This document shows positions 1-64,000 of a stretch of DNA of 64,000 nucleotides, piece after piece (within the stretch, counting starts at the first letter, position 1; the number at the start of each line of letters is the position of its first letter). The stretch covers positions 55,172-119,171 of the forward strand of contig CACJAV010000002.1 in assembly GCA_902591485.1 (NCBI GenBank), given 5' to 3'. The position numbers and the translations under genes are program-made. The DNA comes from an uncultured Alphaproteobacteria bacterium (lineage in GTDB: Bacteria; Pseudomonadota; Alphaproteobacteria; HIMB59; GCA-002718135). The notes below the pieces were generated by a model. That model was not told the DNA's origin. It did not search any database and saw only the letters and a list, made by a program, of their open reading frames with translations.

Positions 1-225
1 GCAAAGAGAACAGGAGCAAAAGTCAAAGGACCAATTCCTTTACCAACAAGATTTGAAAAATTTACTGTAAACAAATCACCCCACGTTGATAAAAAAAGTA
101 GAGATCAATTTGAAATTCGAACACACAATAGGCTAATAGATATAATTGATCCAACCCCTCAAACAGTAGATGCCCTTATGAAACTAGATTTATCAGCAGG
201 CGTTGAGGTAGATATAAAGATTTAG
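1..225 (+). CDS. rpsJ: 30S ribosomal protein S10, C-terminal part (5' end lies outside the window)
   Basis: Frame 1 is open from base 1 to TAG at 223-225. The translation (..[49 protein letters not shown]) matches the S10 C-terminus, and the gene sits directly upstream of rplC. It is absent from the ORF track because it has no start codon. Confidence 0.93.
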
Positions 226-227
226 AT

Positions 228-875
228 ATGAAAAATAGAACAGGTTTAATTGCAACAAAAATTGGAAATAGTTCATACTTCAGTGATAATGGAAAAGTAA
301 TACCAGTTACTTTACTTAGAGTTGATGAATGCATCGTATCAAACATTAAAACTTTAGAAAAAGATGGTTACACCTCTCTTCAAGTTGCTTCAATTGATGG
401 TAAATCTGATTTAAAAAAAATTAATAAACCTCAACAAAAATTATTTGCAAACATAAAAACAACTCCAAAAAAAATAATTAAAGAATTTAGAGTTGACCCA
501 GAAAATACTCTTGAAGTAGGAACTAAACTTGATGTCTCTCATTTCCAAAAAGATCAGTATGTTGATGTTACATCTAAATCAATTGGTAAAGGTTTTGCTG
601 GAGCTATGAAAAGGCATAATTTTGGAGGTTTAAGAGCATCTCATGGTGTTTCTATTTCTCATAGATCTCATGGATCTACTGGACAAAATCAAGATCCAGG
701 AAAAGTTTTTAAAGGAAAAAAAATGGCCGGTCATATGGGTGCTAGAAAAGTAACTAAACTAAATCTTAAAGTTATTGATATAGACGAAGTAAATAAATTA
801 CTTATTATAAATGGATCTGTCCCTGGAAGAAAAAACTCAGTTGTTTTTGTTAGGGACGCGATAAAGAAAAATTAA
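228..875 (+). CDS. rplC: 50S ribosomal protein L3
   Basis: 215 aa with L3 motifs (GKGFAGAMKRHNFGG, SHGSTGQNQDPGKVFKGKKMAGHMG). Position matches the S10 operon order. Confidence 0.97.
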   Translation: MKNRTGLIATKIGNSSYFSDNGKVIPVTLLRVDECIVSNIKTLEKDGYTSLQVASIDGKSDLKKINKPQQKLFANIKTTPKKIIKEFRVDPENTLEVGTKLDVSHFQKDQYVDVTSKSIGKGFAGAMKRHNFGGLRASHGVSISHRSHGSTGQNQDPGKVFKGKKMAGHMGARKVTKLNLKVIDIDEVNKLLIINGSVPGRKNSVVFVRDAIKKN

Positions 876-877
876 TT

Positions 878-1501
878 ATGAAAAAACAAGTTGTTAACTT
901 AGAAAATAAGAAAATAAAAGACATCGATATTGATGGAGATATTTTTGGAATTAAAATTTTACCTGATATAATTCATCAGTATATTAGATACCAGAATGCT
1001 AGGTCACGACAAGGAACACATAAAACTAAATCAAGATCTGAAGTAAGTGGAAGAGCAAAAAAACCATTTTCTCAAAAAGGTACTGGCAATGCGAGACAGG
1101 GAAGCAGTAAACCCCCTCATTTTAGAGGTGGGGCAACATCTATGGGACCAACACCAAGAGATCATTCTTTTTCCCTCAATAAAAAAGAAAAAAAACTAGC
1201 TCTCAAATCCGCTTTATCTTCAAAGTTATATGAAAATGAGATTATAATTTTAGACAAACTTGAAGTAAAAACACATAAAACTAAAGATTTAATGTCTAAC
1301 CTAAATAATTTTGATTTTAATTCTGCTTTGTTTGTTTTTGGTGACGATAAAATAAATGACAACTTTAAAAAGGCTTCTTCAAATATACCCCACGTTTCAA
1401 CTCTTAATTGTAGTGGAATAAATGTTAAAGATTTAATAACAAATCATAAGATTTTTATTGATGAAAAATCTATTGATCAAATAACCAAAAGATTATCATG
1501 A
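878..1501 (+). CDS. rplD: 50S ribosomal protein L4
   Basis: 207 aa containing KPFSQKGTGNARQGS, typical of L4. It lies between L3 and L23. Confidence 0.96.
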   Translation: MKKQVVNLENKKIKDIDIDGDIFGIKILPDIIHQYIRYQNARSRQGTHKTKSRSEVSGRAKKPFSQKGTGNARQGSSKPPHFRGGATSMGPTPRDHSFSLNKKEKKLALKSALSSKLYENEIIILDKLEVKTHKTKDLMSNLNNFDFNSALFVFGDDKINDNFKKASSNIPHVSTLNCSGINVKDLITNHKIFIDEKSIDQITKRLS

Positions 1502-1812
1502 AAAGTAAAATCAAAATATCTGATGAAAAAGCTTTAAGCATCATCCATAAACCAATGCTTACTGAAAAATCTACAAATTTAAATCAGTTTAACCAATATA
1601 CTTTCGTCGTTGATAAAAAATCAAACTCTTATGATATTCAACAAGCAATAGAGAAAATTTTTAAAGTTAAAGTAACCAAAGTTAACACTGCTATTATTAG
1701 AGGTAAGCTCAAATCTTTCAAAGGTAATATTGGTTATAAAAAAGATATAAAAAAAGCCATTGTTACTCTTGCTGAGGGTAATACAATTGATTCTTCTTTG
1801 GAGATTAAATAA
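1498..1812 (+). CDS. rplW: 50S ribosomal protein L23
   Basis: 104 aa with an ATGA overlap onto rplD. L23-like sequence (KPMLTEKS.., KVTKVNT) in the conserved position. Confidence 0.95.
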
Positions 1813-2633
1813 TGCTTATAAAATTAAAACCTAATACACCAGGACAAAGAGGAACTGTTTTAGTATCAAAAAAACACTTATCCAAAGATAAGCCATTTAA
1901 AACACTTACTAAGGCTCAAAAATCTACTGGAGGAAGAAACAATCAAGGTAGAATAACTTCCAGAAGAATGGGAGGTGGTGTTAAAAGAAAATACAGAATT
2001 ATTGACTTTAAAAGAAATAAATTTGATATAACTGCAGAAGTTATTAGAAATGAATACGATCCGAACAGATCTGCGTTTATCTCATTAATAAAGTATGACG
2101 ACGGTGAATACAGATACATTCTTTCACCAAAAAACGTTTCTGTAGGTGACAAATTATCGTCTGGATTGAATGTTGAGATTAAAGATGGAAATTGTCTTCC
2201 ATTAAAAAATATACCTGTTGGAACTTTTGTACATAATGTTGAGATAAAACCTGGCGCTGGTGGACAACTTGTAAGATCTGCAGGAACATCCGCTCAAATA
2301 GTTTCTAAAGAAGATCTATATGTACAATTAAAATTAGTTTCAGGCGAAATAAGACTGATTAATAAAAACTCAATGGCTACAGTAGGCGTATTATCTAATC
2401 CAGATAATAAAAATATTAAATTAGGTAAAGCAGGAAGAAAAAGATATCTTGGTTTCCGCCCAAAAGTTAGAGGCGTAGTGATGAATCCTGTAGACCACCC
2501 TCATGGTGGTGGTGAAGGTAGAACTTCGGGAGGTAGGCACCCAGTTACTCCGTGGGGTGTTTCTACAAAAGGTAAAAAAACTCGAAGTAATAAAAAAACA
2601 AATACTTTCATAATTAAAAGAAGGAAAAAATAA
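1812..2633 (+). CDS. rplB: 50S ribosomal protein L2
   Basis: 273 aa with the L2 signature [27 protein letters not shown]. Confidence 0.98.
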
Positions 2634-2911
2634 TGGCTAGATCAGTTTGGAAAGGACCTTTTGTTGATATTAATTTAGTAAAAAAAGCTGAAAAAGTATC
2701 TGAGTCGGGAAGAAAAGAGGTAATAAAAACTTGGTCAAGAAGATCAACTATACTTCCGCAGTTTGTTGGACTGACATTTGGAGTTTATAATGGACAAAAG
2801 TTTGTTCCTGTTAGTGTCACTGAACATATGGTAGGGCATAAATTAGGAGAGTTCTCACCTACAAGAAATTTTAAAGGTCATACTGCAGCAGATAAGAAAG
2901 CTGGAAAATAA
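2633..2911 (+). CDS. rpsS: 30S ribosomal protein S19
   Basis: 92 aa starting [12 protein letters not shown].., with [16 protein letters not shown]. Confidence 0.98.
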
Positions 2912-2914
2912 AAC

Positions 2915-3283
2915 ATGAGTATAGAAAATACATCAATTGCAAAAGATAACACAATTAGAACTAGTCAGCTAAAACTTGCTAATATTGCTAGATTAATTGT
3001 TAATCAAAAAGTTAATAAGGCAGTTGAACAACTCAAATTTTCAAAAAAAAGAGTTTCTCAAAATGTACTTAAAGTTCTAAACTCAGCAATTGCAAATGCT
3101 GAAAATAACAAGCAGTTAGATATTGATAACTTGTATGTTAAAGAAGCATATGTTGGAAAGAGTTTAAGTATGAAAAGATTTAGACCAAGAGCTAAAGGAA
3201 GAGCTTCATCAATTTTAAAACCATTTAGTAAGCTGACGATAATATTGGAAGAAAGAATAAATAAAAAAAAGGAAAATAAATAA
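2915..3283 (+). CDS. rplV: 50S ribosomal protein L22
   Basis: 122 aa. L22-like sequence ([18 protein letters not shown]) in the S19-L22-S3 order. Confidence 0.95.
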
Positions 3284-3285
3284 AC

Positions 3286-3963
3286 ATGGGACAAAAAGTT
3301 AATCCAAACGGTATAAGGCTAGGTATTAATAGAACATGGTCATCAAGATGGTTTTCAAGTTCAGATTATTTAAAACTCCTTCATCAAGATTTAGAAATAA
3401 AGCAATTTATTGAAACAAAATTAAAAAACGCAAGTATTTCTAAGGTCAATATTGAAAGAGCGGCAAAAAAATTAAGAATTTCAATTTATAGTTCTAGACC
3501 TGGAATCATCATTGGGAAAAAAGGTGCGGACATAGAAGCTCTTAAAAATAAATTATCATCACTATCAAATTTAGAAGTTTTTCTTGATATTAAGGAAGTG
3601 AGAAAGCCGGAAGTTGAAGCAAAACTTGTTGCAGAAAACATAGCCTCACAACTTGAAAGACGAATTTCTTTTAGAAGAGCTATGAAAAAAGCTGTTCAAT
3701 CTTCAATGAGATTAGGTGCAAAAGGAGTTAAGGTTGTTTGTAGTGGAAGATTAGGTGGAGCAGAAATTGCGAGAACTGAAAAATATCATGAGGGTAGTGT
3801 CCCACTTCATACATTAAGAAGTGATATAGACTATGCTCAAGCAGAGGCTGAAACAACTTATGGTATATGCGGTATTAAAGTATGGATTAACAAAGGTGAT
3901 ATTCTTGGCAAAGATCCATATGCTAGTGAAAACAAACAAATCGAAATGGGGAGTGTTAGATAA
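3286..3963 (+). CDS. rpsC: 30S ribosomal protein S3
   Basis: 225 aa starting [13 protein letters not shown], with a KH domain and [12 protein letters not shown]. Confidence 0.98.
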
Positions 3964-4379
3964 TGAATATGCTGTCCCCAAAAAAGACTAAATTTCGTAA
4001 ACAATTTAAAGGTAGAATACATGGTAATTCAAAAGGAAATTATGCCTTAAATTATGGCAGTTTCGGATTAAAAGCTTTACAGCCTGAGAGAATTACATCA
4101 AGACAAATTGAGTCTGCAAGAAAAGCAATTACAAGACATTTAAAAAGAGCAGGAAAAATGTGGATAAGGATCTTTCCTGATGTACCAGTTTCAAAAAAAC
4201 CAGCTGAAGTAAGAATGGGTAAGGGTAAAGGGTCTAATGAATATTGGGCTTGTCGTGTTAAGCCAGGAAGGATTATGTTTGAAATTGATGGAGTTAATGT
4301 CGCTGATGCTAAAAAAGCTATGTCTTTGGCTGCTGCCAAACTCCCAATTAAATGTAAGTTTGTTGAAAGAAATATATGA
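3963..4379 (+). CDS. rplP: 50S ribosomal protein L16
   Basis: 138 aa starting [16 protein letters not shown], with VRMGKGKG. Confidence 0.98.
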
Positions 4380-4576
4380 TTAATAAAAAACAAAATAGCA
4401 GTAATTTATCAAAAATGAGAGCAGAAGTAGTAGCTTTAAAAAGAAATATGATGAACTTAAAATTTCAAAAATCAACTGGTCAGTTAGAAAAAACTGCAGA
4501 AATAAAAAAAACAAGATTAAAGATTGCAAGGATCAAAACTAATATGAATCAAATTTTGGGAGATCAAGATGCCTAA
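4376..4576 (+). CDS. rpmC: 50S ribosomal protein L29
   Basis: 66 aa small helical protein between L16 and S17, with an ATGA overlap onto rplP. Confidence 0.9.
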
Positions 4577-4814
4577 AAGAATACTTTCAGGAACTGTTGT
4601 TTCAGCAAATTCAAATAAAACCATAGTCGTAAAAGTAACCAGAAGAGTAAAACACAAACTTTATAAAAAAATTATTAGCTTATCTAAAAATTATCATGTC
4701 CATGACGAAGAAAATTTATACAAAAGTGGTGATAAAGTTAACATTATTGAATCTAAACCAATCTCAAAACTTAAAAAATGGATGGTTGTGAACAATGTAG
4801 GTGATCCAAAATGA
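4569..4814 (+). CDS. rpsQ: 30S ribosomal protein S17
   Basis: 81 aa with an S17-like GTVVS..KTIVVKV..HKLYKK..HDE motif. Confidence 0.95.
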
Positions 4815-5179
4815 TACAAATGCAATCTAATCTTTTTGTTGCTGACAATTCTGGAGCTAGAAGAGTTCAATGCATCAAGGTGCTTGGTGGATCTAAAAGA
4901 AGATTTGCCTCTATTGGTGATATTATAGTTGTTTCTGTGAAGGACGCTATACCAAGAGCTAAAGTAAAAAAAGGTGAAGTCTTTAAAGCTGTTATCGTTA
5001 GAACATCAAAATCATTTGGAAGGACCGATGGTTCAACTATTAAATTTGATAGAAATGCTGCAGTTTTGTTAGATAAACAAGAAGAACCCATAGCTACTAG
5101 AATATTTGGTCCAGTTACAAGAGAGCTTAGAACTAAGAAGTTTATGAAAATAATAAGTCTTGCACCAGAGGTACTCTAA
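4811..5179 (+). CDS. rplN: 50S ribosomal protein L14
   Basis: 122 aa starting [15 protein letters not shown], ending SLAPEVL. Confidence 0.98.
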
Positions 5180-5497
5180 ATGAATATTAAACTTAAGATA
5201 AAAAAAGGAGATGAAGTGATTGTACTTGCTGGTAAAGATAAAGGAAAAAAAGGTAAGATAGTCAAGCTGCTACCAAAACTAAATAAAGCAATTGTATCTG
5301 ATATTAATAAAGTTAAAAAGCATCAAAAGCCTGGCAACAATGAACCTGGCGGAATTGTAGAAAAAGAAATGCCCATTCATATTTCTAACTTAAATTACTT
5401 TGATCCTAAATTAAATCAAGGTGTTAGAATTGGATTTAAATTAAACAAAGATGGTAAAAAAGTAAGAGTAAATAAAAAAACTGGGGCTGAAATTTAA
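5180..5497 (+). CDS. rplX: 50S ribosomal protein L24
   Basis: 105 aa with a KOW motif (IKKGDEVIVLAGKDKGKKGKI). Confidence 0.95.
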   Translation: MNIKLKIKKGDEVIVLAGKDKGKKGKIVKLLPKLNKAIVSDINKVKKHQKPGNNEPGGIVEKEMPIHISNLNYFDPKLNQGVRIGFKLNKDGKKVRVNKKTGAEI

Positions 5498-5498
5498 A

Positions 5499-6050
5499 AT
5501 GACTAGACTGCTTGAGAATTATAAAAATAATATAGTTGATGATCTGAAAAAAAGACTAAGCGTTAACAATATTCATGAAGTTCCTAAGATAACAAAAATT
5601 GTTATTAACATGGGAATTGGTGATGCTAAAGAAGACTCAAAACTCATAGACAAAGCTCAAGAGGAGTTATCTCTAATTTCGGGTCAAAAAGCTATAAAAA
5701 CAAAAGCTAAGAAAGCAATTGCAGGTTTTAAAATTAGAGCTGGAATGCCATTAGGGGCTTCAGTAACCTTAAGGAATAAAATTATGTACGAGTTTTTGGA
5801 TAGATTAGTTAACATTGCCATTCCACGAATAAGAGATTTTAGAGGCTTAAATCCAAAAAGTTTTGATGGAAATGGAAACTACTCAATGGGGATCAAAGAG
5901 CAAATAATATTTCCAGAAATAAATTATGACAAAATAGATAAAGTGAGAGGACTAAATATTACAATTTGCACAACTGCAAAAAATAACAATGATAGTTTAG
6001 AATTGCTAAAGTCTTTTAACATGCCTTTTGCAGGCGGAGAGGAAAATTAA
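5499..6050 (+). CDS. rplE: 50S ribosomal protein L5
   Basis: 183 aa containing PRIRDFRGLNPKSFDGNGNYSMGIKEQIIFPEI. Confidence 0.97.
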   Translation: MTRLLENYKNNIVDDLKKRLSVNNIHEVPKITKIVINMGIGDAKEDSKLIDKAQEELSLISGQKAIKTKAKKAIAGFKIRAGMPLGASVTLRNKIMYEFLDRLVNIAIPRIRDFRGLNPKSFDGNGNYSMGIKEQIIFPEINYDKIDKVRGLNITICTTAKNNNDSLELLKSFNMPFAGGEEN

Positions 6051-6055
6051 TTTAA

Positions 6056-6361
6056 ATGGCAAAATTAAGTTCAGTTCAGAAAAATCTAAATAGATTAAAA
6101 TTAATTGAGAAATTCAGTAACAAAAGAAAAGTTCTTAAGAAAAAAATTATGGATAAAACTATTTCTATTGAAGAGAGACTTAAACTTCAAAATAAATTGA
6201 ATGATCTTCCAAGAAATAGCGCAAACATTAGATATCGCAATAGATGTAAATTAACTGGAAGAACAAGAGGTGTTTACAGGAAATTTGGTCTTTCAAGAAT
6301 TAAAATTAGGGAATTATCAATGTCAGGAGATTTACCGGGCATGGTAAAATCTAGTTGGTAG
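6056..6361 (+). CDS. rpsN: 30S ribosomal protein S14 (long, non-zinc type)
   Basis: 101 aa containing RNRCKLTGR.RGVYRKFGLSRIK.RE and ending with W. It lacks the CxxC pairs of the zinc-binding type. Confidence 0.96.
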   Translation: MAKLSSVQKNLNRLKLIEKFSNKRKVLKKKIMDKTISIEERLKLQNKLNDLPRNSANIRYRNRCKLTGRTRGVYRKFGLSRIKIRELSMSGDLPGMVKSSW

Positions 6362-6370
6362 GAGAATAAT

Positions 6371-6769
6371 ATGGCTTTTAATGACTCTTTATCAGATATG
6401 TTAGCAAGAATAAAAAATGCTCATAGAGCAAGAAAATCTATAACCTCATGTTATAAATCTAACCTTAATATGAATGTTTTATCTGTATTAAAAGACGAAG
6501 GATATATTAGAGATTTCAAAAATGTTGAAGTAAGAAAGGGAGTTAGCTCTATCCAAATCGATCTTAAATATTACAATGGAACGCCCGTTATAAAAAATAT
6601 TAGAAGAGTATCAAAGCCTGGGATTAGAGTTTATTCCAAAATTTCAGACCTGCCTAAAACTTATGGTGGCTTGGGGATATCAATTTTATCAACCTCCATG
6701 GGTGTAATGTCTGACAATAAAGCAAGGCAAAATAATGTTGGCGGCGAAATATTGTGTGAGGTATTTTAA
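6371..6769 (+). CDS. rpsH: 30S ribosomal protein S8
   Basis: 132 aa containing DSLSDMLARIKNA and GGEILCEVF. Confidence 0.97.
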   Translation: MAFNDSLSDMLARIKNAHRARKSITSCYKSNLNMNVLSVLKDEGYIRDFKNVEVRKGVSSIQIDLKYYNGTPVIKNIRRVSKPGIRVYSKISDLPKTYGGLGISILSTSMGVMSDNKARQNNVGGEILCEVF

Positions 6770-7303
6770 ATGTCTAGAATTGCTAAAAATAGTATTAATA
6801 TATCTGAAAGTGTAACCTGCAAATTTGAAAATGGCAGTTTTTATGCGAAAGGAAAATTAGGAGAAATGTCTTTAGCGGTCGATGATTTATTTAAAGTAGA
6901 AATTAATGGAAAAGAGATTTATGTTTTACCTAAAGATGAAAAAGATAAACTTAATCCAAACTGGGGCACAATGAGATCATTAATAAATAACATTGTTCAA
7001 GGTGTTGATGAAGGCTTTTCCAAAATATTAGAATTAAATGGCACTGGATATAGAGCAAGTGTTTCAGGCAATAAACTAAAATTACAACTTGGATTTAGTC
7101 ACGATATTGATTACGATGTCCCAAAAGAAGTCAAAGTTGAATGCCCAAAACAAAACATAATTAAATTATCTAGTTTTAATAAAGAAATCTTAGGAGCAAC
7201 AGCTGCTAAAATTCGTTCTTATAGAAAACCTGAGCCCTTTAAGGGTAAAGGTATAAAATATGAAAACGAGTATATCTTTAGAAAAGAAGGTAAGAAAAAA
7301 TAA
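6770..7303 (+). CDS. rplF: 50S ribosomal protein L6
   Basis: 177 aa starting MSRIAK, with RKPEPFKGKGIKY. Confidence 0.96.
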   Translation: MSRIAKNSINISESVTCKFENGSFYAKGKLGEMSLAVDDLFKVEINGKEIYVLPKDEKDKLNPNWGTMRSLINNIVQGVDEGFSKILELNGTGYRASVSGNKLKLQLGFSHDIDYDVPKEVKVECPKQNIIKLSSFNKEILGATAAKIRSYRKPEPFKGKGIKYENEYIFRKEGKKK

Positions 7304-7314
7304 GTTGGTATATT

Positions 7315-7650
7315 ATGCAAGATAAAAGAAAAAAAAGAGTAAGATATAAATTAAAAAAGGTTACTAGTAGAAAAAGATTATCAGTATTTAGATCAAATAA
7401 ACATCTATATGCACAAGTTATAGATGACAGTGTTGGAAAAACTTTAGCTAGTGCTTCTTCAAAAGAAAGAGGTATTGATAATAGCACAAAAGATAGAAAA
7501 TCTATGGCAGAAATTATTGGTAAAAATATTGCTCAACGATCAATCGAAAAGGGGATTAAAGAAGTAGCTTTTGATAAAGGTAAATACAAATATCACGGAT
7601 TAATTAAAATCCTCGCAGACTCTGCCAGAACTGAAGGTTTAATTTTTTAA
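7315..7650 (+). CDS. rplR: 50S ribosomal protein L18
   Basis: 111 aa containing RLSVFRSNKHLYAQVIDD and YHGLIKILADSARTEGL. Confidence 0.96.
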   Translation: MQDKRKKRVRYKLKKVTSRKRLSVFRSNKHLYAQVIDDSVGKTLASASSKERGIDNSTKDRKSMAEIIGKNIAQRSIEKGIKEVAFDKGKYKYHGLIKILADSARTEGLIF

Positions 7651-7659
7651 GGATAAATT

Positions 7660-8178
7660 ATGTTTGAAAACGAAAATAAAGATTTTAGTGAACATCTGGT
7701 AGCAATCAACAGAGTGGCGAAAGTTGTAAAAGGTGGAAGACGATTTGGATTTGCAGCAATAATGATTGTCGGAGATAACAAAGGTAGAGTTGGTTATGGC
7801 ACTGGCAAAGCGAAAGAGGTTCCAGAAGCCGTAAGAAAAGCATCAGAGAATGCAAAAAGTAAAATGATTAGAGTTTCTCTTAAAGATAACAGAACTATTC
7901 ATCACGACATAGTAGGTAGATATGGTGCTGGAAAAGTTATATTAAGATCTGCTGCTCCGGGAACTGGAATAATTGCTGGTGGAGCTATGAGAGCTCTTTT
8001 CGAATCTTTAGGCATAAAAGATGTAGTGGCTAAATCTACAGGTACATCTAATCCTCATAACATGCTTAAGGCTACTTTTGATGCATTTAAGAAGTCAGAG
8101 TCTCCAAAATCTGTAGCAGCAAAAAGATCAAAAAAAATAAATGAAATTATTAAAAATAAAAATTCTAAGGAAGCATAA
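7660..8178 (+). CDS. rpsE: 30S ribosomal protein S5
   Basis: 172 aa containing [38 protein letters not shown]. Confidence 0.97.
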
Positions 8179-8181
8179 TTT

Positions 8182-8640
8182 ATGAAAATTAATGAATTGC
8201 CATCAAGCTTAACCTCAAATATAAAAAGAAAAAGAAGAGGACGAGGAGCTGGTTCTGGATTAGGTAAAACTGCTGGGAGAGGTGTCAAAGGTCAAAAATC
8301 ACGATCTGGGGTTTCAATAAATGGATTTGAAGGTGGCCAAATGCCACTTTATAGACGTTTACCAAAAAGAGGTTTCAAAAATAAATTTCAAAAAAAAATT
8401 CAAACTATTAATTTTACAATTCTTAGTTCATTAATTTCTAAGTATAATATTGACTCAACTAATATTAAAGAGTCTGAATTATTTGAAAAGAAAATTTTAA
8501 ATAAATCAAAAGGAAGCTTGAAACTTCTAAATTATGGAGAACTGAAAGATATTATCAATATTGAAATTTCGTTTGCTTCCAAAAATGCGATTGAAAAAAT
8601 TGAAAAATTAGGCGGAAAGATAATAACAGCTAAAGAATAA
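8182..8640 (+). CDS. rplO: 50S ribosomal protein L15
   Basis: 152 aa containing RGRGAGSGLGKTAGRGVKGQKSRSG. It starts 3 nt after the rpsE stop. Confidence 0.96.
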   Translation: MKINELPSSLTSNIKRKRRGRGAGSGLGKTAGRGVKGQKSRSGVSINGFEGGQMPLYRRLPKRGFKNKFQKKIQTINFTILSSLISKYNIDSTNIKESELFEKKILNKSKGSLKLLNYGELKDIINIEISFASKNAIEKIEKLGGKIITAKE

Positions 8641-8642
8641 TT

Positions 8643-9983
8643 ATGGCTACAGCAGCAGAAAAACTTGCAGGAAATTTAAACTTTGGAGCCTTAGGAAAGG
8701 CAACTGAGCTAAAAAATAGATTATTATTTACTTTAGGCGCTCTGATTGTTTTTAGACTTGGCACATTCCTTCCTATTCCAGGAATTAATCCAGTTTCTTT
8801 GCAACAATTTTTTGAACAACAGTCATCTGGCATTTTAGGTATCTTTGACACATTCTCAGGAGGTGCGCTTGGGAGGATGGGAATTTTTGCGCTTGGAGTT
8901 ATGCCTTATATTTCAGCATCAATCATTATGACCTTGATGCAGGGATCAATACCATACATGAAGAGTCTCAAAGAACAAGGCTCAAAAGGGCAGAGGCAAC
9001 TTCGTCAAATTACTAGGTACGCGACTGTGCTTATAGCTGCACTTCAAGGTTATGGTGTGTCTATTGGTTTAGAATCAATGCAAACGGCATATGGAAACAT
9101 TGTTATTGATCCAGGTATATTCTTTAGAGTGACCACTGTAGTAACACTAGTCGGTGGGACTATTTTCTTAATGTGGTTGGGTGAACAAATAAGCTCAAGA
9201 GGTGTTGGAAATGGGATTTCATTAATAATCACTGCTGGAATCCTTGCAAATCTACCAAGTGCTTTTGTTAGTACTTTGCAGCTTGGCAGAACTGGTGAGT
9301 TGAGTGCTGCATTTATTTTAGGAATCTTAATTTTAGTCTTAGCACTAATTATTTTTATTGTTTTTATTGAAAAAGGACAAAGAAGATTAGTTGTTCAATA
9401 TCCTAAAAGACAGGTCGGAAATAAAGTTTATGGAGGTCAAAGCTCGCATTTACCTCTTAAGATTAATACAGCTGGTGTAATTCCAGTAATATTTGCATCA
9501 TCTATTTTACTTTTACCAAATACTATGTCAGGGTTTGGAGCTGGATCTTCTAGTGATATATTTTTGTTCATCTCAAGTTATCTAGGGAGAGGACAGCCAT
9601 TATATTTAGCAATTTTTGCTGCAATGATTATTTTCTTTGGCTTCTTCTATACTGGCATAGTTTTTAATCCTGATGAACAAGCAGAGAATTTAAGAAAATA
9701 TGGTGGATTTATTCCTGGTATTAGACCTGGAGAAAATACATCAAAATATATTGACTATGTACTAACTAGATTAACAACTATTGGAACAATATATCTTGCA
9801 CTAGTAGCACTTTTGCCTGAATTTTTAATATCTAAAACATCAATACCATTCTATTTAGGTGGAACAAGTTTGCTAATTGTAGTCGTTGTGATGATTGATT
9901 TTATTAATCAAGTGCAATCCCATTTATTCCAACATCAATATGAAGGTCTCTTAAAGAAAACTAAACTTAAAGGTAGAAGATAG
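8643..9983 (+). CDS. secY: Preprotein translocase subunit SecY
   Basis: 446 aa polytopic membrane protein containing GALGRMGIFALGVMPYISASII. It occupies the canonical position after rplO. Confidence 0.97.
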   Translation: MATAAEKLAGNLNFGALGKATELKNRLLFTLGALIVFRLGTFLPIPGINPVSLQQFFEQQSSGILGIFDTFSGGALGRMGIFALGVMPYISASIIMTLMQGSIPYMKSLKEQGSKGQRQLRQITRYATVLIAALQGYGVSIGLESMQTAYGNIVIDPGIFFRVTTVVTLVGGTIFLMWLGEQISSRGVGNGISLIITAGILANLPSAFVSTLQLGRTGELSAAFILGILILVLALIIFIVFIEKGQRRLVVQYPKRQVGNKVYGGQSSHLPLKINTAGVIPVIFASSILLLPNTMSGFGAGSSSDIFLFISSYLGRGQPLYLAIFAAMIIFFGFFYTGIVFNPDEQAENLRKYGGFIPGIRPGENTSKYIDYVLTRLTTIGTIYLALVALLPEFLISKTSIPFYLGGTSLLIVVVVMIDFINQVQSHLFQHQYEGLLKKTKLKGRR

Positions 9984-9986
9984 TTA

Positions 9987-10559
9987 ATGAAATTAATATT
10001 ATTCGGACCTCCAGGTTCTGGAAAAGGTACGCAAGCTTCATTAATAGCCAAAAAAATCAACATACCACATTTGTCAACTGGAGATATTTTAAGATCTAAA
10101 CTTAATGATAATGATAAATTAGCACAAGAACTGTCCCAAATTATGTCGAGTGGTAATCTTGTCCCTGACTCAATTTTGAATCCAATAGTTACTGAAAAAT
10201 TATTAAGTAGCGAATGTAAAAATGGTTTTATTTTAGATGGATATCCTCGAAACAAATCCCAATCTGACTTTCTTATAGATTTTTTAATAAAAAACAAAAT
10301 TGTCCTTAATTTAATTATAGATTTCAAAGCTGATACAAATACTATAACAAATCGAATAATCGAAAGGTCAAAAATTGAAAATCGTTCAGATGATAATCTA
10401 GAAGTTATAAAAACACGTTTAGAAAAATATTTTACTGAAACGCAACCTTTGGCTGGTTTTTTTAAAGATAATTTTAAAGGCAAGTTTTTTGAGATAAACG
10501 CAATGCAAGATATATCAAAAATAGAGTCTGAAATTGAAAAAAGGCTTCAAAATGCTTAA
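9987..10559 (+). CDS. adk: Adenylate kinase (short-LID form)
   Basis: 190 aa with P-loop GPPGSGKGTQ and the motifs HLSTGD.LR and GFILDGYPR. The LID segment is short and has no Cys4 motif. Confidence 0.95.
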   Translation: MKLILFGPPGSGKGTQASLIAKKINIPHLSTGDILRSKLNDNDKLAQELSQIMSSGNLVPDSILNPIVTEKLLSSECKNGFILDGYPRNKSQSDFLIDFLIKNKIVLNLIIDFKADTNTITNRIIERSKIENRSDDNLEVIKTRLEKYFTETQPLAGFFKDNFKGKFFEINAMQDISKIESEIEKRLQNA

Positions 10560-10651
10560 TTTTAGGCCAAATTCTCTATATCAAAGCTTGACTTTCATAT
10601 TGATATTAATGTATGCACCCTCATTCATTTTTTTAACGGGCAATTTTTAAT

Positions 10652-11032
10652 ATGGCAAGGATTTCAGGCGTAAACATTCCAACTGCAAAAAAGATCCATA
10701 TTGCACTGACCTATATTTATGGAATAGGCCCTAAAATAGCTACTGACCTTTGTGATCTAGCATCAATTGATATATCTAAAAGAGTTAACGAGTTAAATGA
10801 TGATGAACTTAATAAAATTAGGGAAATAATAGATCAAAAACATGTAGTTGAAGGTGACTTAAGAAGAAAAGTTTCAATGGACATTAAAAGATTAAATGAT
10901 CTTGGTTGTTACAGAGGATTAAGACATAGAAAAAAACTACCTGTTAGAGGACAAAGAACACACACAAATGCAAGAACCAGAAAAGGTAAAGCAGTTGCAA
11001 TTGCGGGCAAGAAAAAAGTGACTAAAGGATAA
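10652..11032 (+). CDS. rpsM: 30S ribosomal protein S13
   Basis: 126 aa starting [10 protein letters not shown], with [20 protein letters not shown]. Confidence 0.97.
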
Positions 11033-11033
11033 A

Positions 11034-11420
11034 ATGGTTGATAAGAAAAAAACTAAATCTAAAATTAAAAAAAAAGTTTCATCTGGAGTTGCGCACGTTG
11101 TATCATCCTTCAACAATACAATAATAACTATTACCGATGAAAATGGTAATGCTCTTGCATGGTCTTCATCAGGTCACAAAGGTTTCAAAGGTTCAAGAAA
11201 GAGCACTCCTTATGCTGCTCAAATAGCTGCTGAGGATGTAGGTAATAAAGCAAAAGAATATGGTCTTAAATCTCTAAAAGTTGAAGTTTCAGGTCCTGGA
11301 TCTGGAAGAGAATCTGCTCTTAGATCTCTTCAGGCAATAGGATATATAATAACTTCAATAAAAGATGTTACGCCAATCCCACATAACGGTTGTAGACCAA
11401 GGAAAAGAAGAAGAGTTTAA
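11034..11420 (+). CDS. rpsK: 30S ribosomal protein S11
   Basis: 128 aa containing [29 protein letters not shown]. Confidence 0.97.
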
Positions 11421-11437
11421 ATTACAAGGAGATTATA

Positions 11438-12460
11438 GTGCTACAAAAAAATTGGATGGAGTTAATTAAACCAAGTAAAATGGACGTAAACGTTCATAAC
11501 GATAGTAACAAAAAGGGCACGTTAATTGCAGAACCGCTAGAAAGAGGTTTTGGATTAACATTGGGTAATGCAATAAGAAGAGTATTACTTTCTTCATTAC
11601 AAGGAGCGGCTATTACTACTGTAAAAATTAAAGGTGTTGTTCATGAGTTTTCTACAATATCCGGTGTTAAAGAGGATTTGACTGATATATTACTAAATCT
11701 TAAATCAGTGGCAGTTAAAGTGCACTCTCCTGGATTAAAAAAAATGTACATAAAATCTTCTGGCTCTGGGGAAATTAGAGCTGGCAACTTTGAAACTGAC
11801 TCTGAGACTGAAATTATGAATCCTGATCAATTGATAATGACTCTTGATTCAAATGCGGATGTTGAGATTGAGGCAAATATAGAAACAGGAAAAGGTTACG
11901 TTTCAGCTGAAGTAGCCGAAGATGAAAATAAAGTAATAGGTGAAATTAAGCTTGATGCCATGTTTAGTCCTGTAATAAGAGCATCTTATAAAGTCGAGAA
12001 CAGCAGAGTAGGTCAGGTAACAGATTATGATAAATTAATTTTTGAGGTTGAAACTAATGGTGTAATTACACCTGATGATGCTATAGCTCTTGCATCAAGA
12101 ATTTTACAAGATCAATTACAACCATTTATTAATTTTGATGAACCTGAAGCTCAACAAGATCAAACTGCTTCTGAAAAACTTTCATTTAACTCTAATCTTC
12201 TTAAAAAAGTTGAAGAACTTGAGTTATCTGTAAGATCTGCAAATTGTCTAAAGAATGATAATATTATATATATTGGTGACTTAGTTCAAAAGTCTGAGTC
12301 TGAAATGCTAAGAACACCAAATTTTGGAAGAAAATCTCTTAATGAAATCAAGGAAGTTTTGCAACAAATGGAACTAAATTTAGGTATGTCGGTTCCGGAT
12401 TGGCCTCCTGAAAACATTGATGAGCTTGCAAAAAAATATGAGGATCCTTTCAATAAATAA
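11438..12460 (+). CDS. rpoA: DNA-directed RNA polymerase alpha subunit
   Basis: 340 aa with a GTG start preceded by AAGGAG. It contains PLERGFG.TLGNA.RR.LLSS and a C-terminal domain with [12 protein letters not shown]. Confidence 0.97.
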
Positions 12461-12466
12461 TTTTTT

Positions 12467-12901
12467 ATGAAACACAATATTAAGCACAGAAAACTAAATC
12501 GAACTTCTTCTCACAGAAAAGCTCTTTTAATGAATTTATCAAATTCATTGATAAAACACGAGCAAATTACAACTACTTTACCAAAAGCAAAAGAGTTAAG
12601 ACCATTTGTGGAGAAACTAATTACTTTGGGTAAAAAAGGTGATTTAGCTGCAAGAAAAAAATCCATATCGATTCTTCAAGATGAAAAAATGTCAAAAAAA
12701 CTTTTTGGAATATTAGCTGATCGATACAAAGATCGAAATGGTGGTTATACTAGAATCATTAAGTTGGGAAATAGATATGGAGATAACGCTCCAACAGCTG
12801 TAATTGAGTTTGTTGAAAGAGATGAAGAAGCAAAAGGTTTGGACTCCGGACCTGTTATAGAAAAGAAAACAACTGAAGAAGAACAACTTCCTCAAAACTA
12901 A
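12467..12901 (+). CDS. rplQ: 50S ribosomal protein L17
   Basis: 144 aa containing [27 protein letters not shown]. Confidence 0.97.
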
Positions 12902-12903
12902 AA

Positions 12904-13284
12904 TTGGTTAATATTCTTTTAGTCGCCATAGGTGGATCTCTTGGCGCTTCATTAAGATATTTAGCTTATTTAATTTTTAAATCTTATATTTTTACAAATT
13001 ATATATTCTTAAGTACACTTTTTGTTAACGTTTTAGGATCATTTCTCATTGGATTACTAATTACGTTTATGGAAACTAAAAATTTTTCTTCAGATGCTAT
13101 AAAATATTTTTTAATCATTGGTGTGTTAGGGTCTTTTACAACTTTTTCAACTTTCTCTTTTGAAAGTGTAGATTTACTTTTAAGTAAAAAATTTTTACAG
13201 GCATTTTCTTACATGTTTTTATCATTGTCATTATGCTTATTATTTACTTTTCTTGGTTTAAATATTAACAAATTAATTAATTGA
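12904..13284 (+). CDS. crcB: Fluoride ion channel CrcB/FluC
   Basis: 126 aa with 4 predicted TM segments and a CrcB-like N-terminus (LLVAIGGSLGASLRY) plus GSFTTFSTFS. It has a TTG start 2 nt after the rplQ stop. Confidence 0.88.
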   Translation: MVNILLVAIGGSLGASLRYLAYLIFKSYIFTNYIFLSTLFVNVLGSFLIGLLITFMETKNFSSDAIKYFLIIGVLGSFTTFSTFSFESVDLLLSKKFLQAFSYMFLSLSLCLLFTFLGLNINKLIN

Positions 13285-14171
13285 TTAAAAAAATTAAAAT
13301 TGCTCAAGGTTTTGAAGATCAAAGACTAGATAAATATCTAAAAAGATTATTTTCTAATTTGTCTCAGAGTTTTATTGAGAAAAACTTAAGAAAAAAAAAT
13401 ATTTTAATTAATGGTTTGAGTGTAAAATCAAAATACTTAGTTAATGAAAATGATTTAATCATAATAAAAAATTATTCAGAAGAAATTTATGCAACCCATG
13501 AACCACAAAGGAATTACAAAAAAGTAAATAAAACTCAAATCAAGAATTTCAAAGATTCTATTGTTTTTGAAAACGATAATTTTATAGTTATTAATAAGTG
13601 GTGTGGAATATCAACTCAGGGAGGCACGAATATTATTATTTCAATAGATGATATTATTAAAACTATTTCAACAAACTATAATTTAGTTCATAGATTGGAT
13701 AAAGAGACTTCAGGTTTATTAATTATTGCAAAAAATATTAAGTATACAAAGATATTTGGTAAGCTTTTTAAATTGCAACTTATAAAAAAAACTTATTTGG
13801 CATTATGTGATGGAAAACCAAAGATGAATGAATCTTATGTTGATTTACTATTGCATAATGAGAAGAAAGATAAGAATCAAACAAAAACATTTTATAAAAT
13901 ATTATCAAATAAACAAAGAACATCACTCATACAATTTGAGCCAAAAACTGGAAAAAAACATCAATTAAGAATTGTGGCTAAAAATCTTGGTTCCCCAATT
14001 GTTGGTGATAGTAAATATAATTTAAATCAATCAAATAAAAATGAAAATTTAAAATTAAATGCTCATAAATTAGAATTTAAGATTGACGGTAATCAATTTA
14101 ATTTTAAATCAGATTTGCCAAATGATTTTACAAATTATATGAAACAAAAGCAGATTAGCTTTAGAGAATAA
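13281..14171 (+). CDS. RluA/RluC/RluD-family 23S rRNA pseudouridine synthase
   Basis: 296 aa with a TTG start overlapping crcB by 4 nt. It has an S4-like N-terminal domain (RLDKYL..) and the catalytic motif HRLDKETSGLLIIAK. Confidence 0.88.
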   Translation: MIKKIKIAQGFEDQRLDKYLKRLFSNLSQSFIEKNLRKKNILINGLSVKSKYLVNENDLIIIKNYSEEIYATHEPQRNYKKVNKTQIKNFKDSIVFENDNFIVINKWCGISTQGGTNIIISIDDIIKTISTNYNLVHRLDKETSGLLIIAKNIKYTKIFGKLFKLQLIKKTYLALCDGKPKMNESYVDLLLHNEKKDKNQTKTFYKILSNKQRTSLIQFEPKTGKKHQLRIVAKNLGSPIVGDSKYNLNQSNKNENLKLNAHKLEFKIDGNQFNFKSDLPNDFTNYMKQKQISFRE

Positions 14172-14819
14172 TTATTTAAGTTGTTGTAAATTTTTCAAAA
14201 AAATTTTTGAATATTCATTATCAAAACATTCTTCATCCAAGTTTATACCTAACTCAAATAAGGAAGTATTTTTAAAGTTTTCAAGACCGCATGCATTTAT
14301 ATATTCATAATTTGTCATATCTGGTTTTATATTAAAACTTAATCCGTGGTATGTTATCCATTTTTGTAACCTCAGACCTATAGCACCAATTTTTTCTTCT
14401 TTATCAAATGTTTGTCCATCCTTACCTGTAACCCAAATACCAACCCGATCTTTAAAAGTTGTAGCATTTATTTTGTAGTTTTTTAAAAAATCAATGAGTG
14501 ATTGTTCAATTATTGTAATAAACTTTCGAATATCTTTTTTTTTACTATTGAGATCTATCATGAAATACACAATTCTTTGACCTGGCCCATGGTATGTGGT
14601 CTTGCCTCCTCGGTTTGTTTTTACTATTTTGATTTCATTTGTTTTTAATATTTCATTTTCATTAGCGCTTGTACCTTTTGTATAAATATGATCATGGTTT
14701 AAAAACCAAATTAATTCTTTTTGTAAATTTCTAGAAATTTCTTTAACTCTGAGTTGCATAAATTTTACAGAAGCCTCATAGTCTACTAGATCGTACTGTT
14801 TTTTAATTTCTATATTCAT
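14172..14819 (-). CDS. lipB: Octanoyltransferase (lipoyl(octanoyl) transferase)
   Basis: 215 aa containing RGGKTTYHGPGQ, KIGAIGLR and NACGL, the LipB catalytic-region motifs. Confidence 0.92.
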   Translation of the reverse strand: MNIEIKKQYDLVDYEASVKFMQLRVKEISRNLQKELIWFLNHDHIYTKGTSANENEILKTNEIKIVKTNRGGKTTYHGPGQRIVYFMIDLNSKKKDIRKFITIIEQSLIDFLKNYKINATTFKDRVGIWVTGKDGQTFDKEEKIGAIGLRLQKWITYHGLSFNIKPDMTNYEYINACGLENFKNTSLFELGINLDEECFDNEYSKIFLKNLQQLK

Positions 14820-14874
14820 GAATTTAACCTTATTGCTATTATTAACTTATCTGCTATTTAATGCTAGTAAATAT

Positions 14875-14961
14875 GCGGCTGTGGCGGAATTGGTATACGC
14901 GCAGCGTTGAGGTCGCTGTGGGATTTATCCTGTGGAAGTTCAAGTCTTCTCAGCCGCACCA
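14875..14961 (+). tRNA. tRNA-Leu (anticodon GAG), CCA encoded
   Basis: Hand-folded. Acceptor stem GCGGCTG/CAGCCGC; anticodon stem CAGCG/CGCTG with loop TTGAGGT (anticodon GAG). A long variable arm (GGGA-TTTA-TCCT) is typical of class II tRNAs. T-arm is GGAAG-TTCAAGT-CTTCT and the 3' end is ACCA. Confidence 0.9.
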
Positions 14962-14995
14962 AATACTTTTTCAAAAATTAATGATATAAATACAT

Positions 14996-16333
14996 ATGAT
15001 TAAAAAAGATGATCTAACTGAATATTTTTTTAGAGGAATAAAATCTAAAACCAATTTAAAAATTGGTGTGGAGCATGAAAAATTTATCTTAAATAAAAAT
15101 ACTATAAAGCCACTTTCCTATGAGGAGCAGAATGGTATTAAAGAAATTCTAGAAAAACTAACAACTATTGGTTGGAGACCTTTGTATGATGATAATAAAA
15201 AAACAATCATTGCTCTCAAAAGAGGTAAGGAGGCTATTACTTTAGAGCCAGGTGGACAAATTGAACTATCAGGAGCTCCTTTAGATAACATTCATGAAAC
15301 ATGTGAGGAAACAACTAATCATCTTAAAGAATTAAAAAAGATTGGTAATGAATTTAACTTTATTTTGTTAGGGATTGGAGTTGAGCCTAATCTTAGTTTA
15401 GATGATATTCCTTGGATACCAAAACAGCGCTATGGGATCATGAAAAAATACATGACTAAAGTTGGAACTTTAGGTCATCACATGATGAAGCGTACTTGCA
15501 CTAATCAAGTCAATATAGATTATTCTTCAGAAGTAGATATGATTGAAAAATTAAGATTAATGTTTAATCTTGAGTCTATTGCTACGGCAATGTTTGCTAA
15601 TTCTCCCTTTGATCAAGGTAAAATCTCAAAATATAAAAGTTTGCGTTCGCATTTTTGGCATCATACAGACCCTGATAGAACAGGATTACTTCCTTTTGTA
15701 TTTGAAAAAGGATTTAGCTTTGAAAAATATACTGATTACGCCTTAAGTGTGCCAATGTATTTCATAAATAGAAATCATAATTATATCGATATGACTAAAT
15801 ATACTTTTAAAGAGTATTTAGATGAAAATTCTAATCATCAAGATGACTCAATTCTGCTTAAAGATTGGGAAGATCATTTAACAACTTTATTTCCACAAGT
15901 TCGATTGAAACAATATATAGAAATACGTTCGATGGATGCATGTAGTTGGGATTTAATCTGTTCACAGCCTGCATTTTGGATAGGAATTTTGTATGATGAT
16001 GAAATTATGGACAATGTAAAAGAAATAACAGAAAGTTGGACGCAGGAGGATAGACAATATTTGAATAAAACAGTACCTCAAGATGGATTGCAATCTACAT
16101 TTAAAGAAAAAAAATTAATCTCATTTGCTCAAGATTTTTTTGAGCTATCCAAAAAAGGTCTAAAAAAAAGAAACCGATTATCTAAAAATGGTGAGTTTGA
16201 TGAAAGTATTCATATGAAAGACCTAGAGAAAAATCTCGAAAATGGATGTTCCCCAGCTGATTGTTTAATAAATAAATATAAATTAAATTGGGATAAGTCG
16301 GTAATGCCTATTTATGAAGAAATGATTTTTTGA
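14996..16333 (+). CDS. gshA: Glutamate-cysteine ligase, plant/alphaproteobacterial type (GCS2 family)
   Basis: 445 aa containing GVEHEKF and TLEPGGQIELSGAPL, matching the plant-type GSH1 family. It lies directly upstream of gshB. Confidence 0.9.
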   Translation: MIKKDDLTEYFFRGIKSKTNLKIGVEHEKFILNKNTIKPLSYEEQNGIKEILEKLTTIGWRPLYDDNKKTIIALKRGKEAITLEPGGQIELSGAPLDNIHETCEETTNHLKELKKIGNEFNFILLGIGVEPNLSLDDIPWIPKQRYGIMKKYMTKVGTLGHHMMKRTCTNQVNIDYSSEVDMIEKLRLMFNLESIATAMFANSPFDQGKISKYKSLRSHFWHHTDPDRTGLLPFVFEKGFSFEKYTDYALSVPMYFINRNHNYIDMTKYTFKEYLDENSNHQDDSILLKDWEDHLTTLFPQVRLKQYIEIRSMDACSWDLICSQPAFWIGILYDDEIMDNVKEITESWTQEDRQYLNKTVPQDGLQSTFKEKKLISFAQDFFELSKKGLKKRNRLSKNGEFDESIHMKDLEKNLENGCSPADCLINKYKLNWDKSVMPIYEEMIF

Positions 16334-17274
16334 TGAAAAACAAAATTGCAATTCAGATGGATGATATAAAGACAATTGATTATGTTTTTGACTCATCCTT
16401 TATGATTGGACTTGAAGGCCAAAAAAGGAATTATGAAATATTTTATTACCATCCAAATGATTTATACATTGATAATGGGTTAGTTAAGGCAAGAGGATTT
16501 TATATAGAGTTATTTGAGCAAGATAAAAACTATTTTAAATTTTTATCGGAAAAGATTGAAATAAATTTGGAAGAATTTAAATTTATTTTTTTAAGACAAG
16601 ATCCTCCATTTAATATGCATTATATAACATCTACTTACTTATTAGATTGTCTTTCAGATACTACGATCGTTATTAATAATCCAACTTCTGTGCGCAATTG
16701 TACTGAAAAAATTCTCCCTTTTAAATTTAAAGAATTTATGCCTCCAACTCTTATTTCACAAAACATAAAGGATATCGAAAATTTTTTAAATATTCACAAA
16801 GATGTCATTACAAAGCCACTATATGGCAATGGTGGAGAGGGTATAAATAGAAGTAATGAGGGTAATCTTATAGGTATCGAAACAGCAAATGATTATTTAG
16901 ATATGCCCATAATAGCACAAAAATATATTCCAGAAATTAAGGACGGGGATCGAAGAATAGTTTTCTTTGATGGAGAATATGCTGGTTCTGTTGCAAGAAT
17001 TCCAGCGGAGGGAAGTATAAAAGCAAACTTTCATGCTGGGGGAATAGCTAAAAAAACAGATTTAGTTTTTCGTGATCAGCAAATAATAGAAGCTATTGGG
17101 CCTGAATTAAAAAAACTTGATCTTTTTTTTGTGGGTATTGATATTATAGGTAATTTTCTTACAGAAATTAATGTTACCTCACCAACTGGTATAAAACAAA
17201 TCAATCAATTAAATAATGTTAAACTAGAACAAGTATTTTGGGATAAACTTGAAGCAAAATATAAAATAGTTTAA
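16330..17274 (+). CDS. gshB: Glutathione synthetase (ATP-grasp)
   Basis: 314 aa with an ATGA overlap onto gshA. Motifs KPLYGNGGEGI and GDRRIVFFDGEY parallel E. coli GshB. Confidence 0.92.
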   Translation: MMKNKIAIQMDDIKTIDYVFDSSFMIGLEGQKRNYEIFYYHPNDLYIDNGLVKARGFYIELFEQDKNYFKFLSEKIEINLEEFKFIFLRQDPPFNMHYITSTYLLDCLSDTTIVINNPTSVRNCTEKILPFKFKEFMPPTLISQNIKDIENFLNIHKDVITKPLYGNGGEGINRSNEGNLIGIETANDYLDMPIIAQKYIPEIKDGDRRIVFFDGEYAGSVARIPAEGSIKANFHAGGIAKKTDLVFRDQQIIEAIGPELKKLDLFFVGIDIIGNFLTEINVTSPTGIKQINQLNNVKLEQVFWDKLEAKYKIV

Positions 17275-17298
17275 AGATTAATAAATAAAGGAAAGTAT

Positions 17299-17862
17299 AT
17301 GAACAATAGTAGAATTCTTATTAATGACTTAAAAATTTTTCAAGGAATTAATCAAAATATAATCAACGTATTGCTTATTCTTTTTGGAACCTTATTGCTA
17401 ACAATATCAGCTAAAGTCCAAGTACCATTTTGGCCTGTTCCTATGACAATGCAAACGTTCGTGGTATTTTTAATTGGATCTACTTACGGTGTTCGTTTAT
17501 CATTTATCACATTAATCGCTTATTTAATTGAAGGTGCAATAGGCTTACCAGTATTTGCTGCTGGAGGTGGTATTGTCTATTTAACTGGTCCTACAGCAGG
17601 ATATTTGTATGGAATGACAATAGCTGCTGCAGCCATCAGTTACTTTGCTAATATAGGGTTCAGCACTTCCTATATAAAGTCTTTTATAAGTATCATGATT
17701 GGCTCAATCATAATATTTGCTTGTGGTATTTTATATTTAGGTTCAATTATTGGATACACTAAAGCGATACAAGCAGGATTGTTACCATTTATTCCTAGTG
17801 AGATATTTAAAATAGCACTAGCTGTTCTGTTGATACCAACTCTTCATAAAATTATAAAATAA
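17299..17862 (+). CDS. bioY: Biotin transporter BioY (S-component)
   Basis: 187 aa with 5-6 TM segments. It contains the BioY-like VPMTMQTF.V.L.G and GLPVFAAGGG..YL.GPTAGYL. Confidence 0.88.
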   Translation: MNNSRILINDLKIFQGINQNIINVLLILFGTLLLTISAKVQVPFWPVPMTMQTFVVFLIGSTYGVRLSFITLIAYLIEGAIGLPVFAAGGGIVYLTGPTAGYLYGMTIAAAAISYFANIGFSTSYIKSFISIMIGSIIIFACGILYLGSIIGYTKAIQAGLLPFIPSEIFKIALAVLLIPTLHKIIK

Positions 17863-17868
17863 TTTTAG

Positions 17869-18759
17869 ATGAAAATAGGTATCGATCTCGGTGGGACGAA
17901 GACCGAAGGTATTTTAATTGATGACGTTGGTAAAGAACTCTCAAGAACAAGAATCAAAACTGAAAAAAACTATGATGGAACTATTCAAGGTATAATATCT
18001 ATAGTTAAAAAGTTTGAAAGTGATTTTGGTAATTCAACATCTGTTGGAATTGGAATGCCTGGAGCTGTATCTTCCGATTCAGCCTTAGTAAAGAATGCTA
18101 ATTCAATATGGTTGAATGGAAAACCTTTTAGGAAAGATTTAGAAAAAGAACTTGATCGAAAAGTTCATCTAGAAAATGATGCAAACTGTTTTGCATTATC
18201 AGAGGCAGTAGATGGGGCTGGCAAAGGTCATCCTGTGGTTTTTGGTGTTATAATTGGAACTGGTACGGGAGGAGGTATATCTATTAATCAAAAAGTATTA
18301 ACAGGAAGAAATAATATAGCTGGGGAATGGGGTCATATAGGTTTACCAAATAGATCTGATGAGGAAAAAAAATTTGTTAGCCAGTGTTATTGTCAAAAAA
18401 GTGGTTGTATGGAAACTTACGTATCTGGCCCAGGCTTTGCTAATTGTTTTAATCTTAAACATAATACAAGTTATGACTCACATGCAATTTTGAAAGAATT
18501 TGAGAATAATGAGAAGAGGGCAATAGAGGCTTTAAATAATTATGTGGATCATCTTGCAAGAGGATTATCTCTTGTTTGTAATATATTGGATCCAGATATA
18601 ATTGTCTTAGGTGGAGGGATGTCAAACATCTCATACATTTATGAAAATATAAATACCGTCCTAAAAAAATATATTTTTAGTGATACTTTTCACACAAAAG
18701 TCGTAAAAAATATTCACGGTGACTCAGGCGGAGTAAGAGGAGCTGCTTGGCTCTCTTAA
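17869..18759 (+). CDS. ROK-family sugar kinase, NagK-like (N-acetylglucosamine kinase or fructokinase)
   Basis: 296 aa containing GIDLGGTK, DANCFALSEA, GTGTGGG and GEWGH. It also has the zinc motif CYCQKSGCMETY and HGDSGGVRGAAWL, closely paralleling E. coli NagK. Confidence 0.88.
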   Translation: MKIGIDLGGTKTEGILIDDVGKELSRTRIKTEKNYDGTIQGIISIVKKFESDFGNSTSVGIGMPGAVSSDSALVKNANSIWLNGKPFRKDLEKELDRKVHLENDANCFALSEAVDGAGKGHPVVFGVIIGTGTGGGISINQKVLTGRNNIAGEWGHIGLPNRSDEEKKFVSQCYCQKSGCMETYVSGPGFANCFNLKHNTSYDSHAILKEFENNEKRAIEALNNYVDHLARGLSLVCNILDPDIIVLGGGMSNISYIYENINTVLKKYIFSDTFHTKVVKNIHGDSGGVRGAAWLS

Positions 18760-20207
18760 ATACCGGCCATTGAAATATATTTTATATTTAAGTAATCATC
18801 AAGCCCGTACCGAGAACCTTCTCTTCCAAGACCTGATTCTTTAACTCCTCCAAAAGGTATTTCTGCCTTAGTTGTCAGTCCCGTATTTACACCAACCATG
18901 CCATATTCAAGCGCCTCTGCCACTCTCCATATTCTACCTATATCTCTTGAGTAAAAATATGATGCTAAGCCATAAGGTGTATCATTCGCAAGTTTAATTA
19001 CTTCTTCATCTGTTTTAAACTTGTATAAAGGGGCAACAGGACCAAAAGTTTCTTCATATGTAATTTTTGCTTTTGTGGTAACATCTGAGAGAATTGTTGG
19101 CTGATAAAAATTACCTCCTAATGGATGCACATCTCCCCCTACTGCAATTTTTGCTCCTTGATTAACTGCATCCTTTACTTGATCATGTACTTTAATAAGA
19201 GATGGTTGATCAATGAGTGGTCCTGAGACAATACCTTCCTCCAAGCCATTTCCGACTTTGATTTTATTAACTTCCTGAATAAATTTATTTAAAAAATCAT
19301 CATAAACTTTTTCATGAACAAAAATTCTGTTGGCACAGATACAGGTCTGACCTGAATTTCTAAATTTACTTTGCATAGCTCCTGTAACTGCTTCATCAAT
19401 GTCTGCATCATCAAATACTACAAATGGTGCATGACCCCCCAATTCCATTGATACTTTTTTCACTGTAGAAGCACTTTGTTGTAAAAGAATTTTTCCAACT
19501 TCTGTAGAACCTGTAAATGATATTTTTCTTACAATTGGATTTTCTGTTAATTCTTTACCAATAGCACCTGCTGATCCTGTAATTATATTAATAACACCAT
19601 CAGGAAAGCCAGCTTCTTTTGCCAAAACTCCAAGAGCAAGTGCAGAATAAGGAGTTTGACTAGCAGGTTTTATTACAACCGTACAACCTACAGCAAGTGC
19701 AGGCGCGCATTTTCTTGTAATCATTGTGCTAGGGAAATTCCAAGGAGTAATTGCTCCTACAACACCAACTGGTTGTTTAATAACAACTATTCTTCTGTCA
19801 GGCATTGGATCAGCTATGATATCACCGTAAACCCTTTTTCCCTCTTCTGCGTAAAAATCAATATACGTTACTCCCATTAAAATTTCACCTTTAGCTTCTG
19901 CCAAAGGTTTTCCTTGCTCGACCGTCATAATTTTTGCTAAATCATCAACATTATCTTCAATTAATCTTGCCCATTTTTGGAGTATTATCGATCTTTCCTT
20001 TGCAGTTTTATCTCTCCATGCAGGAAAAGCTTTTTGAGCCTCATCAATTGCCTTAGTAGTTTCAGATGTTGAGCATTTAGGAACTTTGCCAATAATTTCA
20101 CCATTTGCGGGATTGTCTACATCAATCTTTTCACCAGAATTGCTTTCAATCCATTTACCACCGATTAGACAATTTTCTTTGAAAAGCGCATTATTTTTAA
20201 GTTCCAT
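18756..20207 (-). CDS. gabD: NAD(P)+ succinate-semialdehyde dehydrogenase (GabD-like; a DoeC-like role is possible)
   Basis: 483 aa, collinear with E. coli GabD (VDNPANGE, ITPWNFP, ELGGHAPFVV, GQTCICANR, PFGGVKESGLGREGS). Confidence 0.9.
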   Translation of the reverse strand: MELKNNALFKENCLIGGKWIESNSGEKIDVDNPANGEIIGKVPKCSTSETTKAIDEAQKAFPAWRDKTAKERSIILQKWARLIEDNVDDLAKIMTVEQGKPLAEAKGEILMGVTYIDFYAEEGKRVYGDIIADPMPDRRIVVIKQPVGVVGAITPWNFPSTMITRKCAPALAVGCTVVIKPASQTPYSALALGVLAKEAGFPDGVINIITGSAGAIGKELTENPIVRKISFTGSTEVGKILLQQSASTVKKVSMELGGHAPFVVFDDADIDEAVTGAMQSKFRNSGQTCICANRIFVHEKVYDDFLNKFIQEVNKIKVGNGLEEGIVSGPLIDQPSLIKVHDQVKDAVNQGAKIAVGGDVHPLGGNFYQPTILSDVTTKAKITYEETFGPVAPLYKFKTDEEVIKLANDTPYGLASYFYSRDIGRIWRVAEALEYGMVGVNTGLTTKAEIPFGGVKESGLGREGSRYGLDDYLNIKYISMAGI

Positions 20208-20273
20208 ATTTACTTCCTCTTATTTATAGATTTACTAGATTATTCTATTAACTTTTAATTTATAGAGGTAAAT

Positions 20274-21380
20274 ATGACAATAGTTAACTCTTGGAATGAA
20301 TGGGATCCACTAAAACATGTAATTGTGGGCACTGTTGAAAATTCAAACGTCCCTCCAATGGAGCCTGCATTAGAACCTAAAATTAGTAAAGATAGTGGTA
20401 TGGTTGGCTCACACGGACCGAGGAGTCAAGAGTCGATTGAGAAAGCAAATATTCAACTTGAAAATTTTATAAAAATTCTTGAAGCAAATAATGTTAGAGT
20501 TGATCGCCCAACTCCGATTGATTTTACAAAAGCAATTGCTACTCCTGATTGGAATAATGAAGGTCAATTTGGATCTATGCCTCCAAGAGATGTTATCTTA
20601 ACAGTTGGAAATGAGATGTTAGAAGCGCCAATGTCTTATCGTTGTCGCTGGTTTGAGTATCTTGCATACCGACCTCTACTTGAAAGATATTATGATGAAG
20701 ACCCAAATATGCGCTGGGAATCAGCCCCTAAACCTCGCTTAACTGCAGAAAGTTATAAAAAAAATTATTTACCAGAAGGTATTACTGAAGAAGAAAGATA
20801 TAAAAAAATTGAAGATAGAGATATGATCTTGACAGAGCAAGAGCCTCTTTTTGATGCTGCAGAAGTACTGCGTTTTGGAAAAGATTTATTCTATCACAAC
20901 AATTTTACATCAAATTTAAAGGGATTAAATTGGTTAAAAAGACATTTTCCAAAACATCGTGTTCATCAAATTAATTTACCTGGAGATTTAATTCCAACCC
21001 ACATTGATGCATGTTTTACACCAATTAAACCAGGTTTAATTATTATTAATCCAAATAGAAAAATATCAAATGAACAAAGAAAAATTTTTGATGATAATAA
21101 ATGGGAAATTCATGAGGCCGCTCCATCAATCCATAATTCTCCACCACCGATGTGTTACTCATCAATTTGGCTATCTATGAATGTATTAATTTTAAACCCC
21201 AAAACAATTTGTGTTGAAGCATCAGAAGAAAAAATGATTAAGCAAATGGAAAGTTTTGGAATGGATGTTATTCCTGTTCCTTTTAGAGATGCCTATGCTT
21301 TTGGCGGTAGTCTTCATTGTGCAACGACTGATGTTTATAGAGAAGGTGAATGTGAAGATTATTTTCCTAATCAACCATGA
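20274..21380 (+). CDS. AGAT/StrB1-type amidinotransferase
   Basis: 368 aa, collinear with L-arginine:glycine amidinotransferase (SWNEWDPL..VIVG, MPPRD, EAPMSYRCRWFEY, EPLFDAAE, PTHIDACF, GGSLHCATTD). The Asp/His/Cys catalytic positions appear retained. Confidence 0.88.
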   Translation: MTIVNSWNEWDPLKHVIVGTVENSNVPPMEPALEPKISKDSGMVGSHGPRSQESIEKANIQLENFIKILEANNVRVDRPTPIDFTKAIATPDWNNEGQFGSMPPRDVILTVGNEMLEAPMSYRCRWFEYLAYRPLLERYYDEDPNMRWESAPKPRLTAESYKKNYLPEGITEEERYKKIEDRDMILTEQEPLFDAAEVLRFGKDLFYHNNFTSNLKGLNWLKRHFPKHRVHQINLPGDLIPTHIDACFTPIKPGLIIINPNRKISNEQRKIFDDNKWEIHEAAPSIHNSPPPMCYSSIWLSMNVLILNPKTICVEASEEKMIKQMESFGMDVIPVPFRDAYAFGGSLHCATTDVYREGECEDYFPNQP

Positions 21381-22129
21381 ATAAATTTACACAGCATGAT
21401 TTAACTGCAGACATTATTAAAACGAATAATCCAAGAATAGGACTAATAGCTTTATCAACAGATTTTACTATTGAACAAGATTATAGAAATGTCTGTCACT
21501 CAATCCCTGTTGATATTTTTGTTAATCGTATACCTTTTGAAAATCCATTAAATCATGAAAATTATTTGAAAATGGCAAATCATATTAGTGAGGTTGCATC
21601 ACAAATTTTACCATCGCAGGAAGTAGATATTATTGCATATGGATGTACATCTGGAACAATTGCTATTGGCTCAGATAGGATAAAAAAAGAGATCAACAAA
21701 ACTAAACCTAAGGCCAAAGTTACAACTCCAATAACAGCAGCATTGAAAGCTTTTAATAATTTAGGTTTAAAAAATATTGCAGTTCTAACTCCTTATCCAA
21801 AAGATGTAAATGTAACTGTTTATAATTATTTAATTGATAATAACATCAATATTGAGTCTTTTAGCTCATTTAATTTAGAATATGATTCTGAAATTGCACA
21901 AGTAAGTTTAGCAAGTTTGGAAAAAGAAATTAAAAAAATAGACCTCAGTAATGTTGACGGTTTGTTTGTTTCCTGCACTGCTCTTAAAATTGTAGATGTA
22001 TTGGACCGAGTTGAAAGGTCTCAAAATACTATAGTAATATCAAGTAATCAGGCTATTATATGGGACTGCTTAAGGTCAGTTGGTATTGACTCAAAAATAA
22101 TAGGCTATGGTAAATTATTTCTGAGCTGA
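21377..22129 (+). CDS. EutA-like Asp/Glu-racemase-superfamily protein (maleate isomerase/arylmalonate decarboxylase-like)
   Basis: 250 aa with an ATGA overlap onto the upstream gene. It has two Cys motifs (YGCTSG and VSCTAL) typical of this fold, and lies directly upstream of eutB/eutC-like genes. Confidence 0.75.
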   Translation: MNKFTQHDLTADIIKTNNPRIGLIALSTDFTIEQDYRNVCHSIPVDIFVNRIPFENPLNHENYLKMANHISEVASQILPSQEVDIIAYGCTSGTIAIGSDRIKKEINKTKPKAKVTTPITAALKAFNNLGLKNIAVLTPYPKDVNVTVYNYLIDNNINIESFSSFNLEYDSEIAQVSLASLEKEIKKIDLSNVDGLFVSCTALKIVDVLDRVERSQNTIVISSNQAIIWDCLRSVGIDSKIIGYGKLFLS

Positions 22130-22164
22130 AATATGGAATTTGCAAATGAGGTATAATAAAAAAA

Positions 22165-23115
22165 TTGATTAATTTAGAAAGAATTAAAAAAGCACATGAA
22201 GCTATTTCTCCCTATATAAATAGGACTCCATTAATATTATCAAATTATTTATCTAAGGATAGAATTGTTAAGCTAAAGTTAGAGTCATTGCAAATTACCA
22301 ACTCCTTTAAATTACGAGGTGCTACAAATAAATTATTGTCATTAGATAATGAGCAAAAACAAAAAGGTGTAATAGCTGTATCAACAGGCAATCATGGTAA
22401 GGGCGTTGCTTACGCTGCAAGTGTTCTTGGAATTAAATCAACAATTTATATGTCTTCAATGGTTCCTCAATATCGTAAAGAAGCAATAGAAGCATTAGGT
22501 GCTAAAGTTGAAATTATTGGAAATAATAGTGATGAGGCTGACTTGTATGCAAAAAAACTCGCTAAAGAAAAAAATATCACTTTAATCCATCCTTTTGATG
22601 ATGAAGAGGTAATTGCAGGTCAAGGAACTGTGGGTTTAGAAATGTTAGAAGACTTTCCTGAGGTAGATACTGTTATAATTCCTACTTCTGGCGGTGGATT
22701 AATTGGAGGTATTGCTTTAGCCATTAAATTACAAAAACCATCTGTAAAAATAATTGCTGTTTCAATGGAAAGAGGACCTTCCATGTATGAAAGTTTAAAA
22801 AATGGTAAACCAACAGATGTTGAAGAATTAGAAACTTTGGCTGATTGCTTGGGTGGAAGCATAGGTTTAGATAATCAATATACTTTTAAAATAGCTCAAG
22901 ATGTGATTGATGATTTTGTCCTAGTAAGTGAAAATAAAATTGCTGAAGGTATAAAATTTAATTTTATTGAACATAAAATTGTAACAGAAGGGGCTGCTGC
23001 TACAGGTGTTATGGTAGTGAAAGATAATATGTCTGATAAAATTGGTAAAAATATTATTAGTTTAATATGTGGTGGAAATATTGATGCTGAACTTTTTAAT
23101 AAAATAATTTCATGA
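22165..23115 (+). CDS. EutB-like PLP-dependent threonine/serine dehydratase family protein
   Basis: 316 aa with a TTG start. It has the PLP-lysine motif NSFKLRGA, STGNHGKG and the glycine loop TSGGGLIGG. Confidence 0.85.
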   Translation: MINLERIKKAHEAISPYINRTPLILSNYLSKDRIVKLKLESLQITNSFKLRGATNKLLSLDNEQKQKGVIAVSTGNHGKGVAYAASVLGIKSTIYMSSMVPQYRKEAIEALGAKVEIIGNNSDEADLYAKKLAKEKNITLIHPFDDEEVIAGQGTVGLEMLEDFPEVDTVIIPTSGGGLIGGIALAIKLQKPSVKIIAVSMERGPSMYESLKNGKPTDVEELETLADCLGGSIGLDNQYTFKIAQDVIDDFVLVSENKIAEGIKFNFIEHKIVTEGAAATGVMVVKDNMSDKIGKNIISLICGGNIDAELFNKIIS

Positions 23116-24095
23116 CACTTATACTCAATTCAAATGAAATAAAGCATTGTGTACAATTTAATAAAGATCTTATTCCTATAATCGAAGATGCATTTAAAAG
23201 TTTATCACTGGGAAAAACAGTTATGCCACCAATATTAAGAGTTGATATAGAAAAATATCATGGTGAGTCAGATGTAAAGGCAGCTTATGTTGAAGGTTTA
23301 GATAGTTTTGCAGTAAAGGTTGCTTCAGGATTTTTTAATAATTCAAAATTAGGTTTGCCTTCTAGTAATGGTCTAATGATTCTTTTAGACTCTCAAACAG
23401 GAATTATCAAATCTGTACTTTTAGATAAAGGATATTTAACTGATGTGAGAACCGCTATTGCGGGTGCAATTGCTTCTAAATATTTATCTAATCCAGAATC
23501 TTCTACAGTTGCAATAATTGGAGCTGGTATACAAGCGCGTATGCAACTTGAGGCTCTTTCTTTAGTTAGGGACATAAAAAATGTAAAAGTTTGGTCACGG
23601 GATATTAATAAGGCTAATGAATACATACAAACTTTAAAAAAAATTTATGATTTTAATTTTCAAGCATTTGATAATACTAGTGACCTAGTCAAAGATGCCG
23701 ATATTTTAATCACAACTACTCCAAGTAAAAATCCTCTTATTAAATTTGCTTCCTTACCTAAAGGTATCCATATTACGGCAATGGGATCTGATGCAGAGGA
23801 AAAAAATGAGTTAGATCCAGAAATAATTAAAAATTGTGATATTTATGTTCCAGATAATCAGGCTCAAACAACAATTTTAGGAGAGCTAAATCACGCTATT
23901 AAAAAAAATCTTATAAAAAAGGAAACATTATTTTATGATTTAGGAAAAATTATTTTAAATCCAGAACTTGGAAGAAAAAGTAATAACGACATTACTGTGG
24001 CTGACTTAACTGGAACTGGAGTTCAAGATACTGCGATTGCCCGTTACACTTACTCAATTGCTAAAAATAAAAATCTAGGAATGAATGTAGAATAG
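23112..24095 (+). CDS. EutC-like ornithine cyclodeaminase/mu-crystallin family protein
   Basis: 327 aa with an ATGA overlap. Its Rossmann motif IIGAGIQARMQLEAL and overall layout are typical of the OCD/mu-crystallin family. Confidence 0.85.
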   Translation: MTLILNSNEIKHCVQFNKDLIPIIEDAFKSLSLGKTVMPPILRVDIEKYHGESDVKAAYVEGLDSFAVKVASGFFNNSKLGLPSSNGLMILLDSQTGIIKSVLLDKGYLTDVRTAIAGAIASKYLSNPESSTVAIIGAGIQARMQLEALSLVRDIKNVKVWSRDINKANEYIQTLKKIYDFNFQAFDNTSDLVKDADILITTTPSKNPLIKFASLPKGIHITAMGSDAEEKNELDPEIIKNCDIYVPDNQAQTTILGELNHAIKKNLIKKETLFYDLGKIILNPELGRKSNNDITVADLTGTGVQDTAIARYTYSIAKNKNLGMNVE

Positions 24096-24126
24096 GTATA
24101 GATCGTATTTTAGTAATAAAAAAATT

Positions 24127-25569
24127 ATGAATTCAAGTATTGTAGAAAAAACTGCGTCTTATTTTAGGGGGAAAGGTGTCATTCTTCCAACAATAGCAGA
24201 ATTGAAAAATCCTAATTTAATTAGTGAAGAAATTAAAAATAAAGTTTTAACTCTAGACAAAGATGCAATGGATCCAGCTAATTTGTTTAGAGTGCACTGG
24301 TTTAATCAAAGAGATCATAGTAATTTTTTAGATGTCCCAGAGCATATTGTTTTACCTAGTGAATTTACAGGTGTTGATGCAAAAATTATTGTCAATCTAG
24401 GTCGATATTTTCCACTAATTACAGCTCATAAAGTATTAGCTGCATATGGATGCTTGCTTCCACGAATTTTAAATGGTTCATTTGATTATTCAAAACATAA
24501 AGCCGTATGGCCATCAACTGGTAATTATTGTCGAGGAGGTGTGGCAATTTCAAAAATACTTGGATTAAAAAGTATTGCTATTTTACCTGAAGGCATGAGT
24601 CAGGAAAGATTTAATTGGCTAGAAAAATGGGTGGAAGATAAAAATGATATAATTAAAACAAAAGGTACTGAAAGCAATGTTAAAGAAATTTATGATGCAT
24701 GCAACGAGCTAGAAAAAAATAAAAATAATGACATTATTAATCAATTTAATGAATATTATAATTATGCAACTCATCGAGCTATTACAGGTTCATCCTTTGA
24801 AAAATCTTTTTTAAAGGTAAAAGGAAATACAAATTTACAAGCTAGGTTTTATGTTTCAGCGTCTGGTTCAAGTGGAACACTTGCAGCCGGGGATTATCTA
24901 AAAGAAAATCTCAATACAAAAATAGCAGTTGTTGAAGCAATTGAATGCCCAACTCTTCTTTATAATGGTTATGGAGAGCATAATATCCAAGGTATTGGAG
25001 ATAAGCATGTGCCCTTAATTCATAATGTCATGAATTCAGATTTTGTAGTTGGCGTATCAGATGAGGCTACAAATAATTTAAATCTATTGTTTAATACTAA
25101 TGAAGGAAAAAAATATTTAGAAAGTAGAAAAGGATTTGAAAAAGATTTTGTAAATAGATTACCCGAATTTGGGTTTTCTTCAATTGCTAATATTATTGCT
25201 TCTATAAAATTAGCTAAAAAAATGAAGTTATCAAAAAACGATGCTATTATAACAGTAGCAACTGATGGTGCTGATTTATATGAAACAGAGCTAGCTAAAA
25301 CTAAAAAACAATTTAACAAAATTTATGATGAGGTAACTTGTGCAGAAATTTTTGCTAAAAATTTTGAAGCAATAACTGTCGATCATACTTTAGAATTAAG
25401 CCAAATTGATAAAGAGAGAATATTTAATTTAGGTTATTATACATGGGTTGAACAACAAGGAACTAGTATAGAAGAATTTGAAAGTAGAAGAAATCAATCA
25501 TTCTGGGATAAGCATTACAAAGATATGATTTCACTTGATCCGAAAATTAAAGAGTTTAATTCTCTATAG
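24127..25569 (+). CDS. PLP-dependent enzyme, tryptophan-synthase-beta-like fold (type II), specific function unknown
   Basis: 480 aa. It has a candidate PLP lysine (TAHKVLAAY), STGNYCRGG (Asn-loop) and SASGSSGTLAAG (phosphate loop). It is about 150 aa longer than cysteine synthases. Confidence 0.7.
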   Translation: MNSSIVEKTASYFRGKGVILPTIAELKNPNLISEEIKNKVLTLDKDAMDPANLFRVHWFNQRDHSNFLDVPEHIVLPSEFTGVDAKIIVNLGRYFPLITAHKVLAAYGCLLPRILNGSFDYSKHKAVWPSTGNYCRGGVAISKILGLKSIAILPEGMSQERFNWLEKWVEDKNDIIKTKGTESNVKEIYDACNELEKNKNNDIINQFNEYYNYATHRAITGSSFEKSFLKVKGNTNLQARFYVSASGSSGTLAAGDYLKENLNTKIAVVEAIECPTLLYNGYGEHNIQGIGDKHVPLIHNVMNSDFVVGVSDEATNNLNLLFNTNEGKKYLESRKGFEKDFVNRLPEFGFSSIANIIASIKLAKKMKLSKNDAIITVATDGADLYETELAKTKKQFNKIYDEVTCAEIFAKNFEAITVDHTLELSQIDKERIFNLGYYTWVEQQGTSIEEFESRRNQSFWDKHYKDMISLDPKIKEFNSL

Positions 25570-25573
25570 TTAA

Positions 25574-26731
25574 ATGAAAACACAAGTACTTCACAATCAG
25601 TTGGTTGAGTGGAGACATGATTTGCACATGCATCCCCAAATAAGTTTTGAAGAAGAATATGCTTCTAATAAAGTGGCCACTTTGCTCAAAGATTTTGGGG
25701 TAGAAGTACATCAAGGAATTGCTAAAACTGGAGTAGTTGGTGTTTTAAAAAAAGGAAGTAGTAATAAAAGTATAGGTATTAGAGCCGATATGGACGCTTT
25801 ACCAATAAATGAAATAAATACTTTTTCTTATAAATCTAAGATTGAAAATAGAATGCATGCTTGTGGTCATGATGGACATACAACTATGTTATTAGGTGCT
25901 GCTAAATATTTAGCAGAACAAGGAAATTTTGATGGCACTATTTATTTTATCTTTCAACCAGATGAAGAAAATACCCTTGGGGCCAAAACAATGATTGATG
26001 AGGGTTTGTTTACTAATTTTTCAATAGATGAAGTTTATGGAATGCATAATATACCTGGAATGGAATTAGGAACATTCGGAACAAGAAAAGGAGGCATTAC
26101 TACTAGTGAAAATTTATTTGAAATTTTAATTAAAGGTAAGGGAGGTCATGCAGCTTTACCTCATATGTCAAAAGATACAATTACAATTGGTAGTCAGATA
26201 ATATTAGCTTTACAAACAATTGTTTCACGTAAATTAGATCCGGTAGCAGCTGGAGTTGTTTCTGTGACTGAGTTTATTACTGATGGAAAAAAAAATGTTT
26301 TGCCTGGTAATGGTTTGATCAAAGGAGATGCGAGAGCATTTTCTCAAGATACAAACACAATGATTGAAAAAAATATGAGACAACTTGTTGAAGGTATCTG
26401 TAATTCTTTTGGAGTTTCTGCTGAAGTAAAATATGAAACAACTTGTCCAATTACTTTTAATCAGCCAGAACAATCAGATGCAGCCACAAAAGCTGCAATC
26501 ACCTTATTAGGTGAAGATAAATGTAATGGTGACATTGATCCAAGACCTTTTTCAGAGGATTTTTCAATTATGTCAGAAAATACTCCTGGATGTTTTGTAT
26601 TAATGGGTAATGGAACCTCAGGTTCGTATGGAAGGCCATTACATTCAGCAGATTATGATTTTAATGACGAGTTATTAGTTAAAGGCTCTTCTTATTGGGT
26701 AGAGCTTGCTGAACAACAATTGAAAATATAA
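25574..26731 (+). CDS. M20D-family amidohydrolase (hippurate hydrolase/N-acyl-amino-acid deacylase-like)
   Basis: 385 aa containing GIRADMDALP, MHACGHDGH and FQPDEE, the metal-ligand motifs of the M20D family. Confidence 0.88.
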   Translation: MKTQVLHNQLVEWRHDLHMHPQISFEEEYASNKVATLLKDFGVEVHQGIAKTGVVGVLKKGSSNKSIGIRADMDALPINEINTFSYKSKIENRMHACGHDGHTTMLLGAAKYLAEQGNFDGTIYFIFQPDEENTLGAKTMIDEGLFTNFSIDEVYGMHNIPGMELGTFGTRKGGITTSENLFEILIKGKGGHAALPHMSKDTITIGSQIILALQTIVSRKLDPVAAGVVSVTEFITDGKKNVLPGNGLIKGDARAFSQDTNTMIEKNMRQLVEGICNSFGVSAEVKYETTCPITFNQPEQSDAATKAAITLLGEDKCNGDIDPRPFSEDFSIMSENTPGCFVLMGNGTSGSYGRPLHSADYDFNDELLVKGSSYWVELAEQQLKI

Positions 26732-26751
26732 ATTTTTTATGAATATTCGAG

Positions 26752-27900
26752 ATGTTTAAAAAAAATCTTGAAAAATTAAAGCAAGATCTTAACAAGAATA
26801 ATATTGATTTAGCTGTAATCACTGATGATGACTCTATTTATTATTTCACAGGTTACTTTGATTTTCTACATATGTCTTTTGGAAGACCAACTATTTTATT
26901 AGTTCCAAAAGATTCAGATACAGTTTTAATTACGCCTCTGATTGATGCACATTTGGTAAAAAAAAACTGTCCTGCAGATAAAATAATCACATGGAACGAT
27001 GGTGTTGATAATGAATGGAGAGAAGAACTGCCAAAGTATTTTAAAAAAAATACAAATATAGCAATTGAAAAATTTAAGATTAGCACTTTAGTACTAGATT
27101 ACATATCATCTTTAGATGAACAAAGGATATTTAAAAATATTACTCCAATTTTAGATTTAATAAGAATGGTTAAAACTCAAGATGAGCTAAAAATTGCCAA
27201 GTCCGCTGGCAAAGTCGCAGAAGCTATGATGTATGCTGGAAAAAATGCAATTGGACACAATGTTCCTGAATATGAAGTAGCTTTAGCAACTGCTCATGCA
27301 GGAACAAGAAAAGCTGCTGAAATATTAGAAAATGAATTTAAAGAAAGTGATATATCTCCTCTAATTCACTTTTTGCAAATTATGGCTTCCGGAAAAGACC
27401 TGCCTAAAACTCACCACCGATCCTCAATAAAATTAATCAAGGATGGAGACCCTGTTTTTCTGTGTTTTTGTGGTATGACAAACTTTCATAAATTTAAACT
27501 TGGTTTTGATAGAACATTTTGGCTAAAAGAAATTCGTGATAAAACGCAAATTAAAACCTACGAAACAGCTGTTCAGTCTCAAAAAGCAGCTTTAAGTGTT
27601 TTAGGTCCAGGTGTGAAAGCTGAAGATGTGCATGCAGCTTATGCGGACACTATTCAAAGTGCAGGCTATCCATATCCGACATTTAGATGTGGAAGAGCTA
27701 CTGGTTTTAGCATGTTAGAAGAGCCACAATTGGTAGCAGGTAATAAAACTATATTACAACCAGGTATGGTTTTTGCTGTTGATGGATCTGCAAATGAAGA
27801 AACATTTCGTGCTCAAGTTGGTGATAGTTTTATCATTACTGAAGATGGTTATGAGCAAATTACAAATTTTTCAAAAAAAATTGAGGATCTTATTATTTAA
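26752..27900 (+). CDS. M24-family creatinase-like amidino/peptide hydrolase
   Basis: 382 aa. The N-terminal creatinase/prolidase domain (YYFTGY..FGRP) and VPEYEVAL resemble Pseudomonas creatinase, and the C-terminus has the pita-bread fold. Confidence 0.8.
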   Translation: MFKKNLEKLKQDLNKNNIDLAVITDDDSIYYFTGYFDFLHMSFGRPTILLVPKDSDTVLITPLIDAHLVKKNCPADKIITWNDGVDNEWREELPKYFKKNTNIAIEKFKISTLVLDYISSLDEQRIFKNITPILDLIRMVKTQDELKIAKSAGKVAEAMMYAGKNAIGHNVPEYEVALATAHAGTRKAAEILENEFKESDISPLIHFLQIMASGKDLPKTHHRSSIKLIKDGDPVFLCFCGMTNFHKFKLGFDRTFWLKEIRDKTQIKTYETAVQSQKAALSVLGPGVKAEDVHAAYADTIQSAGYPYPTFRCGRATGFSMLEEPQLVAGNKTILQPGMVFAVDGSANEETFRAQVGDSFIITEDGYEQITNFSKKIEDLII

Positions 27901-28925
27901 TGCCAATCATTGAAGTTTATAATACTCACTGTTGTGGGGAAATAGGGGATGTTATTGTCTCAGGTGATATCAAATTAGAGGGTGAGACAATATTTGAACA
28001 ATCGAAATATTTATTTGATAATAAAAAACTGAGAAACTTTGTATTAAATGAACCAAGAGGTGGGGTGTTTAAGCATTGTAATTTAATTGTTCCTCCAAAA
28101 AATACTAAAGCATCTGCAGGTTTCATCATTATGGAGCCAGAAGACAATCCACCAATGAGTGGCTCAAACAGTATTTGTGTTGCAACCGTTTTATTAGAAA
28201 AAAAAATAATTCAATCTACTGAACCCTTAAGTGAATTTATTCTTGAAGCACCTGGAGGTTTAATTTCAATAAAAGCTGAAGTAAAAAATAATTGTGTAAA
28301 ATCAGTAGAAATAGAAAATCTTCCATCTTTTGTTGATTTATTAGATGTTAAACTTAAATCACAACATTTTGGAGAAATAACAGTCAGTACTGTATTTGGA
28401 GGCGATACATTTATAATTTGTAATGCAAAAGATTTTAACTTAACAATTGAACCTAATAATGCAAAAAAATTTGTTGAAATATCGAAGGAAATAATAAAAA
28501 TTGCAAATAATGAGTTTGGTTTTTCTCACCCGACACTACCATCTTTAAACTATATTTCATTCTGTCAATTCATTGAACCTGTTAAAATAAATAATCTAAA
28601 TCAAAAAGAAGGATGGAATACAGTTAGTATTAGACCTGGTAAATTGGATAGATCTCCATGTGGGACTGGAACATCAGCTAGGCTTGCACTTATGAGAGAA
28701 AAAAAAGAGATAGACATAGATGAAATATTTATTTCTAGATCAATTATAGGGTCTACTTTTGAAACAAAAATAAAAGAAGAATTTACTAACAATGGTAAAC
28801 AAATGATCAAACCTCTTATTAAAGGCTCAGCATTTATTACTGGTAAACAAGAACTTTATGTTTCTAAAGATGACCCTTTTCCTGAAGGTTACAGACTTAA
28901 TGATACCTGGCCAGATATAAAATAG
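27900..28925 (+). CDS. Proline racemase/4-hydroxyproline epimerase/3-hydroxyproline dehydratase superfamily protein
   Basis: 341 aa containing NEPRGG, and PMSGSNS where the family normally has MCGH. The second catalytic motif DRSPCGTGTSA is retained. Confidence 0.85.
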   Translation: MPIIEVYNTHCCGEIGDVIVSGDIKLEGETIFEQSKYLFDNKKLRNFVLNEPRGGVFKHCNLIVPPKNTKASAGFIIMEPEDNPPMSGSNSICVATVLLEKKIIQSTEPLSEFILEAPGGLISIKAEVKNNCVKSVEIENLPSFVDLLDVKLKSQHFGEITVSTVFGGDTFIICNAKDFNLTIEPNNAKKFVEISKEIIKIANNEFGFSHPTLPSLNYISFCQFIEPVKINNLNQKEGWNTVSIRPGKLDRSPCGTGTSARLALMREKKEIDIDEIFISRSIIGSTFETKIKEEFTNNGKQMIKPLIKGSAFITGKQELYVSKDDPFPEGYRLNDTWPDIK

Positions 28926-28936
28926 TAAAAAAATAT

Positions 28937-30925
28937 TTATTTGATACCATATTTATTTTTAAGTTTATTACTTCCAGCTTTAATAATTCTGTCAGCAATA
29001 ATAGATATAAAAGCTACACACAATCCAGCTACTAAGCCTCTTCCTATATCTGCTTTTGTAAGGCCTATGTAAACTTCTTGACCAAGATCTCTAGTACCTA
29101 CCAAGGCTGTAATAACCAACATAGATAAGGCAAGCATTATGGTTTGATTTATTCCTAATAAAATTTCTGGTAAAGCTAAAGGTAATTTAATTTTAAATAA
29201 TAATTGCCTTTGTGAGCATCCACTAATTAACGCTGCTTCTATAATTTGACTATTAATATTTCTTACACCATGTGCAGTATATCTAACTGCAGGAGCTAAT
29301 GCATAAAGAATAACTGCAATCATTGCTGTAAAATCACCAACACGAAAAAGCATTACAACTGGTATTAAGTAAACAAAACTTGGTAAAGTCTGAAGCGTAT
29401 CAATAAAGGCTGTTAAAATTTTATTTGCTCTATCATTTAAGCCTGCCCATACACCTAGAGGAATACCTATAATAGAAGCAATTATTACACTAGAACCGCA
29501 TAAATAAAGTGTAATCATTGCTTTTTCCCAAAGACCAGTAGTTACAATAAAAATTGACATTACAAGACACAACAATGCTAATTTAAATTTTCCAAAATAC
29601 CATCCAATAATTGTTAACACAAAAATAAACCAAGGCCATGGAATGCCTAAAAAGAATTTTTTTATTGGCAGCATAAAAAAAGTTAATAAAGTGATTTTAA
29701 AACTTTCTAGATTATCAAAATAGTTAATATTTATGTACTTAACTAATTCTTCCCAAAATAATGAAGTATTAATCATTAATTCATTTGGAAAGAATTTAAA
29801 AAAGGTGAAAAAATATCCAAGAATATAAATACTAATTATGTATAAAAGTAAAAAAATTATTTTTTTGTATTTATTATAAAAAGTCAGCTGTGTTTTTTTT
29901 GATAAAGTGGGCAAATTAGCAAAAGATTGGCTTAACCGATCCAAAGCAATTGCTATTACAACTATTGCTATCCCTGACTCTATACCTCCTCCTATATCTA
30001 ATCTTCTTAAAGATGCTAAAACATCATATCCTAATCCTCCAGCACCTATCATGGAAGCTATGATAACCATATTAAGAGACAACATTATCACTTGATTTAC
30101 ACCTATTAGTAAAGTTGGTTTTGATACAGGAATTAGAACCTTCCACATTAATTGTCTTTCTGTACAACCAGACATTAATCCGCTTTCTTTTAATTGTGGA
30201 TCAATGTTGTTTAGTGCTAACAGTGTTGTTCTTACCATTGGTGGCATTGCGTAAATTATTGTTGCAATTAATGCTGAAACTGGCCCAAAACCAAACATTA
30301 CTAATATAGGAACTAAGTAAGCAAAGACAGGAACCGTTTGCATGAGATCTAATATTGGGGTTATAATTTTTTCTAAAATTTTTGACTTATAGGACAATAT
30401 TCCAAATAGTATTCCTAGAATAACACCAATTGGAACAGCTATAATTATTGAGGATAAAGTGATCATTGAACTTTGCCATTGATCAAATACCGCCAAATAT
30501 ACTATTGAAAGTACAACCAATATAATTAGAAACTTATCTTTGGTATAAAGGGCAAGGGTAAAAAAAATACCAACAACTGAAATCCAACTTAATGGTTCTA
30601 TTATTTGTATTGCATCCTGACCTTGACCTCTTAATATTCCTTTAGAAAATATAGCTAAAACTATTTTATAAGGTTGCTCTATTATCCAAGCAAACAAACG
30701 AGTAAGATCATTAAAAGTAAATAGCAAAAAATTAGCTTCATTGATTAACCATTTAACAAATGTTGTAGTATAAATTGCAAACGGAAATGAATAATGCTTT
30801 GGATATTTGACTAACCATTTACTGTCAAAGTAGTTTGCTATTTCTTTGCCATACCAATACAAAAGCAATGTTAAGAAAGTTAAAGAAATAAAAATAATTT
30901 TATTAGATATTTTTGTTTTCCGCAT
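28937..30925 (-). CDS. proW: Glycine betaine/proline-betaine ABC transporter permease, tandem-fused double ProW
   Basis: 662 aa and highly hydrophobic. It carries two paralogous permease cores (..VPVFAYLVPILVMFGFGPVSALIATIIYAMPPMVR.. and ..LPSFVYLIPVVMLFRVGDFTAMIAVILYALAPAVR..). Confidence 0.9.
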   Translation of the reverse strand: MRKTKISNKIIFISLTFLTLLLYWYGKEIANYFDSKWLVKYPKHYSFPFAIYTTTFVKWLINEANFLLFTFNDLTRLFAWIIEQPYKIVLAIFSKGILRGQGQDAIQIIEPLSWISVVGIFFTLALYTKDKFLIILVVLSIVYLAVFDQWQSSMITLSSIIIAVPIGVILGILFGILSYKSKILEKIITPILDLMQTVPVFAYLVPILVMFGFGPVSALIATIIYAMPPMVRTTLLALNNIDPQLKESGLMSGCTERQLMWKVLIPVSKPTLLIGVNQVIMLSLNMVIIASMIGAGGLGYDVLASLRRLDIGGGIESGIAIVVIAIALDRLSQSFANLPTLSKKTQLTFYNKYKKIIFLLLYIISIYILGYFFTFFKFFPNELMINTSLFWEELVKYININYFDNLESFKITLLTFFMLPIKKFFLGIPWPWFIFVLTIIGWYFGKFKLALLCLVMSIFIVTTGLWEKAMITLYLCGSSVIIASIIGIPLGVWAGLNDRANKILTAFIDTLQTLPSFVYLIPVVMLFRVGDFTAMIAVILYALAPAVRYTAHGVRNINSQIIEAALISGCSQRQLLFKIKLPLALPEILLGINQTIMLALSMLVITALVGTRDLGQEVYIGLTKADIGRGLVAGLCVAFISIIADRIIKAGSNKLKNKYGIK

Positions 30926-30930
30926 ATTTT

Positions 30931-30960
30931 AAAATTAAAAGGGGGATGTTAATCCCCCTA
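30931..30960 (-). terminator. Intrinsic terminator/attenuator hairpin between proX and proW
   Basis: GGGGGAT (30941-30947) pairs with ATCCCCC (30952-30958) around the loop GTTA. On the transcribed (-) strand the stem is followed by TTTTAATTTT. Confidence 0.6.
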
Positions 30961-30981
30961 AAAAAAAATATTATTAATGGA

Positions 30982-31929
30982 TTATTTTATCCAATTGCCC
31001 CATCTATCTTTATTATTTGCCATCCATTCAGCTACAACAGCTTCAACTGTATTACCATCAAGATCGACAGCCGCAACAAGATTTCCCATTTCATTACTAT
31101 CAAGTGTAAATGCTTCAACAGCATCATAAGCACCTGGCCATTTATCTTTAAGCATGCTGGAAGCAACTTTCCAAATAGGACCTCTTGGTTTACCGCAATC
31201 ATAAGCAGCATTTTTATTTATACCCCATGATGGATCTGTATAACATTCAGTTGTATAAGGAGGGAATTCTACAAATTCCCCATCATATTTAGATGGTGCC
31301 CAATGCGGAGCATAAACCCAAAGCATTATTGGAGCTTTTCTTTGATAAGCAGATTCTAATTCACCAAAAAGAGCTCCATCAGTTCCTGCATGAATTACCT
31401 CCCAATCTAAACCAAGCGCTTCAACACGTTCATCATCATATCCACCCCATGTAACAGGTCCACCTAGGTATCTTCCTTTTGGAGATGTTTCAGGAGTAGA
31501 GAAAGCTTCTGCACAATCATTAAGTGCTTCCCAATTAGGTAGTCCTGGACATTTTTCTTTCATATAGGAAGGGTACCACCATTCCTCAATTGCATCCATC
31601 CCAGTAGTTCCAACGTTAACAACTCTTCCATCAGCCGTGTATTCATCAATAGCATCACGACCAGTTGTTTCCCACATTTCCATTGCTACATGAAGATCTC
31701 CTGTTTGAAGACCTGCAAATTGAGCAATATAATCGGCGGGAACAAGCTCTACGTTGTATCCAGCTTCTTTAAGAACTTCAGCCATAATATTAGTTGTAAT
31801 TAATTGACCTGTCCAATCATGCAAAGTAAGCTTAATAGGATCTTTTGATTCTACCGCATAAATATTTTGTGCAAATAGAATAAAAATAAAACTTAATAAA
31901 ATATTAAATTTATTTTTAAGAATTTTCAT
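30982..31929 (-). CDS. proX: Glycine betaine-binding periplasmic protein (OpuAC/ProX family)
   Basis: 315 aa with a signal peptide (..FAQNIYA). It contains the OpuAC-like WTGQLITTNIMAEVLKEAGY and aromatic-rich segments. A strong SD (GGGAGG) precedes the start. Confidence 0.9.
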   Translation of the reverse strand: MKILKNKFNILLSFIFILFAQNIYAVESKDPIKLTLHDWTGQLITTNIMAEVLKEAGYNVELVPADYIAQFAGLQTGDLHVAMEMWETTGRDAIDEYTADGRVVNVGTTGMDAIEEWWYPSYMKEKCPGLPNWEALNDCAEAFSTPETSPKGRYLGGPVTWGGYDDERVEALGLDWEVIHAGTDGALFGELESAYQRKAPIMLWVYAPHWAPSKYDGEFVEFPPYTTECYTDPSWGINKNAAYDCGKPRGPIWKVASSMLKDKWPGAYDAVEAFTLDSNEMGNLVAAVDLDGNTVEAVVAEWMANNKDRWGNWIK

Positions 31930-32053
31930 TTTACCTCCCAGTAATAATTTTATAAAAATACTAATTAAAACTATTGAATAAAACTACTAAAAACGAATAA
32001 TAAAATCTAATTTTTTCGAGAAATATAAAGATTATTTATTTATTTTTTAAATT

Positions 32054-33064
32054 TTAATTGTTGATAAATCTAGATACTGTTTCTCTATTGAGAGAACCAA
32101 CAATATTATTTGATCTATCAATAACTGAAACTGAGCCTTCAGAAAGAACTTTTTCAAGAATTGAAAATATTTTCTCATCTTCATAAACTGTTAAAGCATT
32201 ACTTGGTTGTTTTTGATTATTCATTATGCTTTTTACAGATAACAACCTCTCTCTTGGAAGGTCTTCAGTAAATTCTTTTACATAATCATCTGCAGGCTTC
32301 ATAATTAAATCTTCAGGACTTCCAATTTGTACTATTCTTCCTTCATTCATAATAATAATTCTATCTGCTAATTTAATTGCTTCATCAAAATCATGAGTAA
32401 TAAAAATAATAGTTTTTTTAAGTGAGTTTTGAATTTTTAAAAACTCATTTTGCATTTCTTTTCTTATTAATGGATCTAATGCAGAAAATGGTTCATCTAG
32501 AAACCATAATTCAGGTTTGACAGCTAAAGAGCGGCCAATACCTACTCTTTGTTGTTGACCTCCTGATAGTTCTTTTGGAAAATAATTTTCTCTTCCTTGA
32601 AGTCCTACTAGATCAATAATTTCCATAGCAGACTTCTCTCTTTCTGCCCTATTTATACCCTGTACTTCTAGAGGGAACGCAATATTTTCTATTACTGTTC
32701 TATGAGGGAAAAGGGCAAAGTGTTGGAATACCATACCCATTTTATGTCTTCTAATTTCAATTAATTCGTTTTTTGTTAATCTTCCCATGTCAATATTTTC
32801 AAAAAAAATTTCTCCAACAGTCGGATCAACTAATCTTGACATGCATCTTACTAGAGTTGATTTTCCTGAACCGCTTAGACCCATTATAACAAGAATCTCA
32901 TTTTCATAAACTTCTAAAGTAGCATTTCTAATTGCCTGAATATAACCATTTTCTTCAATTATTCTTTTATCAGGGTTATAATTATGACTTTGTAAAAATT
33001 CTTTCGGCTTATCTCCATACAGTTTCCAAACATTTTTACATACAAGTTTAGGTGACTTATTCAT
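32054..33064 (-). CDS. proV: Glycine betaine/proline ABC transporter ATP-binding protein
   Basis: 336 aa with Walker A GLSGSGKST, signature LSGGQQQRV and Walker B WFLDEPFSALD, plus a short CBS-like C-terminal tail. Confidence 0.92.
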   Translation of the reverse strand: MNKSPKLVCKNVWKLYGDKPKEFLQSHNYNPDKRIIEENGYIQAIRNATLEVYENEILVIMGLSGSGKSTLVRCMSRLVDPTVGEIFFENIDMGRLTKNELIEIRRHKMGMVFQHFALFPHRTVIENIAFPLEVQGINRAEREKSAMEIIDLVGLQGRENYFPKELSGGQQQRVGIGRSLAVKPELWFLDEPFSALDPLIRKEMQNEFLKIQNSLKKTIIFITHDFDEAIKLADRIIIMNEGRIVQIGSPEDLIMKPADDYVKEFTEDLPRERLLSVKSIMNNQKQPSNALTVYEDEKIFSILEKVLSEGSVSVIDRSNNIVGSLNRETVSRFINN

Positions 33065-33103
33065 CTTTATACTTTATCGTTAAATCCTTTAGTTTCCTCA
33101 TAA

Positions 33104-34108
33104 TTATTTTATTGATAATGAAATAATTTTATTTACCAACTCTGTATTAATACTTCTTGAACCTGTGTCTAAACGATTTTTATGTCTTCTTTCACCTGGT
33201 AGTCTTACACCTTCAAGTGATTTCATTTGTTCAAAAAATTTTTCTGCATGATCATTCCAATTATTTCCTGCAATTAATTCTGGAGAGAGTGCCATTATAA
33301 ATTCACCGCCTCGTGCAGGACCACCATCATTATTATCAGCCTCTTTTGCTTCAAAACTAAATAAGTCACCAACTAATCCTGCGGCTAATAACTCAATCAT
33401 CATTGCAATAGCAGATCCTTTATAATCACCAAAAGTTAACAAAACGCCACCATTAGCAATTTCAGATGGATTATCTGTTTTTTCACCATCTTTATTTAAT
33501 CCAGTACCGAACGGAACTTTATGACCATCTCTTGCAGCAACTTGCACTTCTCCCATCGCCATTGTAGAAGTTGCCATATCATAAACTACAGGAGTGTTAT
33601 TTTTTCTTGGCCAAGCAAATGAAATTGGATTAGTTCCAAATAATGGTTTTTTTGCACCAGCAGGTGCAACACTTGGTTTATAAGCAGTACATGCAATACC
33701 AATTAATTCATTTTCTGCTAAAGCCTCTGTCTCATGCCATAACGCAGCAAAGTGATGCGTATTAGTAATCGTTAAAACACCCACACCATGTTTTTTTGTA
33801 ACCTCTACCAAAGCTGGAATTCCTACACCAATAGCAGTTGGGGCAAATCCATAATCACCTTCCACTCGTATTGCGTTTTGAGTTAAATAATTATTTTTTG
33901 GTCTTGCATCACCTTTAACTTTTTTACTTTTTAAAGCAGCGATATATCCAGGAATTCTAAAAAGCCCGTGGGATACACTTCCATCTCTTTCCGCATTTGT
34001 GACTGTATGTGCAACAGCTTCTGCATTAAGATCATCGCATCCATTAAATTTAAGAGTTTTTAGGGCTAAATTATATATTTCTTCCAGGGATAAATTGGTA
34101 GTTGTCAT
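33104..34108 (-). CDS. Ldh_2 (malate/L-lactate dehydrogenase 2) family oxidoreductase, candidate pyrroline/piperideine-2-carboxylate reductase
   Basis: 334 aa containing SHGLFRIPGY, HHFAALWHE, FGTNPISFA and GDYKG, typical of the Ldh_2 family that includes DpkA. It is the first gene of the proVXW strand block. Confidence 0.8.
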   Translation of the reverse strand: MTTTNLSLEEIYNLALKTLKFNGCDDLNAEAVAHTVTNAERDGSVSHGLFRIPGYIAALKSKKVKGDARPKNNYLTQNAIRVEGDYGFAPTAIGVGIPALVEVTKKHGVGVLTITNTHHFAALWHETEALAENELIGIACTAYKPSVAPAGAKKPLFGTNPISFAWPRKNNTPVVYDMATSTMAMGEVQVAARDGHKVPFGTGLNKDGEKTDNPSEIANGGVLLTFGDYKGSAIAMMIELLAAGLVGDLFSFEAKEADNNDGGPARGGEFIMALSPELIAGNNWNDHAEKFFEQMKSLEGVRLPGERRHKNRLDTGSRSINTELVNKIISLSIK

Positions 34109-34202
34109 AATACTCCTCTTATTAAATCAAATATGAAGTGTCTATTTATAGCGCATTTACAATAAGGATTAAATGGCTAAAGATATATGTATATTTTAAA
34201 TT

Positions 34203-34219
34203 GTTTCAAAATCTGAAAC
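34203..34219. promoter_or_regulatory. Palindrome GTTTCA-N5-TGAAAC in the divergent Ldh_2/soxB intergenic region
   Basis: Perfect 6-bp inverted repeat with a 5-nt spacer, followed by TTTTTATTT, about 40 bp upstream of the sarcosine oxidase soxB ATG. Confidence 0.35.
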
Positions 34220-34259
34220 TTTTTATTTAGGTCAAAATTTTTGAAGATATAGGATTTTT

Positions 34260-35525
34260 ATGACACGTTTTAATGCCTGGAATGTATTTAAAAATGGTTT
34301 TACTGGCCAAAAAAGTTGGGACAGACAATGGCGCGATCCTGTACCAAAAAAAGAATATGATATCATCATAGTGGGAGGAGGCCTTCATGGCTTAGCCACT
34401 GCTTATTATTTAGCAAAAAATCATAATAAAAAAAATATAGCAGTTCTAGAAAAAGGATGGATAGGTGGCGGAAACGCTGGACGAAACACAACAATCGTTC
34501 GTTCGAATTATATGATGCCAGGTAATCATGAATTTTACGAGCATTCATTAAAGCTATGGGAAGATTTAAGTCACGATTTAAATTACAATGTGATGTTTAG
34601 TCAAAGGGCACATGTTTCACTTTTTCATAGTCCAGGCGCAAGAGACGGAGCAGCAAGAAGGTATAACATTATGCGTCTACATGGTACTGATGCTGAAATA
34701 TGGGACTTAGATACTCTAAAAAAAAATATTCCTCATTTAAATTATGATGATGCAAGATTTCCAATCATGGGTGCTGCAGTTCAAAGAAGGGCAGGAAACG
34801 CTAGACATGATTCAGCAGTATGGGGTTTTGCACGAGCTGCAGATAGTTTAGGTGTTGATATATTACAAAATTGTGAAGTAACAGGTGTTAAGAGATCTCA
34901 AAATAATATTGAGAGTTTAGAAACATCAAGAGGAACCATTAAAGCTAAAAAAATAGGATTTGCAGTCGCAGGCCATACATCTGTTTTATGGCAGATGGCA
35001 GGTCTTGGAAATTTACCAATTGAGTCACATAAACTCCAAGCTTTTGTCACAGAGTCTATTAAGCCTCTATTAGATCATGTTGTAGTATACGGTGTTGGTG
35101 GAGCTCATTTTTATATTTCTCAATCAGACAAGGGTAGTATGGTTTTTGGCGGAGATTTAGATTGGTATAAGTCGTATGCCCAAAGGGGAAATCTACCAAT
35201 TGTTCAAGATTGTGCTGAGGCTGCTATGGCTATCATGCCTTGTTTAGGAAGAATACGTCTTTTACGACACTGGGCTGGCGTCATGGATATGTCTATGGAC
35301 GGCTCTTTTTTCATATGCAAAACACCTTTATCGAATTTATATCTTAATGCTGGATGGAATTATGGAGGCTTTAAAGCAAGCCCTGCCTCTGGCTGGTATT
35401 TTGCTGATTTAATAGCTAATGAGCAACCTCATAAACACATACAGAATCATAATTTAGAGAGATTTGAAAAAGGAATTAATATTGACGAGCGTGGAGCTGG
35501 TCCAGATCCAAAGTTGCACGGTTGA
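34260..35525 (+). CDS. soxB: Heterotetrameric sarcosine oxidase beta subunit
   Basis: 421 aa with the FAD motif IIIVGGGLHGLATAYYLA. It is followed by delta, alpha and gamma genes in canonical soxBDAG order. Confidence 0.93.
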   Translation: MTRFNAWNVFKNGFTGQKSWDRQWRDPVPKKEYDIIIVGGGLHGLATAYYLAKNHNKKNIAVLEKGWIGGGNAGRNTTIVRSNYMMPGNHEFYEHSLKLWEDLSHDLNYNVMFSQRAHVSLFHSPGARDGAARRYNIMRLHGTDAEIWDLDTLKKNIPHLNYDDARFPIMGAAVQRRAGNARHDSAVWGFARAADSLGVDILQNCEVTGVKRSQNNIESLETSRGTIKAKKIGFAVAGHTSVLWQMAGLGNLPIESHKLQAFVTESIKPLLDHVVVYGVGGAHFYISQSDKGSMVFGGDLDWYKSYAQRGNLPIVQDCAEAAMAIMPCLGRIRLLRHWAGVMDMSMDGSFFICKTPLSNLYLNAGWNYGGFKASPASGWYFADLIANEQPHKHIQNHNLERFEKGINIDERGAGPDPKLHG

Positions 35526-35526
35526 T

Positions 35527-35811
35527 ATGATTAGAATTAAATGTCCATATTGTGGTGAAAGAGATCATAGTGAGTTCACTTACGGTGGTGATGCTTCTAT
35601 AAAATATCCATCACTAGATGCACCTGCATCAGAGTGGACGAAGGCTATTTTCTTTCGTGAAAATATAAGAGGTATGCAAAAAGAAACTTGGCATCATACA
35701 AATGGTTGCAGACTATGGTTAGAGGTAGAGAGGTCTACGATTACCCATGAAATAAAAAGTGTAAAGGCATGCCATCCACAAATTGAAAAAATTACGAAAA
35801 ATAAATCATGA
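35527..35811 (+). CDS. soxD: Sarcosine oxidase delta subunit
   Basis: 94 aa starting at ATG 35527 (MIRIKCPYCGERDHSEFTYGGDA..), the typical SoxD zinc-finger N-terminus. The ORF-track start at 35464 lies inside soxB and was trimmed. Confidence 0.9.
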   Translation: MIRIKCPYCGERDHSEFTYGGDASIKYPSLDAPASEWTKAIFFRENIRGMQKETWHHTNGCRLWLEVERSTITHEIKSVKACHPQIEKITKNKS

Positions 35812-38765
35812 CTTCGCTAAGAAAAGAAAACTACGGTAAAATTAACAGAGAAAAAGTGCTGGGCTTTAATTGGGATAATAAAGAATATTTTGGATATGAA
35901 GGTGACTCTCTAGCCTCTGCACTATTAGCAAATGATGTTAGAATAGTTGGTAGAAGTTTTAAATATCATCGTCCACGAGGAGTAATGTCTTGTGGCGTTG
36001 AAGAGTCAGGCGCTTTAGTAACTGTTGGATCTGGAAGTAGAAGAGATCCGAATGTTCGTGCAACAACACAAGAACTTTATTCTGGATTAAATGCCTCAGG
36101 TCAAAATGCATTTCCGAATGTTAATTTTGATTTTGGAGGTGTAAATAATTATTTAAGCCGTTTTTTTGCAGCTGGTTTTTATTATAAAACATTTATGGGT
36201 CTACCTCCATTTGAATGGGGTAAGGGCACTGGAATTTGGATGGTTTTTGAAAAAATTATTCGAAAAGCAGCCGGCATGGGTAAAGCTTCTAGAGAACCTG
36301 ATCCAGATAGCTATGAACATGCTAATGATTTTTGTGATGTGCTTGTTATTGGGTCTGGTCCTGCAGGTATTGCTGCAGCTCAAGAAATAGCTAATAATAA
36401 ATTAGATGTTATTTTAATTGAACAGGACTCTTTACTTGGAGGAAATAGTTTATCTCAAAAAGATTTTGATCCTTACCTTTTAAATACTCAACTAAAAAGC
36501 AGTGGTATTAGAGTCATGCCCAGAACAACAGTCTTTGGTATTTATGATAATACTGTTGTTGGAGCGTTGGAAAGAGTTACTGATCATATGCCTACTCCTC
36601 ATAGTAATTTGCCCCGCCAACGTTTTTGGACAATAAGAGCAAAACATATCATTGTAGCAAGTGGTGCTCTTGAAAGACATATTGCATTTAATAACAATGA
36701 TTTACCTGGAGCAATGACTGTAAACGCATCTAAACATTATTTAAATAGATATGGTGTTTTAACCGGAAATAATATTGTCATCTCAACAAATAATGACTCT
36801 GTATATCAAACAGCTAAAGAATTACATGAGGCAGGCTCAAAAGTTACAATTTTAGACTCAAGAGAAAATGTAAATCATGATTTATCAAAAGACATTGATC
36901 TTCATTTAAATACTCTGCCATTTAGTATTAATGGTAGAAAAAAAATTGACGGTATTGATGTTTGTAAAACAACAGATCTATCAAATAAAAATACAATTAT
37001 TTGTGATCAAGTTTTAATGTCAGGAGGCTGGTCACCAATTGTTAATCTTGTGTCTCACCGAGGTATTAAACCTACATGGAATCAAGAAAACTTATGTTTC
37101 ATTCCGGGAGAAATTAAAGAGAATATTTCTGTTGTAGGATCGGCAAAAGGTATTTGGGATGAAAAGAATTGCATAGAGTCAGGCTTTGTTGGTGCTAATG
37201 AAGCAATGAATACTTTTGGTATGCACAAAAAAGAAATTTCTTTTCCATCAGTAGGGGGGTGGTCAAATCCGATAGAGCCTTTATTTGAAGTTAAATCAAA
37301 TAAATTTCCATCAAAAAGTTTTGTAGATTTTCAACATGATGTAACTGCTGAGGATGTAAGATTAGCACACAGAGAAGGGTTTATCTCTGTTGAGCATTTA
37401 AAAAGATACACCACTTTAGGAATGGCAAACGACCAAGGCAAAATGGGCAATATAATTGGTTTATCTCTTATGGCGGAACAACTAGATAAAACTATTCCAC
37501 AAGTTGGAACAACAGTTTTTCGACCACCCTATACACCAGTTCCAATAGGTGCTTTAACAGGAAGAAATGTTGGAAAGCATTTCAGACCTTTAAGAGTAAC
37601 ACCCATGCATCAATGGAATATTGATCATGGAGCAAAAATGATTGAGGTTGGTCTTTATCAAAGACCCTGGTACTATCCTAAAAAAAATGAAACATTAAGT
37701 GATTCATATATTAGGGAGACAACAATTGTTAGAAAAACAGTTGGTATTTGTGATGTTACATCACTGGGTAAAATTGCTATTCAAGGTCCTGATGCAACAG
37801 AACTCGTAAATCGTATTTACACAAACCCCTTTGCTAAACTTCCAATTGGTAAAGCACGTTATGGAATTATGTTACGTGATGATGGTATTGTGATGGATGA
37901 TGGAACGTCATGGAGACTCGGTGAAAATGAATACTTTATGACTACATCAACTGCAGCTGCTGCAAAAGTGATGTCGTGGTTAGAAGAGTTACTCCAGACA
38001 AGATGGACAGATTTAAAAGTTAATGTGACAAGCGTCTCTGAACAATGGGCAGGTGCCGCAATCGCTGGTCCAAAATCTCGAGATGTTTTGAATGAATGTG
38101 TTTTTGATCCAAGTGAAATTACAAATGATAATTTACCTTTCATGGGAGTACTGCAAACTAAACTCAAAGATGGCACACCATGTAGAGTTGTTAGAATAAG
38201 TTTCTCAGGAGAGTTAGCGTACGAGATGTATATTGAGTCTGATTATGCTCATGGAATGATGGACTTATTATGGGAAAGTGCTCAAAAATATGATGGTTGT
38301 TTATATGGTCTTGAGGCTTTAGGAGCTTTAAGGGTTGAAAAAGGACATGTAACTGCTGCTGAGCTTGATGGAAGAGTAACAATTGATGATGCTGGTTTGG
38401 GAAAAATGGCATCAACAAAAAAATCCTACATTGGAAGTGCTATGAGAAAAAGAGGAGTTCTAAGTGCGGATGACAGAGACATGCTAGTTGGTTTTTTCCC
38501 TATAAATGAAAAAGAAACTTTTAATGCTGGCACAATTGTTTGTGAAAAAAATAATATTAAAGGGCAGGGCGTGGGTCGTATAACGTCAGTTACGCATTCG
38601 CCAGAGTTAGGCCATTGGATTGGAATAGGATTTGTTAAAGGAGGTCTTGAAAAGTGGAAAGATATAACACTGATAGGCGCAGATCCAGTAAGAAACAAAC
38701 AAATGGAAATAAAAGTTGTATCACCTCATATGATTGATCCAGAAGGTAAGAGAATGTATGCTTAA
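35808..38765 (+). CDS. soxA: Sarcosine oxidase alpha subunit
   Basis: 985 aa with an ATGA overlap onto soxD. It has the NAD/FAD motif VLVIGSGPAGIAAA and a C-terminal GcvT-like folate-binding domain. Confidence 0.93.
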   Translation: MTSLRKENYGKINREKVLGFNWDNKEYFGYEGDSLASALLANDVRIVGRSFKYHRPRGVMSCGVEESGALVTVGSGSRRDPNVRATTQELYSGLNASGQNAFPNVNFDFGGVNNYLSRFFAAGFYYKTFMGLPPFEWGKGTGIWMVFEKIIRKAAGMGKASREPDPDSYEHANDFCDVLVIGSGPAGIAAAQEIANNKLDVILIEQDSLLGGNSLSQKDFDPYLLNTQLKSSGIRVMPRTTVFGIYDNTVVGALERVTDHMPTPHSNLPRQRFWTIRAKHIIVASGALERHIAFNNNDLPGAMTVNASKHYLNRYGVLTGNNIVISTNNDSVYQTAKELHEAGSKVTILDSRENVNHDLSKDIDLHLNTLPFSINGRKKIDGIDVCKTTDLSNKNTIICDQVLMSGGWSPIVNLVSHRGIKPTWNQENLCFIPGEIKENISVVGSAKGIWDEKNCIESGFVGANEAMNTFGMHKKEISFPSVGGWSNPIEPLFEVKSNKFPSKSFVDFQHDVTAEDVRLAHREGFISVEHLKRYTTLGMANDQGKMGNIIGLSLMAEQLDKTIPQVGTTVFRPPYTPVPIGALTGRNVGKHFRPLRVTPMHQWNIDHGAKMIEVGLYQRPWYYPKKNETLSDSYIRETTIVRKTVGICDVTSLGKIAIQGPDATELVNRIYTNPFAKLPIGKARYGIMLRDDGIVMDDGTSWRLGENEYFMTTSTAAAAKVMSWLEELLQTRWTDLKVNVTSVSEQWAGAAIAGPKSRDVLNECVFDPSEITNDNLPFMGVLQTKLKDGTPCRVVRISFSGELAYEMYIESDYAHGMMDLLWESAQKYDGCLYGLEALGALRVEKGHVTAAELDGRVTIDDAGLGKMASTKKSYIGSAMRKRGVLSADDRDMLVGFFPINEKETFNAGTIVCEKNNIKGQGVGRITSVTHSPELGHWIGIGFVKGGLEKWKDITLIGADPVRNKQMEIKVVSPHMIDPEGKRMYA

Positions 38766-39324
38766 TAGAAATTCAGCAATTATAGAAAAGTATAATACTG
38801 GAAAATATCCGTTTGAAGATAATATTGAAATTATATTTTTTGAAAACTGCAATCTTATAATTCAACAAATTGCTGCATGGCCTGATGAAATATCAAATGT
38901 AGAAAAGTTTTTTTCTGATCAATTAGGGGTTCAAAAAAATATTGATTTTAATAGAGGAAAAATTCTAAACAACAATTCACTATGGAGAATGGAACCTTCT
39001 AAATGGTGGTTATTAGGCAGTACAATTAATTTGCCAGAGAATCTCGGAACATCACTTGAGCTATCTCACGCTTTTACCTCAATTACAATTAAAGGTGCAA
39101 AAAGTGACATCTTACTTAATAGACATTTACCTCTTGATCTACGATTAGATAATTTTCCAATACATTCATCAGCAAGTTCAGCAATTCATCATGTAAGTGT
39201 CAAACTCTTTAGACTTAGTGAGAAAGAATTTAGACTCTTTATTCCTAGAGGATTCGCTTTATCTATTTGGGAAATTTTGCTCGAGACAGCTTCTCAATTT
39301 GGTTACGAAATAATAGACAGTTAA
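38758..39324 (+). CDS. soxG: Sarcosine oxidase gamma subunit
   Basis: About 188 aa from ATG 38758, which overlaps the soxA stop (ATGCTTAA). Size and position match SoxG. The start is uncertain; the ORF track gives 38734. Confidence 0.8.
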   Translation: MLNRNSAIIEKYNTGKYPFEDNIEIIFFENCNLIIQQIAAWPDEISNVEKFFSDQLGVQKNIDFNRGKILNNNSLWRMEPSKWWLLGSTINLPENLGTSLELSHAFTSITIKGAKSDILLNRHLPLDLRLDNFPIHSSASSAIHHVSVKLFRLSEKEFRLFIPRGFALSIWEILLETASQFGYEIIDS

Positions 39325-39366
39325 AGTTGTTAGACATTATTCTTTTTCCATACTAAACATTTATTT

Positions 39367-40542
39367 ATGATTTTTACTAAAGAAGAATATTTATCCAGAT
39401 TATCAAAAGTAAAAAAGATAATGGATCAAAAGAATATGGATGTAATCATCCTAACGGATCCATCAAATATGAATTATTTAACTGGTTATGATGGTTGGTC
39501 TTTTTATGTCCCACAAGGAATAATTGTGGCTTTAGACTTGAGCGAACCAATATGGTTTGGAAGGAGACAAGATTCTAAAGGAGCAAAGGTAACAACTTAC
39601 CTTCAAGATAAAAATATTATTTATTATCCTGAAGATCTTATTCAAGCACCACCAACACATCCTTATGATTTTGTATCATCTTTTATTCATGAAAATAATT
39701 GGGCAAACAAAAATATTGGTGTTGAAATGGATGCCTATTATTACACTGCAGAGAATCATTACAGATTAACATCAACCTGTCCTAATGTAAATTTTAGTGA
39801 TGCAACACTTTTAGTGAACTGGATAAGATTAATTAAGTCTGAAAATGAAATAAATTATATGAGAGAGGGAGCTAAACTTGTTGAAGCTGGAATGATGACA
39901 GCATACGAAAATATTAAGCCTGGAGTTAAACAGAGTTATGTTGCTGGAAAAATCCAAAATAGTCTTATTGGTGGAAATGAAGAAATTAATATAGGTGGAG
40001 AATATGCAGGTCTAACAACTATTTTAGCAAGTGGAGTCTCCGCATCAGCCTCACATTTAACACCCAAAGATAATTTATTTAATAATAATGAGGGTACCAT
40101 TATTGAGTTAGCGGGTGTTAAGCATCGATACCACTGTCCCTTATCAAGATCTGTTTATTGTGGAAAGCCTGATTCAAAAATTTCAGATACCATGAAAATT
40201 ACCAATGAGGGAGTAGAGCAAGCAATTTCAATTATTAAACCTGGTAAAACGGCTCATGATGTTGCTGTTGCTTTTTGGTCTGTTTTGGAAAAGTATGGAA
40301 TAGAAAAAGACTCCCGACTTGGATATGCTACTGGTATTGGATATCCTCCTGATTGGGGCGAGCATACAATGAGTATTAGAAAAAATGATATGACGGTTTT
40401 GCAGCCCAATGTTACGTTTCATATGATAGCAGGTATGTGGATGGATACTTGGGGGATAGAAATAAGTGAAACAATTAATGTGACAGAAAATGGATGTGAG
40501 CTTTTATGTAATCTTTCAAGAGATTTACATATAGTAAACTAA
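39367..40542 (+). CDS. M24-family ectoine hydrolase-like protein (DoeA/EutD-like)
   Basis: 391 aa. DPSNMNYLTGYDGWSFYVPQ, GYPPDWGEHTMSIR and WGIEISETI.VTENGCELL closely parallel my recollection of Halomonas DoeA. Confidence 0.8.
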   Translation: MIFTKEEYLSRLSKVKKIMDQKNMDVIILTDPSNMNYLTGYDGWSFYVPQGIIVALDLSEPIWFGRRQDSKGAKVTTYLQDKNIIYYPEDLIQAPPTHPYDFVSSFIHENNWANKNIGVEMDAYYYTAENHYRLTSTCPNVNFSDATLLVNWIRLIKSENEINYMREGAKLVEAGMMTAYENIKPGVKQSYVAGKIQNSLIGGNEEINIGGEYAGLTTILASGVSASASHLTPKDNLFNNNEGTIIELAGVKHRYHCPLSRSVYCGKPDSKISDTMKITNEGVEQAISIIKPGKTAHDVAVAFWSVLEKYGIEKDSRLGYATGIGYPPDWGEHTMSIRKNDMTVLQPNVTFHMIAGMWMDTWGIEISETINVTENGCELLCNLSRDLHIVN

Positions 40543-40570
40543 TATATTGTGAATTAGTATATTTAACTCA

Positions 40571-40599
40571 TTGACAAATCAAAGATGAATTGTTTTAAA
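40571..40599 (+). promoter_or_regulatory. Candidate sigma70-type promoter upstream of the cytochrome c/flavocytochrome genes
   Basis: Perfect -35 TTGACA (40571-40576), a 17-nt spacer and a -10-like TTTAAA (40594-40599). The -10 element is weak and lies very close to the ATG at 40608. Confidence 0.3.
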
Positions 40600-40607
40600 T
40601 TATAAAT

Positions 40608-40934
40608 ATGAAAAAATTATTATTTGTCATTTTTTTACTAACATTTTTTTGCAAATTTGCATTTTCAGATGAGCAACAAATTATTGCAATGGGTGATATT
40701 GAATATGGAGAATATCTGGGTGCTGAATGTGTGTCATGTCATCAACAGAAAGGAGCAAGTGAAGGTATTCCTGCAATTCATGGTATGGATGCAGAGGTTT
40801 TCGTTGCATTAATGCTTGCTTACAGAGCAAAAGAGATGGAGAATCCTGTTATGAGAATGATCGCTGGGAGACTTAATGATGAACAAATTGGCTCCTTAGC
40901 TCTTTATTTTAGTCAATTAGAACCGCCAAAATAA
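40608..40934 (+). CDS. Monoheme cytochrome c (SoxE/FccA-like partner of the flavoprotein)
   Basis: 108 aa with a signal peptide and a single CVSCH heme-binding motif, immediately upstream of the FccB/SoxF-like gene. Confidence 0.85.
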   Translation: MKKLLFVIFLLTFFCKFAFSDEQQIIAMGDIEYGEYLGAECVSCHQQKGASEGIPAIHGMDAEVFVALMLAYRAKEMENPVMRMIAGRLNDEQIGSLALYFSQLEPPK

Positions 40935-41000
40935 TCATTTTTCTTTTACTTACTCTTAAAAGCTGATAACATCTTAATAGTCATTTACAGGGAGGACAAA

Positions 41001-42266
41001 ATGTCAAAAATTTCAAGACGTGCTTTTACAGGTCTTGCTGCTGCCTCAGTTGGAACACTTGCATTTCCATCTATTTCACTTGGTGCTTTACCAAAAGTTG
41101 TAGTTATTGGAGGCGGAGCAGGTGGTGCAACCGCAGCAAGATATATTGCGAAAGACTCTGGTGGCGCAGTTCATGTTACACTAGTTGAGGCTTCAAAGCG
41201 ATACTACACATGTTTTTTTTCTAATATTTATTTAGGTGGATTTAGAAATTACGCTTCCATAGGACATAATTACTATGGGCTAGCTGTAAACCAAGGTGTT
41301 AACGTAGTTCATGAGTGGGCTGTATCTGTTGATGCAGTTGCTAGAAAGGTCAAATTAGGTTCTGGGGAACATCTTTCGTATGATAAACTTGTTATTTCAC
41401 CAGGTATTGATCTTAAATATGATAAGATTAATGGATACTCTGCTGCAGTCCAAGATAAAATGCCTCATGCATGGAAGTCTGGTACACAGGTTCAGTTATT
41501 GAGAAATCAGGTTATGAACATGAAACAAGGTGGGACTTTTGTAATGGTTCCTCCACCTAATCCATATAGATGTCCACCTGGACCATATGAAAGAGTGTCT
41601 ATGATCGCTCATCAATTTAAACAATCTAATCCTACAGGAAAAATTGTTATCTTAGACCCTAAACCTAAATTTTCTAAACAAGGTTTATTTGAGGCAGGAT
41701 GGCAAAAACATTATCCAGGCATGATAGAGTGGATTAGTTCAGAGGATCATGGCGGGCTTAAAAATGTAAATGCTTCTACAATGGAGTTTGAAACAGATTT
41801 AGATACATTTAAAGCTGACGCTGCATGTGTTGTTCCCGCTCAAAGAGCTGGTGCTATTGCAATGGCAGCAGGCGTTAACAATGGTGATTGGTGTCCTATT
41901 GTTCCTGCATCTATGCAATCTCAAGCAGATGAAAATATTTATGTTTTAGGTGATGCATCTGTAGCTAAATCAATGCCTAAGTCAGGTTTTTCAGCAAACA
42001 GCCAAGCCAAAGTAGCAGCTAATCATATCAGAGGTGCTTTGACAGGAAGTAAAGTATTTGATGCTCGTTATTCAAATACCTGCTGGTCACTAATTGCTCC
42101 TGATGATGATGTTAAAGTTGGAGCGAGTTATGTTGCTGGTGCAGAAGCTATTGACGTTGAAAGTAAATTTATTTCACAAGCTGATGACACTAGTGAAACA
42201 AGAGCAGCTAACTATCAAGAATCTATAGATTGGTACAATGGTATGACTGCTGATATGTTTTCTTAA
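41001..42266 (+). CDS. Flavocytochrome c sulfide dehydrogenase flavoprotein subunit (FccB/SoxF-like)
   Basis: 421 aa with the Tat signal SRRAFTGLAAA and the FAD motif VVVIGGGAGGATAARY. It contains YRCPPGPYER, typical of FccB, and has a strong SD (GGGAGG). Confidence 0.88.
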   Translation: MSKISRRAFTGLAAASVGTLAFPSISLGALPKVVVIGGGAGGATAARYIAKDSGGAVHVTLVEASKRYYTCFFSNIYLGGFRNYASIGHNYYGLAVNQGVNVVHEWAVSVDAVARKVKLGSGEHLSYDKLVISPGIDLKYDKINGYSAAVQDKMPHAWKSGTQVQLLRNQVMNMKQGGTFVMVPPPNPYRCPPGPYERVSMIAHQFKQSNPTGKIVILDPKPKFSKQGLFEAGWQKHYPGMIEWISSEDHGGLKNVNASTMEFETDLDTFKADAACVVPAQRAGAIAMAAGVNNGDWCPIVPASMQSQADENIYVLGDASVAKSMPKSGFSANSQAKVAANHIRGALTGSKVFDARYSNTCWSLIAPDDDVKVGASYVAGAEAIDVESKFISQADDTSETRAANYQESIDWYNGMTADMFS

Positions 42267-42290
42267 AACTTTTAATTAATAGAGACAAAT

Positions 42291-42315
42291 AAAGGCGGCT
42301 ACTAGCCGCCTTTTT
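42291..42315. terminator. Bidirectional intrinsic terminator between fccB-like (+) and sulfur soxB (-)
   Basis: GGCGGC (42294-42299) pairs with GCCGCC (42305-42310) around the loop TACTA. The stem is flanked by AAA and TTTTT, and the T-run overlaps the soxB stop codon. Confidence 0.75.
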
Positions 42316-43999
42316 AAATTCCCTTCACTGTTACTGGATTATTATATTTTGGTTTAATAATTTTTTCATTTGATACATAATTTTCTAACAATTTATAAAT
42401 AGGAGGTCCTTCAACTTCAGGATTTATTGATCCCCAACCTCCAACAGTATATTTTTTTTGCGACTCAATTTTTTCACCATTAGATAATTTTAAATCATTT
42501 ATTCGATTTCCGATTGAGTTCTTAGGCTGGCAAGTATAAGTCATACCTCCAACTCTAACCATATCCCCCCCTTGTTGAAAGAAAGGGTCTGGATTAAATA
42601 TGTTATCACATACGTCTTCTAAAAGATTTTTTATAGTCTCACCACTCATCTCAGTTCTATATACTTCTGGATAATTCATTGAAGTTTGTGAATAAATATC
42701 ATCAATAGTTATCTTTTGACCTGGCAATAAAGTTGTTCCCCATCTAAAACCTGGGCTTAATGAAATTTCTGTATCTCTTTCCTGAATAATTGCGTCACAT
42801 ATAACACTATCCCAAGGTCCACCAAAATTACCTCTTCTGTAAAGTAAAGTTTCAGCTGCTCCGACGACACGGTTACATTCTTCTTCATACGGTTCTCTAA
42901 TTTTATCAATCAATCGCGTCATTTCTGGATCAGGCTGAATTACATCTGAAAAAATCGGTATTAAATTTGATGAGAAATCAACAACTTTGCCATTGTCGAC
43001 TTTTAAGTCAATCCTTCCTAAATATTTACCATGAGATCCAGATGAAAGAAGTAAAGTATTTTTAATCTTAATTGCTCTTGGAATAGCATCATGAGTATGT
43101 CCAGTTAACACAACATCAACATTATCTAGCATAGACGCTAATTTCTGATCTACATCGAACCCATTATGCGATAATAAAACTACTACTTCAGCACCATTCT
43201 TTTTTGCTTTATTTATATTTTTTTGAATGATTTCTGGTCTTATTCCAAAAGACCAACCTTCAACTAAGTACCTTGGATTAGCAATAGGAGTATATGGGAA
43301 GTGTTGTCCTATAACCGCAATTTTAACACCCCCTTTTTCAAAATAAGATGTACTTTCAAAGACAGGTTCATCCCATTCTGTATCAAAAACATTTCCACCA
43401 AGAAATGGAAAATCTATTTTATCAATTAGTTCACTGAGACGATCCTGGCCAAGTGTAAACTCCCAATGACCTACCATAGCGTCTGGCTTTAAGAGGTTCA
43501 TTGCTTCTAACATATCTTCCCCTTGAGTTTTTAAAGAAGTGTATGAACCTTGCCATGTGTCACCACCATCTAATAAAAGTACTTTGTCTTCTCCTCTTTC
43601 AGCCCTGATGTTTTTAATCAAGCTAGCTGTTCTATCTAATCCTCCCAGTTTGCCATACTCTCTAGCTAATGGAATGTAGTCCAGCATAGTATGTGCGTAT
43701 GCAAGTGGTGTGTTGGGCTCAATGCCAAAATAATCTAAAAAAACTTTTCCAACAAGATGAGGAGGAATGCCTTCGTATTTTCCAATGCCAAAATTTTCTG
43801 ATGGTGGTCTAAAAAAAACAGGTTTAAGTTGACCATGTATATCAGTTATATGCAGTAGAGTAATTTGACCTTTTGAGTCAAATTTTAAAAGATCATTTTC
43901 AGAAATTTCTTGTTTAGCGGCAACTGCGCTCCAACTTTTCCCCCCAATCAACATTGCTGTAATTGTAGCTAATTGAAGAAATTCTCGCCTTGATTGCAT
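42314..43999 (-). CDS. soxB: Sulfur-oxidation SoxB (thiosulfohydrolase, 5'-nucleotidase/metallophosphoesterase family)
   Basis: 561 aa with the Tat signal SRREFLQLA and metallophosphoesterase motifs (HITDIHG, GGDTWQG, GHWEF, LSHNG, GHTHD). Confidence 0.9.
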   Translation of the reverse strand: MQSRREFLQLATITAMLIGGKSWSAVAAKQEISENDLLKFDSKGQITLLHITDIHGQLKPVFFRPPSENFGIGKYEGIPPHLVGKVFLDYFGIEPNTPLAYAHTMLDYIPLAREYGKLGGLDRTASLIKNIRAERGEDKVLLLDGGDTWQGSYTSLKTQGEDMLEAMNLLKPDAMVGHWEFTLGQDRLSELIDKIDFPFLGGNVFDTEWDEPVFESTSYFEKGGVKIAVIGQHFPYTPIANPRYLVEGWSFGIRPEIIQKNINKAKKNGAEVVVLLSHNGFDVDQKLASMLDNVDVVLTGHTHDAIPRAIKIKNTLLLSSGSHGKYLGRIDLKVDNGKVVDFSSNLIPIFSDVIQPDPEMTRLIDKIREPYEEECNRVVGAAETLLYRRGNFGGPWDSVICDAIIQERDTEISLSPGFRWGTTLLPGQKITIDDIYSQTSMNYPEVYRTEMSGETIKNLLEDVCDNIFNPDPFFQQGGDMVRVGGMTYTCQPKNSIGNRINDLKLSNGEKIESQKKYTVGGWGSINPEVEGPPIYKLLENYVSNEKIIKPKYNNPVTVKGI

Positions 44000-44029
44000 T
44001 ATGTTACTCTAAATAATTACCTTTAATAA

Positions 44030-44683
44030 CTATTCGTCTTCTGGAGTTACATCAATATCTCTAGCTTTTCCAATAATATTTGTAGATACTTGACAATTAG
44101 TCATACAAGGATTCCCATGTGTATTCATGATGTCTGGTCTTGGATCAGGTAATAAAAAACCATCTTTATTTGGCATCTCTATTTCACCAATATTTTTATC
44201 TGATAAAACAAAATCTTCTTCGATTATGTCACCCATATATAGAAGATAGGCTACAATTTCATACGTTTCATCATAAGATAGGGATTGAGCTTCACCATAT
44301 GGCATTGCTCTATAAATATAATCAAAGATTGTAGAAGCAAAGGGCCAGTAACTTGTAGTAGTTTTCTCTGGATCATGTGAAGCTAAACTCCCTTCACCTC
44401 CAACGAGAGGAGGCCACCTATCTGCTCCTTCACCAAAATCACCATGGCATGCTGCACATACTTCAGCATATATTTCTTCTCCAGAAAAAGCAGTCCCACT
44501 TCCAATTGGTGCGCCAAACCCATCAGGTCTTACATCAATATCCCATCCTGCCACTTCTTCAGAAGAAGCAATCTGTCCTAAATTGAATTTTCTATCACTA
44601 GCTGTAGCTGTATTTGCTATAAATATTATTAATGAAAAGCCTAGTATGCATCTAACCAAGCCTAACATTATCAACCTTTCCAT
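44030..44683 (-). CDS. soxD: SoxD-like monoheme cytochrome c subunit of sulfane dehydrogenase
   Basis: 217 aa with a signal-like N-terminus and one CAACH motif, directly downstream of soxC and overlapping it. An alternative start is at 44668. Confidence 0.75.
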   Translation of the reverse strand: MERLIMLGLVRCILGFSLIIFIANTATASDRKFNLGQIASSEEVAGWDIDVRPDGFGAPIGSGTAFSGEEIYAEVCAACHGDFGEGADRWPPLVGGEGSLASHDPEKTTTSYWPFASTIFDYIYRAMPYGEAQSLSYDETYEIVAYLLYMGDIIEEDFVLSDKNIGEIEMPNKDGFLLPDPRPDIMNTHGNPCMTNCQVSTNIIGKARDIDVTPEDE

Positions 44684-45941
44684 TTTTTGAGACTAGCCAA
44701 GTTGCAATTGAATTATTATGATAAATTGAATTCACCCCTCTAATTTTTTGAAGCTCACTAATAGTTGGTTGTACGTAATTTGTCTCATCAATTGCTCTTG
44801 ATTGTAGCAGTAATTCCTCACCATTCCATTCAAATGGTAAAGTAAATCTAGTTAATGATTTGCTTAGGACTGGTGAGTGCAGTTGAGCAGTTTTCCAATT
44901 CTTACCACCATCAATGGAAACGTCTACACGTTTAATTTTACCTCTGCCTGACCAAGCAAGACCTCTTAATTGATGCAATCCTTTTGCAAGTATTGGTTTT
45001 TCAGGACTTGGAGAAGTTATGACCGATTTAGCATCCATAACCCATGTAAACATTCTAGCTTTTCCACTTGTTAACAAATCTGTATATTTAGAGGTTTCTT
45101 CTCTAGTCATATAAGGTTTGTCACCAAACTCTAGTCGTCTAATCCATTTTACCCACATATTACCTTCCCAACCAGGAACTACGAGGCGCGCCGGATAACC
45201 TTGTTCAGGTCTTAATGCTTCTCCATTCATTGCCCATGCAATGATACAATCATCTAAGATTTTTTCTATAGGAATAGAACGTGTCATTCCTGATGAATCA
45301 CTACCTTCCGCTAAAACCCACTTGGCTTTTTCTTTTAACCCTGTCTCTAAAAGAAGATCCGATAATTTAACACCTGTGTATTGAACATTATGAACCATTC
45401 CAAATGTGTATTGGCAGCCATTTAATTGCGATCCTCTCCATTCCATTCCACCATTTGCAGCACACTCAAGAAAATAAAATTTGTTTGTTTGAGGAAAGCG
45501 TTTTAAGTCATCAAGAGTAAATATCATTTCTCGATCTACCAAACCATTGATCATTAATCTAAAGTCTTGAGGATTAATAACTGAAACACCTCCATGATGT
45601 CTTTCAAAGCATAGGCCATTTGGTGTTACAATTCCTTCTAGATCTTGTAATGGAGTAAAATTAACTGAAGATTCAGCACTTGCTGTAAGCCACTCAACAT
45701 TTCTTCTTATGACATGTCCCTCAAATTCCGAAGGCATGCCGTAAGGATTTACATCAACACCGTCACCAAGGTATTGAGTCCACTCCGGAAGGTTCGGTGG
45801 CAAGTTTTCAGGATTTGCCTCTTCTGATAAAAGTTTTTTTGGAGCCAAAGAAAAAGCTCCAATACTTGACGCACCAATTATTAGGTCTCTACGATTAATT
45901 TTTTTAAATGTAGATAATTCTTTTTTTTTATTTTTTTTCAC
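44652..45941 (-). CDS. soxC: SoxC sulfane dehydrogenase molybdopterin subunit (sulfite oxidase family)
   Basis: 429 aa with the Tat signal NRRDLIIGAS. Molybdopterin oxidoreductase and dimerisation domains (ECAANGG, PARLVVPGWEGNMWVKW). Confidence 0.9.
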   Translation of the reverse strand: MKKNKKKELSTFKKINRRDLIIGASSIGAFSLAPKKLLSEEANPENLPPNLPEWTQYLGDGVDVNPYGMPSEFEGHVIRRNVEWLTASAESSVNFTPLQDLEGIVTPNGLCFERHHGGVSVINPQDFRLMINGLVDREMIFTLDDLKRFPQTNKFYFLECAANGGMEWRGSQLNGCQYTFGMVHNVQYTGVKLSDLLLETGLKEKAKWVLAEGSDSSGMTRSIPIEKILDDCIIAWAMNGEALRPEQGYPARLVVPGWEGNMWVKWIRRLEFGDKPYMTREETSKYTDLLTSGKARMFTWVMDAKSVITSPSPEKPILAKGLHQLRGLAWSGRGKIKRVDVSIDGGKNWKTAQLHSPVLSKSLTRFTLPFEWNGEELLLQSRAIDETNYVQPTISELQKIRGVNSIYHNNSIATWLVSKNGKVDNVRLG

Positions 45942-45943
45942 AA

Positions 45944-46270
45944 TTAAGAAACAATCATTTCTTTGGAAATTGAATATTTTTCACCATTATCGTCTAGCCA
46001 TTCAAAATCAAATTTACCACTTTCTTTAACCTTATATTGAAAAACAATATATGGGTTAGTTGATATAGAAGGCTCAAGATCCATTTGGAAAATCTCTTTT
46101 CCATTAAATTTAGCACTAAAAGAATTAATTATTTGTCTTGGTATTGTTTGTCCTTCAGGATCTTTCATTCTACCACTATGCATAGGGTGTCTAATTAATG
46201 TTTTAATTTCTACAATCTCATCAATAGATACTTCCTTTGGTACTTTAACTCTTGGTTTAATCGAAGACAT
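45944..46270 (-). CDS. soxZ: SoxZ sulfur carrier complex subunit
   Basis: 108 aa with a SoxZ-like sequence (IKTLIRHPMHSG). It sits between soxY and soxC. Confidence 0.88.
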   Translation of the reverse strand: MSSIKPRVKVPKEVSIDEIVEIKTLIRHPMHSGRMKDPEGQTIPRQIINSFSAKFNGKEIFQMDLEPSISTNPYIVFQYKVKESGKFDFEWLDDNGEKYSISKEMIVS

Positions 46271-46282
46271 AATTACTCCTTA

Positions 46283-46747
46283 TTATCCGCCACATCCACC
46301 AATTGTGACTTTAACTTTTGCATAGGTCATAAAAAATTGCTCATTATTATTTGCAGCTAATAAATAGACATTTTGTGTTTTTGATAAGCGCATTCTTGTT
46401 GTTGCAGAACACGATCCCATTTCTGGTGTGAAAGAGAATTTTGCAACATTTGGTGAAGGGTTTCCGTCTGCTAAAATATACACAGTTTTAATATGATCAG
46501 TTTCAGTCATAGGGCTGTCCATTTCAAAACTAACTTTTACCTGATTACCATTTTCTGCAATTTCAGGTAAGTCTAACCAAATATCACTTTCAGTTGCTCC
46601 CAATCCATTAGTAATTTCATTTATTCTGTCTAAGGCTTTATTAGATTGAGCAAATGATATTGAGGGAAAAACTGCAGTTCCTGTAAAAACAGCAATAAGC
46701 TGTAGGGCATTTCTCCTTGAAATTTTTTTTAATTTTCTTAACTTCAT
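46283..46747 (-). CDS. soxY: SoxY sulfur carrier protein
   Basis: 154 aa with the Tat signal SRRNALQ and the diagnostic C-terminal swinging-arm motif ..VTIGGCGG. Confidence 0.93.
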   Translation of the reverse strand: MKLRKLKKISRRNALQLIAVFTGTAVFPSISFAQSNKALDRINEITNGLGATESDIWLDLPEIAENGNQVKVSFEMDSPMTETDHIKTVYILADGNPSPNVAKFSFTPEMGSCSATTRMRLSKTQNVYLLAANNNEQFFMTYAKVKVTIGGCGG

Positions 46748-46824
46748 TAATATCCTTGTAAAGTATGAATAATGTTAAATTAACTTATTATTTAATATTA
46801 AATTTAATCAAATCAATCAAATAT

Positions 46825-47187
46825 TTAGTCACGACCAAGAATTTCATCTACTTGCCACCAAAACATTTCTGCACTCGAATATCCTGTAATTCTTCCAATT
46901 TCTTCTTTTTCCCTGAAAAAAACAAAAGTTGGTGTAATTTTTGTTTCATAATTATTTGGCTCATTTTTTATTGAGTCTTCATCAAGCTTAATTCTTTCTA
47001 GGGGAAAGTCTTTGGAGATATCTGTCTTGGGATAAATTTCACCAATTTCTTTTTCCCAAATTTGACAGTAAATGCAATAATCTGCAGTTATCATCACTAG
47101 TTTATTATCAGCAAAAGATGATTTAAATGATAATAAAAAAATACCTATTAAAAGTAATTTAAAGTTTAGCAACTTCCTAAACACCAT
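46825..47187 (-). CDS. Periplasmic thioredoxin-fold protein (SoxS/SoxW-like)
   Basis: 120 aa with a signal peptide, a CxxC motif (CIYC) and a cis-Pro loop (TPTF), upstream of soxY. Confidence 0.75.
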   Translation of the reverse strand: MVFRKLLNFKLLLIGIFLLSFKSSFADNKLVMITADYCIYCQIWEKEIGEIYPKTDISKDFPLERIKLDEDSIKNEPNNYETKITPTFVFFREKEEIGRITGYSSAEMFWWQVDEILGRD

Positions 47188-47222
47188 AAGAAAAATCTAA
47201 TTTATTCAGTCTTTCAAAAAAA

Positions 47223-47678
47223 TTATAGTTCTTTTAGTAACTCTTTAAATATTTTTTTTGACTTACCTCCCATTTTTGCTTTTTTAATCTTATCTAAATT
47301 GCTTAGGTCATCTCCAACCACTACTAAACCTATCATGCCCATCGATTTATGAGGAGTGCATACATATAAGTAGATACCGGGAATTTCAAATTTATATTCT
47401 ACGTCTTTATTTATTTTTGATTTGAATTTTTCAACTCCATCTGGCATCTCTACAAATTGAACATTATGTCCTTTGTCTACTGATTTCCAAATAATTGTGT
47501 CACCAATATCTACCTTTGCAACTTTTATAGAATAAACCATTTTTTCTTTACCAAGTTTATTCAACATTTCGATTTCAATAGTCTCTGCATAGCTATAAAA
47601 AGATATTGAGATGAATGAAATAATTAAAAAAATATATTTAAACATATTGAGCCCTTTAATTTTCATATTTTGTAACAA
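47223..47678 (-). CDS. Pseudoazurin-type blue copper protein
   Basis: 151 aa with cupredoxin ligands (..GHNV.. and CTPHKSMGM). The likely true start is ATG at 47645 (MFKYIFLIISF.. signal peptide). Confidence 0.88.
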   Translation of the reverse strand: MLQNMKIKGLNMFKYIFLIISFISISFYSYAETIEIEMLNKLGKEKMVYSIKVAKVDIGDTIIWKSVDKGHNVQFVEMPDGVEKFKSKINKDVEYKFEIPGIYLYVCTPHKSMGMIGLVVVGDDLSNLDKIKKAKMGGKSKKIFKELLKEL

Positions 47679-47844
47679 CTAAAGATTGAATTAATAATAA
47701 CATATACGATATTTTGTTATTTAATATAATTGCATAGAATATACCAATTAAAAGATTAAAGAGCAAGAATGAGTGCTATATTGATTTGTTAGAAAAACGG
47801 GTTTTACTATTTACCCTCAGCTAACTAGCATAGAGAATAGTTTC

Positions 47845-48522
47845 CTAATCATTAGCATCACCTCCACCAGCTCCTTTTTCCCTAGATTCTTCTGATTCAG
47901 GAACGTAGGTTCTAAATGCTAAATCTGAAATATTATTCCAGCTAGACTGCTTGGGACTTAATCCTTTTGATAAATTTAAATTTAATATTTTATAATCTGA
48001 AGTCTTTTCTCCATTCGGTATTTGATATTCATTTGTAGACAGGTTTAAAATAAAATTTGCACAATGATTATTTTTTAAATTATCATGAATGAAAATTTCA
48101 TTTTTATCTAAAACTGCATAAGTTTTATTTTGATTAGTAATTTTTGAAAAAATATTCTTCTTAATACTTCTGTACAAAAGGGGTATCAAAAAAAGAGGAT
48201 CAGAGCAATTTAGTATTTCTATTTTTATTTCATTCTTTTTTGATGTATGAAAATTTAATAGATCAATCAAACCTGGCCCGATCATGAGAATAGATCTTTT
48301 GTTTAAATCAATTTTGCTAATTAATTTATTATTTTCTAGAGCCCCATTAAAATTACCATCAATTTTCTTTTGAATATTAGAAAATAATTGGATACCTTTT
48401 AATTCGAATGCCTCTAACCAACTAATTATAAATGCTGCATCCTCATCAGCTCCATAGGGAAAGCCAAGGCCAGAGAATGCTCTTTTAGCATTTGTGTATA
48501 CTTCATAATACGAGTAACTCAC
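47845..48522 (-). CDS. Hypothetical protein, no signal peptide, acidic/Gly-rich C-terminal tail
   Basis: A 225-aa open frame in stop-rich AT DNA, 3 nt downstream of the 569-aa ORF. The N-terminus (GLGFPYGADEDAAFIISWLE) is vaguely reminiscent of a DUF family, which I could not verify. It ends ..REKGAGGGDAND. Confidence 0.8.
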   Translation of the reverse strand: MSYSYYEVYTNAKRAFSGLGFPYGADEDAAFIISWLEAFELKGIQLFSNIQKKIDGNFNGALENNKLISKIDLNKRSILMIGPGLIDLLNFHTSKKNEIKIEILNCSDPLFLIPLLYRSIKKNIFSKITNQNKTYAVLDKNEIFIHDNLKNNHCANFILNLSTNEYQIPNGEKTSDYKILNLNLSKGLSPKQSSWNNISDLAFRTYVPESEESREKGAGGGDAND

Positions 48523-48525
48523 AAA

Positions 48526-50235
48526 TTAATTATAAGAACTCATCGTTGCAAAACCCCAGCTATCAACATTCTTCGCATTTAAATTTGATAGAAAAGGAGC
48601 ACCTGAAAAAAAACTTACACGAAGCCATCTATCTGATTTTGGGTCATATCTATTTGCTCCAAAAAAAGATAATTTAAATCTTAGCATATTAATAGGTATT
48701 GTTTTTTTTGATAAAATATTATCTTGCACTTCTGCAAAGGGATATTGTTCAAGAGATTGGATTCTTCTAATAATACCTCTGAATTTAGGATTTAGAGCTA
48801 AATATTCAGCAACTGATAAATCAAGATTTTCTTCTTGTATTAACGTGTGAAGTTTTTGAACCATTTTTGCAATACCAAGATGTTGTTCCAGTTCACTACC
48901 CTCTTCATTATATCTCTCACCTAATCTTGGCTCGAGTTTTGCCGCTGAAATATACCAGAATAGGTAATCATTATTTTTGTTAGAAAAATCAACTTTCAAA
49001 GCCCACTGGTAATCTTTTTCAATAATTGCATTTAATTGTTTCAAAGTTTGAGACTCATTAATTCCCATCTCTTCAACATCCGACATATCTTCTGCCAACT
49101 CTTCAGAAATTTCAGGATAAAGTTCTAATAACTGAACTTTAGCAATTTCTTGCGTATCATAATTACATTTATTGGAGGTGAATTTTATTAGATCAATCCA
49201 CTGCAAATCAGTAACTCTCTTCTTTTGAAACTTTTTAATATGACTTATATATTTTTTTAAATCTTCAACTGTTTTTGAATTTTTTGTAATTTGGTATTCA
49301 TCAAACGTTGTAACCTCTTTTAGGTAAAGAAGAGCTTTTTCAAGTAATTCAAAATAAGTATTAAGTTTTTCTATTTCTACATTTTTGTTAACGATATTAT
49401 CTAAAGACTGAGTATACTGTTTCATCCACTTATTAATTAATTTAGGATGTTTAATAATGAAAGGGGCCATCCCTAAACCTGTTGAATTACCAATGCCTAA
49501 GTGTTGTTTGATGTTGTTTTCAAGAGCAATTGCTTTGCTAGGGTTTTGTTTTTTTGCTACATGCTCTACCAACTCAACACTAAATTCTCTTATGATATAA
49601 ACTGCAAGCATTTCAGCTCTAAAAGGTTGGTTAAATTCGGTAACTGCTTTAGTATTTGCAAAGTCTGATAGCCCAAATTTTCCACTACCATAAACAGCTG
49701 TTGTTCTTAAAAGATATCCAACTTTATTTATTTCATTAATATCAGGTTGCTTACCATTAGATAAACAATTGACAACATATTCAAATAAACGAACACTTTT
49801 ATTAGCTCTACTTAAAATTAATTCTTTAGGAGAATTGCGCCCTGACTCTTGAAGCGGTACATTTTTTCTTAATCTATTAAGCTCATCATCATTTAATTTT
49901 CCGTTAATTAAAGAATAGGCAGTATCCCATTTTTCTGCAATTACTCTGTCACTTCTGTCAGAACTATCAAGATGCTGCGAAAAACAAACTAAAGAGTAAA
50001 TATTATTATTTATGTTAATTTCATAAACTGCTGTTCCATAACCTTTATCATCTAGATCAAACTTTGATTTAGAAATTTTCCAATTATCAAACAACAATCT
50101 TCGAAGCATACTTCTAGAAAAGCTTAACCTTGAAGGGTATCTAGAGCCCATTTTATCAAGGGTCATAATTTCTGAAGAATTCATGCTTTGTTGCAACATA
50201 TATAAATATATATAGTGAATTATCACTTTTTTCAC
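48526..50235 (-). CDS. Large hypothetical protein (569 aa), no family recognised
   Basis: A 1.7-kb uninterrupted frame in AT-rich DNA, with no TM segments or signal peptide. It has a Gly-rich segment (LGIGNSTGLGMAPF). The start is uncertain, with in-frame ATGs at 50235, 50199, 50184, 50166 and 50151. Confidence 0.82.
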   Translation of the reverse strand: MKKVIIHYIYLYMLQQSMNSSEIMTLDKMGSRYPSRLSFSRSMLRRLLFDNWKISKSKFDLDDKGYGTAVYEININNNIYSLVCFSQHLDSSDRSDRVIAEKWDTAYSLINGKLNDDELNRLRKNVPLQESGRNSPKELILSRANKSVRLFEYVVNCLSNGKQPDINEINKVGYLLRTTAVYGSGKFGLSDFANTKAVTEFNQPFRAEMLAVYIIREFSVELVEHVAKKQNPSKAIALENNIKQHLGIGNSTGLGMAPFIIKHPKLINKWMKQYTQSLDNIVNKNVEIEKLNTYFELLEKALLYLKEVTTFDEYQITKNSKTVEDLKKYISHIKKFQKKRVTDLQWIDLIKFTSNKCNYDTQEIAKVQLLELYPEISEELAEDMSDVEEMGINESQTLKQLNAIIEKDYQWALKVDFSNKNNDYLFWYISAAKLEPRLGERYNEEGSELEQHLGIAKMVQKLHTLIQEENLDLSVAEYLALNPKFRGIIRRIQSLEQYPFAEVQDNILSKKTIPINMLRFKLSFFGANRYDPKSDRWLRVSFFSGAPFLSNLNAKNVDSWGFATMSSYN

Positions 50236-50255
50236 TATTAGAAGTTAAATAAAAT

Positions 50256-51233
50256 ATGGAAATGGACAATATACTTATCGATGGTCTTGAATATGTGAAT
50301 TGGAATAGAGATTTATTTGAAAAGGCTCATGCTGGAGGAATAACAGCTATTCACGCAACCTTGGTATATTGGGAAGATACTCATGAGTCATTTGAGAAAA
50401 TGAATTATTGGGATGATTTAATTCAATCAAATAGCGATATCTTGATGCATGTAAAAAAATCCTCCGACATACTTCTGGCAAAAGAGTCAAATAAAGTTGG
50501 CATCATATATGGCTTTCAAAATTCAGCACCAATTGCAAATGATATTTTTTTAATAGAAAAATTTTTTTTACGAGGTTTGCGTTTCATGCAACTGACATAC
50601 AACAATCAAACACCCCTAGCAGGTGGATGTTATGAAAAAAATGACTCTGGTGTATCACGTTTTGGTGAAATGGTGATTGAGGAAATGAATCGATTAGGCA
50701 TGATAGTTGATTTAAGTCATGCAGGAAGACAAACATGTTTGGATACTATTAATCTCTCGAAAACACCGGTTGCTATATCTCATGCAAATCCAAATTTTTT
50801 TCATAAATCAATTAGGAATATCGATGATGAAGTGTTGAAAAAGTTAGCAAATAAAAATGGTTTTATTGGCTTAAGCGTCTACCCTTATCATTTAAAAAAT
50901 CATGGAGATTGTAAGTTAGAAGATTTTTGTGACATGATTAAACAGCTTATTAATATGATTGGAGAAGATAATATTGGGATAGGATCTGATTTGTGCGTTA
51001 ATTGGCCAGATGATGTTGTTATGTGGATGCGAAATGGCAAATGGACAAAAAAAATTGATTATGGAGAGTCTCAGGATAAAAATGCAAATTGGCCTAAATC
51101 TACATCATGGTATTCTAAACCAGAAGACTTATCTAGTTTTTTAACTGGAATGATTGCAAATGGAATCAATGAAAAAACTGCAAATAAAATAGCTGGTAAA
51201 AACTGGTTTAATTTTATGACCAATCATTTTTAA
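50256..51233 (+). CDS. M19 (renal/membrane dipeptidase) family homologue with a degenerate metal site
   Basis: 325 aa, collinear with DPEP1-type dipeptidases (RFGEMVIEEMNRLGMIVDLSHAG, ISHANP, GIGSDL). It has LIDGLEY in place of IDGHNDL and GFQNS in place of GVEGG. Confidence 0.85.
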   Translation: MEMDNILIDGLEYVNWNRDLFEKAHAGGITAIHATLVYWEDTHESFEKMNYWDDLIQSNSDILMHVKKSSDILLAKESNKVGIIYGFQNSAPIANDIFLIEKFFLRGLRFMQLTYNNQTPLAGGCYEKNDSGVSRFGEMVIEEMNRLGMIVDLSHAGRQTCLDTINLSKTPVAISHANPNFFHKSIRNIDDEVLKKLANKNGFIGLSVYPYHLKNHGDCKLEDFCDMIKQLINMIGEDNIGIGSDLCVNWPDDVVMWMRNGKWTKKIDYGESQDKNANWPKSTSWYSKPEDLSSFLTGMIANGINEKTANKIAGKNWFNFMTNHF

Positions 51234-52093
51234 GTTTTTCTTGTTACAAACGTTGAAGATGCAAGACTGATTAAGACAATTGCAGTACCAAATAACTGCA
51301 TGGAAGTTAAGGACTCATTAAGAAGTATTACAGCTCCAAATATTCCTGTTATTGGTTCAAGATATAAAAATAAAGCTGTATTCGTTTGACCAATTCTTGG
51401 TATTGCAAGTAATTGAAGAAATAAAGCAATTGCATACGAACAAGAAGGAATTAATAGAATTAAAAATGCATTAAGATTGATGTTGGTGTCTATCTCGTAG
51501 AATAAACTTAAAACAATAAAAAAGAATATTGTGTTAAAAAAATTAATAAAAATATTGATTGGAATAGGGGAAATATTTTTTTTAGACATTGTTTGATTAG
51601 TCACTATCATGATTGCAGCGCCCAATGATGCAATCAAAGCAAAAATAATTCCTTCAAATTTTAAGTCATCAGTTGAGGGACTTAATGCAAGAAATAATCC
51701 AATAAATGTTGTAAAAAATAAAAATTTGATAACATTTTTTATTTTTTCTTTGGTTATAAAAATAGATATCGACAAGACCAAAATTGGATAGGTGCAAAAT
51801 ATTATTATTGTTAAACTAACATTAATATATGTAACTGAAATTAATAATCCTGTGGTTAGCATTATGGAGGCAAGAGTAATCAGTAAAAAATCACGTATAT
51901 TATTTTTATAAATACTGAATAAGTTTTGTTGATTTGGAATTAGGGGAGAGACTATTATTAATGCAACAATATAACGTAAAAAAATAGCAAGGCCTATACC
52001 GGCTCCTAAATTATAAGCAGTTTTTGTAATGGGACCAATTATTCCAAAAAAAACACCAGCAAGTAAAGCAAATATTATGCCCAAAATATTCAT
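51230..52093 (-). CDS. EamA/DMT-family transporter
   Basis: 287 aa with about 10 TM segments arranged as two EamA-like halves. Confidence 0.82.
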   Translation of the reverse strand: MNILGIIFALLAGVFFGIIGPITKTAYNLGAGIGLAIFLRYIVALIIVSPLIPNQQNLFSIYKNNIRDFLLITLASIMLTTGLLISVTYINVSLTIIIFCTYPILVLSISIFITKEKIKNVIKFLFFTTFIGLFLALSPSTDDLKFEGIIFALIASLGAAIMIVTNQTMSKKNISPIPINIFINFFNTIFFFIVLSLFYEIDTNINLNAFLILLIPSCSYAIALFLQLLAIPRIGQTNTALFLYLEPITGIFGAVILLNESLTSMQLFGTAIVLISLASSTFVTRKT

Positions 52094-52168
52094 ATAATTT
52101 AAATTTTTTTTTGACTAATGCTCTTATGACAGGTATTCACAGACCAACAACAAAAAAATAATCAAAAT

Positions 52169-53266
52169 ATGAATTCTGAGTCAGAAAAAAGCTTTGTTAA
52201 ATTTGAAAAGATTGACAAAAGTTACGATGGTGAAGTGCTAGTAGTTAAAAATCTAAATTTAGATATCGCCAAGGGTGAGTTTGTAACAATGCTTGGCCCT
52301 TCTGGTTCCGGTAAAACTACCACACTTATGATGTTAGCAGGATTTGAGACTCCAACGAATGGAGAAATCTTTCTAGATGGAATGCCCATTAGTAAAATCC
52401 CACCATATGAGAGAGAAATTGGAATGGTCTTTCAAAATTATGCTCTATTCCCTCATATGACTGTGCAAGAAAATTTAGCATTTCCACTTGAAGTTAGAAA
52501 ATTATCAAAAGGAGAGACTAAAGAAAAAGTTCAAAAGGCTCTTGATATGGTTGAGCTTGGAGACTTTGGTACTCGTTTTCCTGCGCAGTTATCTGGAGGT
52601 CAACAACAAAGAGTTGCTCTTGCAAGAGCTCTTGTTTTTGAACCAAGGCTTGTTTTAATGGATGAGCCTCTTGGTGCATTAGATAAAAATTTAAGAGAAC
52701 AGATGCAATATGAAATAAAACATATTCATGACAGAATAGGAATTACTGTCGTTTATGTAACACACGATCAAAGTGAAGCTTTAACGATGTCTAATAGAAT
52801 AGCAGTTTTTAACGATGGAGTTGTTCAGCAATTATCAACTCCAGATATATTATATGAAAAACCAGAAAATTCTTTTGTTGCGCAATTTATAGGTGAGAAT
52901 AATAGAATGTCAGGAACAATTAAGAGTATGGAAAATAATTACTGTTCTGTAGAACTTGAAAATGGAGCAGGTACTGTAAAAGCTCTTAAAGTTAATGTAG
53001 GTGGTGTGGGAGAGAAAACTCAACTCTCCGTTAGACCTGAAAGAGTATCATTGGGATCAGATGGAAACGGGGAAAATCTATTTACAGGAAAAGTTGAAGA
53101 ACTAATATATTTAGGTGATCATATTAGGGTTAGATTAGATGTATGTGGAAATAACGAGTTTATTGTTAAAGTACCAAATGAAGGATCTTTTAACTATAAT
53201 GAAGGAGACTCTATAAAACTTAACTGGAATTCTGATGATATAAGGGCCTTAGATCCTGTAAATTAA
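52169..53266 (+). CDS. ABC transporter ATP-binding protein, PotA/spermidine-putrescine type
   Basis: 365 aa with Walker A GPSGSGKTT, signature LSGGQQQRV, Walker B VLMDEPLGALD and a C-terminal TOBE-like domain. Confidence 0.92.
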   Translation: MNSESEKSFVKFEKIDKSYDGEVLVVKNLNLDIAKGEFVTMLGPSGSGKTTTLMMLAGFETPTNGEIFLDGMPISKIPPYEREIGMVFQNYALFPHMTVQENLAFPLEVRKLSKGETKEKVQKALDMVELGDFGTRFPAQLSGGQQQRVALARALVFEPRLVLMDEPLGALDKNLREQMQYEIKHIHDRIGITVVYVTHDQSEALTMSNRIAVFNDGVVQQLSTPDILYEKPENSFVAQFIGENNRMSGTIKSMENNYCSVELENGAGTVKALKVNVGGVGEKTQLSVRPERVSLGSDGNGENLFTGKVEELIYLGDHIRVRLDVCGNNEFIVKVPNEGSFNYNEGDSIKLNWNSDDIRALDPVN

Positions 53267-53381
53267 TATTATTGAAGTTTTCTGCGGTATTTTAGCACTT
53301 TTTTTTATAATTTCATCATGTTATTAGGGAATTATCGATAGACATATAATCTTAAGATTAACCAACGAATAGGAGGAACAT

Positions 53382-54485
53382 ATGTCAAAATTAATTAAAG
53401 CATTCTTGTTTGCTTCACTTTTAGTATCATCTTTTGCTGTTAAAGCAGTAACGGTTGCTTCATGGGGTGGTGCTTACACAGAAAGTCAACAAAAAGCTTA
53501 TGCTGATACTTACTCAGATCCAAGTTCAATTCAATTTGAGAACTATAACGGTGGTCTTGGTGAAGTAAGAGCGCAAGTTGAAAGTGGTAATGTAACTTGG
53601 GACTTAGTAGACGTTCTTCCAAGTGATGCAATCACAGGTTGTGATGAAGGTTTGTTTGAAGACATTTCATCAGAAATCGCTTCTAGTTCTGTTCCAGGAC
53701 CTGACGGTGAGTCAATGTTAGAAGATATGGAAAACAATGGCCTAGAGTATCACTCTGGTTGGGATTGTTGTGTTCCACAAATTTTCTGGACTTACGTAGT
53801 GTTCTATGATCCAGATGCTTTCCCTGGTGATAAGCCAAGCAGCATGGCAGACTTTTTTGACGTGGAAAAATTCCCTGGCAAAAGAGGTATCCATACTTGG
53901 GCAACAGGTATAATTGAAAAAGCAATGGTTGCTGATGGTGTTAAACCAACTGCAGTTCCTACAGTTCTAGCTAACCAAACTGGTGCGCTTGATAGAGCTT
54001 TTGCTAAATTAGATACTATCAAGGATCACGTTGTTTTTTGGTCTTCAGGATCAAAACCACTAGAATTAGTAAAAAGTGGTGAGGTTGTAATGGCTATTGC
54101 ATACAATGGTCGTGTTGGTGCAGCTAACCTAGCTGAAGGTGAAAACTTCGAATATATTTGGGAAGGTCAAGTGTTAGATCAAGAGTATCTATGTCTTACT
54201 ACTGGTGCTCCTAATAGAGATGCTGCTCTTGATTTCATGATGCATGCTTCTTCACCTGAATCTCAAGCTGAACAAGCAAAATATATTACTTATGGACCTA
54301 TGAGAGCTTCTGGTATTCCAATCATTAAAAATAATGAGCCTTGGGGACCAGGTGGTGTAGATATTATGCCTCATATGCCTAATACACCTGAGCGTTTAAA
54401 AGTTTCGATCGTAAGTGATCCACAATGGTGGTCTGATTACGGTGCCGAAATTAACGAACGTTATGCAGCGTGGATGGGTAACTAA
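53382..54485 (+). CDS. Periplasmic solute-binding protein, PotD/PotF-like (family 1)
   Basis: 367 aa with a signal peptide (..SSFAVKA) and the VTVASWGGAY.. start typical of polyamine/opine-type SBPs. The SD is AGGAGG. Confidence 0.85.
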   Translation: MSKLIKAFLFASLLVSSFAVKAVTVASWGGAYTESQQKAYADTYSDPSSIQFENYNGGLGEVRAQVESGNVTWDLVDVLPSDAITGCDEGLFEDISSEIASSSVPGPDGESMLEDMENNGLEYHSGWDCCVPQIFWTYVVFYDPDAFPGDKPSSMADFFDVEKFPGKRGIHTWATGIIEKAMVADGVKPTAVPTVLANQTGALDRAFAKLDTIKDHVVFWSSGSKPLELVKSGEVVMAIAYNGRVGAANLAEGENFEYIWEGQVLDQEYLCLTTGAPNRDAALDFMMHASSPESQAEQAKYITYGPMRASGIPIIKNNEPWGPGGVDIMPHMPNTPERLKVSIVSDPQWWSDYGAEINERYAAWMGN

Positions 54486-54519
54486 GCTTGATTAAGTTAC
54501 AATATTAATTTAACTAAAA

Positions 54520-54544
54520 GGCGAGATTGATTCTCGCCTTTTTT
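54520..54544 (+). terminator. Intrinsic terminator/attenuator after the SBP gene
   Basis: GGCGAGA (54520-54526) pairs with TCTCGCC (54532-54538) around the loop TTGAT, followed by TTTTTT (54539-54544). Confidence 0.75.
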
Positions 54545-55825
54545 AATTGGGAGGTTATTATTTCTACTACACAGCTACTTACAACTGATGGTATTCCACT
54601 TAAGCAAAGTTTAAAAAAAGCTGAAAGAAAGAATAAAATAAGAGCATTCTTTTTAGTCTTTCCTTTGTTGCTTTTTATATTTGTTACTTTTGTAATGCCT
54701 ATTGGTGATATGCTATTAAGAAGTGTAGATGATGCGCAAATCAATACTGTATTTCCAAAAACATTTGAAGAGTACAACAAATGGGATAGAGAAAAAGATA
54801 AGCTTCCACCTGAAGAGGTATACCGAACTCTTTTTGAAGAACTAGCTACTGGAGAGAAAATTCAAATTGGTAGAGCTTTAACTAGAATGAATTATTCTAA
54901 ATCAGGTTGGAAAAGTTTGATTAAAAAAACTTCTAGAGAAATAAAAAAGATGACAAGGAAAGGGATGGTTCCTGAGTCTTATAAAGAGACCCTTATTGAG
55001 ATAAACAAAGATTGGGGTGATCCAACATTTTGGTACTCAATGGCTCAAATGGTAAATAAACAGACACCAATTTATTATTGGAATGCAATTGATAGGACTT
55101 ATGATCAAAATCAAAACGTTATCATGCAGGATGAGAAAAGAAGAATTTATGTTCAAACATGGTTGAAGACATTAAAAGTAAGCGTCTATGTAACTTTCTT
55201 TTGTTTAATATTAGGTTTTCCAGTAGCACACTTATTAGCAAACCTACCTTTACGATATAGTAACCTATTAATGATTTTTGTACTTCTTCCCTTCTGGACA
55301 TCTTTACTAGTTAGGACAACAGCATGGATTGTTATGCTTCAACAAAAAGGAGTAATTAATGGGGTCTTAGTATGGCTCGGTATATTGAGTGATGATGGCA
55401 GACTTCAGATGGTTTATAATGAAACTGGTACTTTAATTGCAATGACGCAGATATTGTTGCCATTTATGATTTTACCTCTTTATAGTGTGATGAAGGTAAT
55501 ACCAAAAAGTCATATGAGAGCAGCTCAAAACTTAGGTGCTAAGCCTGCAATGGCATTTTGGAGAGTATACTTACCGCAAACGATTCCAGGTATGAGTGCT
55601 GGTGGATTACTAGTTTTTGTTTTAGCAATTGGTTATTTTATTACTCCTGAACTAGTGGGTGGAAAAGATGGAAAATTAATTGGTAGTTGGATAGCCTTTC
55701 ATCTTAAAACTACATTGAACTGGGGTTTATGTGCAGCTCTAGGAGCAATACTATTAGCTGTAATGCTCGTATTTTACTGGCTTTATAATAAAATTGTTGG
55801 CATTGATAATATTAAATTAGGATAG
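54527..55825 (+). CDS. ABC transporter permease, PotB-like, with a long hydrophilic insertion after TM1
   Basis: 432 aa in the ORF track. The C-terminal core has an EAA-like loop (AAQNLGAKPAMAFWRVYLP). The start is uncertain because the track's TTG lies inside the terminator hairpin loop. Confidence 0.8.
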   Translation: MILAFFNWEVIISTTQLLTTDGIPLKQSLKKAERKNKIRAFFLVFPLLLFIFVTFVMPIGDMLLRSVDDAQINTVFPKTFEEYNKWDREKDKLPPEEVYRTLFEELATGEKIQIGRALTRMNYSKSGWKSLIKKTSREIKKMTRKGMVPESYKETLIEINKDWGDPTFWYSMAQMVNKQTPIYYWNAIDRTYDQNQNVIMQDEKRRIYVQTWLKTLKVSVYVTFFCLILGFPVAHLLANLPLRYSNLLMIFVLLPFWTSLLVRTTAWIVMLQQKGVINGVLVWLGILSDDGRLQMVYNETGTLIAMTQILLPFMILPLYSVMKVIPKSHMRAAQNLGAKPAMAFWRVYLPQTIPGMSAGGLLVFVLAIGYFITPELVGGKDGKLIGSWIAFHLKTTLNWGLCAALGAILLAVMLVFYWLYNKIVGIDNIKLG

Positions 55826-55827
55826 AT

Positions 55828-56724
55828 ATGGCATTACCGAGTTACGCATCACCTGTTCAAAAAACTTACTATTACTTTTATTTATTTTTTTGTGGAGTTG
55901 TTTTCTTTTTCCTTGTCGCTCCTTTGATTGCAATCGTACCTATTTCATTTAGCGTATCACCTTTCATGGTATTTACAGATGGAATGTTGGCATGGCCGCC
56001 AGATCCTGAAGCTTGGTCATTTAGATGGTATAGAAATATGATTGGAGATTGTAGTGCTGATGTCGTGTCATCTACAGTTCCTTGTTCAAATAAATGGATG
56101 ATAGGAACAGTAAATAGTTTCTTTATTGGAATAGTTGCAACTGTTATTGCAACTGCTCTTGGCACGCTAGCTGCTTTAGGTTTAAGCAGACCTCACATGC
56201 CATTTAAAGGAATAATAATGGCAATTCTGATTTCACCCATGATTGTTCCTTTAATTATAACAGCGGCAGGCATGTTCTTTTTTTATGCTAGAATAAATTT
56301 AGTTTATACTTTCACAGGAGTAATTTTAGCCCATGTAGCTCTAGCTACACCATTTGTAGTAATCACAGTTACTGCAACTTTGGTTGGGTTTGATATGAAT
56401 ATGGTTAAAGCTGCTCAAAGTTTGGGTGCAAGACCTGTTAAAACTTTTTTTAGAGTAATTATGCCATTAATTTTACCGGGTATAATTTCTGGAGCGTTAT
56501 TTGCTTTTATTACTTCTTTTGATGAAGTTGTAATTGTTATGTTTATGGCAAGCTTAGATCAACTTACAATTCCTAAGCAAATGTGGGCTGGAATAAGACA
56601 GGAAATTAGCCCTGTAATTTTATGTATGGCAACGTGTTTGGTAGCACTTTCAATTTTCTTGTTAACTACAGTTGAATTATTAAGAAGACGATCAGAGCGA
56701 TTACGCGGCATTAAACCAAGATAG
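55828..56724 (+). CDS. ABC transporter permease, PotC-like
   Basis: 298 aa with 6 TM segments and an EAA loop (AAQSLGARPVKTFFRVIMP). Confidence 0.88.
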   Translation: MALPSYASPVQKTYYYFYLFFCGVVFFFLVAPLIAIVPISFSVSPFMVFTDGMLAWPPDPEAWSFRWYRNMIGDCSADVVSSTVPCSNKWMIGTVNSFFIGIVATVIATALGTLAALGLSRPHMPFKGIIMAILISPMIVPLIITAAGMFFFYARINLVYTFTGVILAHVALATPFVVITVTATLVGFDMNMVKAAQSLGARPVKTFFRVIMPLILPGIISGALFAFITSFDEVVIVMFMASLDQLTIPKQMWAGIRQEISPVILCMATCLVALSIFLLTTVELLRRRSERLRGIKPR

Positions 56725-56730
56725 AATATA

Positions 56731-57966
56731 ATGACTAAGCCGCATATTGCTGTGGTTGGCGCTGGTATAGTTGGCATATGTACAGCATATTTTTTGAGTA
56801 AATCAGGATTTAAAGTTACACTTATTGATAAAAATGATCCTGGAACCATGACGAGTTATGGTCATGCATGTACATTTGCGGATTACGCCTGTGTTCCAGT
56901 TAATTCTCCAGATTTATTTAAAGAAATACCTACAATGCTTTTAAAAAGTGATGGACCACTTGCAGTAGATTTTTTACATGTTTTTAAAAATTTTAGTTGG
57001 GCTTATAAATTTTTACAAAATTGCACGGCTAATAAAGTTGAATATATTTCAAATTCTTTGGGTAACTTATTAAATAATGCTAGCACTAGTTATGATGAGA
57101 TTTTTAATGATGTAGATGTTTCAAAATATATTAAAAATGAAGAGGCGTTATACTTATATCAAAATGAAAATGAATTTTTAAAAGCAAAAATTTCAAATAC
57201 TGTAAGAGAAAATAATGGAGTTAAAATAAAAATTTTATCTAAAAAAGAAATTTTAGATATGGAGCCAAATCTTGCTTCAGTTTTTTATAATGGTCAGCTT
57301 TTTGTAGGATCTCGACATACGACTAATCCTCAGGAAATAAGTAACAAAATATTTGAGTCTTTTATTAATAATGGAGGAAATTTTTACAAAAAGAGTGTTA
57401 AAAATATTTCACCTAATGATGTGGGGGTCGGACTTAGTTATGATGAAACTAATCATAATTTTGATAAAGTGGTTGTTTGTACTGGAGCATGGTCAAAGAC
57501 TTTGACAAAAAACTATGGAGATGATTTTCCATTAGATACTGAGAGAGGATATCATGTTTTATTTAATAATAATGATTTAATAAAAAGACCTATAGGTTGG
57601 TCACAAAGTGGTTTTTATCTCGTTCAACTTGAAGAAGGCCTAAGAGCAGCTGGTACAGTAGAAATTGCAGGTTTACATAAACCAGAAAATAAAAAAAGAA
57701 CAAAAATGATTGAAATACAGGCACGAAAATTATTACCACAACTAAATGAAGTTAAAAGTACTTGGTTAGGATTTAGACCAACGCTACCTGATTCATTACC
57801 AGTGATAGGCCAATCAGAAAAAAGTAAAAATATAATATATGGATTTGGACATCAACACATTGGTTGGACTCTAGGAGCAGTAACTGGAAAAATAATTAAT
57901 TCATTATGTAATGATCGAGTGCCAAATATTAATATTGAGCCATTTAAACCTAATCGATTTAATTAG
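56731..57966 (+). CDS. FAD-dependent oxidoreductase (DAO family, D-amino-acid dehydrogenase-like)
   Basis: 411 aa with the N-terminal dinucleotide motif IAVVGAGIVGICTAYFL. Length and C-terminus (GHQHIGWTLG) fit the DadA/DAO family. Confidence 0.82.
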   Translation: MTKPHIAVVGAGIVGICTAYFLSKSGFKVTLIDKNDPGTMTSYGHACTFADYACVPVNSPDLFKEIPTMLLKSDGPLAVDFLHVFKNFSWAYKFLQNCTANKVEYISNSLGNLLNNASTSYDEIFNDVDVSKYIKNEEALYLYQNENEFLKAKISNTVRENNGVKIKILSKKEILDMEPNLASVFYNGQLFVGSRHTTNPQEISNKIFESFINNGGNFYKKSVKNISPNDVGVGLSYDETNHNFDKVVVCTGAWSKTLTKNYGDDFPLDTERGYHVLFNNNDLIKRPIGWSQSGFYLVQLEEGLRAAGTVEIAGLHKPENKKRTKMIEIQARKLLPQLNEVKSTWLGFRPTLPDSLPVIGQSEKSKNIIYGFGHQHIGWTLGAVTGKIINSLCNDRVPNINIEPFKPNRFN

Positions 57967-59396
57967 TCTAAACTAATTCCCACGTTTTTAACTTGAAGAT
58001 ATGATTTGAGGGCATCTACACCTTTTTCTCTACTATAGCCTGATTGTTTGTAACCTCCAAATGGAGTTGCATGATTGCCTGCAAACCATTTATTAACATA
58101 AACCTGTCCTGACTCTAATTTACTTGCAGTCCACGATGCTTTTTTTAGATCTTTAGTGAAAACTCCCGCACCTAATCCAAAATCAGTATCATTAGCAATA
58201 TGAATTGCCTCATCTTGATCTTCATATTCAAGAACTGATAAAACTGGACCAAATATTTCTTCTCTAGCTACTGATGTGTCTTGTTTGACATTATTTAAAA
58301 CTGTTGCTTCCATAAAATATCCTTCACGATCAGCTCTTTTTCCACCATGAACAGCTTCTGCCCCTTGCTGAACACCAGAACGAGCATAACCCTCAACTTT
58401 TTCAAGTTGCTTTTCTGAAATAATTGGTGTTAGTCCTGTATCTTTTTCGTACCCAGGCCCAACTTTAAGAGACTTACTCAAATCCACAAGTTTTTCGATT
58501 AATTCATTTTTAACTGATTTATGAACTACCAATCGTGACATGGCTGTACATATTTGACCAGCAACTCCAAAAATACCATGACGTGCACTGTCTATAACTT
58601 GATCAAGATCAGCATCTTCATAAACTATGCCCGCTGATTTTCCACCAAGCTCAATTACTGCTGGAATTGTTTTATCTGCACATGAGTGTAATATTTTTTT
58701 TCCTGTAGAAACCGAACCAGTAAATACAACATGATTTACATCTGGATGTGATACTAAATAAGAACCAGCTTCATTTCCATATCCACAAATTATATTTACA
58801 AGCCCGTTTGGAACACCTGCATTTTCAATTGCTTTTGCAAAAAAAGTTGCCGAAAGAGGTGTTAGTTCAGCAGTTTTTACAATTGTTGAATTCCCTGTTG
58901 CAAAGGAACATGCAAGAGATCTACCAACCATTGATATTGGAAAGTTCCATGGAACAATATGTGCAGACACTCCAAATGGTTCTAAAACAGTATAATCAAA
59001 AATAGTAGGTGAGACAGGAATTGTTTTACCTTCAAGTTTATCAGTCAGACCAGCATAATAATCAAACATATCAGCTACATCATTAAATTCTTTTATTGCT
59101 GCACCCAGCATTTTACCATTTTCATAGCAAAGCATCTTTCCACCTTCATCAGCTATTTTTCTTGTTTCATCTGCAATGCGGTGCATCAGTTTTGCTCTTT
59201 CAAGTAAAGGCATGTCAACTAGTACTCTTGAATTAAATGCTGCTTTTGCTGCAGATACTGCAAGGTCTACTTCATTCTTTTTTGCGCAAGAAATTTCTCC
59301 TATAATTTTACCTGTTGCAGGATCATCAACTTGAATAATTTCTCTAGATTCACTCTCGATCCATTTACCGTCAATATAATTTTTATAAAGTTTCAT
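57963..59396 (-). CDS. NAD(P)+ aldehyde dehydrogenase
   Basis: 477 aa containing VPWNFP, FTGSVSTGK, ELGGKSA and the catalytic Cys in GQICTAMSR. Confidence 0.9.
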   Translation of the reverse strand: MKLYKNYIDGKWIESESREIIQVDDPATGKIIGEISCAKKNEVDLAVSAAKAAFNSRVLVDMPLLERAKLMHRIADETRKIADEGGKMLCYENGKMLGAAIKEFNDVADMFDYYAGLTDKLEGKTIPVSPTIFDYTVLEPFGVSAHIVPWNFPISMVGRSLACSFATGNSTIVKTAELTPLSATFFAKAIENAGVPNGLVNIICGYGNEAGSYLVSHPDVNHVVFTGSVSTGKKILHSCADKTIPAVIELGGKSAGIVYEDADLDQVIDSARHGIFGVAGQICTAMSRLVVHKSVKNELIEKLVDLSKSLKVGPGYEKDTGLTPIISEKQLEKVEGYARSGVQQGAEAVHGGKRADREGYFMEATVLNNVKQDTSVAREEIFGPVLSVLEYEDQDEAIHIANDTDFGLGAGVFTKDLKKASWTASKLESGQVYVNKWFAGNHATPFGGYKQSGYSREKGVDALKSYLQVKNVGISLD

Positions 59397-59451
59397 AATT
59401 CTTTGTTTGAAAATGTTTATTTAATCTGTAATTATTCCTTATCACAAAAAC

Positions 59452-59964
59452 ATGCCAAATATAATTAAATATTACGTCAAATTTATAGATTATATTAGTC
59501 TTAAAACAGGCAGGGCAACTATGTACCTCGTGTTTGTAATGATGTTTATTTTAATTTTATCATTTGTTACACGTAATATAATTAATATCCCTCTAATATG
59601 GATAATTGAAATGGCGCAGTTTGTTATGACTGGTTATTATCTATTAGGTGGTGGGTATTCTCTTCTATCAGATGATCATGTGAGAATGGATTTAATTTAT
59701 AGTAGATTTAATGATAGGACCAAAGCTTTACTCGATACTCTGACTAGTGTTTTTTTAATTACCTATCTTGTCATATTATTGATTGGCGCATACTCAAGCT
59801 TGCAATATACTATTCAAACTAACCAAAGGCTCTTTACAGCTTGGGCTCCTTATGTGTGGCCTATAAAAACTGTTATGTTATTCGGCATTTTACTAATGTT
59901 GCTGCAATCTATTTCAATTTTTTTTAAAGATCTGGCAAAAACTTTTAATCTGGAGATTAAATGA
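59452..59964 (+). CDS. TRAP transporter small permease (DctQ family)
   Basis: 170 aa with 4 TM segments, overlapping the downstream DctM gene by 4 nt. Confidence 0.85.
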   Translation: MPNIIKYYVKFIDYISLKTGRATMYLVFVMMFILILSFVTRNIINIPLIWIIEMAQFVMTGYYLLGGGYSLLSDDHVRMDLIYSRFNDRTKALLDTLTSVFLITYLVILLIGAYSSLQYTIQTNQRLFTAWAPYVWPIKTVMLFGILLMLLQSISIFFKDLAKTFNLEIK

Positions 59965-61298
59965 TAGCAGATTATGTAAGTTATGAAATGATAGCTATTA
60001 CGATGTTTGCAACAATGTTGTTAATGTTGCTAACTGGTCAAAGAGTTTTTGGCGCTATTGGTTTTGTGGCAGCAATGGCAGCATTATTACTTTGGGGTGA
60101 TGGCGCTGTTCAAATGCCTTACACAGCATCGTGGAAATTATTCAAGTGGTACCCAATGCTTACTTTACCTTTATTTATTTATATGGGTTATATGATATCG
60201 GAGTCGGGTATTGCAGATGACTTATATAAAATGTTTCATGTTTATTTTGGTGGCATAAAGGGAGGATTAGCTATTGGAACAATGGCAATGATGGTTGCAA
60301 TCTCAGCCATGAATGGTTTGAGTGTAGCAGGTATGGCAATTGGAGCAACTATCGCTTTACCGGCAATGTTAAAACTTGGTTATGATAAAAGAATGATTAC
60401 TGGGGTAGTACAGGCTGGAAGCTCTCTTGGAATTTTAGTGCCTCCAAGTGTTGTTCTTGTACTTTATGGAATGATAGCAAGACAACCAGTTAGTAAATTA
60501 TGGTTAGCAGGTATTCTTCCAGGAATAATGATGGCGACATTATTTATTTTATACATTTACATTAGATGTAAACTTCAACCTGAATTGGGCCCCGCACTTC
60601 CAAAAGAAGAAAGGCAAATTACAAGAGCGGAAAAATTTAAATTACTTCAAGCAGGATTAATACCTTTTGCAATCTTCTTTTCTATGACTGGTTTGTTTCT
60701 TATGGGCATAGCAAGTTTAGTTGAGTGTTCAGCTGTAGGAGCTTTTGGCGCATCTTTAGCTGCGTTATTAAAAGGAAAGCTTACTTGGAGTGTTATTGAG
60801 ACTACTCTCAAAAAAACCCTTGGCGTATCATGTATGTTTATGTGGATCATATTAGCTGCTCTTAGCTTTGGGGCAGTATTTGATGGGATAGGTGCAGTAA
60901 GAGCAATTGAAACTTTATTTATTGAAAGATGGAATCTGAGTCCTTGGGGCGTTCTAATAATGATGCAGCTCTCATATATTTTAATGGGAATGTTTTTAGA
61001 TGACACAGCTATGCTTGTAATTGTAGCACCTCTATATGTGCCGTTGATTATAGCATTAGGTTTTGATCCTATTTGGTATGGAGTCTTATATACAATTACA
61101 TGTCAAATTGCATATATGACACCTCCTTTTGGTTACAATTTATTTTTAATGAGGGCAATGGCCCCAAAGGAAATTAATTTGATGGATATTTATAGATCTA
61201 TTATTCCTTTTGTACTCGTAATGTGTCTTGGTTTAGCAATAGTAATGATTTTCCCTGAAATTGCTACTTGGCTTCCAGAATATGTATCAAGAAAATAA
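59961..61298 (+). CDS. TRAP transporter large permease (DctM family)
   Basis: 445 aa with about 12 TM segments and DctM-like sequence (GSSLGILVPPS, MPPFGYNLF). Confidence 0.9.
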   Translation: MIADYVSYEMIAITMFATMLLMLLTGQRVFGAIGFVAAMAALLLWGDGAVQMPYTASWKLFKWYPMLTLPLFIYMGYMISESGIADDLYKMFHVYFGGIKGGLAIGTMAMMVAISAMNGLSVAGMAIGATIALPAMLKLGYDKRMITGVVQAGSSLGILVPPSVVLVLYGMIARQPVSKLWLAGILPGIMMATLFILYIYIRCKLQPELGPALPKEERQITRAEKFKLLQAGLIPFAIFFSMTGLFLMGIASLVECSAVGAFGASLAALLKGKLTWSVIETTLKKTLGVSCMFMWIILAALSFGAVFDGIGAVRAIETLFIERWNLSPWGVLIMMQLSYILMGMFLDDTAMLVIVAPLYVPLIIALGFDPIWYGVLYTITCQIAYMTPPFGYNLFLMRAMAPKEINLMDIYRSIIPFVLVMCLGLAIVMIFPEIATWLPEYVSRK

Positions 61299-61376
61299 TT
61301 AAATTACTTGATTTAAGGCAATTTACACATCAAGATAATAAATTATTTATTATTTAAAACTTTAGGAGGTAGTTAA

Positions 61377-62447
61377 ATGAAAAATAAAAAAAATATCACT
61401 AAAAGACGTGAATTTTTAAAAAAAGCAGGTTTAGTATCTGCAGGTGCTATCGGTGCTTCCACATTAGCAGCGCCATATGCATACGCAGCAACCAATCCGA
61501 TTAAGTGGAGACTTCAGACTTATTCTGGTGCTCCTTTAGGAGCGCACGTTGTGCTTCCACAAATTGAAGCATTTAACAAAGCAGCTCATGGCGAGATGGA
61601 AATCGAACTATATTATGCCGATCAATTAGTTCCAACTGATGAATTATTCAGAGCAATGCAAGCTGGCACTATTGATGCCGTACAGAGTGATGATGCAACA
61701 ATGGGTTCCCCTGTTGATATATCTGTATTTGGTGGATATTTTCCATTTGCAACTCGTTACAGCTTAGATGTCCCTGCAATGTTTAAGTATTATGGATTAG
61801 ATAATATTTGGGCAGAAGCTTATGGTGAAGTAGATAATGTTACTTGGCTTAGTACCAGTGCTTGGGATCCTTGTCATTTATTTACAGTTAATAAACCAGT
61901 TAGATCTCTAGCAGATATGAAAGGTCTTCGAGTTTTTGGAGTTCCTACAGCTGGACGATTCATGGCTAAGTATGGTTTAATTCCTGTAATCGTTCCTTGG
62001 GATGATGTTGAGGTTGCAATGCAAACTGGTGAACTTGATGGAGTATGTTGGTGTGGTTTCACAGAAGCATATGAAGTTGGATGGGCTGATATATGCAACT
62101 ATGCTCTAACAAATTCTGTTACAGGGGCTTGGTTTGGTTCATATTTTGCTAATTCAAAGAGTTGGGAAAAGCTATCTCCAAAACTTCAAGAATTATTTAA
62201 AATGTCAATCGATCAATCACATTACTACAGACAAGTATGGTATTGGGGTGGAGAGGCAGATCTTCGTGTAAACGGTAAAAAGATGGAGCTCACAAGTATA
62301 CCTTCCAATGAGTGGAGCCAGGTTGTTAAAGATGCTTCAGGATTCTGGGATGAAGTTGCAAGTCAAAGTCCAAGAAGTGGAAAAGTTGTTGAGGCATTTA
62401 AATTATATGCAGCTACAATGGATAAAGCTGGCTATCCTTATAGATAA
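61377..62447 (+). CDS. TRAP transporter solute-binding protein (DctP-like) with a twin-arginine signal
   Basis: 356 aa with the Tat motif TKRREFLKKAG followed by AYA cleavage context, then a DctP-like W.LQT...P core. The SD is AGGAGG. Confidence 0.85.
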   Translation: MKNKKNITKRREFLKKAGLVSAGAIGASTLAAPYAYAATNPIKWRLQTYSGAPLGAHVVLPQIEAFNKAAHGEMEIELYYADQLVPTDELFRAMQAGTIDAVQSDDATMGSPVDISVFGGYFPFATRYSLDVPAMFKYYGLDNIWAEAYGEVDNVTWLSTSAWDPCHLFTVNKPVRSLADMKGLRVFGVPTAGRFMAKYGLIPVIVPWDDVEVAMQTGELDGVCWCGFTEAYEVGWADICNYALTNSVTGAWFGSYFANSKSWEKLSPKLQELFKMSIDQSHYYRQVWYWGGEADLRVNGKKMELTSIPSNEWSQVVKDASGFWDEVASQSPRSGKVVEAFKLYAATMDKAGYPYR

Positions 62448-62467
62448 TTAATCTTAATTTTTAATTT

Positions 62468-62493
62468 AAGCATCTCGTTAATCGAGATGCTTT
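62468..62493. terminator. Hairpin between the convergent TRAP SBP and SDR genes
   Basis: AAGCATCTCG (62468-62477) pairs with CGAGATGCTT (62483-62492) around the loop TTAAT. It is a 10-bp stem with short T/A flanks and overlaps the SDR stop codon. Confidence 0.55.
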
Positions 62494-63238
62494 AAGGTCT
62501 CGCCTTTAGACCACCATCTACAATAATTTCAGTTCCCGTTATAAATGAACTTTGTTCACTTAATAAGAATAATACAGTATCAGAAATGTTTTCAGGTTTG
62601 CCAACTCTTTGAAGAGGAATCACTCTTGTTAAATTTTTCTTAGCAGTAGGATTATTTTTCCATCTTTCCTGCATTGGTGTTTCTATTGGGCCAGGTAAGA
62701 TACTGTTAGATCGAATATTTTTATTTGCATATTGAATTGCAATAGATTTTGATAATCTAATCATTGCAGCTTTAGAAGTTCCATATGCTTCTTGAGGTTT
62801 ATCATCTCCACTCAATGCATCAATAGATGATATATTAACTATGGAACCAAATTTATTCTTTTTCATACTTGGTAATATTTTTTTTAAAACAAGAAACATA
62901 GATTTGAGATTAATTTCAAAAACTTTATCCCATATACTTGTCTGAATTTTTTCAATTCCTAAATCTTTGTCAAACCACAAGACACCTGCAGCATTTATTA
63001 AGTAATCTATTCTTTTTTGTTTTTTTATAAATTTATCTAAAACTTGGTTGATTGCATTTTTGTTACTTAAATCTACTTTTTCAAAATATATAAATTTATT
63101 TGCAGTAATTTTTGGCTTTTTAATATCAAGTATCAGAACCTTTATTTTTAATTTTGCAAGTTTTTTTGATACATCTAGACCAATTCCTCCAGAACCACCT
63201 GTTACTATAGCTACTTTACCTTTAAACGTTAATTTCAT
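62492..63238 (-). CDS. Short-chain dehydrogenase/reductase (FabG-like)
   Basis: 248 aa containing TGGSGGIG (cofactor loop), NAAG and the catalytic YGTSKAA. Confidence 0.9.
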   Translation of the reverse strand: MKLTFKGKVAIVTGGSGGIGLDVSKKLAKLKIKVLILDIKKPKITANKFIYFEKVDLSNKNAINQVLDKFIKKQKRIDYLINAAGVLWFDKDLGIEKIQTSIWDKVFEINLKSMFLVLKKILPSMKKNKFGSIVNISSIDALSGDDKPQEAYGTSKAAMIRLSKSIAIQYANKNIRSNSILPGPIETPMQERWKNNPTAKKNLTRVIPLQRVGKPENISDTVLFLLSEQSSFITGTEIIVDGGLKARP

Positions 63239-63296
63239 TGCTTTAAAATTTAAAAAATTAATTGATTTAATATCTTAAAATCACTAAATCGTAAAC

Positions 63297-64000
63297 ATGC
63301 TTAAAACTATATCTCCAATAGACAATTCAATTTTCGTAGAAAGACCATATGCAACCTCGAGTGAAATTGAAAATACCCTTAATTTATCAGATCAAACAAA
63401 ATTAAAATGGAAAAATACAAGTTTGCAAGAAAGAAAAAAACTAGTCTTTAAATTTGTAGAAGATTTTTTATCAAACCATAAAGAAATTGAAGAAGAATTA
63501 TGCAGACAAATGGGAAGGCCTTTGTCACAATGCGCAGGTGAAATGCGTGGCTTTGAAGAAAGAGCAAAATATATGATTGATAATGCAGATAAGGCATTAC
63601 AAAAAGTTGTTTCAAAGAATGACAGTGAGTTCGATAATTTTATTAAAAAAGATCCACTAGGAACAATATTTGTAATTGCACCTTGGAATTATCCATACAA
63701 TACTTCTGTAAATTCAATAGTACCAAGTTTACTTGCTGGTAACTGTGTAATTTTAAAACATTCCTCTCAAACACCTCTTTGTGCAGAACAACTCCTAAAG
63801 GCATCAGAAAAAGCTGGTTTGCCTAAAAATGTTTTTCAAATATTACACTTAGACCATTCTTCTACTTCAAAAGTTATTGCTGATAGTCGTATTGATCACG
63901 TTTTATTTACAGGCTCTGTTTCAGGAGGAATAGAAGTTAAAAAAGCTATCGGAACAAGATTTATTGGGGCAGGTTTAGAATTAGGTGGAAAAGATCCAGC
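63297..64000 (+). CDS. Aldehyde dehydrogenase, N-terminal part (3' end lies outside the window)
   Basis: Open from ATG 63297 to the window end (MLKTISPIDNS..APWNYP..FTGSVSGG..LELGGKDP). It is absent from the ORF track because there is no stop codon in the window. Confidence 0.88.
   Translation, partial: MLKTISPIDNSIFVERPYATSSEIENTLNLSDQTKLKWKNTSLQERKKLVFKFVEDFLSNHKEIEEELCRQMGRPLSQCAGEMRGFEERAKYMIDNADKALQKVVSKNDSEFDNFIKKDPLGTIFVIAPWNYPYNTSVNSIVPSLLAGNCVILKHSSQTPLCAEQLLKASEKAGLPKNVFQILHLDHSSTSKVIADSRIDHVLFTGSVSGGIEVKKAIGTRFIGAGLELGGKDP

Follow-up and report, generated by a model that had tools for sequence, protein, structure and literature searches.

Gene content of the locus

The analysed window, a single stretch of 64,000 nucleotides, contains eight plus-strand open reading frames at 20274–28925, separated from g1 to g8 by −4, +35, −4, +31, +4, +20 and −1 nt according to the ORF list of the window. 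These coordinates bear out the first-pass annotation, which had described eight same-strand genes spaced −4 to +35 nt apart, and profile and structure matches agreed with its family assignments for all eight. No terminator-like site was found in the plus-strand intergenic gaps of the operon, and terminator counts showed no excess over shuffles. The genes and their neighbors are listed below.

18756–20207, minus strand: divergent aldehyde dehydrogenase (ALDH) of the SSADH subfamily, candidate DoeC/Ssd (Pfam Aldedh, TIGR01780)
20274–21380, plus strand: g1, AGAT-type amidinotransferase (AT), guanidino-group-modifying superfamily (PDB match)
21377–22129, plus strand: g2, EutA-like, Asp/Glu/hydantoin-racemase (Amdase) superfamily (PF17645, TIGR02990)
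22165–23115, plus strand: g3, EutB-like PLP (fold type II) beta-hydroxy-amino-acid dehydratase (NF005680)
23112–24095, plus strand: g4, EutC-like, ornithine cyclodeaminase/mu-crystallin family, imine reductase or cyclodeaminase (NF006141)
24127–25569, plus strand: g5, 480-aa PALP enzyme, predicted cysteine-synthase/CBS fold with N- and C-terminal extensions (Pfam, AF2/Foldseek)
25574–26731, plus strand: g6, M20D amidohydrolase, candidate DoeB2-type N-acetyl-diaminobutyrate deacetylase (TIGR01891)
26752–27900, plus strand: g7, pita-bread (M24) hydrolase with Creatinase_N and Peptidase_M24 domains (Pfam)
27900–28925, plus strand: g8, proline-racemase superfamily (ProR), Ser/Cys catalytic pair, 4HypE/t3HypD type (PF05544)
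28937–33064, minus strand: convergent proW(double)-proX-proV betaine-type ABC importer (Pfam BPD_transp_1 twice, OpuAC, ABC_tran)
33104–34108, minus strand: Ldh2, Ldh_2 (MLD2) family dehydrogenase, candidate delta1-pyrroline-2-carboxylate (Pyr2C) reductase partner of g8 (PF02615, 289 bits)
34260–39324, plus strand: soxBDAG, heterotetrameric sarcosine-oxidase-type complex (TIGR01373)
39367–40542, plus strand: DoeA/EutD ectoine hydrolase, last gene of the array (PDB, TIGR02993)

The product of g1 has no Pfam match and was recognized through human AGAT (1JDW/1JDX, 254 bits), with SxtG, HsvA and StrB1 also matched. Like the creatine enzymes, it is collinear with AGAT and retains the Asp/His/Cys triad along with the full catalytic and Arg/Orn-binding set (Asp170, Asp254, His303, Asp305, Arg322, Ser354/355 and Cys407 in the alignment); unlike them, it has a catabolic context and altered 300-flap residues (Asn300 to Ile, Met302 to Thr). 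Marine bacteria, among them Pelagibacteraceae, widely carry orthologues at 62–66% identity; AT orthologues are for the most part found apart from all the other seven operon genes. Members of this family lie directly next to DoeA orthologues in three loci (L016, L034 and L072), and, again reminiscent of creatine enzymes, 14 Pelagibacteraceae loci have one beside a true creatinase (540 bits to 1CHM). Its neighbor g2 scores 213 bits against TIGR02990 (cut-off 318) and shares 48–53% identity with EutA-like genes adjoining AT in other lineages, but just 33–35% with EutA of canonical clusters.

By context, g3 and g4 were shown to be orthologous to EutB and EutC of canonical ectoine clusters. Their best homologues outside the order (44–51% identity) are EutB-EutC pairs: 12 of the 14 best for g4 are paired with EutB, and 8 of these 14 loci also adjoin a DoeA/EutD homologue, together with EutA, an SSADH-like ALDH and ABC genes. 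Similarly, the best alphaproteobacterial homologues of g3 adjoin EutC and EutD. In profile searches g4 exceeded the cut-off of NF006141 'cyclodeaminase' (448.5 bits against 408) and fell below that of TIGR02992 (420 against 472), while g3 fell below that of NF005680 (386 against 413). Even model organisms have so far yielded no proof of EutABC chemistry (PMC5924519).

A Pfam PALP match at 37.5 bits, g5 conserves the PLP lysine (AHK) and the STGN and SGSSGT loops, and its AF2 model (pLDDT 94.7) points to a cysteine-synthase/CBS fold, with CysK, CBS, beta-cyanoalanine synthase and SbnA as best Foldseek matches (target TM about 0.8). The pairing of an OCD-family g4 with a CysK/SbnA-fold PLP enzyme recalls the SbnA/SbnB system of L-2,3-diaminopropionate synthesis, from which it differs by weak sequence similarity (26 and 104 bits), about 150 extra residues in g5 and a catabolic context. 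The gene is present in 87/115 genomes of the family, 1/71 of the sister family and 13/401 of the class, and its homologues elsewhere have unrelated neighbors.

The M20D enzyme g6 scores well above the TIGR01891 cut-off (314 bits against 154) and below that of NF038260 DoeB2 (308 against 550); in the PDB it matches YxeP and ILR1-like enzymes. EutE/DoeB was not found in the genome searched, which is 83% complete, so that this and the other absences reported here are soft. Judging from these results, g6 probably stands in, as a DoeB2-type enzyme, for the absent EutE/DoeB and is no alien addition. An M20-family deacylase accompanied by M24 hydrolases and EutB/EutC is reminiscent of the DoeA2/DoeB2 pair (NF038259/NF038260), and in sister lineages the same operon is headed by a pair of DoeA_2-like M24 genes; here, however, g6 stays under the DoeB2 cut-off and the window holds no DoeA_2-like gene. 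Putative Gram-positive clusters combine an abgB-type M20 gene with extra eutD copies (PMC13188858).

In g7 the five prolidase metal-ligand positions align with Cys, Gly, Arg, Asp and Gly, so that all five ligands are lost. A metallo-prolidase was therefore rejected, although prolidases are its best PDB matches. Identity to DoeA, DoeA2-like proteins and true creatinase is just 20–26%, with 52 bits to DoeA_2. A creatinase was likewise rejected, given 26% identity and the lack of His324 and Glu358 equivalents.

The last gene of the operon, g8, matches PF05544 (331 bits) and, below the cut-off of 550, NF047722 (433 bits), with 4K8L, 1TM0 and 4K7G as nearest structures; its motifs PMSGSNS and DRSPCGTG are kept in orthologues. 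This group is heterogeneous for 4HypE and t3HypD activity (Zhao et al. 2014), and its members have MLD2 or OCD Pyr2C reductases as neighbors; products of MLD2 genes adjoining proline-racemase-superfamily genes reduce Pyr2C (PMC4113996). Ldh2 adjoins the ProR gene in five related loci (L002, L113, L114, L115 and L116). In the trans-3-hydroxy-L-proline pathway (Watanabe 2014; Zhao 2014), t3HypD is joined by an OCD- or MLD2-family Pyr2C reductase. The locus resembles it in that g8 lies nearest the 4HypE/t3HypD cluster with catalytic Ser at the first position and has both Ldh_2 (MLD2) and OCD-family genes nearby, and departs from it in the Ser/Cys pair (Ser/Thr in crystallized t3HypD 4K7G), the NF047722 score and the variable presence of ProR in relatives. 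In contrast to the 4-hydroxyproline pathway, no DAAO/DHDPS genes are present.

Among the flanking genes, the ALDH exceeds the TIGR01780 SSADH cut-off (716.7 bits against 646), as do ssd/doeC genes of described clusters (PMC5924519). It occupies the same divergent position in at least 20 related loci, and its homologues at 45–53% identity are found in canonical eutBC-eutD clusters. The candidate reaction is conversion of aspartate semialdehyde to aspartate. The soxB product exceeds the TIGR01373 cut-off (596.8 bits against 529). The gene at 39367–40542 matches crystallized DoeA (6TWK/6TWJ) over its full length with 372 bits and TIGR02993 with 464 bits (cut-off 613); by sequence comparison it is a true DoeA, closing the array.

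As a separate observation, which speaks against an ectoine reading, g2, g3, DoeA and the M20 enzyme are all under curated equivalog cut-offs.

Conservation and modularity in related genomes

We compared 28 loci from relatives that probably belong to the HIMB59/AEGEAN-169 order. The prevailing order is ALDH (minus strand), AT-EutA-EutB-EutC-PALP-M20-M24-ProR, optionally Ldh2, then soxBDAG-DoeA, with soxBDAG directly after g8 or Ldh2 and with DoeA likewise last in L108, L111 and L112. The order of the eight genes is co-conserved in about 20 species-level relatives of the family, across genera at 60–90% protein identity, an arrangement that is therefore far beyond chance. The eight-gene operon, predicted from gene layout and synteny, was thus confirmed as real and conserved. 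It is not free-standing: the array, conserved and co-directional, counts 13 genes and runs on to soxBDAG and DoeA, and the operon is its front part (the upstream two-thirds). The earlier reading had set the operon against the DoeA/EutD, DoeB/EutE, DoeD and DoeC route; since DoeA ends the array and a divergent SSADH/DoeC-type gene lies upstream, DoeA and a candidate DoeC are present just outside 20274–28925. The betaine-type importer on which the operon was said to converge is real, but it is no feature of the system: it was found at this position in 0/28 related loci and is therefore an insertion peculiar to this genome.

Within the array, AT-EutA, PALP-M20-M24 and ProR are separable modules that related genomes have lost or exchanged independently of one another. 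L106, L112 and L113 lack AT-EutA or have DoeA2-like genes instead, with the remainder of the array intact. ProR, the gene missing most often, is absent in L010 and L105, and a single deletion takes out PALP through ProR in L002. In one relative the operon is interrupted by an Ehu-type (SBP_bac_3) ABC system and by a molybdopterin oxidoreductase.

Like described ectoine clusters, the array is catabolic and operon-like in organization and unites EutB and EutC orthologues, a EutA-like gene, DoeA/EutD and an SSADH-type Ssd/DoeC in one neighborhood. Unlike them, it has an M20D enzyme in place of EutE/DoeB and its DoeA lies about 10 kb off, beyond soxBDAG. Its own genes include no DABA aminotransferase (Atf/DoeD), EnuR/AsnC regulator or Ehu/Ueh/Tea transporter, and no Ehu/SBP_bac_3-type binding protein is among the annotated flanking genes of the window. 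It also has four extra conserved enzymes: the amidinotransferase, the long CysK-fold PLP enzyme, the metal-less M24 hydrolase and the proline-racemase homologue, half of the operon, which have no assigned step in described pathways. The first-pass annotation's mixture of a EutABC-like triad with enzymes foreign to the described DoeABCD/EutABCDE route is thus supported for these four, the M20D enzyme being better read as the DoeB2-type stand-in.

A putative modular catabolic island and its alternatives

The comparisons show gene identities, synteny, the contextual orthology of EutB, EutC, DoeA and ALDH, and the gain and loss of modules; the reactions and substrates of the array are all inferred. 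On balance, we somewhat favor a modular, uncharacterized catabolic island for ectoines together with guanidino and hydroxy-imino acids. Of the two options raised earlier, a variant route or a multi-substrate module for cyclic or guanidino osmolytes, the module fits the comparative data better. In its core, DoeA would open the ring of ectoine or 5-hydroxyectoine to give N-alpha-acetyl-diaminobutyrate (N-alpha-acetyl-DABA) or its 3-hydroxy form, from which the M20D enzyme, replacing the missing EutE/DoeB, would take off the acetyl group. The PLP dehydratase EutB and the imine reductase EutC, perhaps helped by EutA, would strip the beta-hydroxyl from hydroxy-DABA, and DABA would reach aspartate through a class-III aminotransferase encoded elsewhere and the divergent SSADH-type dehydrogenase. 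Among the add-ons, the amidinotransferase and its own EutA-like partner may act on guanidino or amidino groups, the former probably moving an amidino group between a guanidino solute (e.g. guanidinoacetate) and ornithine or arginine. ProR, with Ldh2 or EutC, could convert 3-hydroxyproline-type imino acids via a cyclic imine to proline, or alternatively dehydrate hydroxyectoine itself. soxBDAG, whose downstream place recalls creatine-to-sarcosine-to-glycine routes, may demethylate sarcosine-type products to glycine, and the PALP enzyme and metal-less M24 hydrolase may perform further steps. In its host, an abundant, streamlined marine alphaproteobacterium probably of the HIMB59/AEGEAN-169 order, the array would serve the consumption of nitrogen-rich solutes such as ectoine and hydroxyectoine. 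Yet AT, PALP, M24 and ProR are unneeded for ectoine degradation and well conserved, so the true substrate spectrum may differ.

Tight spacing with overlapping stops and starts, an order conserved in many species and the recurrence of an AT, EutA-like and DoeA-like trio in three lineages would also suit a linear route dedicated to one undescribed compound, e.g. an amidino or guanidino amino acid that is cyclic and hydroxylated, with the amidinotransferase as obligatory first step and M24, M20, EutABC, PALP and ProR acting in sequence. The independent loss and replacement of modules argues against eight linear steps: the rest of the array persists without AT-EutA, ProR alone can be missing, AT orthologues mostly stand apart from the other seven genes and PALP homologues elsewhere keep unrelated company. 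We consider a linear pathway unlikely.

Quite unlikely, too, is a salvage operon for hydroxyproline or other imino acids and peptides that resembles ectoine clusters by paralogy only. M24 and M20 would then be dipeptidases freeing 3- or 4-hydroxyproline, ProR would dehydrate or epimerize the latter, Pyr2C would be reduced to proline by EutC or Ldh2, and EutB would serve as dehydratase for other beta-hydroxy amino acids. The structures nearest g8, the known partnership of its type with Ldh2 and OCD-family reductases, the prolidase matches of g7 and the peptidase genes found in proline-racemase-superfamily neighborhoods (PMC4113996) are consistent with such salvage. Nevertheless, g7 is no metallo-prolidase, the nearest outside relatives of g3/g4 sit in eutD-containing clusters, a true DoeA closes the array and ProR is missing more often than any other gene.

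The AGAT-family members known to have been characterized (AGAT, StrB1, CyrA, SxtG and HsvA) are all biosynthetic. Given this and its conserved Arg/Orn-binding residues, g1 might use arginine to make a guanidino compatible solute or metabolite, for instance guanidinoacetate or a diamino acid carrying an amidino group, instead of degrading one. We regard this as very improbable: its neighbors here are hydrolases, a catabolic ALDH and a sarcosine oxidase, elsewhere it adjoins creatinase, DoeA and uptake ABC systems, the amidinotransferase reaction is freely reversible and secondary-metabolite genes are rare in streamlined genomes. Finally, adjacency of the genes with no functional link can be all but dismissed: short intergenic regions, found everywhere in streamlined genomes, would suit it, but this order is held across genera and parts of the array recur in distant lineages.

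Conservation of the eight-gene operon

The first-pass annotation had described a tightly packed operon of eight + strand genes with gaps of -4 to +35 nt, and both the arrangement and the families were reproduced: the ORF listing gives spacings of -4, +35, -4, +31, +4, +20 and -1 nt, Pfam and NCBIfam agree for g2-g8, and g1, which has no Pfam or NCBIfam match, was placed by its end-to-end alignment with human AGAT. No terminator-like site was found in any intergenic gap of the operon, a promoter/terminator scan remained at background level, and an Rfam search of the window returned no match within the operon. The features discussed here are as follows.

14875-14958, tRNA gene flanked by the ribosomal-protein block and gshA; no other Rfam match occurs in the window
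18756-20207, - strand, ALDH gene, divergent from the operon
20274-28925, + strand, operon g1-g8: AGAT-type amidinotransferase (AT, g1), EutA-like (g2), EutB-like (g3), EutC-like (g4), 480-aa PLP enzyme (PALP, g5), M20 (g6), M24 (g7) and proline-racemase homologue (ProR, g8)
28937-34108, convergent with the operon, proW (double)-proX-proV and Ldh2
39367-40542, + strand, DoeA gene

The host genome (1.43 Mb, 83% complete, GC content of about 30%) has close relatives that include AG-series single-cell genomes and 'Pelagibacterales bacterium SAG-MED31'. The order HIMB59 comprises two families (PMC10734472), and two families make up the host order in the genome collection that we searched; the host is probably a bacterium of the HIMB59/AEGEAN-169 type. 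Mapping the window proteins by tblastn onto 28 same-family loci, with our own ORF calling and clustering, gave the recurrent order gshA-gshB-bioY-ROK, ALDH on the - strand, AT-EutA-EutB-EutC-PALP-M20-M24-ProR, an optional Ldh2 on the - strand, and soxB-D-A-G-DoeA. Since this order recurs in the loci of relatives, g1-g8 form the leading part of a co-directional array of 13 genes, and the eight-gene finding is real and conserved. In the window, soxBDAG lies on the + strand beyond the importer and Ldh_2 genes (soxB scores 596.8 bits, above the cut-off of 529). Of the 115 species in the host's own family, most with incomplete genomes, 87 have the PALP gene, against 1 of 71 for the sister family and 13 of the 401 Alphaproteobacteria sampled. 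Public metagenomes yielded at least 8,000 scored candidate PALP homologues, and all 120 among the matches listed were at least 90% identical; given such numbers, the array is very frequent in publicly available metagenomes from the sea. The shares of window words in marine metatranscriptomes were small (0.06-0.11) and gave no evidence of expression.

The genes converging on the operon 3' of g8 encode, according to Pfam, a double-domain ProW, an OpuAC-type ProX, ProV and an Ldh_2-family dehydrogenase. This convergence on a betaine-type importer, noted in the first-pass annotation, is not shared by the relatives: proVWX is absent between ProR and soxB in all 28 related loci (0/28), several of which have Ldh2 there. 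Because of this absence, we regard the convergence as an insertion in the window's lineage, and the importer is ruled out as a system component. The transporter genes look recently inserted into the array.

A probable ectoine-type core

We queried 401 alphaproteobacterial genomes with g4 and examined 14 of the top-scoring loci that lie outside the order. A EutB homologue (43-51% identity) adjoins the g4 homologue in 12 of the 14, a homologue of the window's DoeA (41-46%) lies beside the pair in 8, and several add EutA (33-35%), ABC genes and an ALDH resembling SSADH (45-53%). These outside loci are canonical ectoine clusters, and their context therefore makes g3, g4, the ALDH and DoeA orthologues of EutB, EutC, Ssd/DoeC and EutD/DoeA. 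The model scores of the individual proteins are more mixed. The adjacent g3 and g4 overlap by 4 nt; EutB-like g3 reaches 386 bits with NF005680 (cut-off 413), and EutC-like g4 passes the 'cyclodeaminase' model NF006141 (448.5 against 408) and falls below TIGR02992 (420 against 472). EutA-like g2 matches PF17645 and scores 213 bits with TIGR02990 (cut-off 318), and it is only 33-35% identical to EutA of the canonical clusters versus 48-53% to EutA-like genes linked to AT. The divergent ALDH, 66 nt upstream of the operon, passes the SSADH subfamily cut-off (716.7 against 646), and its SSADH-type counterpart is syntenic in relatives, making it a candidate Ssd/DoeC. DoeA, outside g1-g8 yet inside the conserved array, aligns over its full length with the structures 6TWK/6TWJ (372 bits) and stays below the TIGR02993 cut-off (464 against 613).

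Several familiar parts of ectoine clusters were not found. No EutE/DoeB of the AstE/AspA type was detected with TIGR02994 in the window's genome (83% complete); the array instead carries the M20D amidohydrolase g6, which passes TIGR01891 (314 against 154) and scores 308 bits with the DoeB2 model, below its cut-off of 550. The array contains no diaminobutyrate aminotransferase (Atf/DoeD), and in the rest of the genome the ectB/doeD-type model picked out four class-III aminotransferases of generic type, whose top score of 178 bits falls short of the cut-off of 552. Neither an Ehu, Ueh or Tea transporter nor EnuR/AsnC regulators were found among the flanking genes annotated, and the importer next to the operon is of the OpuAC/ProVWX type. 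The content of ectoine clusters is known to vary and the EutABC chemistry has never been biochemically tested (PMC5924519). Variable content is likewise described for putative clusters of Gram-positive bacteria that have extra eutD copies and an M20 gene of the abgB type but no eutE (PMC13188858); their M20 and additional eutD genes parallel the M20/M24 content of our array. The array is best filed as a putative variant of the ectoine/hydroxyectoine catabolic cluster, in which an M20 deacylase has been built in, soxBDAG has been joined on and separable modules have been added. In the accessible literature we found no prior assignment of g1-g8 to a characterised pathway, and searches covering amidinotransferases in SAR11/Pelagibacter, DoeA2/DoeB2 and AEGEAN-169 returned no published description of the array or operon.

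Separable modules and the amidinotransferase pair

A reading of g1-g8 as a single eight-step pathway was contradicted by the relatives, in which modules are separately lost or replaced; the array is not one eight-step pathway. One locus (L106) carries photolyase-EutA-EutB-EutC-PALP followed by unrelated genes, another (L107) carries PALP without other array genes, and ProR is missing from two (L010 and L105). In L112 and L113, AT-EutA is replaced by two M24 genes whose best NCBIfam model is DoeA_2 (190 and 231 bits). An ABC system lies 3' of the M20 gene in L009, and a molybdopterin oxidoreductase with an SBP_bac_3 ABC system is found between EutC and PALP in L115. In a MAG from another sample (L002:7888-8960), one deletion fuses PALP residues 1-88 to ProR residues 67-339, so that the M20 and M24 genes are lost together with the remainder of PALP and the first part of ProR. 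Comparison of L116 (G409:C3) with window positions 18756-35525 revealed flanking ALDH, Ldh2 and soxB that are 93-96% identical and g2-g5, g7 and g8 that are only 64-78% identical, a mosaic that suggests recombinational (allelic) replacement of the operon interior between lineages.

In two relatives (L115:2854-8777 and L112:14963-17248) the array comes with a molybdopterin oxidoreductase of about 760 aa; FdhA-type genes are also reported in some ectoine clusters (PMC5924519). The sole sister-family genome with the array (L111, G520:C5) gave split tblastn matches for EutA, M20 and ProR, reflecting either frameshifts or assembly errors.

The amidinotransferase g1 aligns end to end with human AGAT (1JDW, 254 bits), and also with SxtG, HsvA and StrB1. 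In the 1JDW alignment it keeps Asp170, Asp254, His303, Asp305, Arg322, Ser354/355 and Cys407, a set that includes the Cys-His-Asp catalytic triad and the Asp residues binding the guanidino group and that does not vary among 15 homologues; the flap carries substitutions of Asn300 to Ile and Met302 to Thr. Homologues at 62-66% identity are widespread, and we clustered the gene neighbours of AT over 80 loci. Among the Pelagibacteraceae, 14 loci (those of HTCC8051 and HIMB123 among them) have AT directly beside a bona fide creatinase (M24; 540 bits to 1CHM). The order is ALDH (- strand) followed by AT-EutA-like-M24 in L016, and AT-(creatinase)-EutA-like-M24-ABC in L034 and L072; the M24 protein of these three loci is a DoeA orthologue, 50-66% identical to the window's DoeA and scoring 461-486 bits with TIGR02993. 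Linkage of AT, EutA-like and DoeA-type genes recurs in HIMB59-type bacteria, a MarineAlpha5 genome and Pelagibacteraceae, and the EutA-like protein in this linkage is a two-Cys enzyme. Judged from these recurrent AT-linked neighbourhoods, AT and EutA-like form a mobile pair repeatedly found with amidine and guanidine hydrolases. The pair is missing from some otherwise intact arrays, and we read it as a putative add-on for guanidino or amidino groups. Since g1 retains the residues that bind Arg/Orn, and AGAT catalysis can run in either direction, conversion of guanidinoacetate and ornithine to glycine and arginine can be offered as a candidate reaction, a reasonable guess and no more.

The AT-creatinase pairs occur in cultured as well as uncultured SAR11 (L064:8763-9980, L073, L037 and 11 more loci). 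We found no published description of this pairing in SAR11.

Orphan enzymes and candidate chemistry

The M24 protein g7 has Creatinase_N and M24 domains, and its best scores are to prolidases (82 bits) and creatinase 1CHM (71 bits). In alignments to 4RGZ, 4ZNG and 7N02 its five metal-ligand positions are occupied by Cys, Gly, Arg, Asp and Gly. With the five ligands gone, a prolidase or aminopeptidase P is excluded; creatinase and DoeA/DoeA2 are excluded by identities of merely 20-26% to DoeA, DoeA2-like proteins and creatinase (25-26% to the bona fide SAR11 creatinase). As predicted from these alignments, g7 is a metal-less pita-bread hydrolase in a subfamily of its own. Two metal-independent pita-bread hydrolases are known, and by analogy g7 probably acts on a C-N bond of an amidine or guanidine.

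The proline-racemase homologue g8 presents a catalytic pair of Ser (PMSGSNS) and Cys (DRSPCGTG). Its closest structures are 4K8L (367 bits) and the t3HypD 4K7G (340 bits), and it scores 433 with NF047722, below the cut-off of 550; it is assigned by sequence to the 4HypE/t3HypD cluster of the proline racemase superfamily, and may have either activity. This cluster is heterogeneous, with both 4HypE and t3HypD activities, and its genes have Pyr2C reductases of the MLD2 or OCD family next to them (PMC4113996). Among the closest relatives of the window, Ldh2 adjoins the counterpart of g8. Like 3-hydroxyproline, 5-hydroxyectoine is a cyclic imino acid with a beta-hydroxyl group, and it cannot form a PLP aldimine. 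For this reason a t3HypD-like dehydration is a candidate alternative, in which g8 would dehydrate hydroxyectoine and EutC or Ldh2 would then reduce the product.

That the AT/EutA-like/DoeA linkage encodes a new reaction of cyclic-amidine or guanidino solute catabolism in the most abundant heterotrophs of the ocean, with the Ser/Cys ProR as a PLP-independent 5-hydroxyectoine dehydratase and g5 and g7 as new steps, is a proposal that we hold to be unlikely. One candidate reaction would be an amidino or acetimidoyl transfer salvaging the nitrogen-rich group onto ornithine or glycine, with no hydrolytic release. HIMB59/AEGEAN-169 and SAR11 account for a large share of surface-ocean bacteria and live off the small, labile compounds, rich in nitrogen, that plankton release, and here one locus joins ectoine-type, guanidino-type and sarcosine-type metabolism. 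Roles for the four orphan enzymes would settle how ectoine is consumed without EutE and Atf, would test the long-unproven EutABC chemistry, and might show how creatine or guanidinoacetate enters marine nitrogen cycling.

The PLP enzyme g5 keeps the AHK (PLP lysine), STGN (Asn loop) and SGSSGT (glycine-rich phosphate loop) motifs of fold-type-II PLP enzymes of the cysteine synthase/CBS type. The models that it matches best are those of cysteine synthases, with about 76 bits against a cut-off of 351, and no equivalog cut-off is reached. The AF2 model (pLDDT 94.7) matches CysK, CBS, beta-cyanoalanine synthase and SbnA with a target TM of about 0.8, and points to beta-replacement or beta-elimination as the predicted chemistry. 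Only 297 homologous clusters at E < 1e-30 were found among 1.84 billion representatives, and the ESM Atlas returned 'PALP enzyme' and nothing more specific. Outside the order, PALP homologues have CoA-transferase, luciferase-like and PxpB genes or arginase nearby, giving no consistent lead. Among L098-L103, four loci place PALP beside two CoA-transferase subunits, a luciferase-like monooxygenase and a PxpB-like carboxyltransferase, and two place it next to an arginase-family gene. Finally, one alphaproteobacterial genome carries a 513-aa PALP paralogue (20% identical; L104:8047-9588) directly beside its homologue of the 480-aa enzyme.

Follow-up and report, generated by a model that had tools for sequence, protein, structure and literature searches.

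What do the two adjacent genes on the minus strand of a contig from an uncultured alphaproteobacterium encode, and in which pathway do their products act? The stretch of DNA that was analyzed, referred to here as the window, comprises 64,000 nucleotides of contig CACJAV010000002.1 (assembly GCA_902591485.1). A large-subunit gene (48526..50199) and a small-subunit gene (47845..48522) are separated by a spacer of 3 nt (TAA-TTT-GTG); an earlier, sequence-only reading of the window had singled out these two frames as lacking an assigned function. The longest frame for the large protein extends to a GTG at 50235 and corresponds to 569 aa, the length originally given. This was an over-extension: the homologues (120 matches listed) are 522-557 aa long, nearly all of them 557 aa, and their alignment begins at the ATG at 50199, so that a product of 557 aa starting there is most likely. 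The small protein has 225 aa from a GTG start, as in its homologues. Searches yielded more than 8,000 scored relatives for the large protein and 919 for the small one, and this clear conservation indicates that neither gene is a chance open reading frame. The G+C content (30.3% for the large gene, 28.3% for the small gene, 32.2% for the window) agrees with the earlier statement that the composition is native to the host. The maxima of the Kyte-Doolittle 19-residue mean are 1.13 (large) and 1.19 (small), and no obvious N-terminal hydrophobic signal sequence is present in either protein; the absence of transmembrane segments and signal peptides, as first described, thus holds, and a membrane or secreted location of the pair was dropped on these grounds.

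The large protein belongs to no recognizable family, as had been claimed for both. Against Pfam and NCBIfam the best E-values were 0.78 and 0.15, respectively, and when 63 diverse members were scanned singly no Pfam family was matched by more than one of them. A phmmer search of the PDB sequences reached an E-value of 0.073 at best, the family profile one of 0.018 on a helical stretch, and all names retrieved by cluster look-up were 'hypothetical protein'. The AlphaFold model of the large subunit (pLDDT 95.6) gave no fold match to the PDB with Foldseek (best E-value 0.12, TM below 0.12); the top match, to the triphosphate-tunnel enzyme YgiF (E-value 0.12, TM 0.09), was insignificant, as were weak matches to Bet v1/START-like proteins. 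The large subunit is a new protein family, comprising at least 1,258 clusters at 50% identity, with a predicted fold that is unseen among solved structures. About 45 positions, nine Arg among them, are near-invariant polar or Gly residues. The Gly-rich segment noticed at the outset is real: LGIGNSTGLGMAPF (codons 49459..49500, minus strand; residues 234-247 of the 557-aa protein), a predicted strand-loop-helix, is invariant and the most conserved motif of the family. Neither an invariant Lys nor an invariant Cys was found across the family; the lack of such a Lys makes PLP chemistry unlikely, as the lack of a Cys motif does Fe-S chemistry. Inspection of the large protein revealed no catalytic motif and nothing that identifies a substrate or cofactor. 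AVYGNGKF cannot be read as a Walker A motif, its final residue being wrong, and a Rossmann reading of the GIGNSTG loop was unsupported by any dinucleotide-fold match.

For the small protein the claim of no recognizable family did not stand. Residues 4-56 match Pfam DUF3726 (PF12525) with 40.5 bits (cut-off 22.1), a domain also carried by the small-protein homologues and the only match that Pfam, NCBIfam and PADLOC gave for either protein; a remote fold relative was found in the Ldh_2 family (type-2 malate/L-lactate dehydrogenases such as AllD, YiaK, ComC and DpkA; PF02615), which the N-terminal 125-150 residues or so resemble in profile and fold. By hhalign, residues 2-128 were aligned to Ldh_2 positions 5-142 (probability 83.5%), and with a fusion model the top 20 or so PDB matches in Foldseek were all Ldh_2 enzymes (probability up to 1.0, E-values 0.05-1, about 145-160 columns). 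In contrast to the full-length family (about 330 aa), the small subunit has about two-thirds of the length and covers under half of the fold, it yields no match to the Pfam Ldh_2 model, and a five-residue gap in the profile-profile alignment lies exactly at the DG..SHG position, deleting the SHG motif that carries the catalytic His. The small protein looks like a truncated, catalytically stripped Ldh_2 fold. It also differs from Ldh_2 proteins in being always paired with or fused to the large protein and in having a conserved C-terminal tail of its own, VPESEESREKGAGGGDAND (codons 47848..47904, minus strand; family motif V[PE]xS[ED]xSRxxGAG...DND), in which Ser, Arg and acidic residues accompany a Gly-rich stretch. 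This tail, initially described as flexible and acidic/Gly-rich, is real, but as the best-conserved element of the protein it is more than flexible filler and is probably the working part of the small subunit. A literature search for DUF3726 or PF12525, the PGA1_262p and SAR11_133x tags, and PDB entry 8JV1 returned nothing useful.

The relation between the two genes was examined at 81 loci collected with a 16-sequence alignment of the large family; gene presence or absence was decided by tblastn, and spurious antisense frames that simple ORF calling produced in high-GC loci (clusters 20, 23, 24 and 36) were discounted. At 80 of the 81 loci the gene directly downstream of the large one is a small-subunit homologue, the remaining locus lying at a contig end, which bears out both the tight coupling proposed for the genes and their joint conservation in relatives. 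The commonest junction is a 4-nt overlap, annotated as such in P. inhibens, S. meliloti and Natrinema. Fusions occur in many lineages: 43 of the 150 best representatives of the large family are 760-960 aa long, and seven of ten long members tested carry DUF3726 at the C-terminus (six with E-values below 1e-3, one with 0.005). The model of one natural fusion (P0254) has a pTM of 0.92. As one element of the explanation developed below, the pair may well constitute two halves, or subunits, of a single soluble cytoplasmic protein.

A third conserved member of the cassette is the divergently transcribed gene for an M19 (dipeptidase-like) TIM-barrel hydrolase (50256..51233, plus strand; PF01244, 236.4 bits, E-value 5.9e-70). 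Metal-ligand positions were assigned according to what we take to be those of the human and Streptomyces M19 enzymes. As in the M19 family (renal dipeptidase/dehydropeptidase I; Sco3058-type), the beta-site His pair (His155, His176), the carboxylate-binding Arg (Arg187) and the catalytic Asp (Asp245) are kept, whereas the alpha-site His-x-Asp is missing from an N-terminus that reads IDGLEY, and the bridging Glu is replaced by a Gln (Gln88) in 63 of 63 aligned orthologues. With these changes the protein is unlikely to have a canonical binuclear zinc site. Among solved structures it is closest to 2I5G, an 'amidohydrolase' of 325 aa likewise without His-x-Asp, which we presume is PA5396. The conserved module with a divergent, atypical M19 that had been suggested for this locus was recovered widely: the M19 gene was found at 72 of the 81 loci, most absences being short contigs, and the linkage holds at 25-27% identity (S. 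meliloti pSymB and two metagenomic fused homologues).

The M19 subfamily also has other partners. A Ralstonia M19 protein 34% identical to that of the window heads a putative dimethylglycine (dgcAB-type) operon. In P. aeruginosa (PA5396-PA5399) and V. natriegens a dipeptidase gene is likewise the first of a pepD-hp-dgcAB-etfAB operon within an island for betaine-to-glycine catabolism, where sarcosine oxidase and, in V. natriegens, a BCCT carrier are also encoded nearby; the dipeptidase-like gene has no assigned role there (PMC13492115, PMC12093977). Only the M19-like gene is shared with the cassette of the window: its partners in the dimethylglycine operon are a V4R-domain protein, the flavin/Fe-S demethylase DgcAB and ETF, whereas in the window they are the large and small proteins, in which no redox-cofactor motif is seen, and neither the window nor the recurrent clusters of neighboring genes at the 81 loci include a V4R, DgcA, DgcB or ETF gene.

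These partnerships bear on the possibility that neither the large nor the small protein is catalytic and both serve M19 as partners (activating, scaffolding or substrate-delivering), the sole chemistry being amide hydrolysis by a three-protein complex in which residues of the pair, or the tail, compensate for the lost alpha-site ligands. The almost constant co-location with M19, the degenerate metal site with its retained beta-site residues, and a conserved flexible tail that could insert into the active site of a partner would fit such an arrangement. Against it, the pair occurs without a detected M19 gene in the haloarchaeon Natrinema and at two further loci (L086, L087), all of them distant family members, and the same M19 subfamily occurs without the pair in the dgc operon, so that a strict three-protein complex is not required; moreover, the many near-invariant positions of the large protein are typical of a ligand-binding enzyme. 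Purely accessory roles for both proteins are unlikely on balance.

The cassette was found in SAR11-like bacteria, roseobacters, rhizobia, Pseudomonas, Halomonas and Vibrio. The gammaproteobacterial and roseobacter operons have the order LysR / ALDH-M19-BCCT-large-small-RidA, that of S. meliloti the order IclR-large-small-M19-ABC-aminotransferase-ALDH-RidA-RidA, near which smb20383 is annotated as a polyamine transporter (literature on the SMb2036-38 tags). Transporters of the BCCT, OpuAC or PotD type recur among the neighbors, as do genes for RidA, aldehyde dehydrogenase, omega-aminotransferase, sarcosine oxidase and a DoeA-like M24 protein. At three loci the pair is flanked by betaine ABC transporters of the OpuAC type; the linked BCCT carriers belong to a subtype whose glycine-betaine box is replaced by W-F-x-G-Y. 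An Arg-containing P-x-R segment, which presumably holds the catalytic Arg, was read by eye in 20 of 20 linked RidA proteins. Sarcosine oxidase adjoins the cassette in SAR11-like loci, at locus L031 and at the second copy of P. inhibens; the latter also has as flanking genes those for an FAD-dependent oxidoreductase of 806 aa and for a Rieske oxygenase/reductase pair, read as putative DMGDH-like and GbcAB-like proteins, respectively. Both P. inhibens copies, the first at PGA1_RS19005-19015 and the second at PGA1_RS18825-18840, are near dmd genes. Neighbor sets vary by lineage (TctC, NMT1-type ABC, LacI), and different subfamilies may therefore use different substrates.

Taken with moderate confidence, the explanation we favor is that the large and small proteins form a new heteromeric enzyme whose activity, jointly with that of the M19 protein, falls early in the catabolism of betaine-class or N-alkyl amino-acid osmolytes. 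The heteromer and the metal-site-degenerate M19 would work as a three-gene catabolic cassette on a small zwitterionic nitrogen compound of the betaine, N-alkyl or cyclic imino-acid osmolyte class. An early step (ring opening, elimination or isomerization) would be performed by the heteromer, in keeping with the lack of a redox-cofactor motif; the M19 protein would then cut an amide much as a dehydropeptidase does, RidA would hydrolyze the enamine or imine released, and a dehydrogenase would oxidize the aldehyde product for entry into central metabolism. The logic of dehydropeptidase followed by RidA is that of the mammalian M19 enzyme and of RidA in general. No RidA gene adjoins the cassette in the window.

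The Ldh_2 likeness allows a different assignment of the chemistry, in which the heteromer is a divergent, Ldh_2-derived NAD(P)-linked imine or 2-oxo-acid oxidoreductase, comparable to pyrroline-/piperideine-2-carboxylate reductase or N-methyl-amino-acid dehydrogenase; an N-alkyl amino acid would be oxidized to an imine, which M19 or RidA would hydrolyze to give the aldehyde for the aldehyde dehydrogenase. Besides the profile alignment of the N-terminal 125 residues or so and the uniform Ldh_2 matches of the fusion model, the recurrence nearby of genes for DAO-type dehydrogenase, proline-racemase-family protein, RidA and sarcosine oxidase is consistent with this assignment; genuine Ldh_2 genes also recur in several cassette neighborhoods, and the window has one at 33104..34108. 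The limited fold coverage of the small protein, its failure to match the Pfam model and the deletion at SHG speak against it, as does the large protein, which yielded no match to a Rossmann fold or any other dinucleotide fold. An oxidoreductase is accordingly improbable, and a non-redox early step by the heteromer is preferred.

Two known osmolyte pathways share the grammar of the cassette. Ectoine degradation (DoeABCD/EutDE) likewise combines an M24 ring hydrolase, a deacylase, an omega-aminotransferase and a semialdehyde dehydrogenase, and a DoeA-like M24 gene lies in or beside the cassette at 15 loci. The cassette differs in having no DoeB, and in S. meliloti it is separate from what we take to be the known ectoine locus. 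The M24 protein of the window (39367..40542) scores 464 bits against the DoeA model TIGR02993, below the equivalog cut-off of 613; judged by its sequence, it may be a DoeA-like paralogue or a creatinase-like enzyme and is not assignable between these. The DMSP cleavage cluster dddD-dddT-dddBC-dddR shares LysR, BCCT and aldehyde dehydrogenase, and a precedent for osmolyte cleavage by a repurposed peptidase fold is DddP, a DMSP lyase built on the M24 fold. Unlike the ddd cluster, the cassette has neither a CoA-transferase nor a cupin lyase, and the RidA genes suggest chemistry on nitrogen, not on sulfur.

In view of its near-constant place beside an M19-like hydrolase in operons for osmolyte import and breakdown, the pair probably marks an undescribed step of marine and soil organic-nitrogen turnover. 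The steady link to osmolyte importers and methylated-amine genes suggests that the substrate is a quantitatively important dissolved organic nitrogen compound. More tentatively, the heteromer could found a new enzyme fold catalyzing an undescribed C-N (or C-S) cleavage or ring opening on an abundant marine or rhizosphere osmolyte and, together with M19, provide a missing route into the betaine-dimethylglycine-sarcosine-glycine network in SAR11-like bacteria, roseobacters, rhizobia and, with the pair alone, haloarchaea; this broader proposal is possible, with somewhat more doubt than belief attached. Carriers of the family include marine heterotrophs that rank among the most abundant, as well as model bacteria (P. 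inhibens DSM 17395, S. meliloti, Pseudomonas, Halomonas, Vibrio), and because genetically tractable hosts carry the cassette its role is directly testable. Assignment of a function would improve the annotation of many marine and soil genomes, could explain the dipeptidase-like gene of the dimethylglycine operon, and would give enzymology a new fold and reaction.

On the other side of the pair in the window lies a sulfur-oxidation block (41001..47678) encoding an FCSD-like flavoprotein, SoxB, cytochrome c, a SoxC-like protein, SoxZ, SoxY, a thioredoxin-like protein and pseudoazurin. The pair is on the strand of the pseudoazurin gene and only 166 nt upstream of it, and could on that account be an accessory factor or other part of this block. 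The co-orientation and the gap, emphasized in the earlier reading, are correct, but the block is a lineage-specific insertion and not a conserved association: among the fetched loci it is common to L003 only (69% identity), no Sox block follows the small gene at 11 of the 13 closest loci or at any of the distant ones, the ORF of a pseudoazurin cluster that adjoins the pair at L072 is on the opposite strand, and the pair occurs in many organisms with quite different neighbors. Membership in the sulfur-oxidation block is thus very improbable. Equally hard to credit is a mobile, defense or toxin-antitoxin-type two-gene module, as which two tightly coupled genes without assigned function, some copies of them plasmid-borne or near IS elements, might be read, given that neither protein has a PADLOC match, that proteins of 557 and 225 aa stand in a stable catabolic operon context across phyla, that the composition is native, and that the carrier plasmids are chromids or megaplasmids rich in catabolic genes.

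In most related genomes the small-subunit gene is directly adjoined by the sarcosine oxidase and M24 genes, which in the window (soxBDAG and the DoeA-like M24 hydrolase, 34260..40542, plus strand) lie beyond the sulfur-oxidation block. The EamA-family transporter gene next to M19 (51230..52093, minus strand), once counted as a module member, is linked to the cassette in close SAR11-like relatives only and was removed from it. It is followed by a PotA/PotD/PotB/PotC-like ABC importer (52169..56724, plus strand; ATPase, binding protein at 53382..54485 and two permeases), a transporter type also seen with the cassette of S. meliloti and with that of a distant fused homologue. Candidate downstream enzymes are encoded next to it, namely an FAD-dependent D-amino-acid-dehydrogenase-like oxidoreductase (56731..57966, plus strand) and an aldehyde dehydrogenase (57963..59396, minus strand).

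The two genes occupy uninterrupted frames on the minus strand of the low-GC window (GC approximately 32%), the small ORF at 47845..48522 (225 aa) and the large ORF, in its longest form, at 48526..50235; the junction reads TAA-TTT-GTG, with a spacer of 3 nt. For the large ORF, the closest 120 homologues in the database were 522-557 aa in length, nearly all 557 aa, and their alignments begin at ATG 50199 (MLQQSMNSSE...). This renders GTG 50235 doubtful, and the real start, judged from the homologues, is probably ATG 50199, giving a protein of 557 aa in place of the 569 aa proposed in the sequence-only reading. Homologues of the small protein are 224-225 aa long, consistent with its GTG start. 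A weak sigma-70-like match (TTAACT-18-GATAAT, 50248..50219, minus strand) would place the transcript start between GTG 50235 and ATG 50199. The absence of TM segments and the native composition read earlier were confirmed, with no TM-quality hydrophobic stretch in either protein and GC contents of 30.3% (large gene) and 28.3% (small gene), in line with the window. The nearest genomes were single-cell genomes of uncultured marine Alphaproteobacteria (68-90% identity); as bona fide Pelagibacteraceae MAGs showed an identity of only about 43%, the host is termed 'SAR11-like' and membership is not asserted.

For comparison, 80 loci (L001-L080) were fetched from one-genome-per-species contigs and their ORFs clustered. 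As anticipated, the pair is conserved together: in 80 of the 81 loci (including the window), the large gene is followed without interruption by a tblastn match to the small subunit, the sole exception stopping at a contig edge. Most often the two genes overlap by 4 nt, as they also do in the annotations of P. inhibens, S. meliloti and Natrinema. Among the 150 best representatives of the large-protein search, 43 were 760-960 aa long; these are regarded as Rosetta-stone fusions, since DUF3726 was found C-terminal to the large domain in seven of ten long representatives tested. A natural large-small fusion of 802 aa was modelled with a pTM of 0.92, which implies a defined inter-domain arrangement in the model. 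The pair is an obligate, often fused, soluble two-subunit protein.

By every search available, the large protein lies outside every described family and is without a solved fold relative, the scope being Pfam of 2025, NCBIfam of June 2026, the PDB to 2026, the retrieved source names and the searchable literature. No significant match was obtained in Pfam-A, NCBIfam or PADLOC, no Pfam family was matched by more than one of 63 diverse members scanned singly, and sequence and profile searches of the PDB found nothing. The AlphaFold2 model (63-sequence alignment as input), although of very high confidence (mean pLDDT 95.6, pTM 0.94), gave no Foldseek match in the PDB (best E 0.12, TM <0.12). HMMER, run exhaustively over 1.84 billion cluster representatives, yielded 1258 relatives at E ≤1e-3 and 364 at E ≤1e-30. 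The family is characterized by a conserved strand-loop-helix motif, LGIGN[AS]TGLGMAPF, by the motifs RTTAVYGNGKFG, DRVIAxxWD, SRANKSxR and EPRLGxR, and by nine near-invariant Arg residues; it has no invariant Lys and no invariant Cys.

The earlier description 'no recognisable family' thus holds for the large protein and fails for the small one, which matches DUF3726 (residues 4-56). In profile-profile comparison its first ~125 residues align, at a probability of 83.5%, with the N-terminal region of genuine Ldh_2 proteins, with a 5-residue deletion exactly at the Ldh_2 SHG motif. Independently, the modelled natural fusion had nothing but Ldh_2 enzymes among its top ~20 Foldseek matches (E 0.05-1, probability up to 1.0, ~150 aligned columns). 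The small protein is accordingly a DUF whose predicted relationship to Ldh_2 is newly noted here. Its best-conserved part is the C-terminal tail, V[PE]xS[ED]xSRxxGAG(xGxxDND), still recognisable in S. meliloti and a haloarchaeon. The fold relation, together with imine-related neighbour genes, would suit an Ldh_2-derived NAD(P)-linked imine oxidoreductase, but half of the Ldh_2 fold and the SHG motif are missing and no dinucleotide-binding fold was detected, so that this reading is weakened.

The pair is strongly linked to a metal-site-degenerate TIM-barrel protein of the M19 family, encoded divergently at 50256..51233 (236 bits) and present in 72 of the 81 loci; six of the nine loci lacking it are short contigs with the large gene at the contig start. 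The suggestion that the pair has an undescribed function and belongs with M19 to a small metabolic module stands. In M19 enzymes a conserved Arg serves to recognise a free carboxylate; the mammalian member is a dehydropeptidase. The window protein and its 68 orthologues in L001-L080 lack the His-x-Asp motif; the orthologues retain His155 and His176 (the second His pair), Arg187 and Asp245, and carry an invariant Gln at what aligns as the bridging-Glu position. The closest solved relative is a structural-genomics 'amidohydrolase', 2I5G (E 6e-60). That the large and small proteins are non-catalytic partners of M19 would accord with this linkage, but the pair is found without M19 and this M19 subfamily without the pair, which weakens that explanation. 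The most comparable system is the dipeptidase-headed dimethylglycine operon, whereas the cassette (pair plus M19) has a different partner enzyme. A Ralstonia putative dimethylglycine (dgcAB-type) operon is headed by an M19 paralogue 34% identical to that of the window (order M19, V4R, DgcA-like, DgcB-like, ETF). A dipeptidase gene with no role given also comes first in PA5396-PA5397-dgcA-dgcB of P. aeruginosa (PMC13492115) and in pepD-hp-dgcAB-fixAB of V. natriegens, which adjoins a BCCT gene (PMC12093977).

Across genomes, the cassette sits within operons for the import and breakdown of small nitrogenous zwitterions. The typical operon of Gammaproteobacteria and roseobacters is LysR | ALDH-M19-BCCT-large-small-RidA; that on S. 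meliloti pSymB (~25% identity) is IclR-large-small-M19-SBP-permease-permease-ATPase-class III aminotransferase-SSADH-like ALDH-RidA-RidA. One fused homologue (27% identical) occurs with ALDH, a PotD-type binding protein, M19 and a PotA-type ATPase, a second with Amidohydro_2, M19, TctC and ALDH, and a haloarchaeal plasmid carries a DHDPS-like gene, ALDH, large, small and BCCT. Recurrent neighbours include OpuAC-type betaine ABC transporters, DoeA-like M24 hydrolases (464 bits vs the DoeA cut-off of 613; inside the operon in L039, L059 and L071), and GcvT/DmdA-like, genuine Ldh_2, MR/MLE and proline-racemase-family genes. The sarcosine oxidase genes soxBDAG adjoin the cassette in SAR11-like loci, in an unrelated Pseudomonadota MAG and in one of two copies on plasmid pPGA1_262 of P. 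inhibens DSM 17395 (L081, L093). The other copy adjoins dmdA/B/D/C. Further genes flanking the soxBDAG copy, which has BCCT, encode a possibly DMGDH-like FAD-dependent oxidoreductase of 806 aa, a Rieske oxygenase and PDR/VanB reductase (which we read as a putative GbcAB-like pair), ALDH and a dmdD/acyl-CoA dehydrogenase pair; on plasmid pMPC6-328K of Pseudomonas, the cassette is bordered by a similar Rieske and ALDH pair.

Enamines and imines are hydrolysed by RidA, and the P-x-R segment, whose Arg we take to be catalytic, was kept in all 20 cassette-linked RidA sequences read by eye. All 19 cassette-linked BCCT carriers (from L021, L038, L043, L046, L048-L054, L058, L060, L062, L063, L070, L073, L075 and L080) show W-F-x-G-Y in TM8 instead of the W-W-x-x-W of glycine-betaine carriers (PMC12093977), a motif difference that suggests a distinct substrate specificity. 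The cassette-linked ALDHs resemble 2,5-dioxovalerate, succinate-semialdehyde and betaine-aldehyde dehydrogenases, all below cut-off.

From family knowledge of M19 and RidA and this below-cut-off ALDH resemblance, a pathway can be proposed. The heteromer would perform an early reaction (a ring opening, an elimination or an isomerisation) for which no redox cofactor is recognisable, M19 would cleave an amide, RidA would turn the released enamine or imine into a 2-oxo acid and ammonia, and ALDH would oxidise an aldehyde to a TCA-cycle-linked acid; an aminotransferase or DAO-type dehydrogenase may take part in some lineages. Candidate substrate classes, in decreasing order of priority, are cyclic amidines of the (hydroxy)ectoine-like kind, imino acids of the (hydroxy)proline-betaine type, compounds related to dimethylglycine or sarcosine, and compounds related to DMSP. 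At the system level this looks like an ordinary catabolic operon module; there is a substantial chance, if well short of even, that the chemistry of the pair itself is new.

In the window, the cassette lies in an island, ~40 kb in length, that carries genes for osmolytes and methylated amines. A putative second osmolyte/imino-acid cluster (24127..34108), adjoining soxBDAG, encodes a PLP-dependent enzyme, an M20 peptidase, an M24 protein with Creatinase_N, a proline-racemase-family protein, a glycine-betaine ABC transporter of OpuA type, made up of a fused permease, an OpuAC binding protein and an ATPase, and a genuine Ldh_2 dehydrogenase. The soxG-like ORF (TTG start 38734) overlaps the soxA end by ~30 nt (38734..38765), and its true start may lie further downstream. 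The island continues with soxBDAG, a DoeA-like M24 gene, the sulfur-oxidation (Sox) block, small, large, M19 and EamA. The Sox block (41001..47678: FCSD-like flavoprotein, SoxB, cytochrome c, SoxC-like molybdoenzyme, SoxZ, SoxY, thioredoxin-like protein and pseudoazurin) separates the small gene from the M24 and sarcosine oxidase genes, which directly follow it in most related genomes. Because only L003 among the fetched loci shares the block, it looks like a lineage-specific insertion. Membership of the pair in the Sox block, which the co-orientation noted in the sequence-only reading might suggest, is contradicted by this synteny, and EamA, which had been counted in the module, stands beside the cassette only in close relatives. 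No support was found for a defence or toxin-antitoxin module.

Beyond EamA lie a PotABCD-like importer, a DAO-type dehydrogenase, ALDH and a TRAP system. The best PDB relatives of the PotD-like binding protein (53382..54485) are 8JV1-8JV4 (E 1.8e-70), titled 'spermidine/putrescine-binding periplasmic protein', for which no ligand or paper was found; the ligands of more distant relatives are GABA, mannopine or agropine. A PotD-type precedent is SAR11_1336, which for long carried the annotation of a polyamine PotD but has glycine betaine (Kd 2 nM), DMSP and further osmolytes as its ligands (PMC11485210), so a PotD-type annotation is no argument against an osmolyte substrate.
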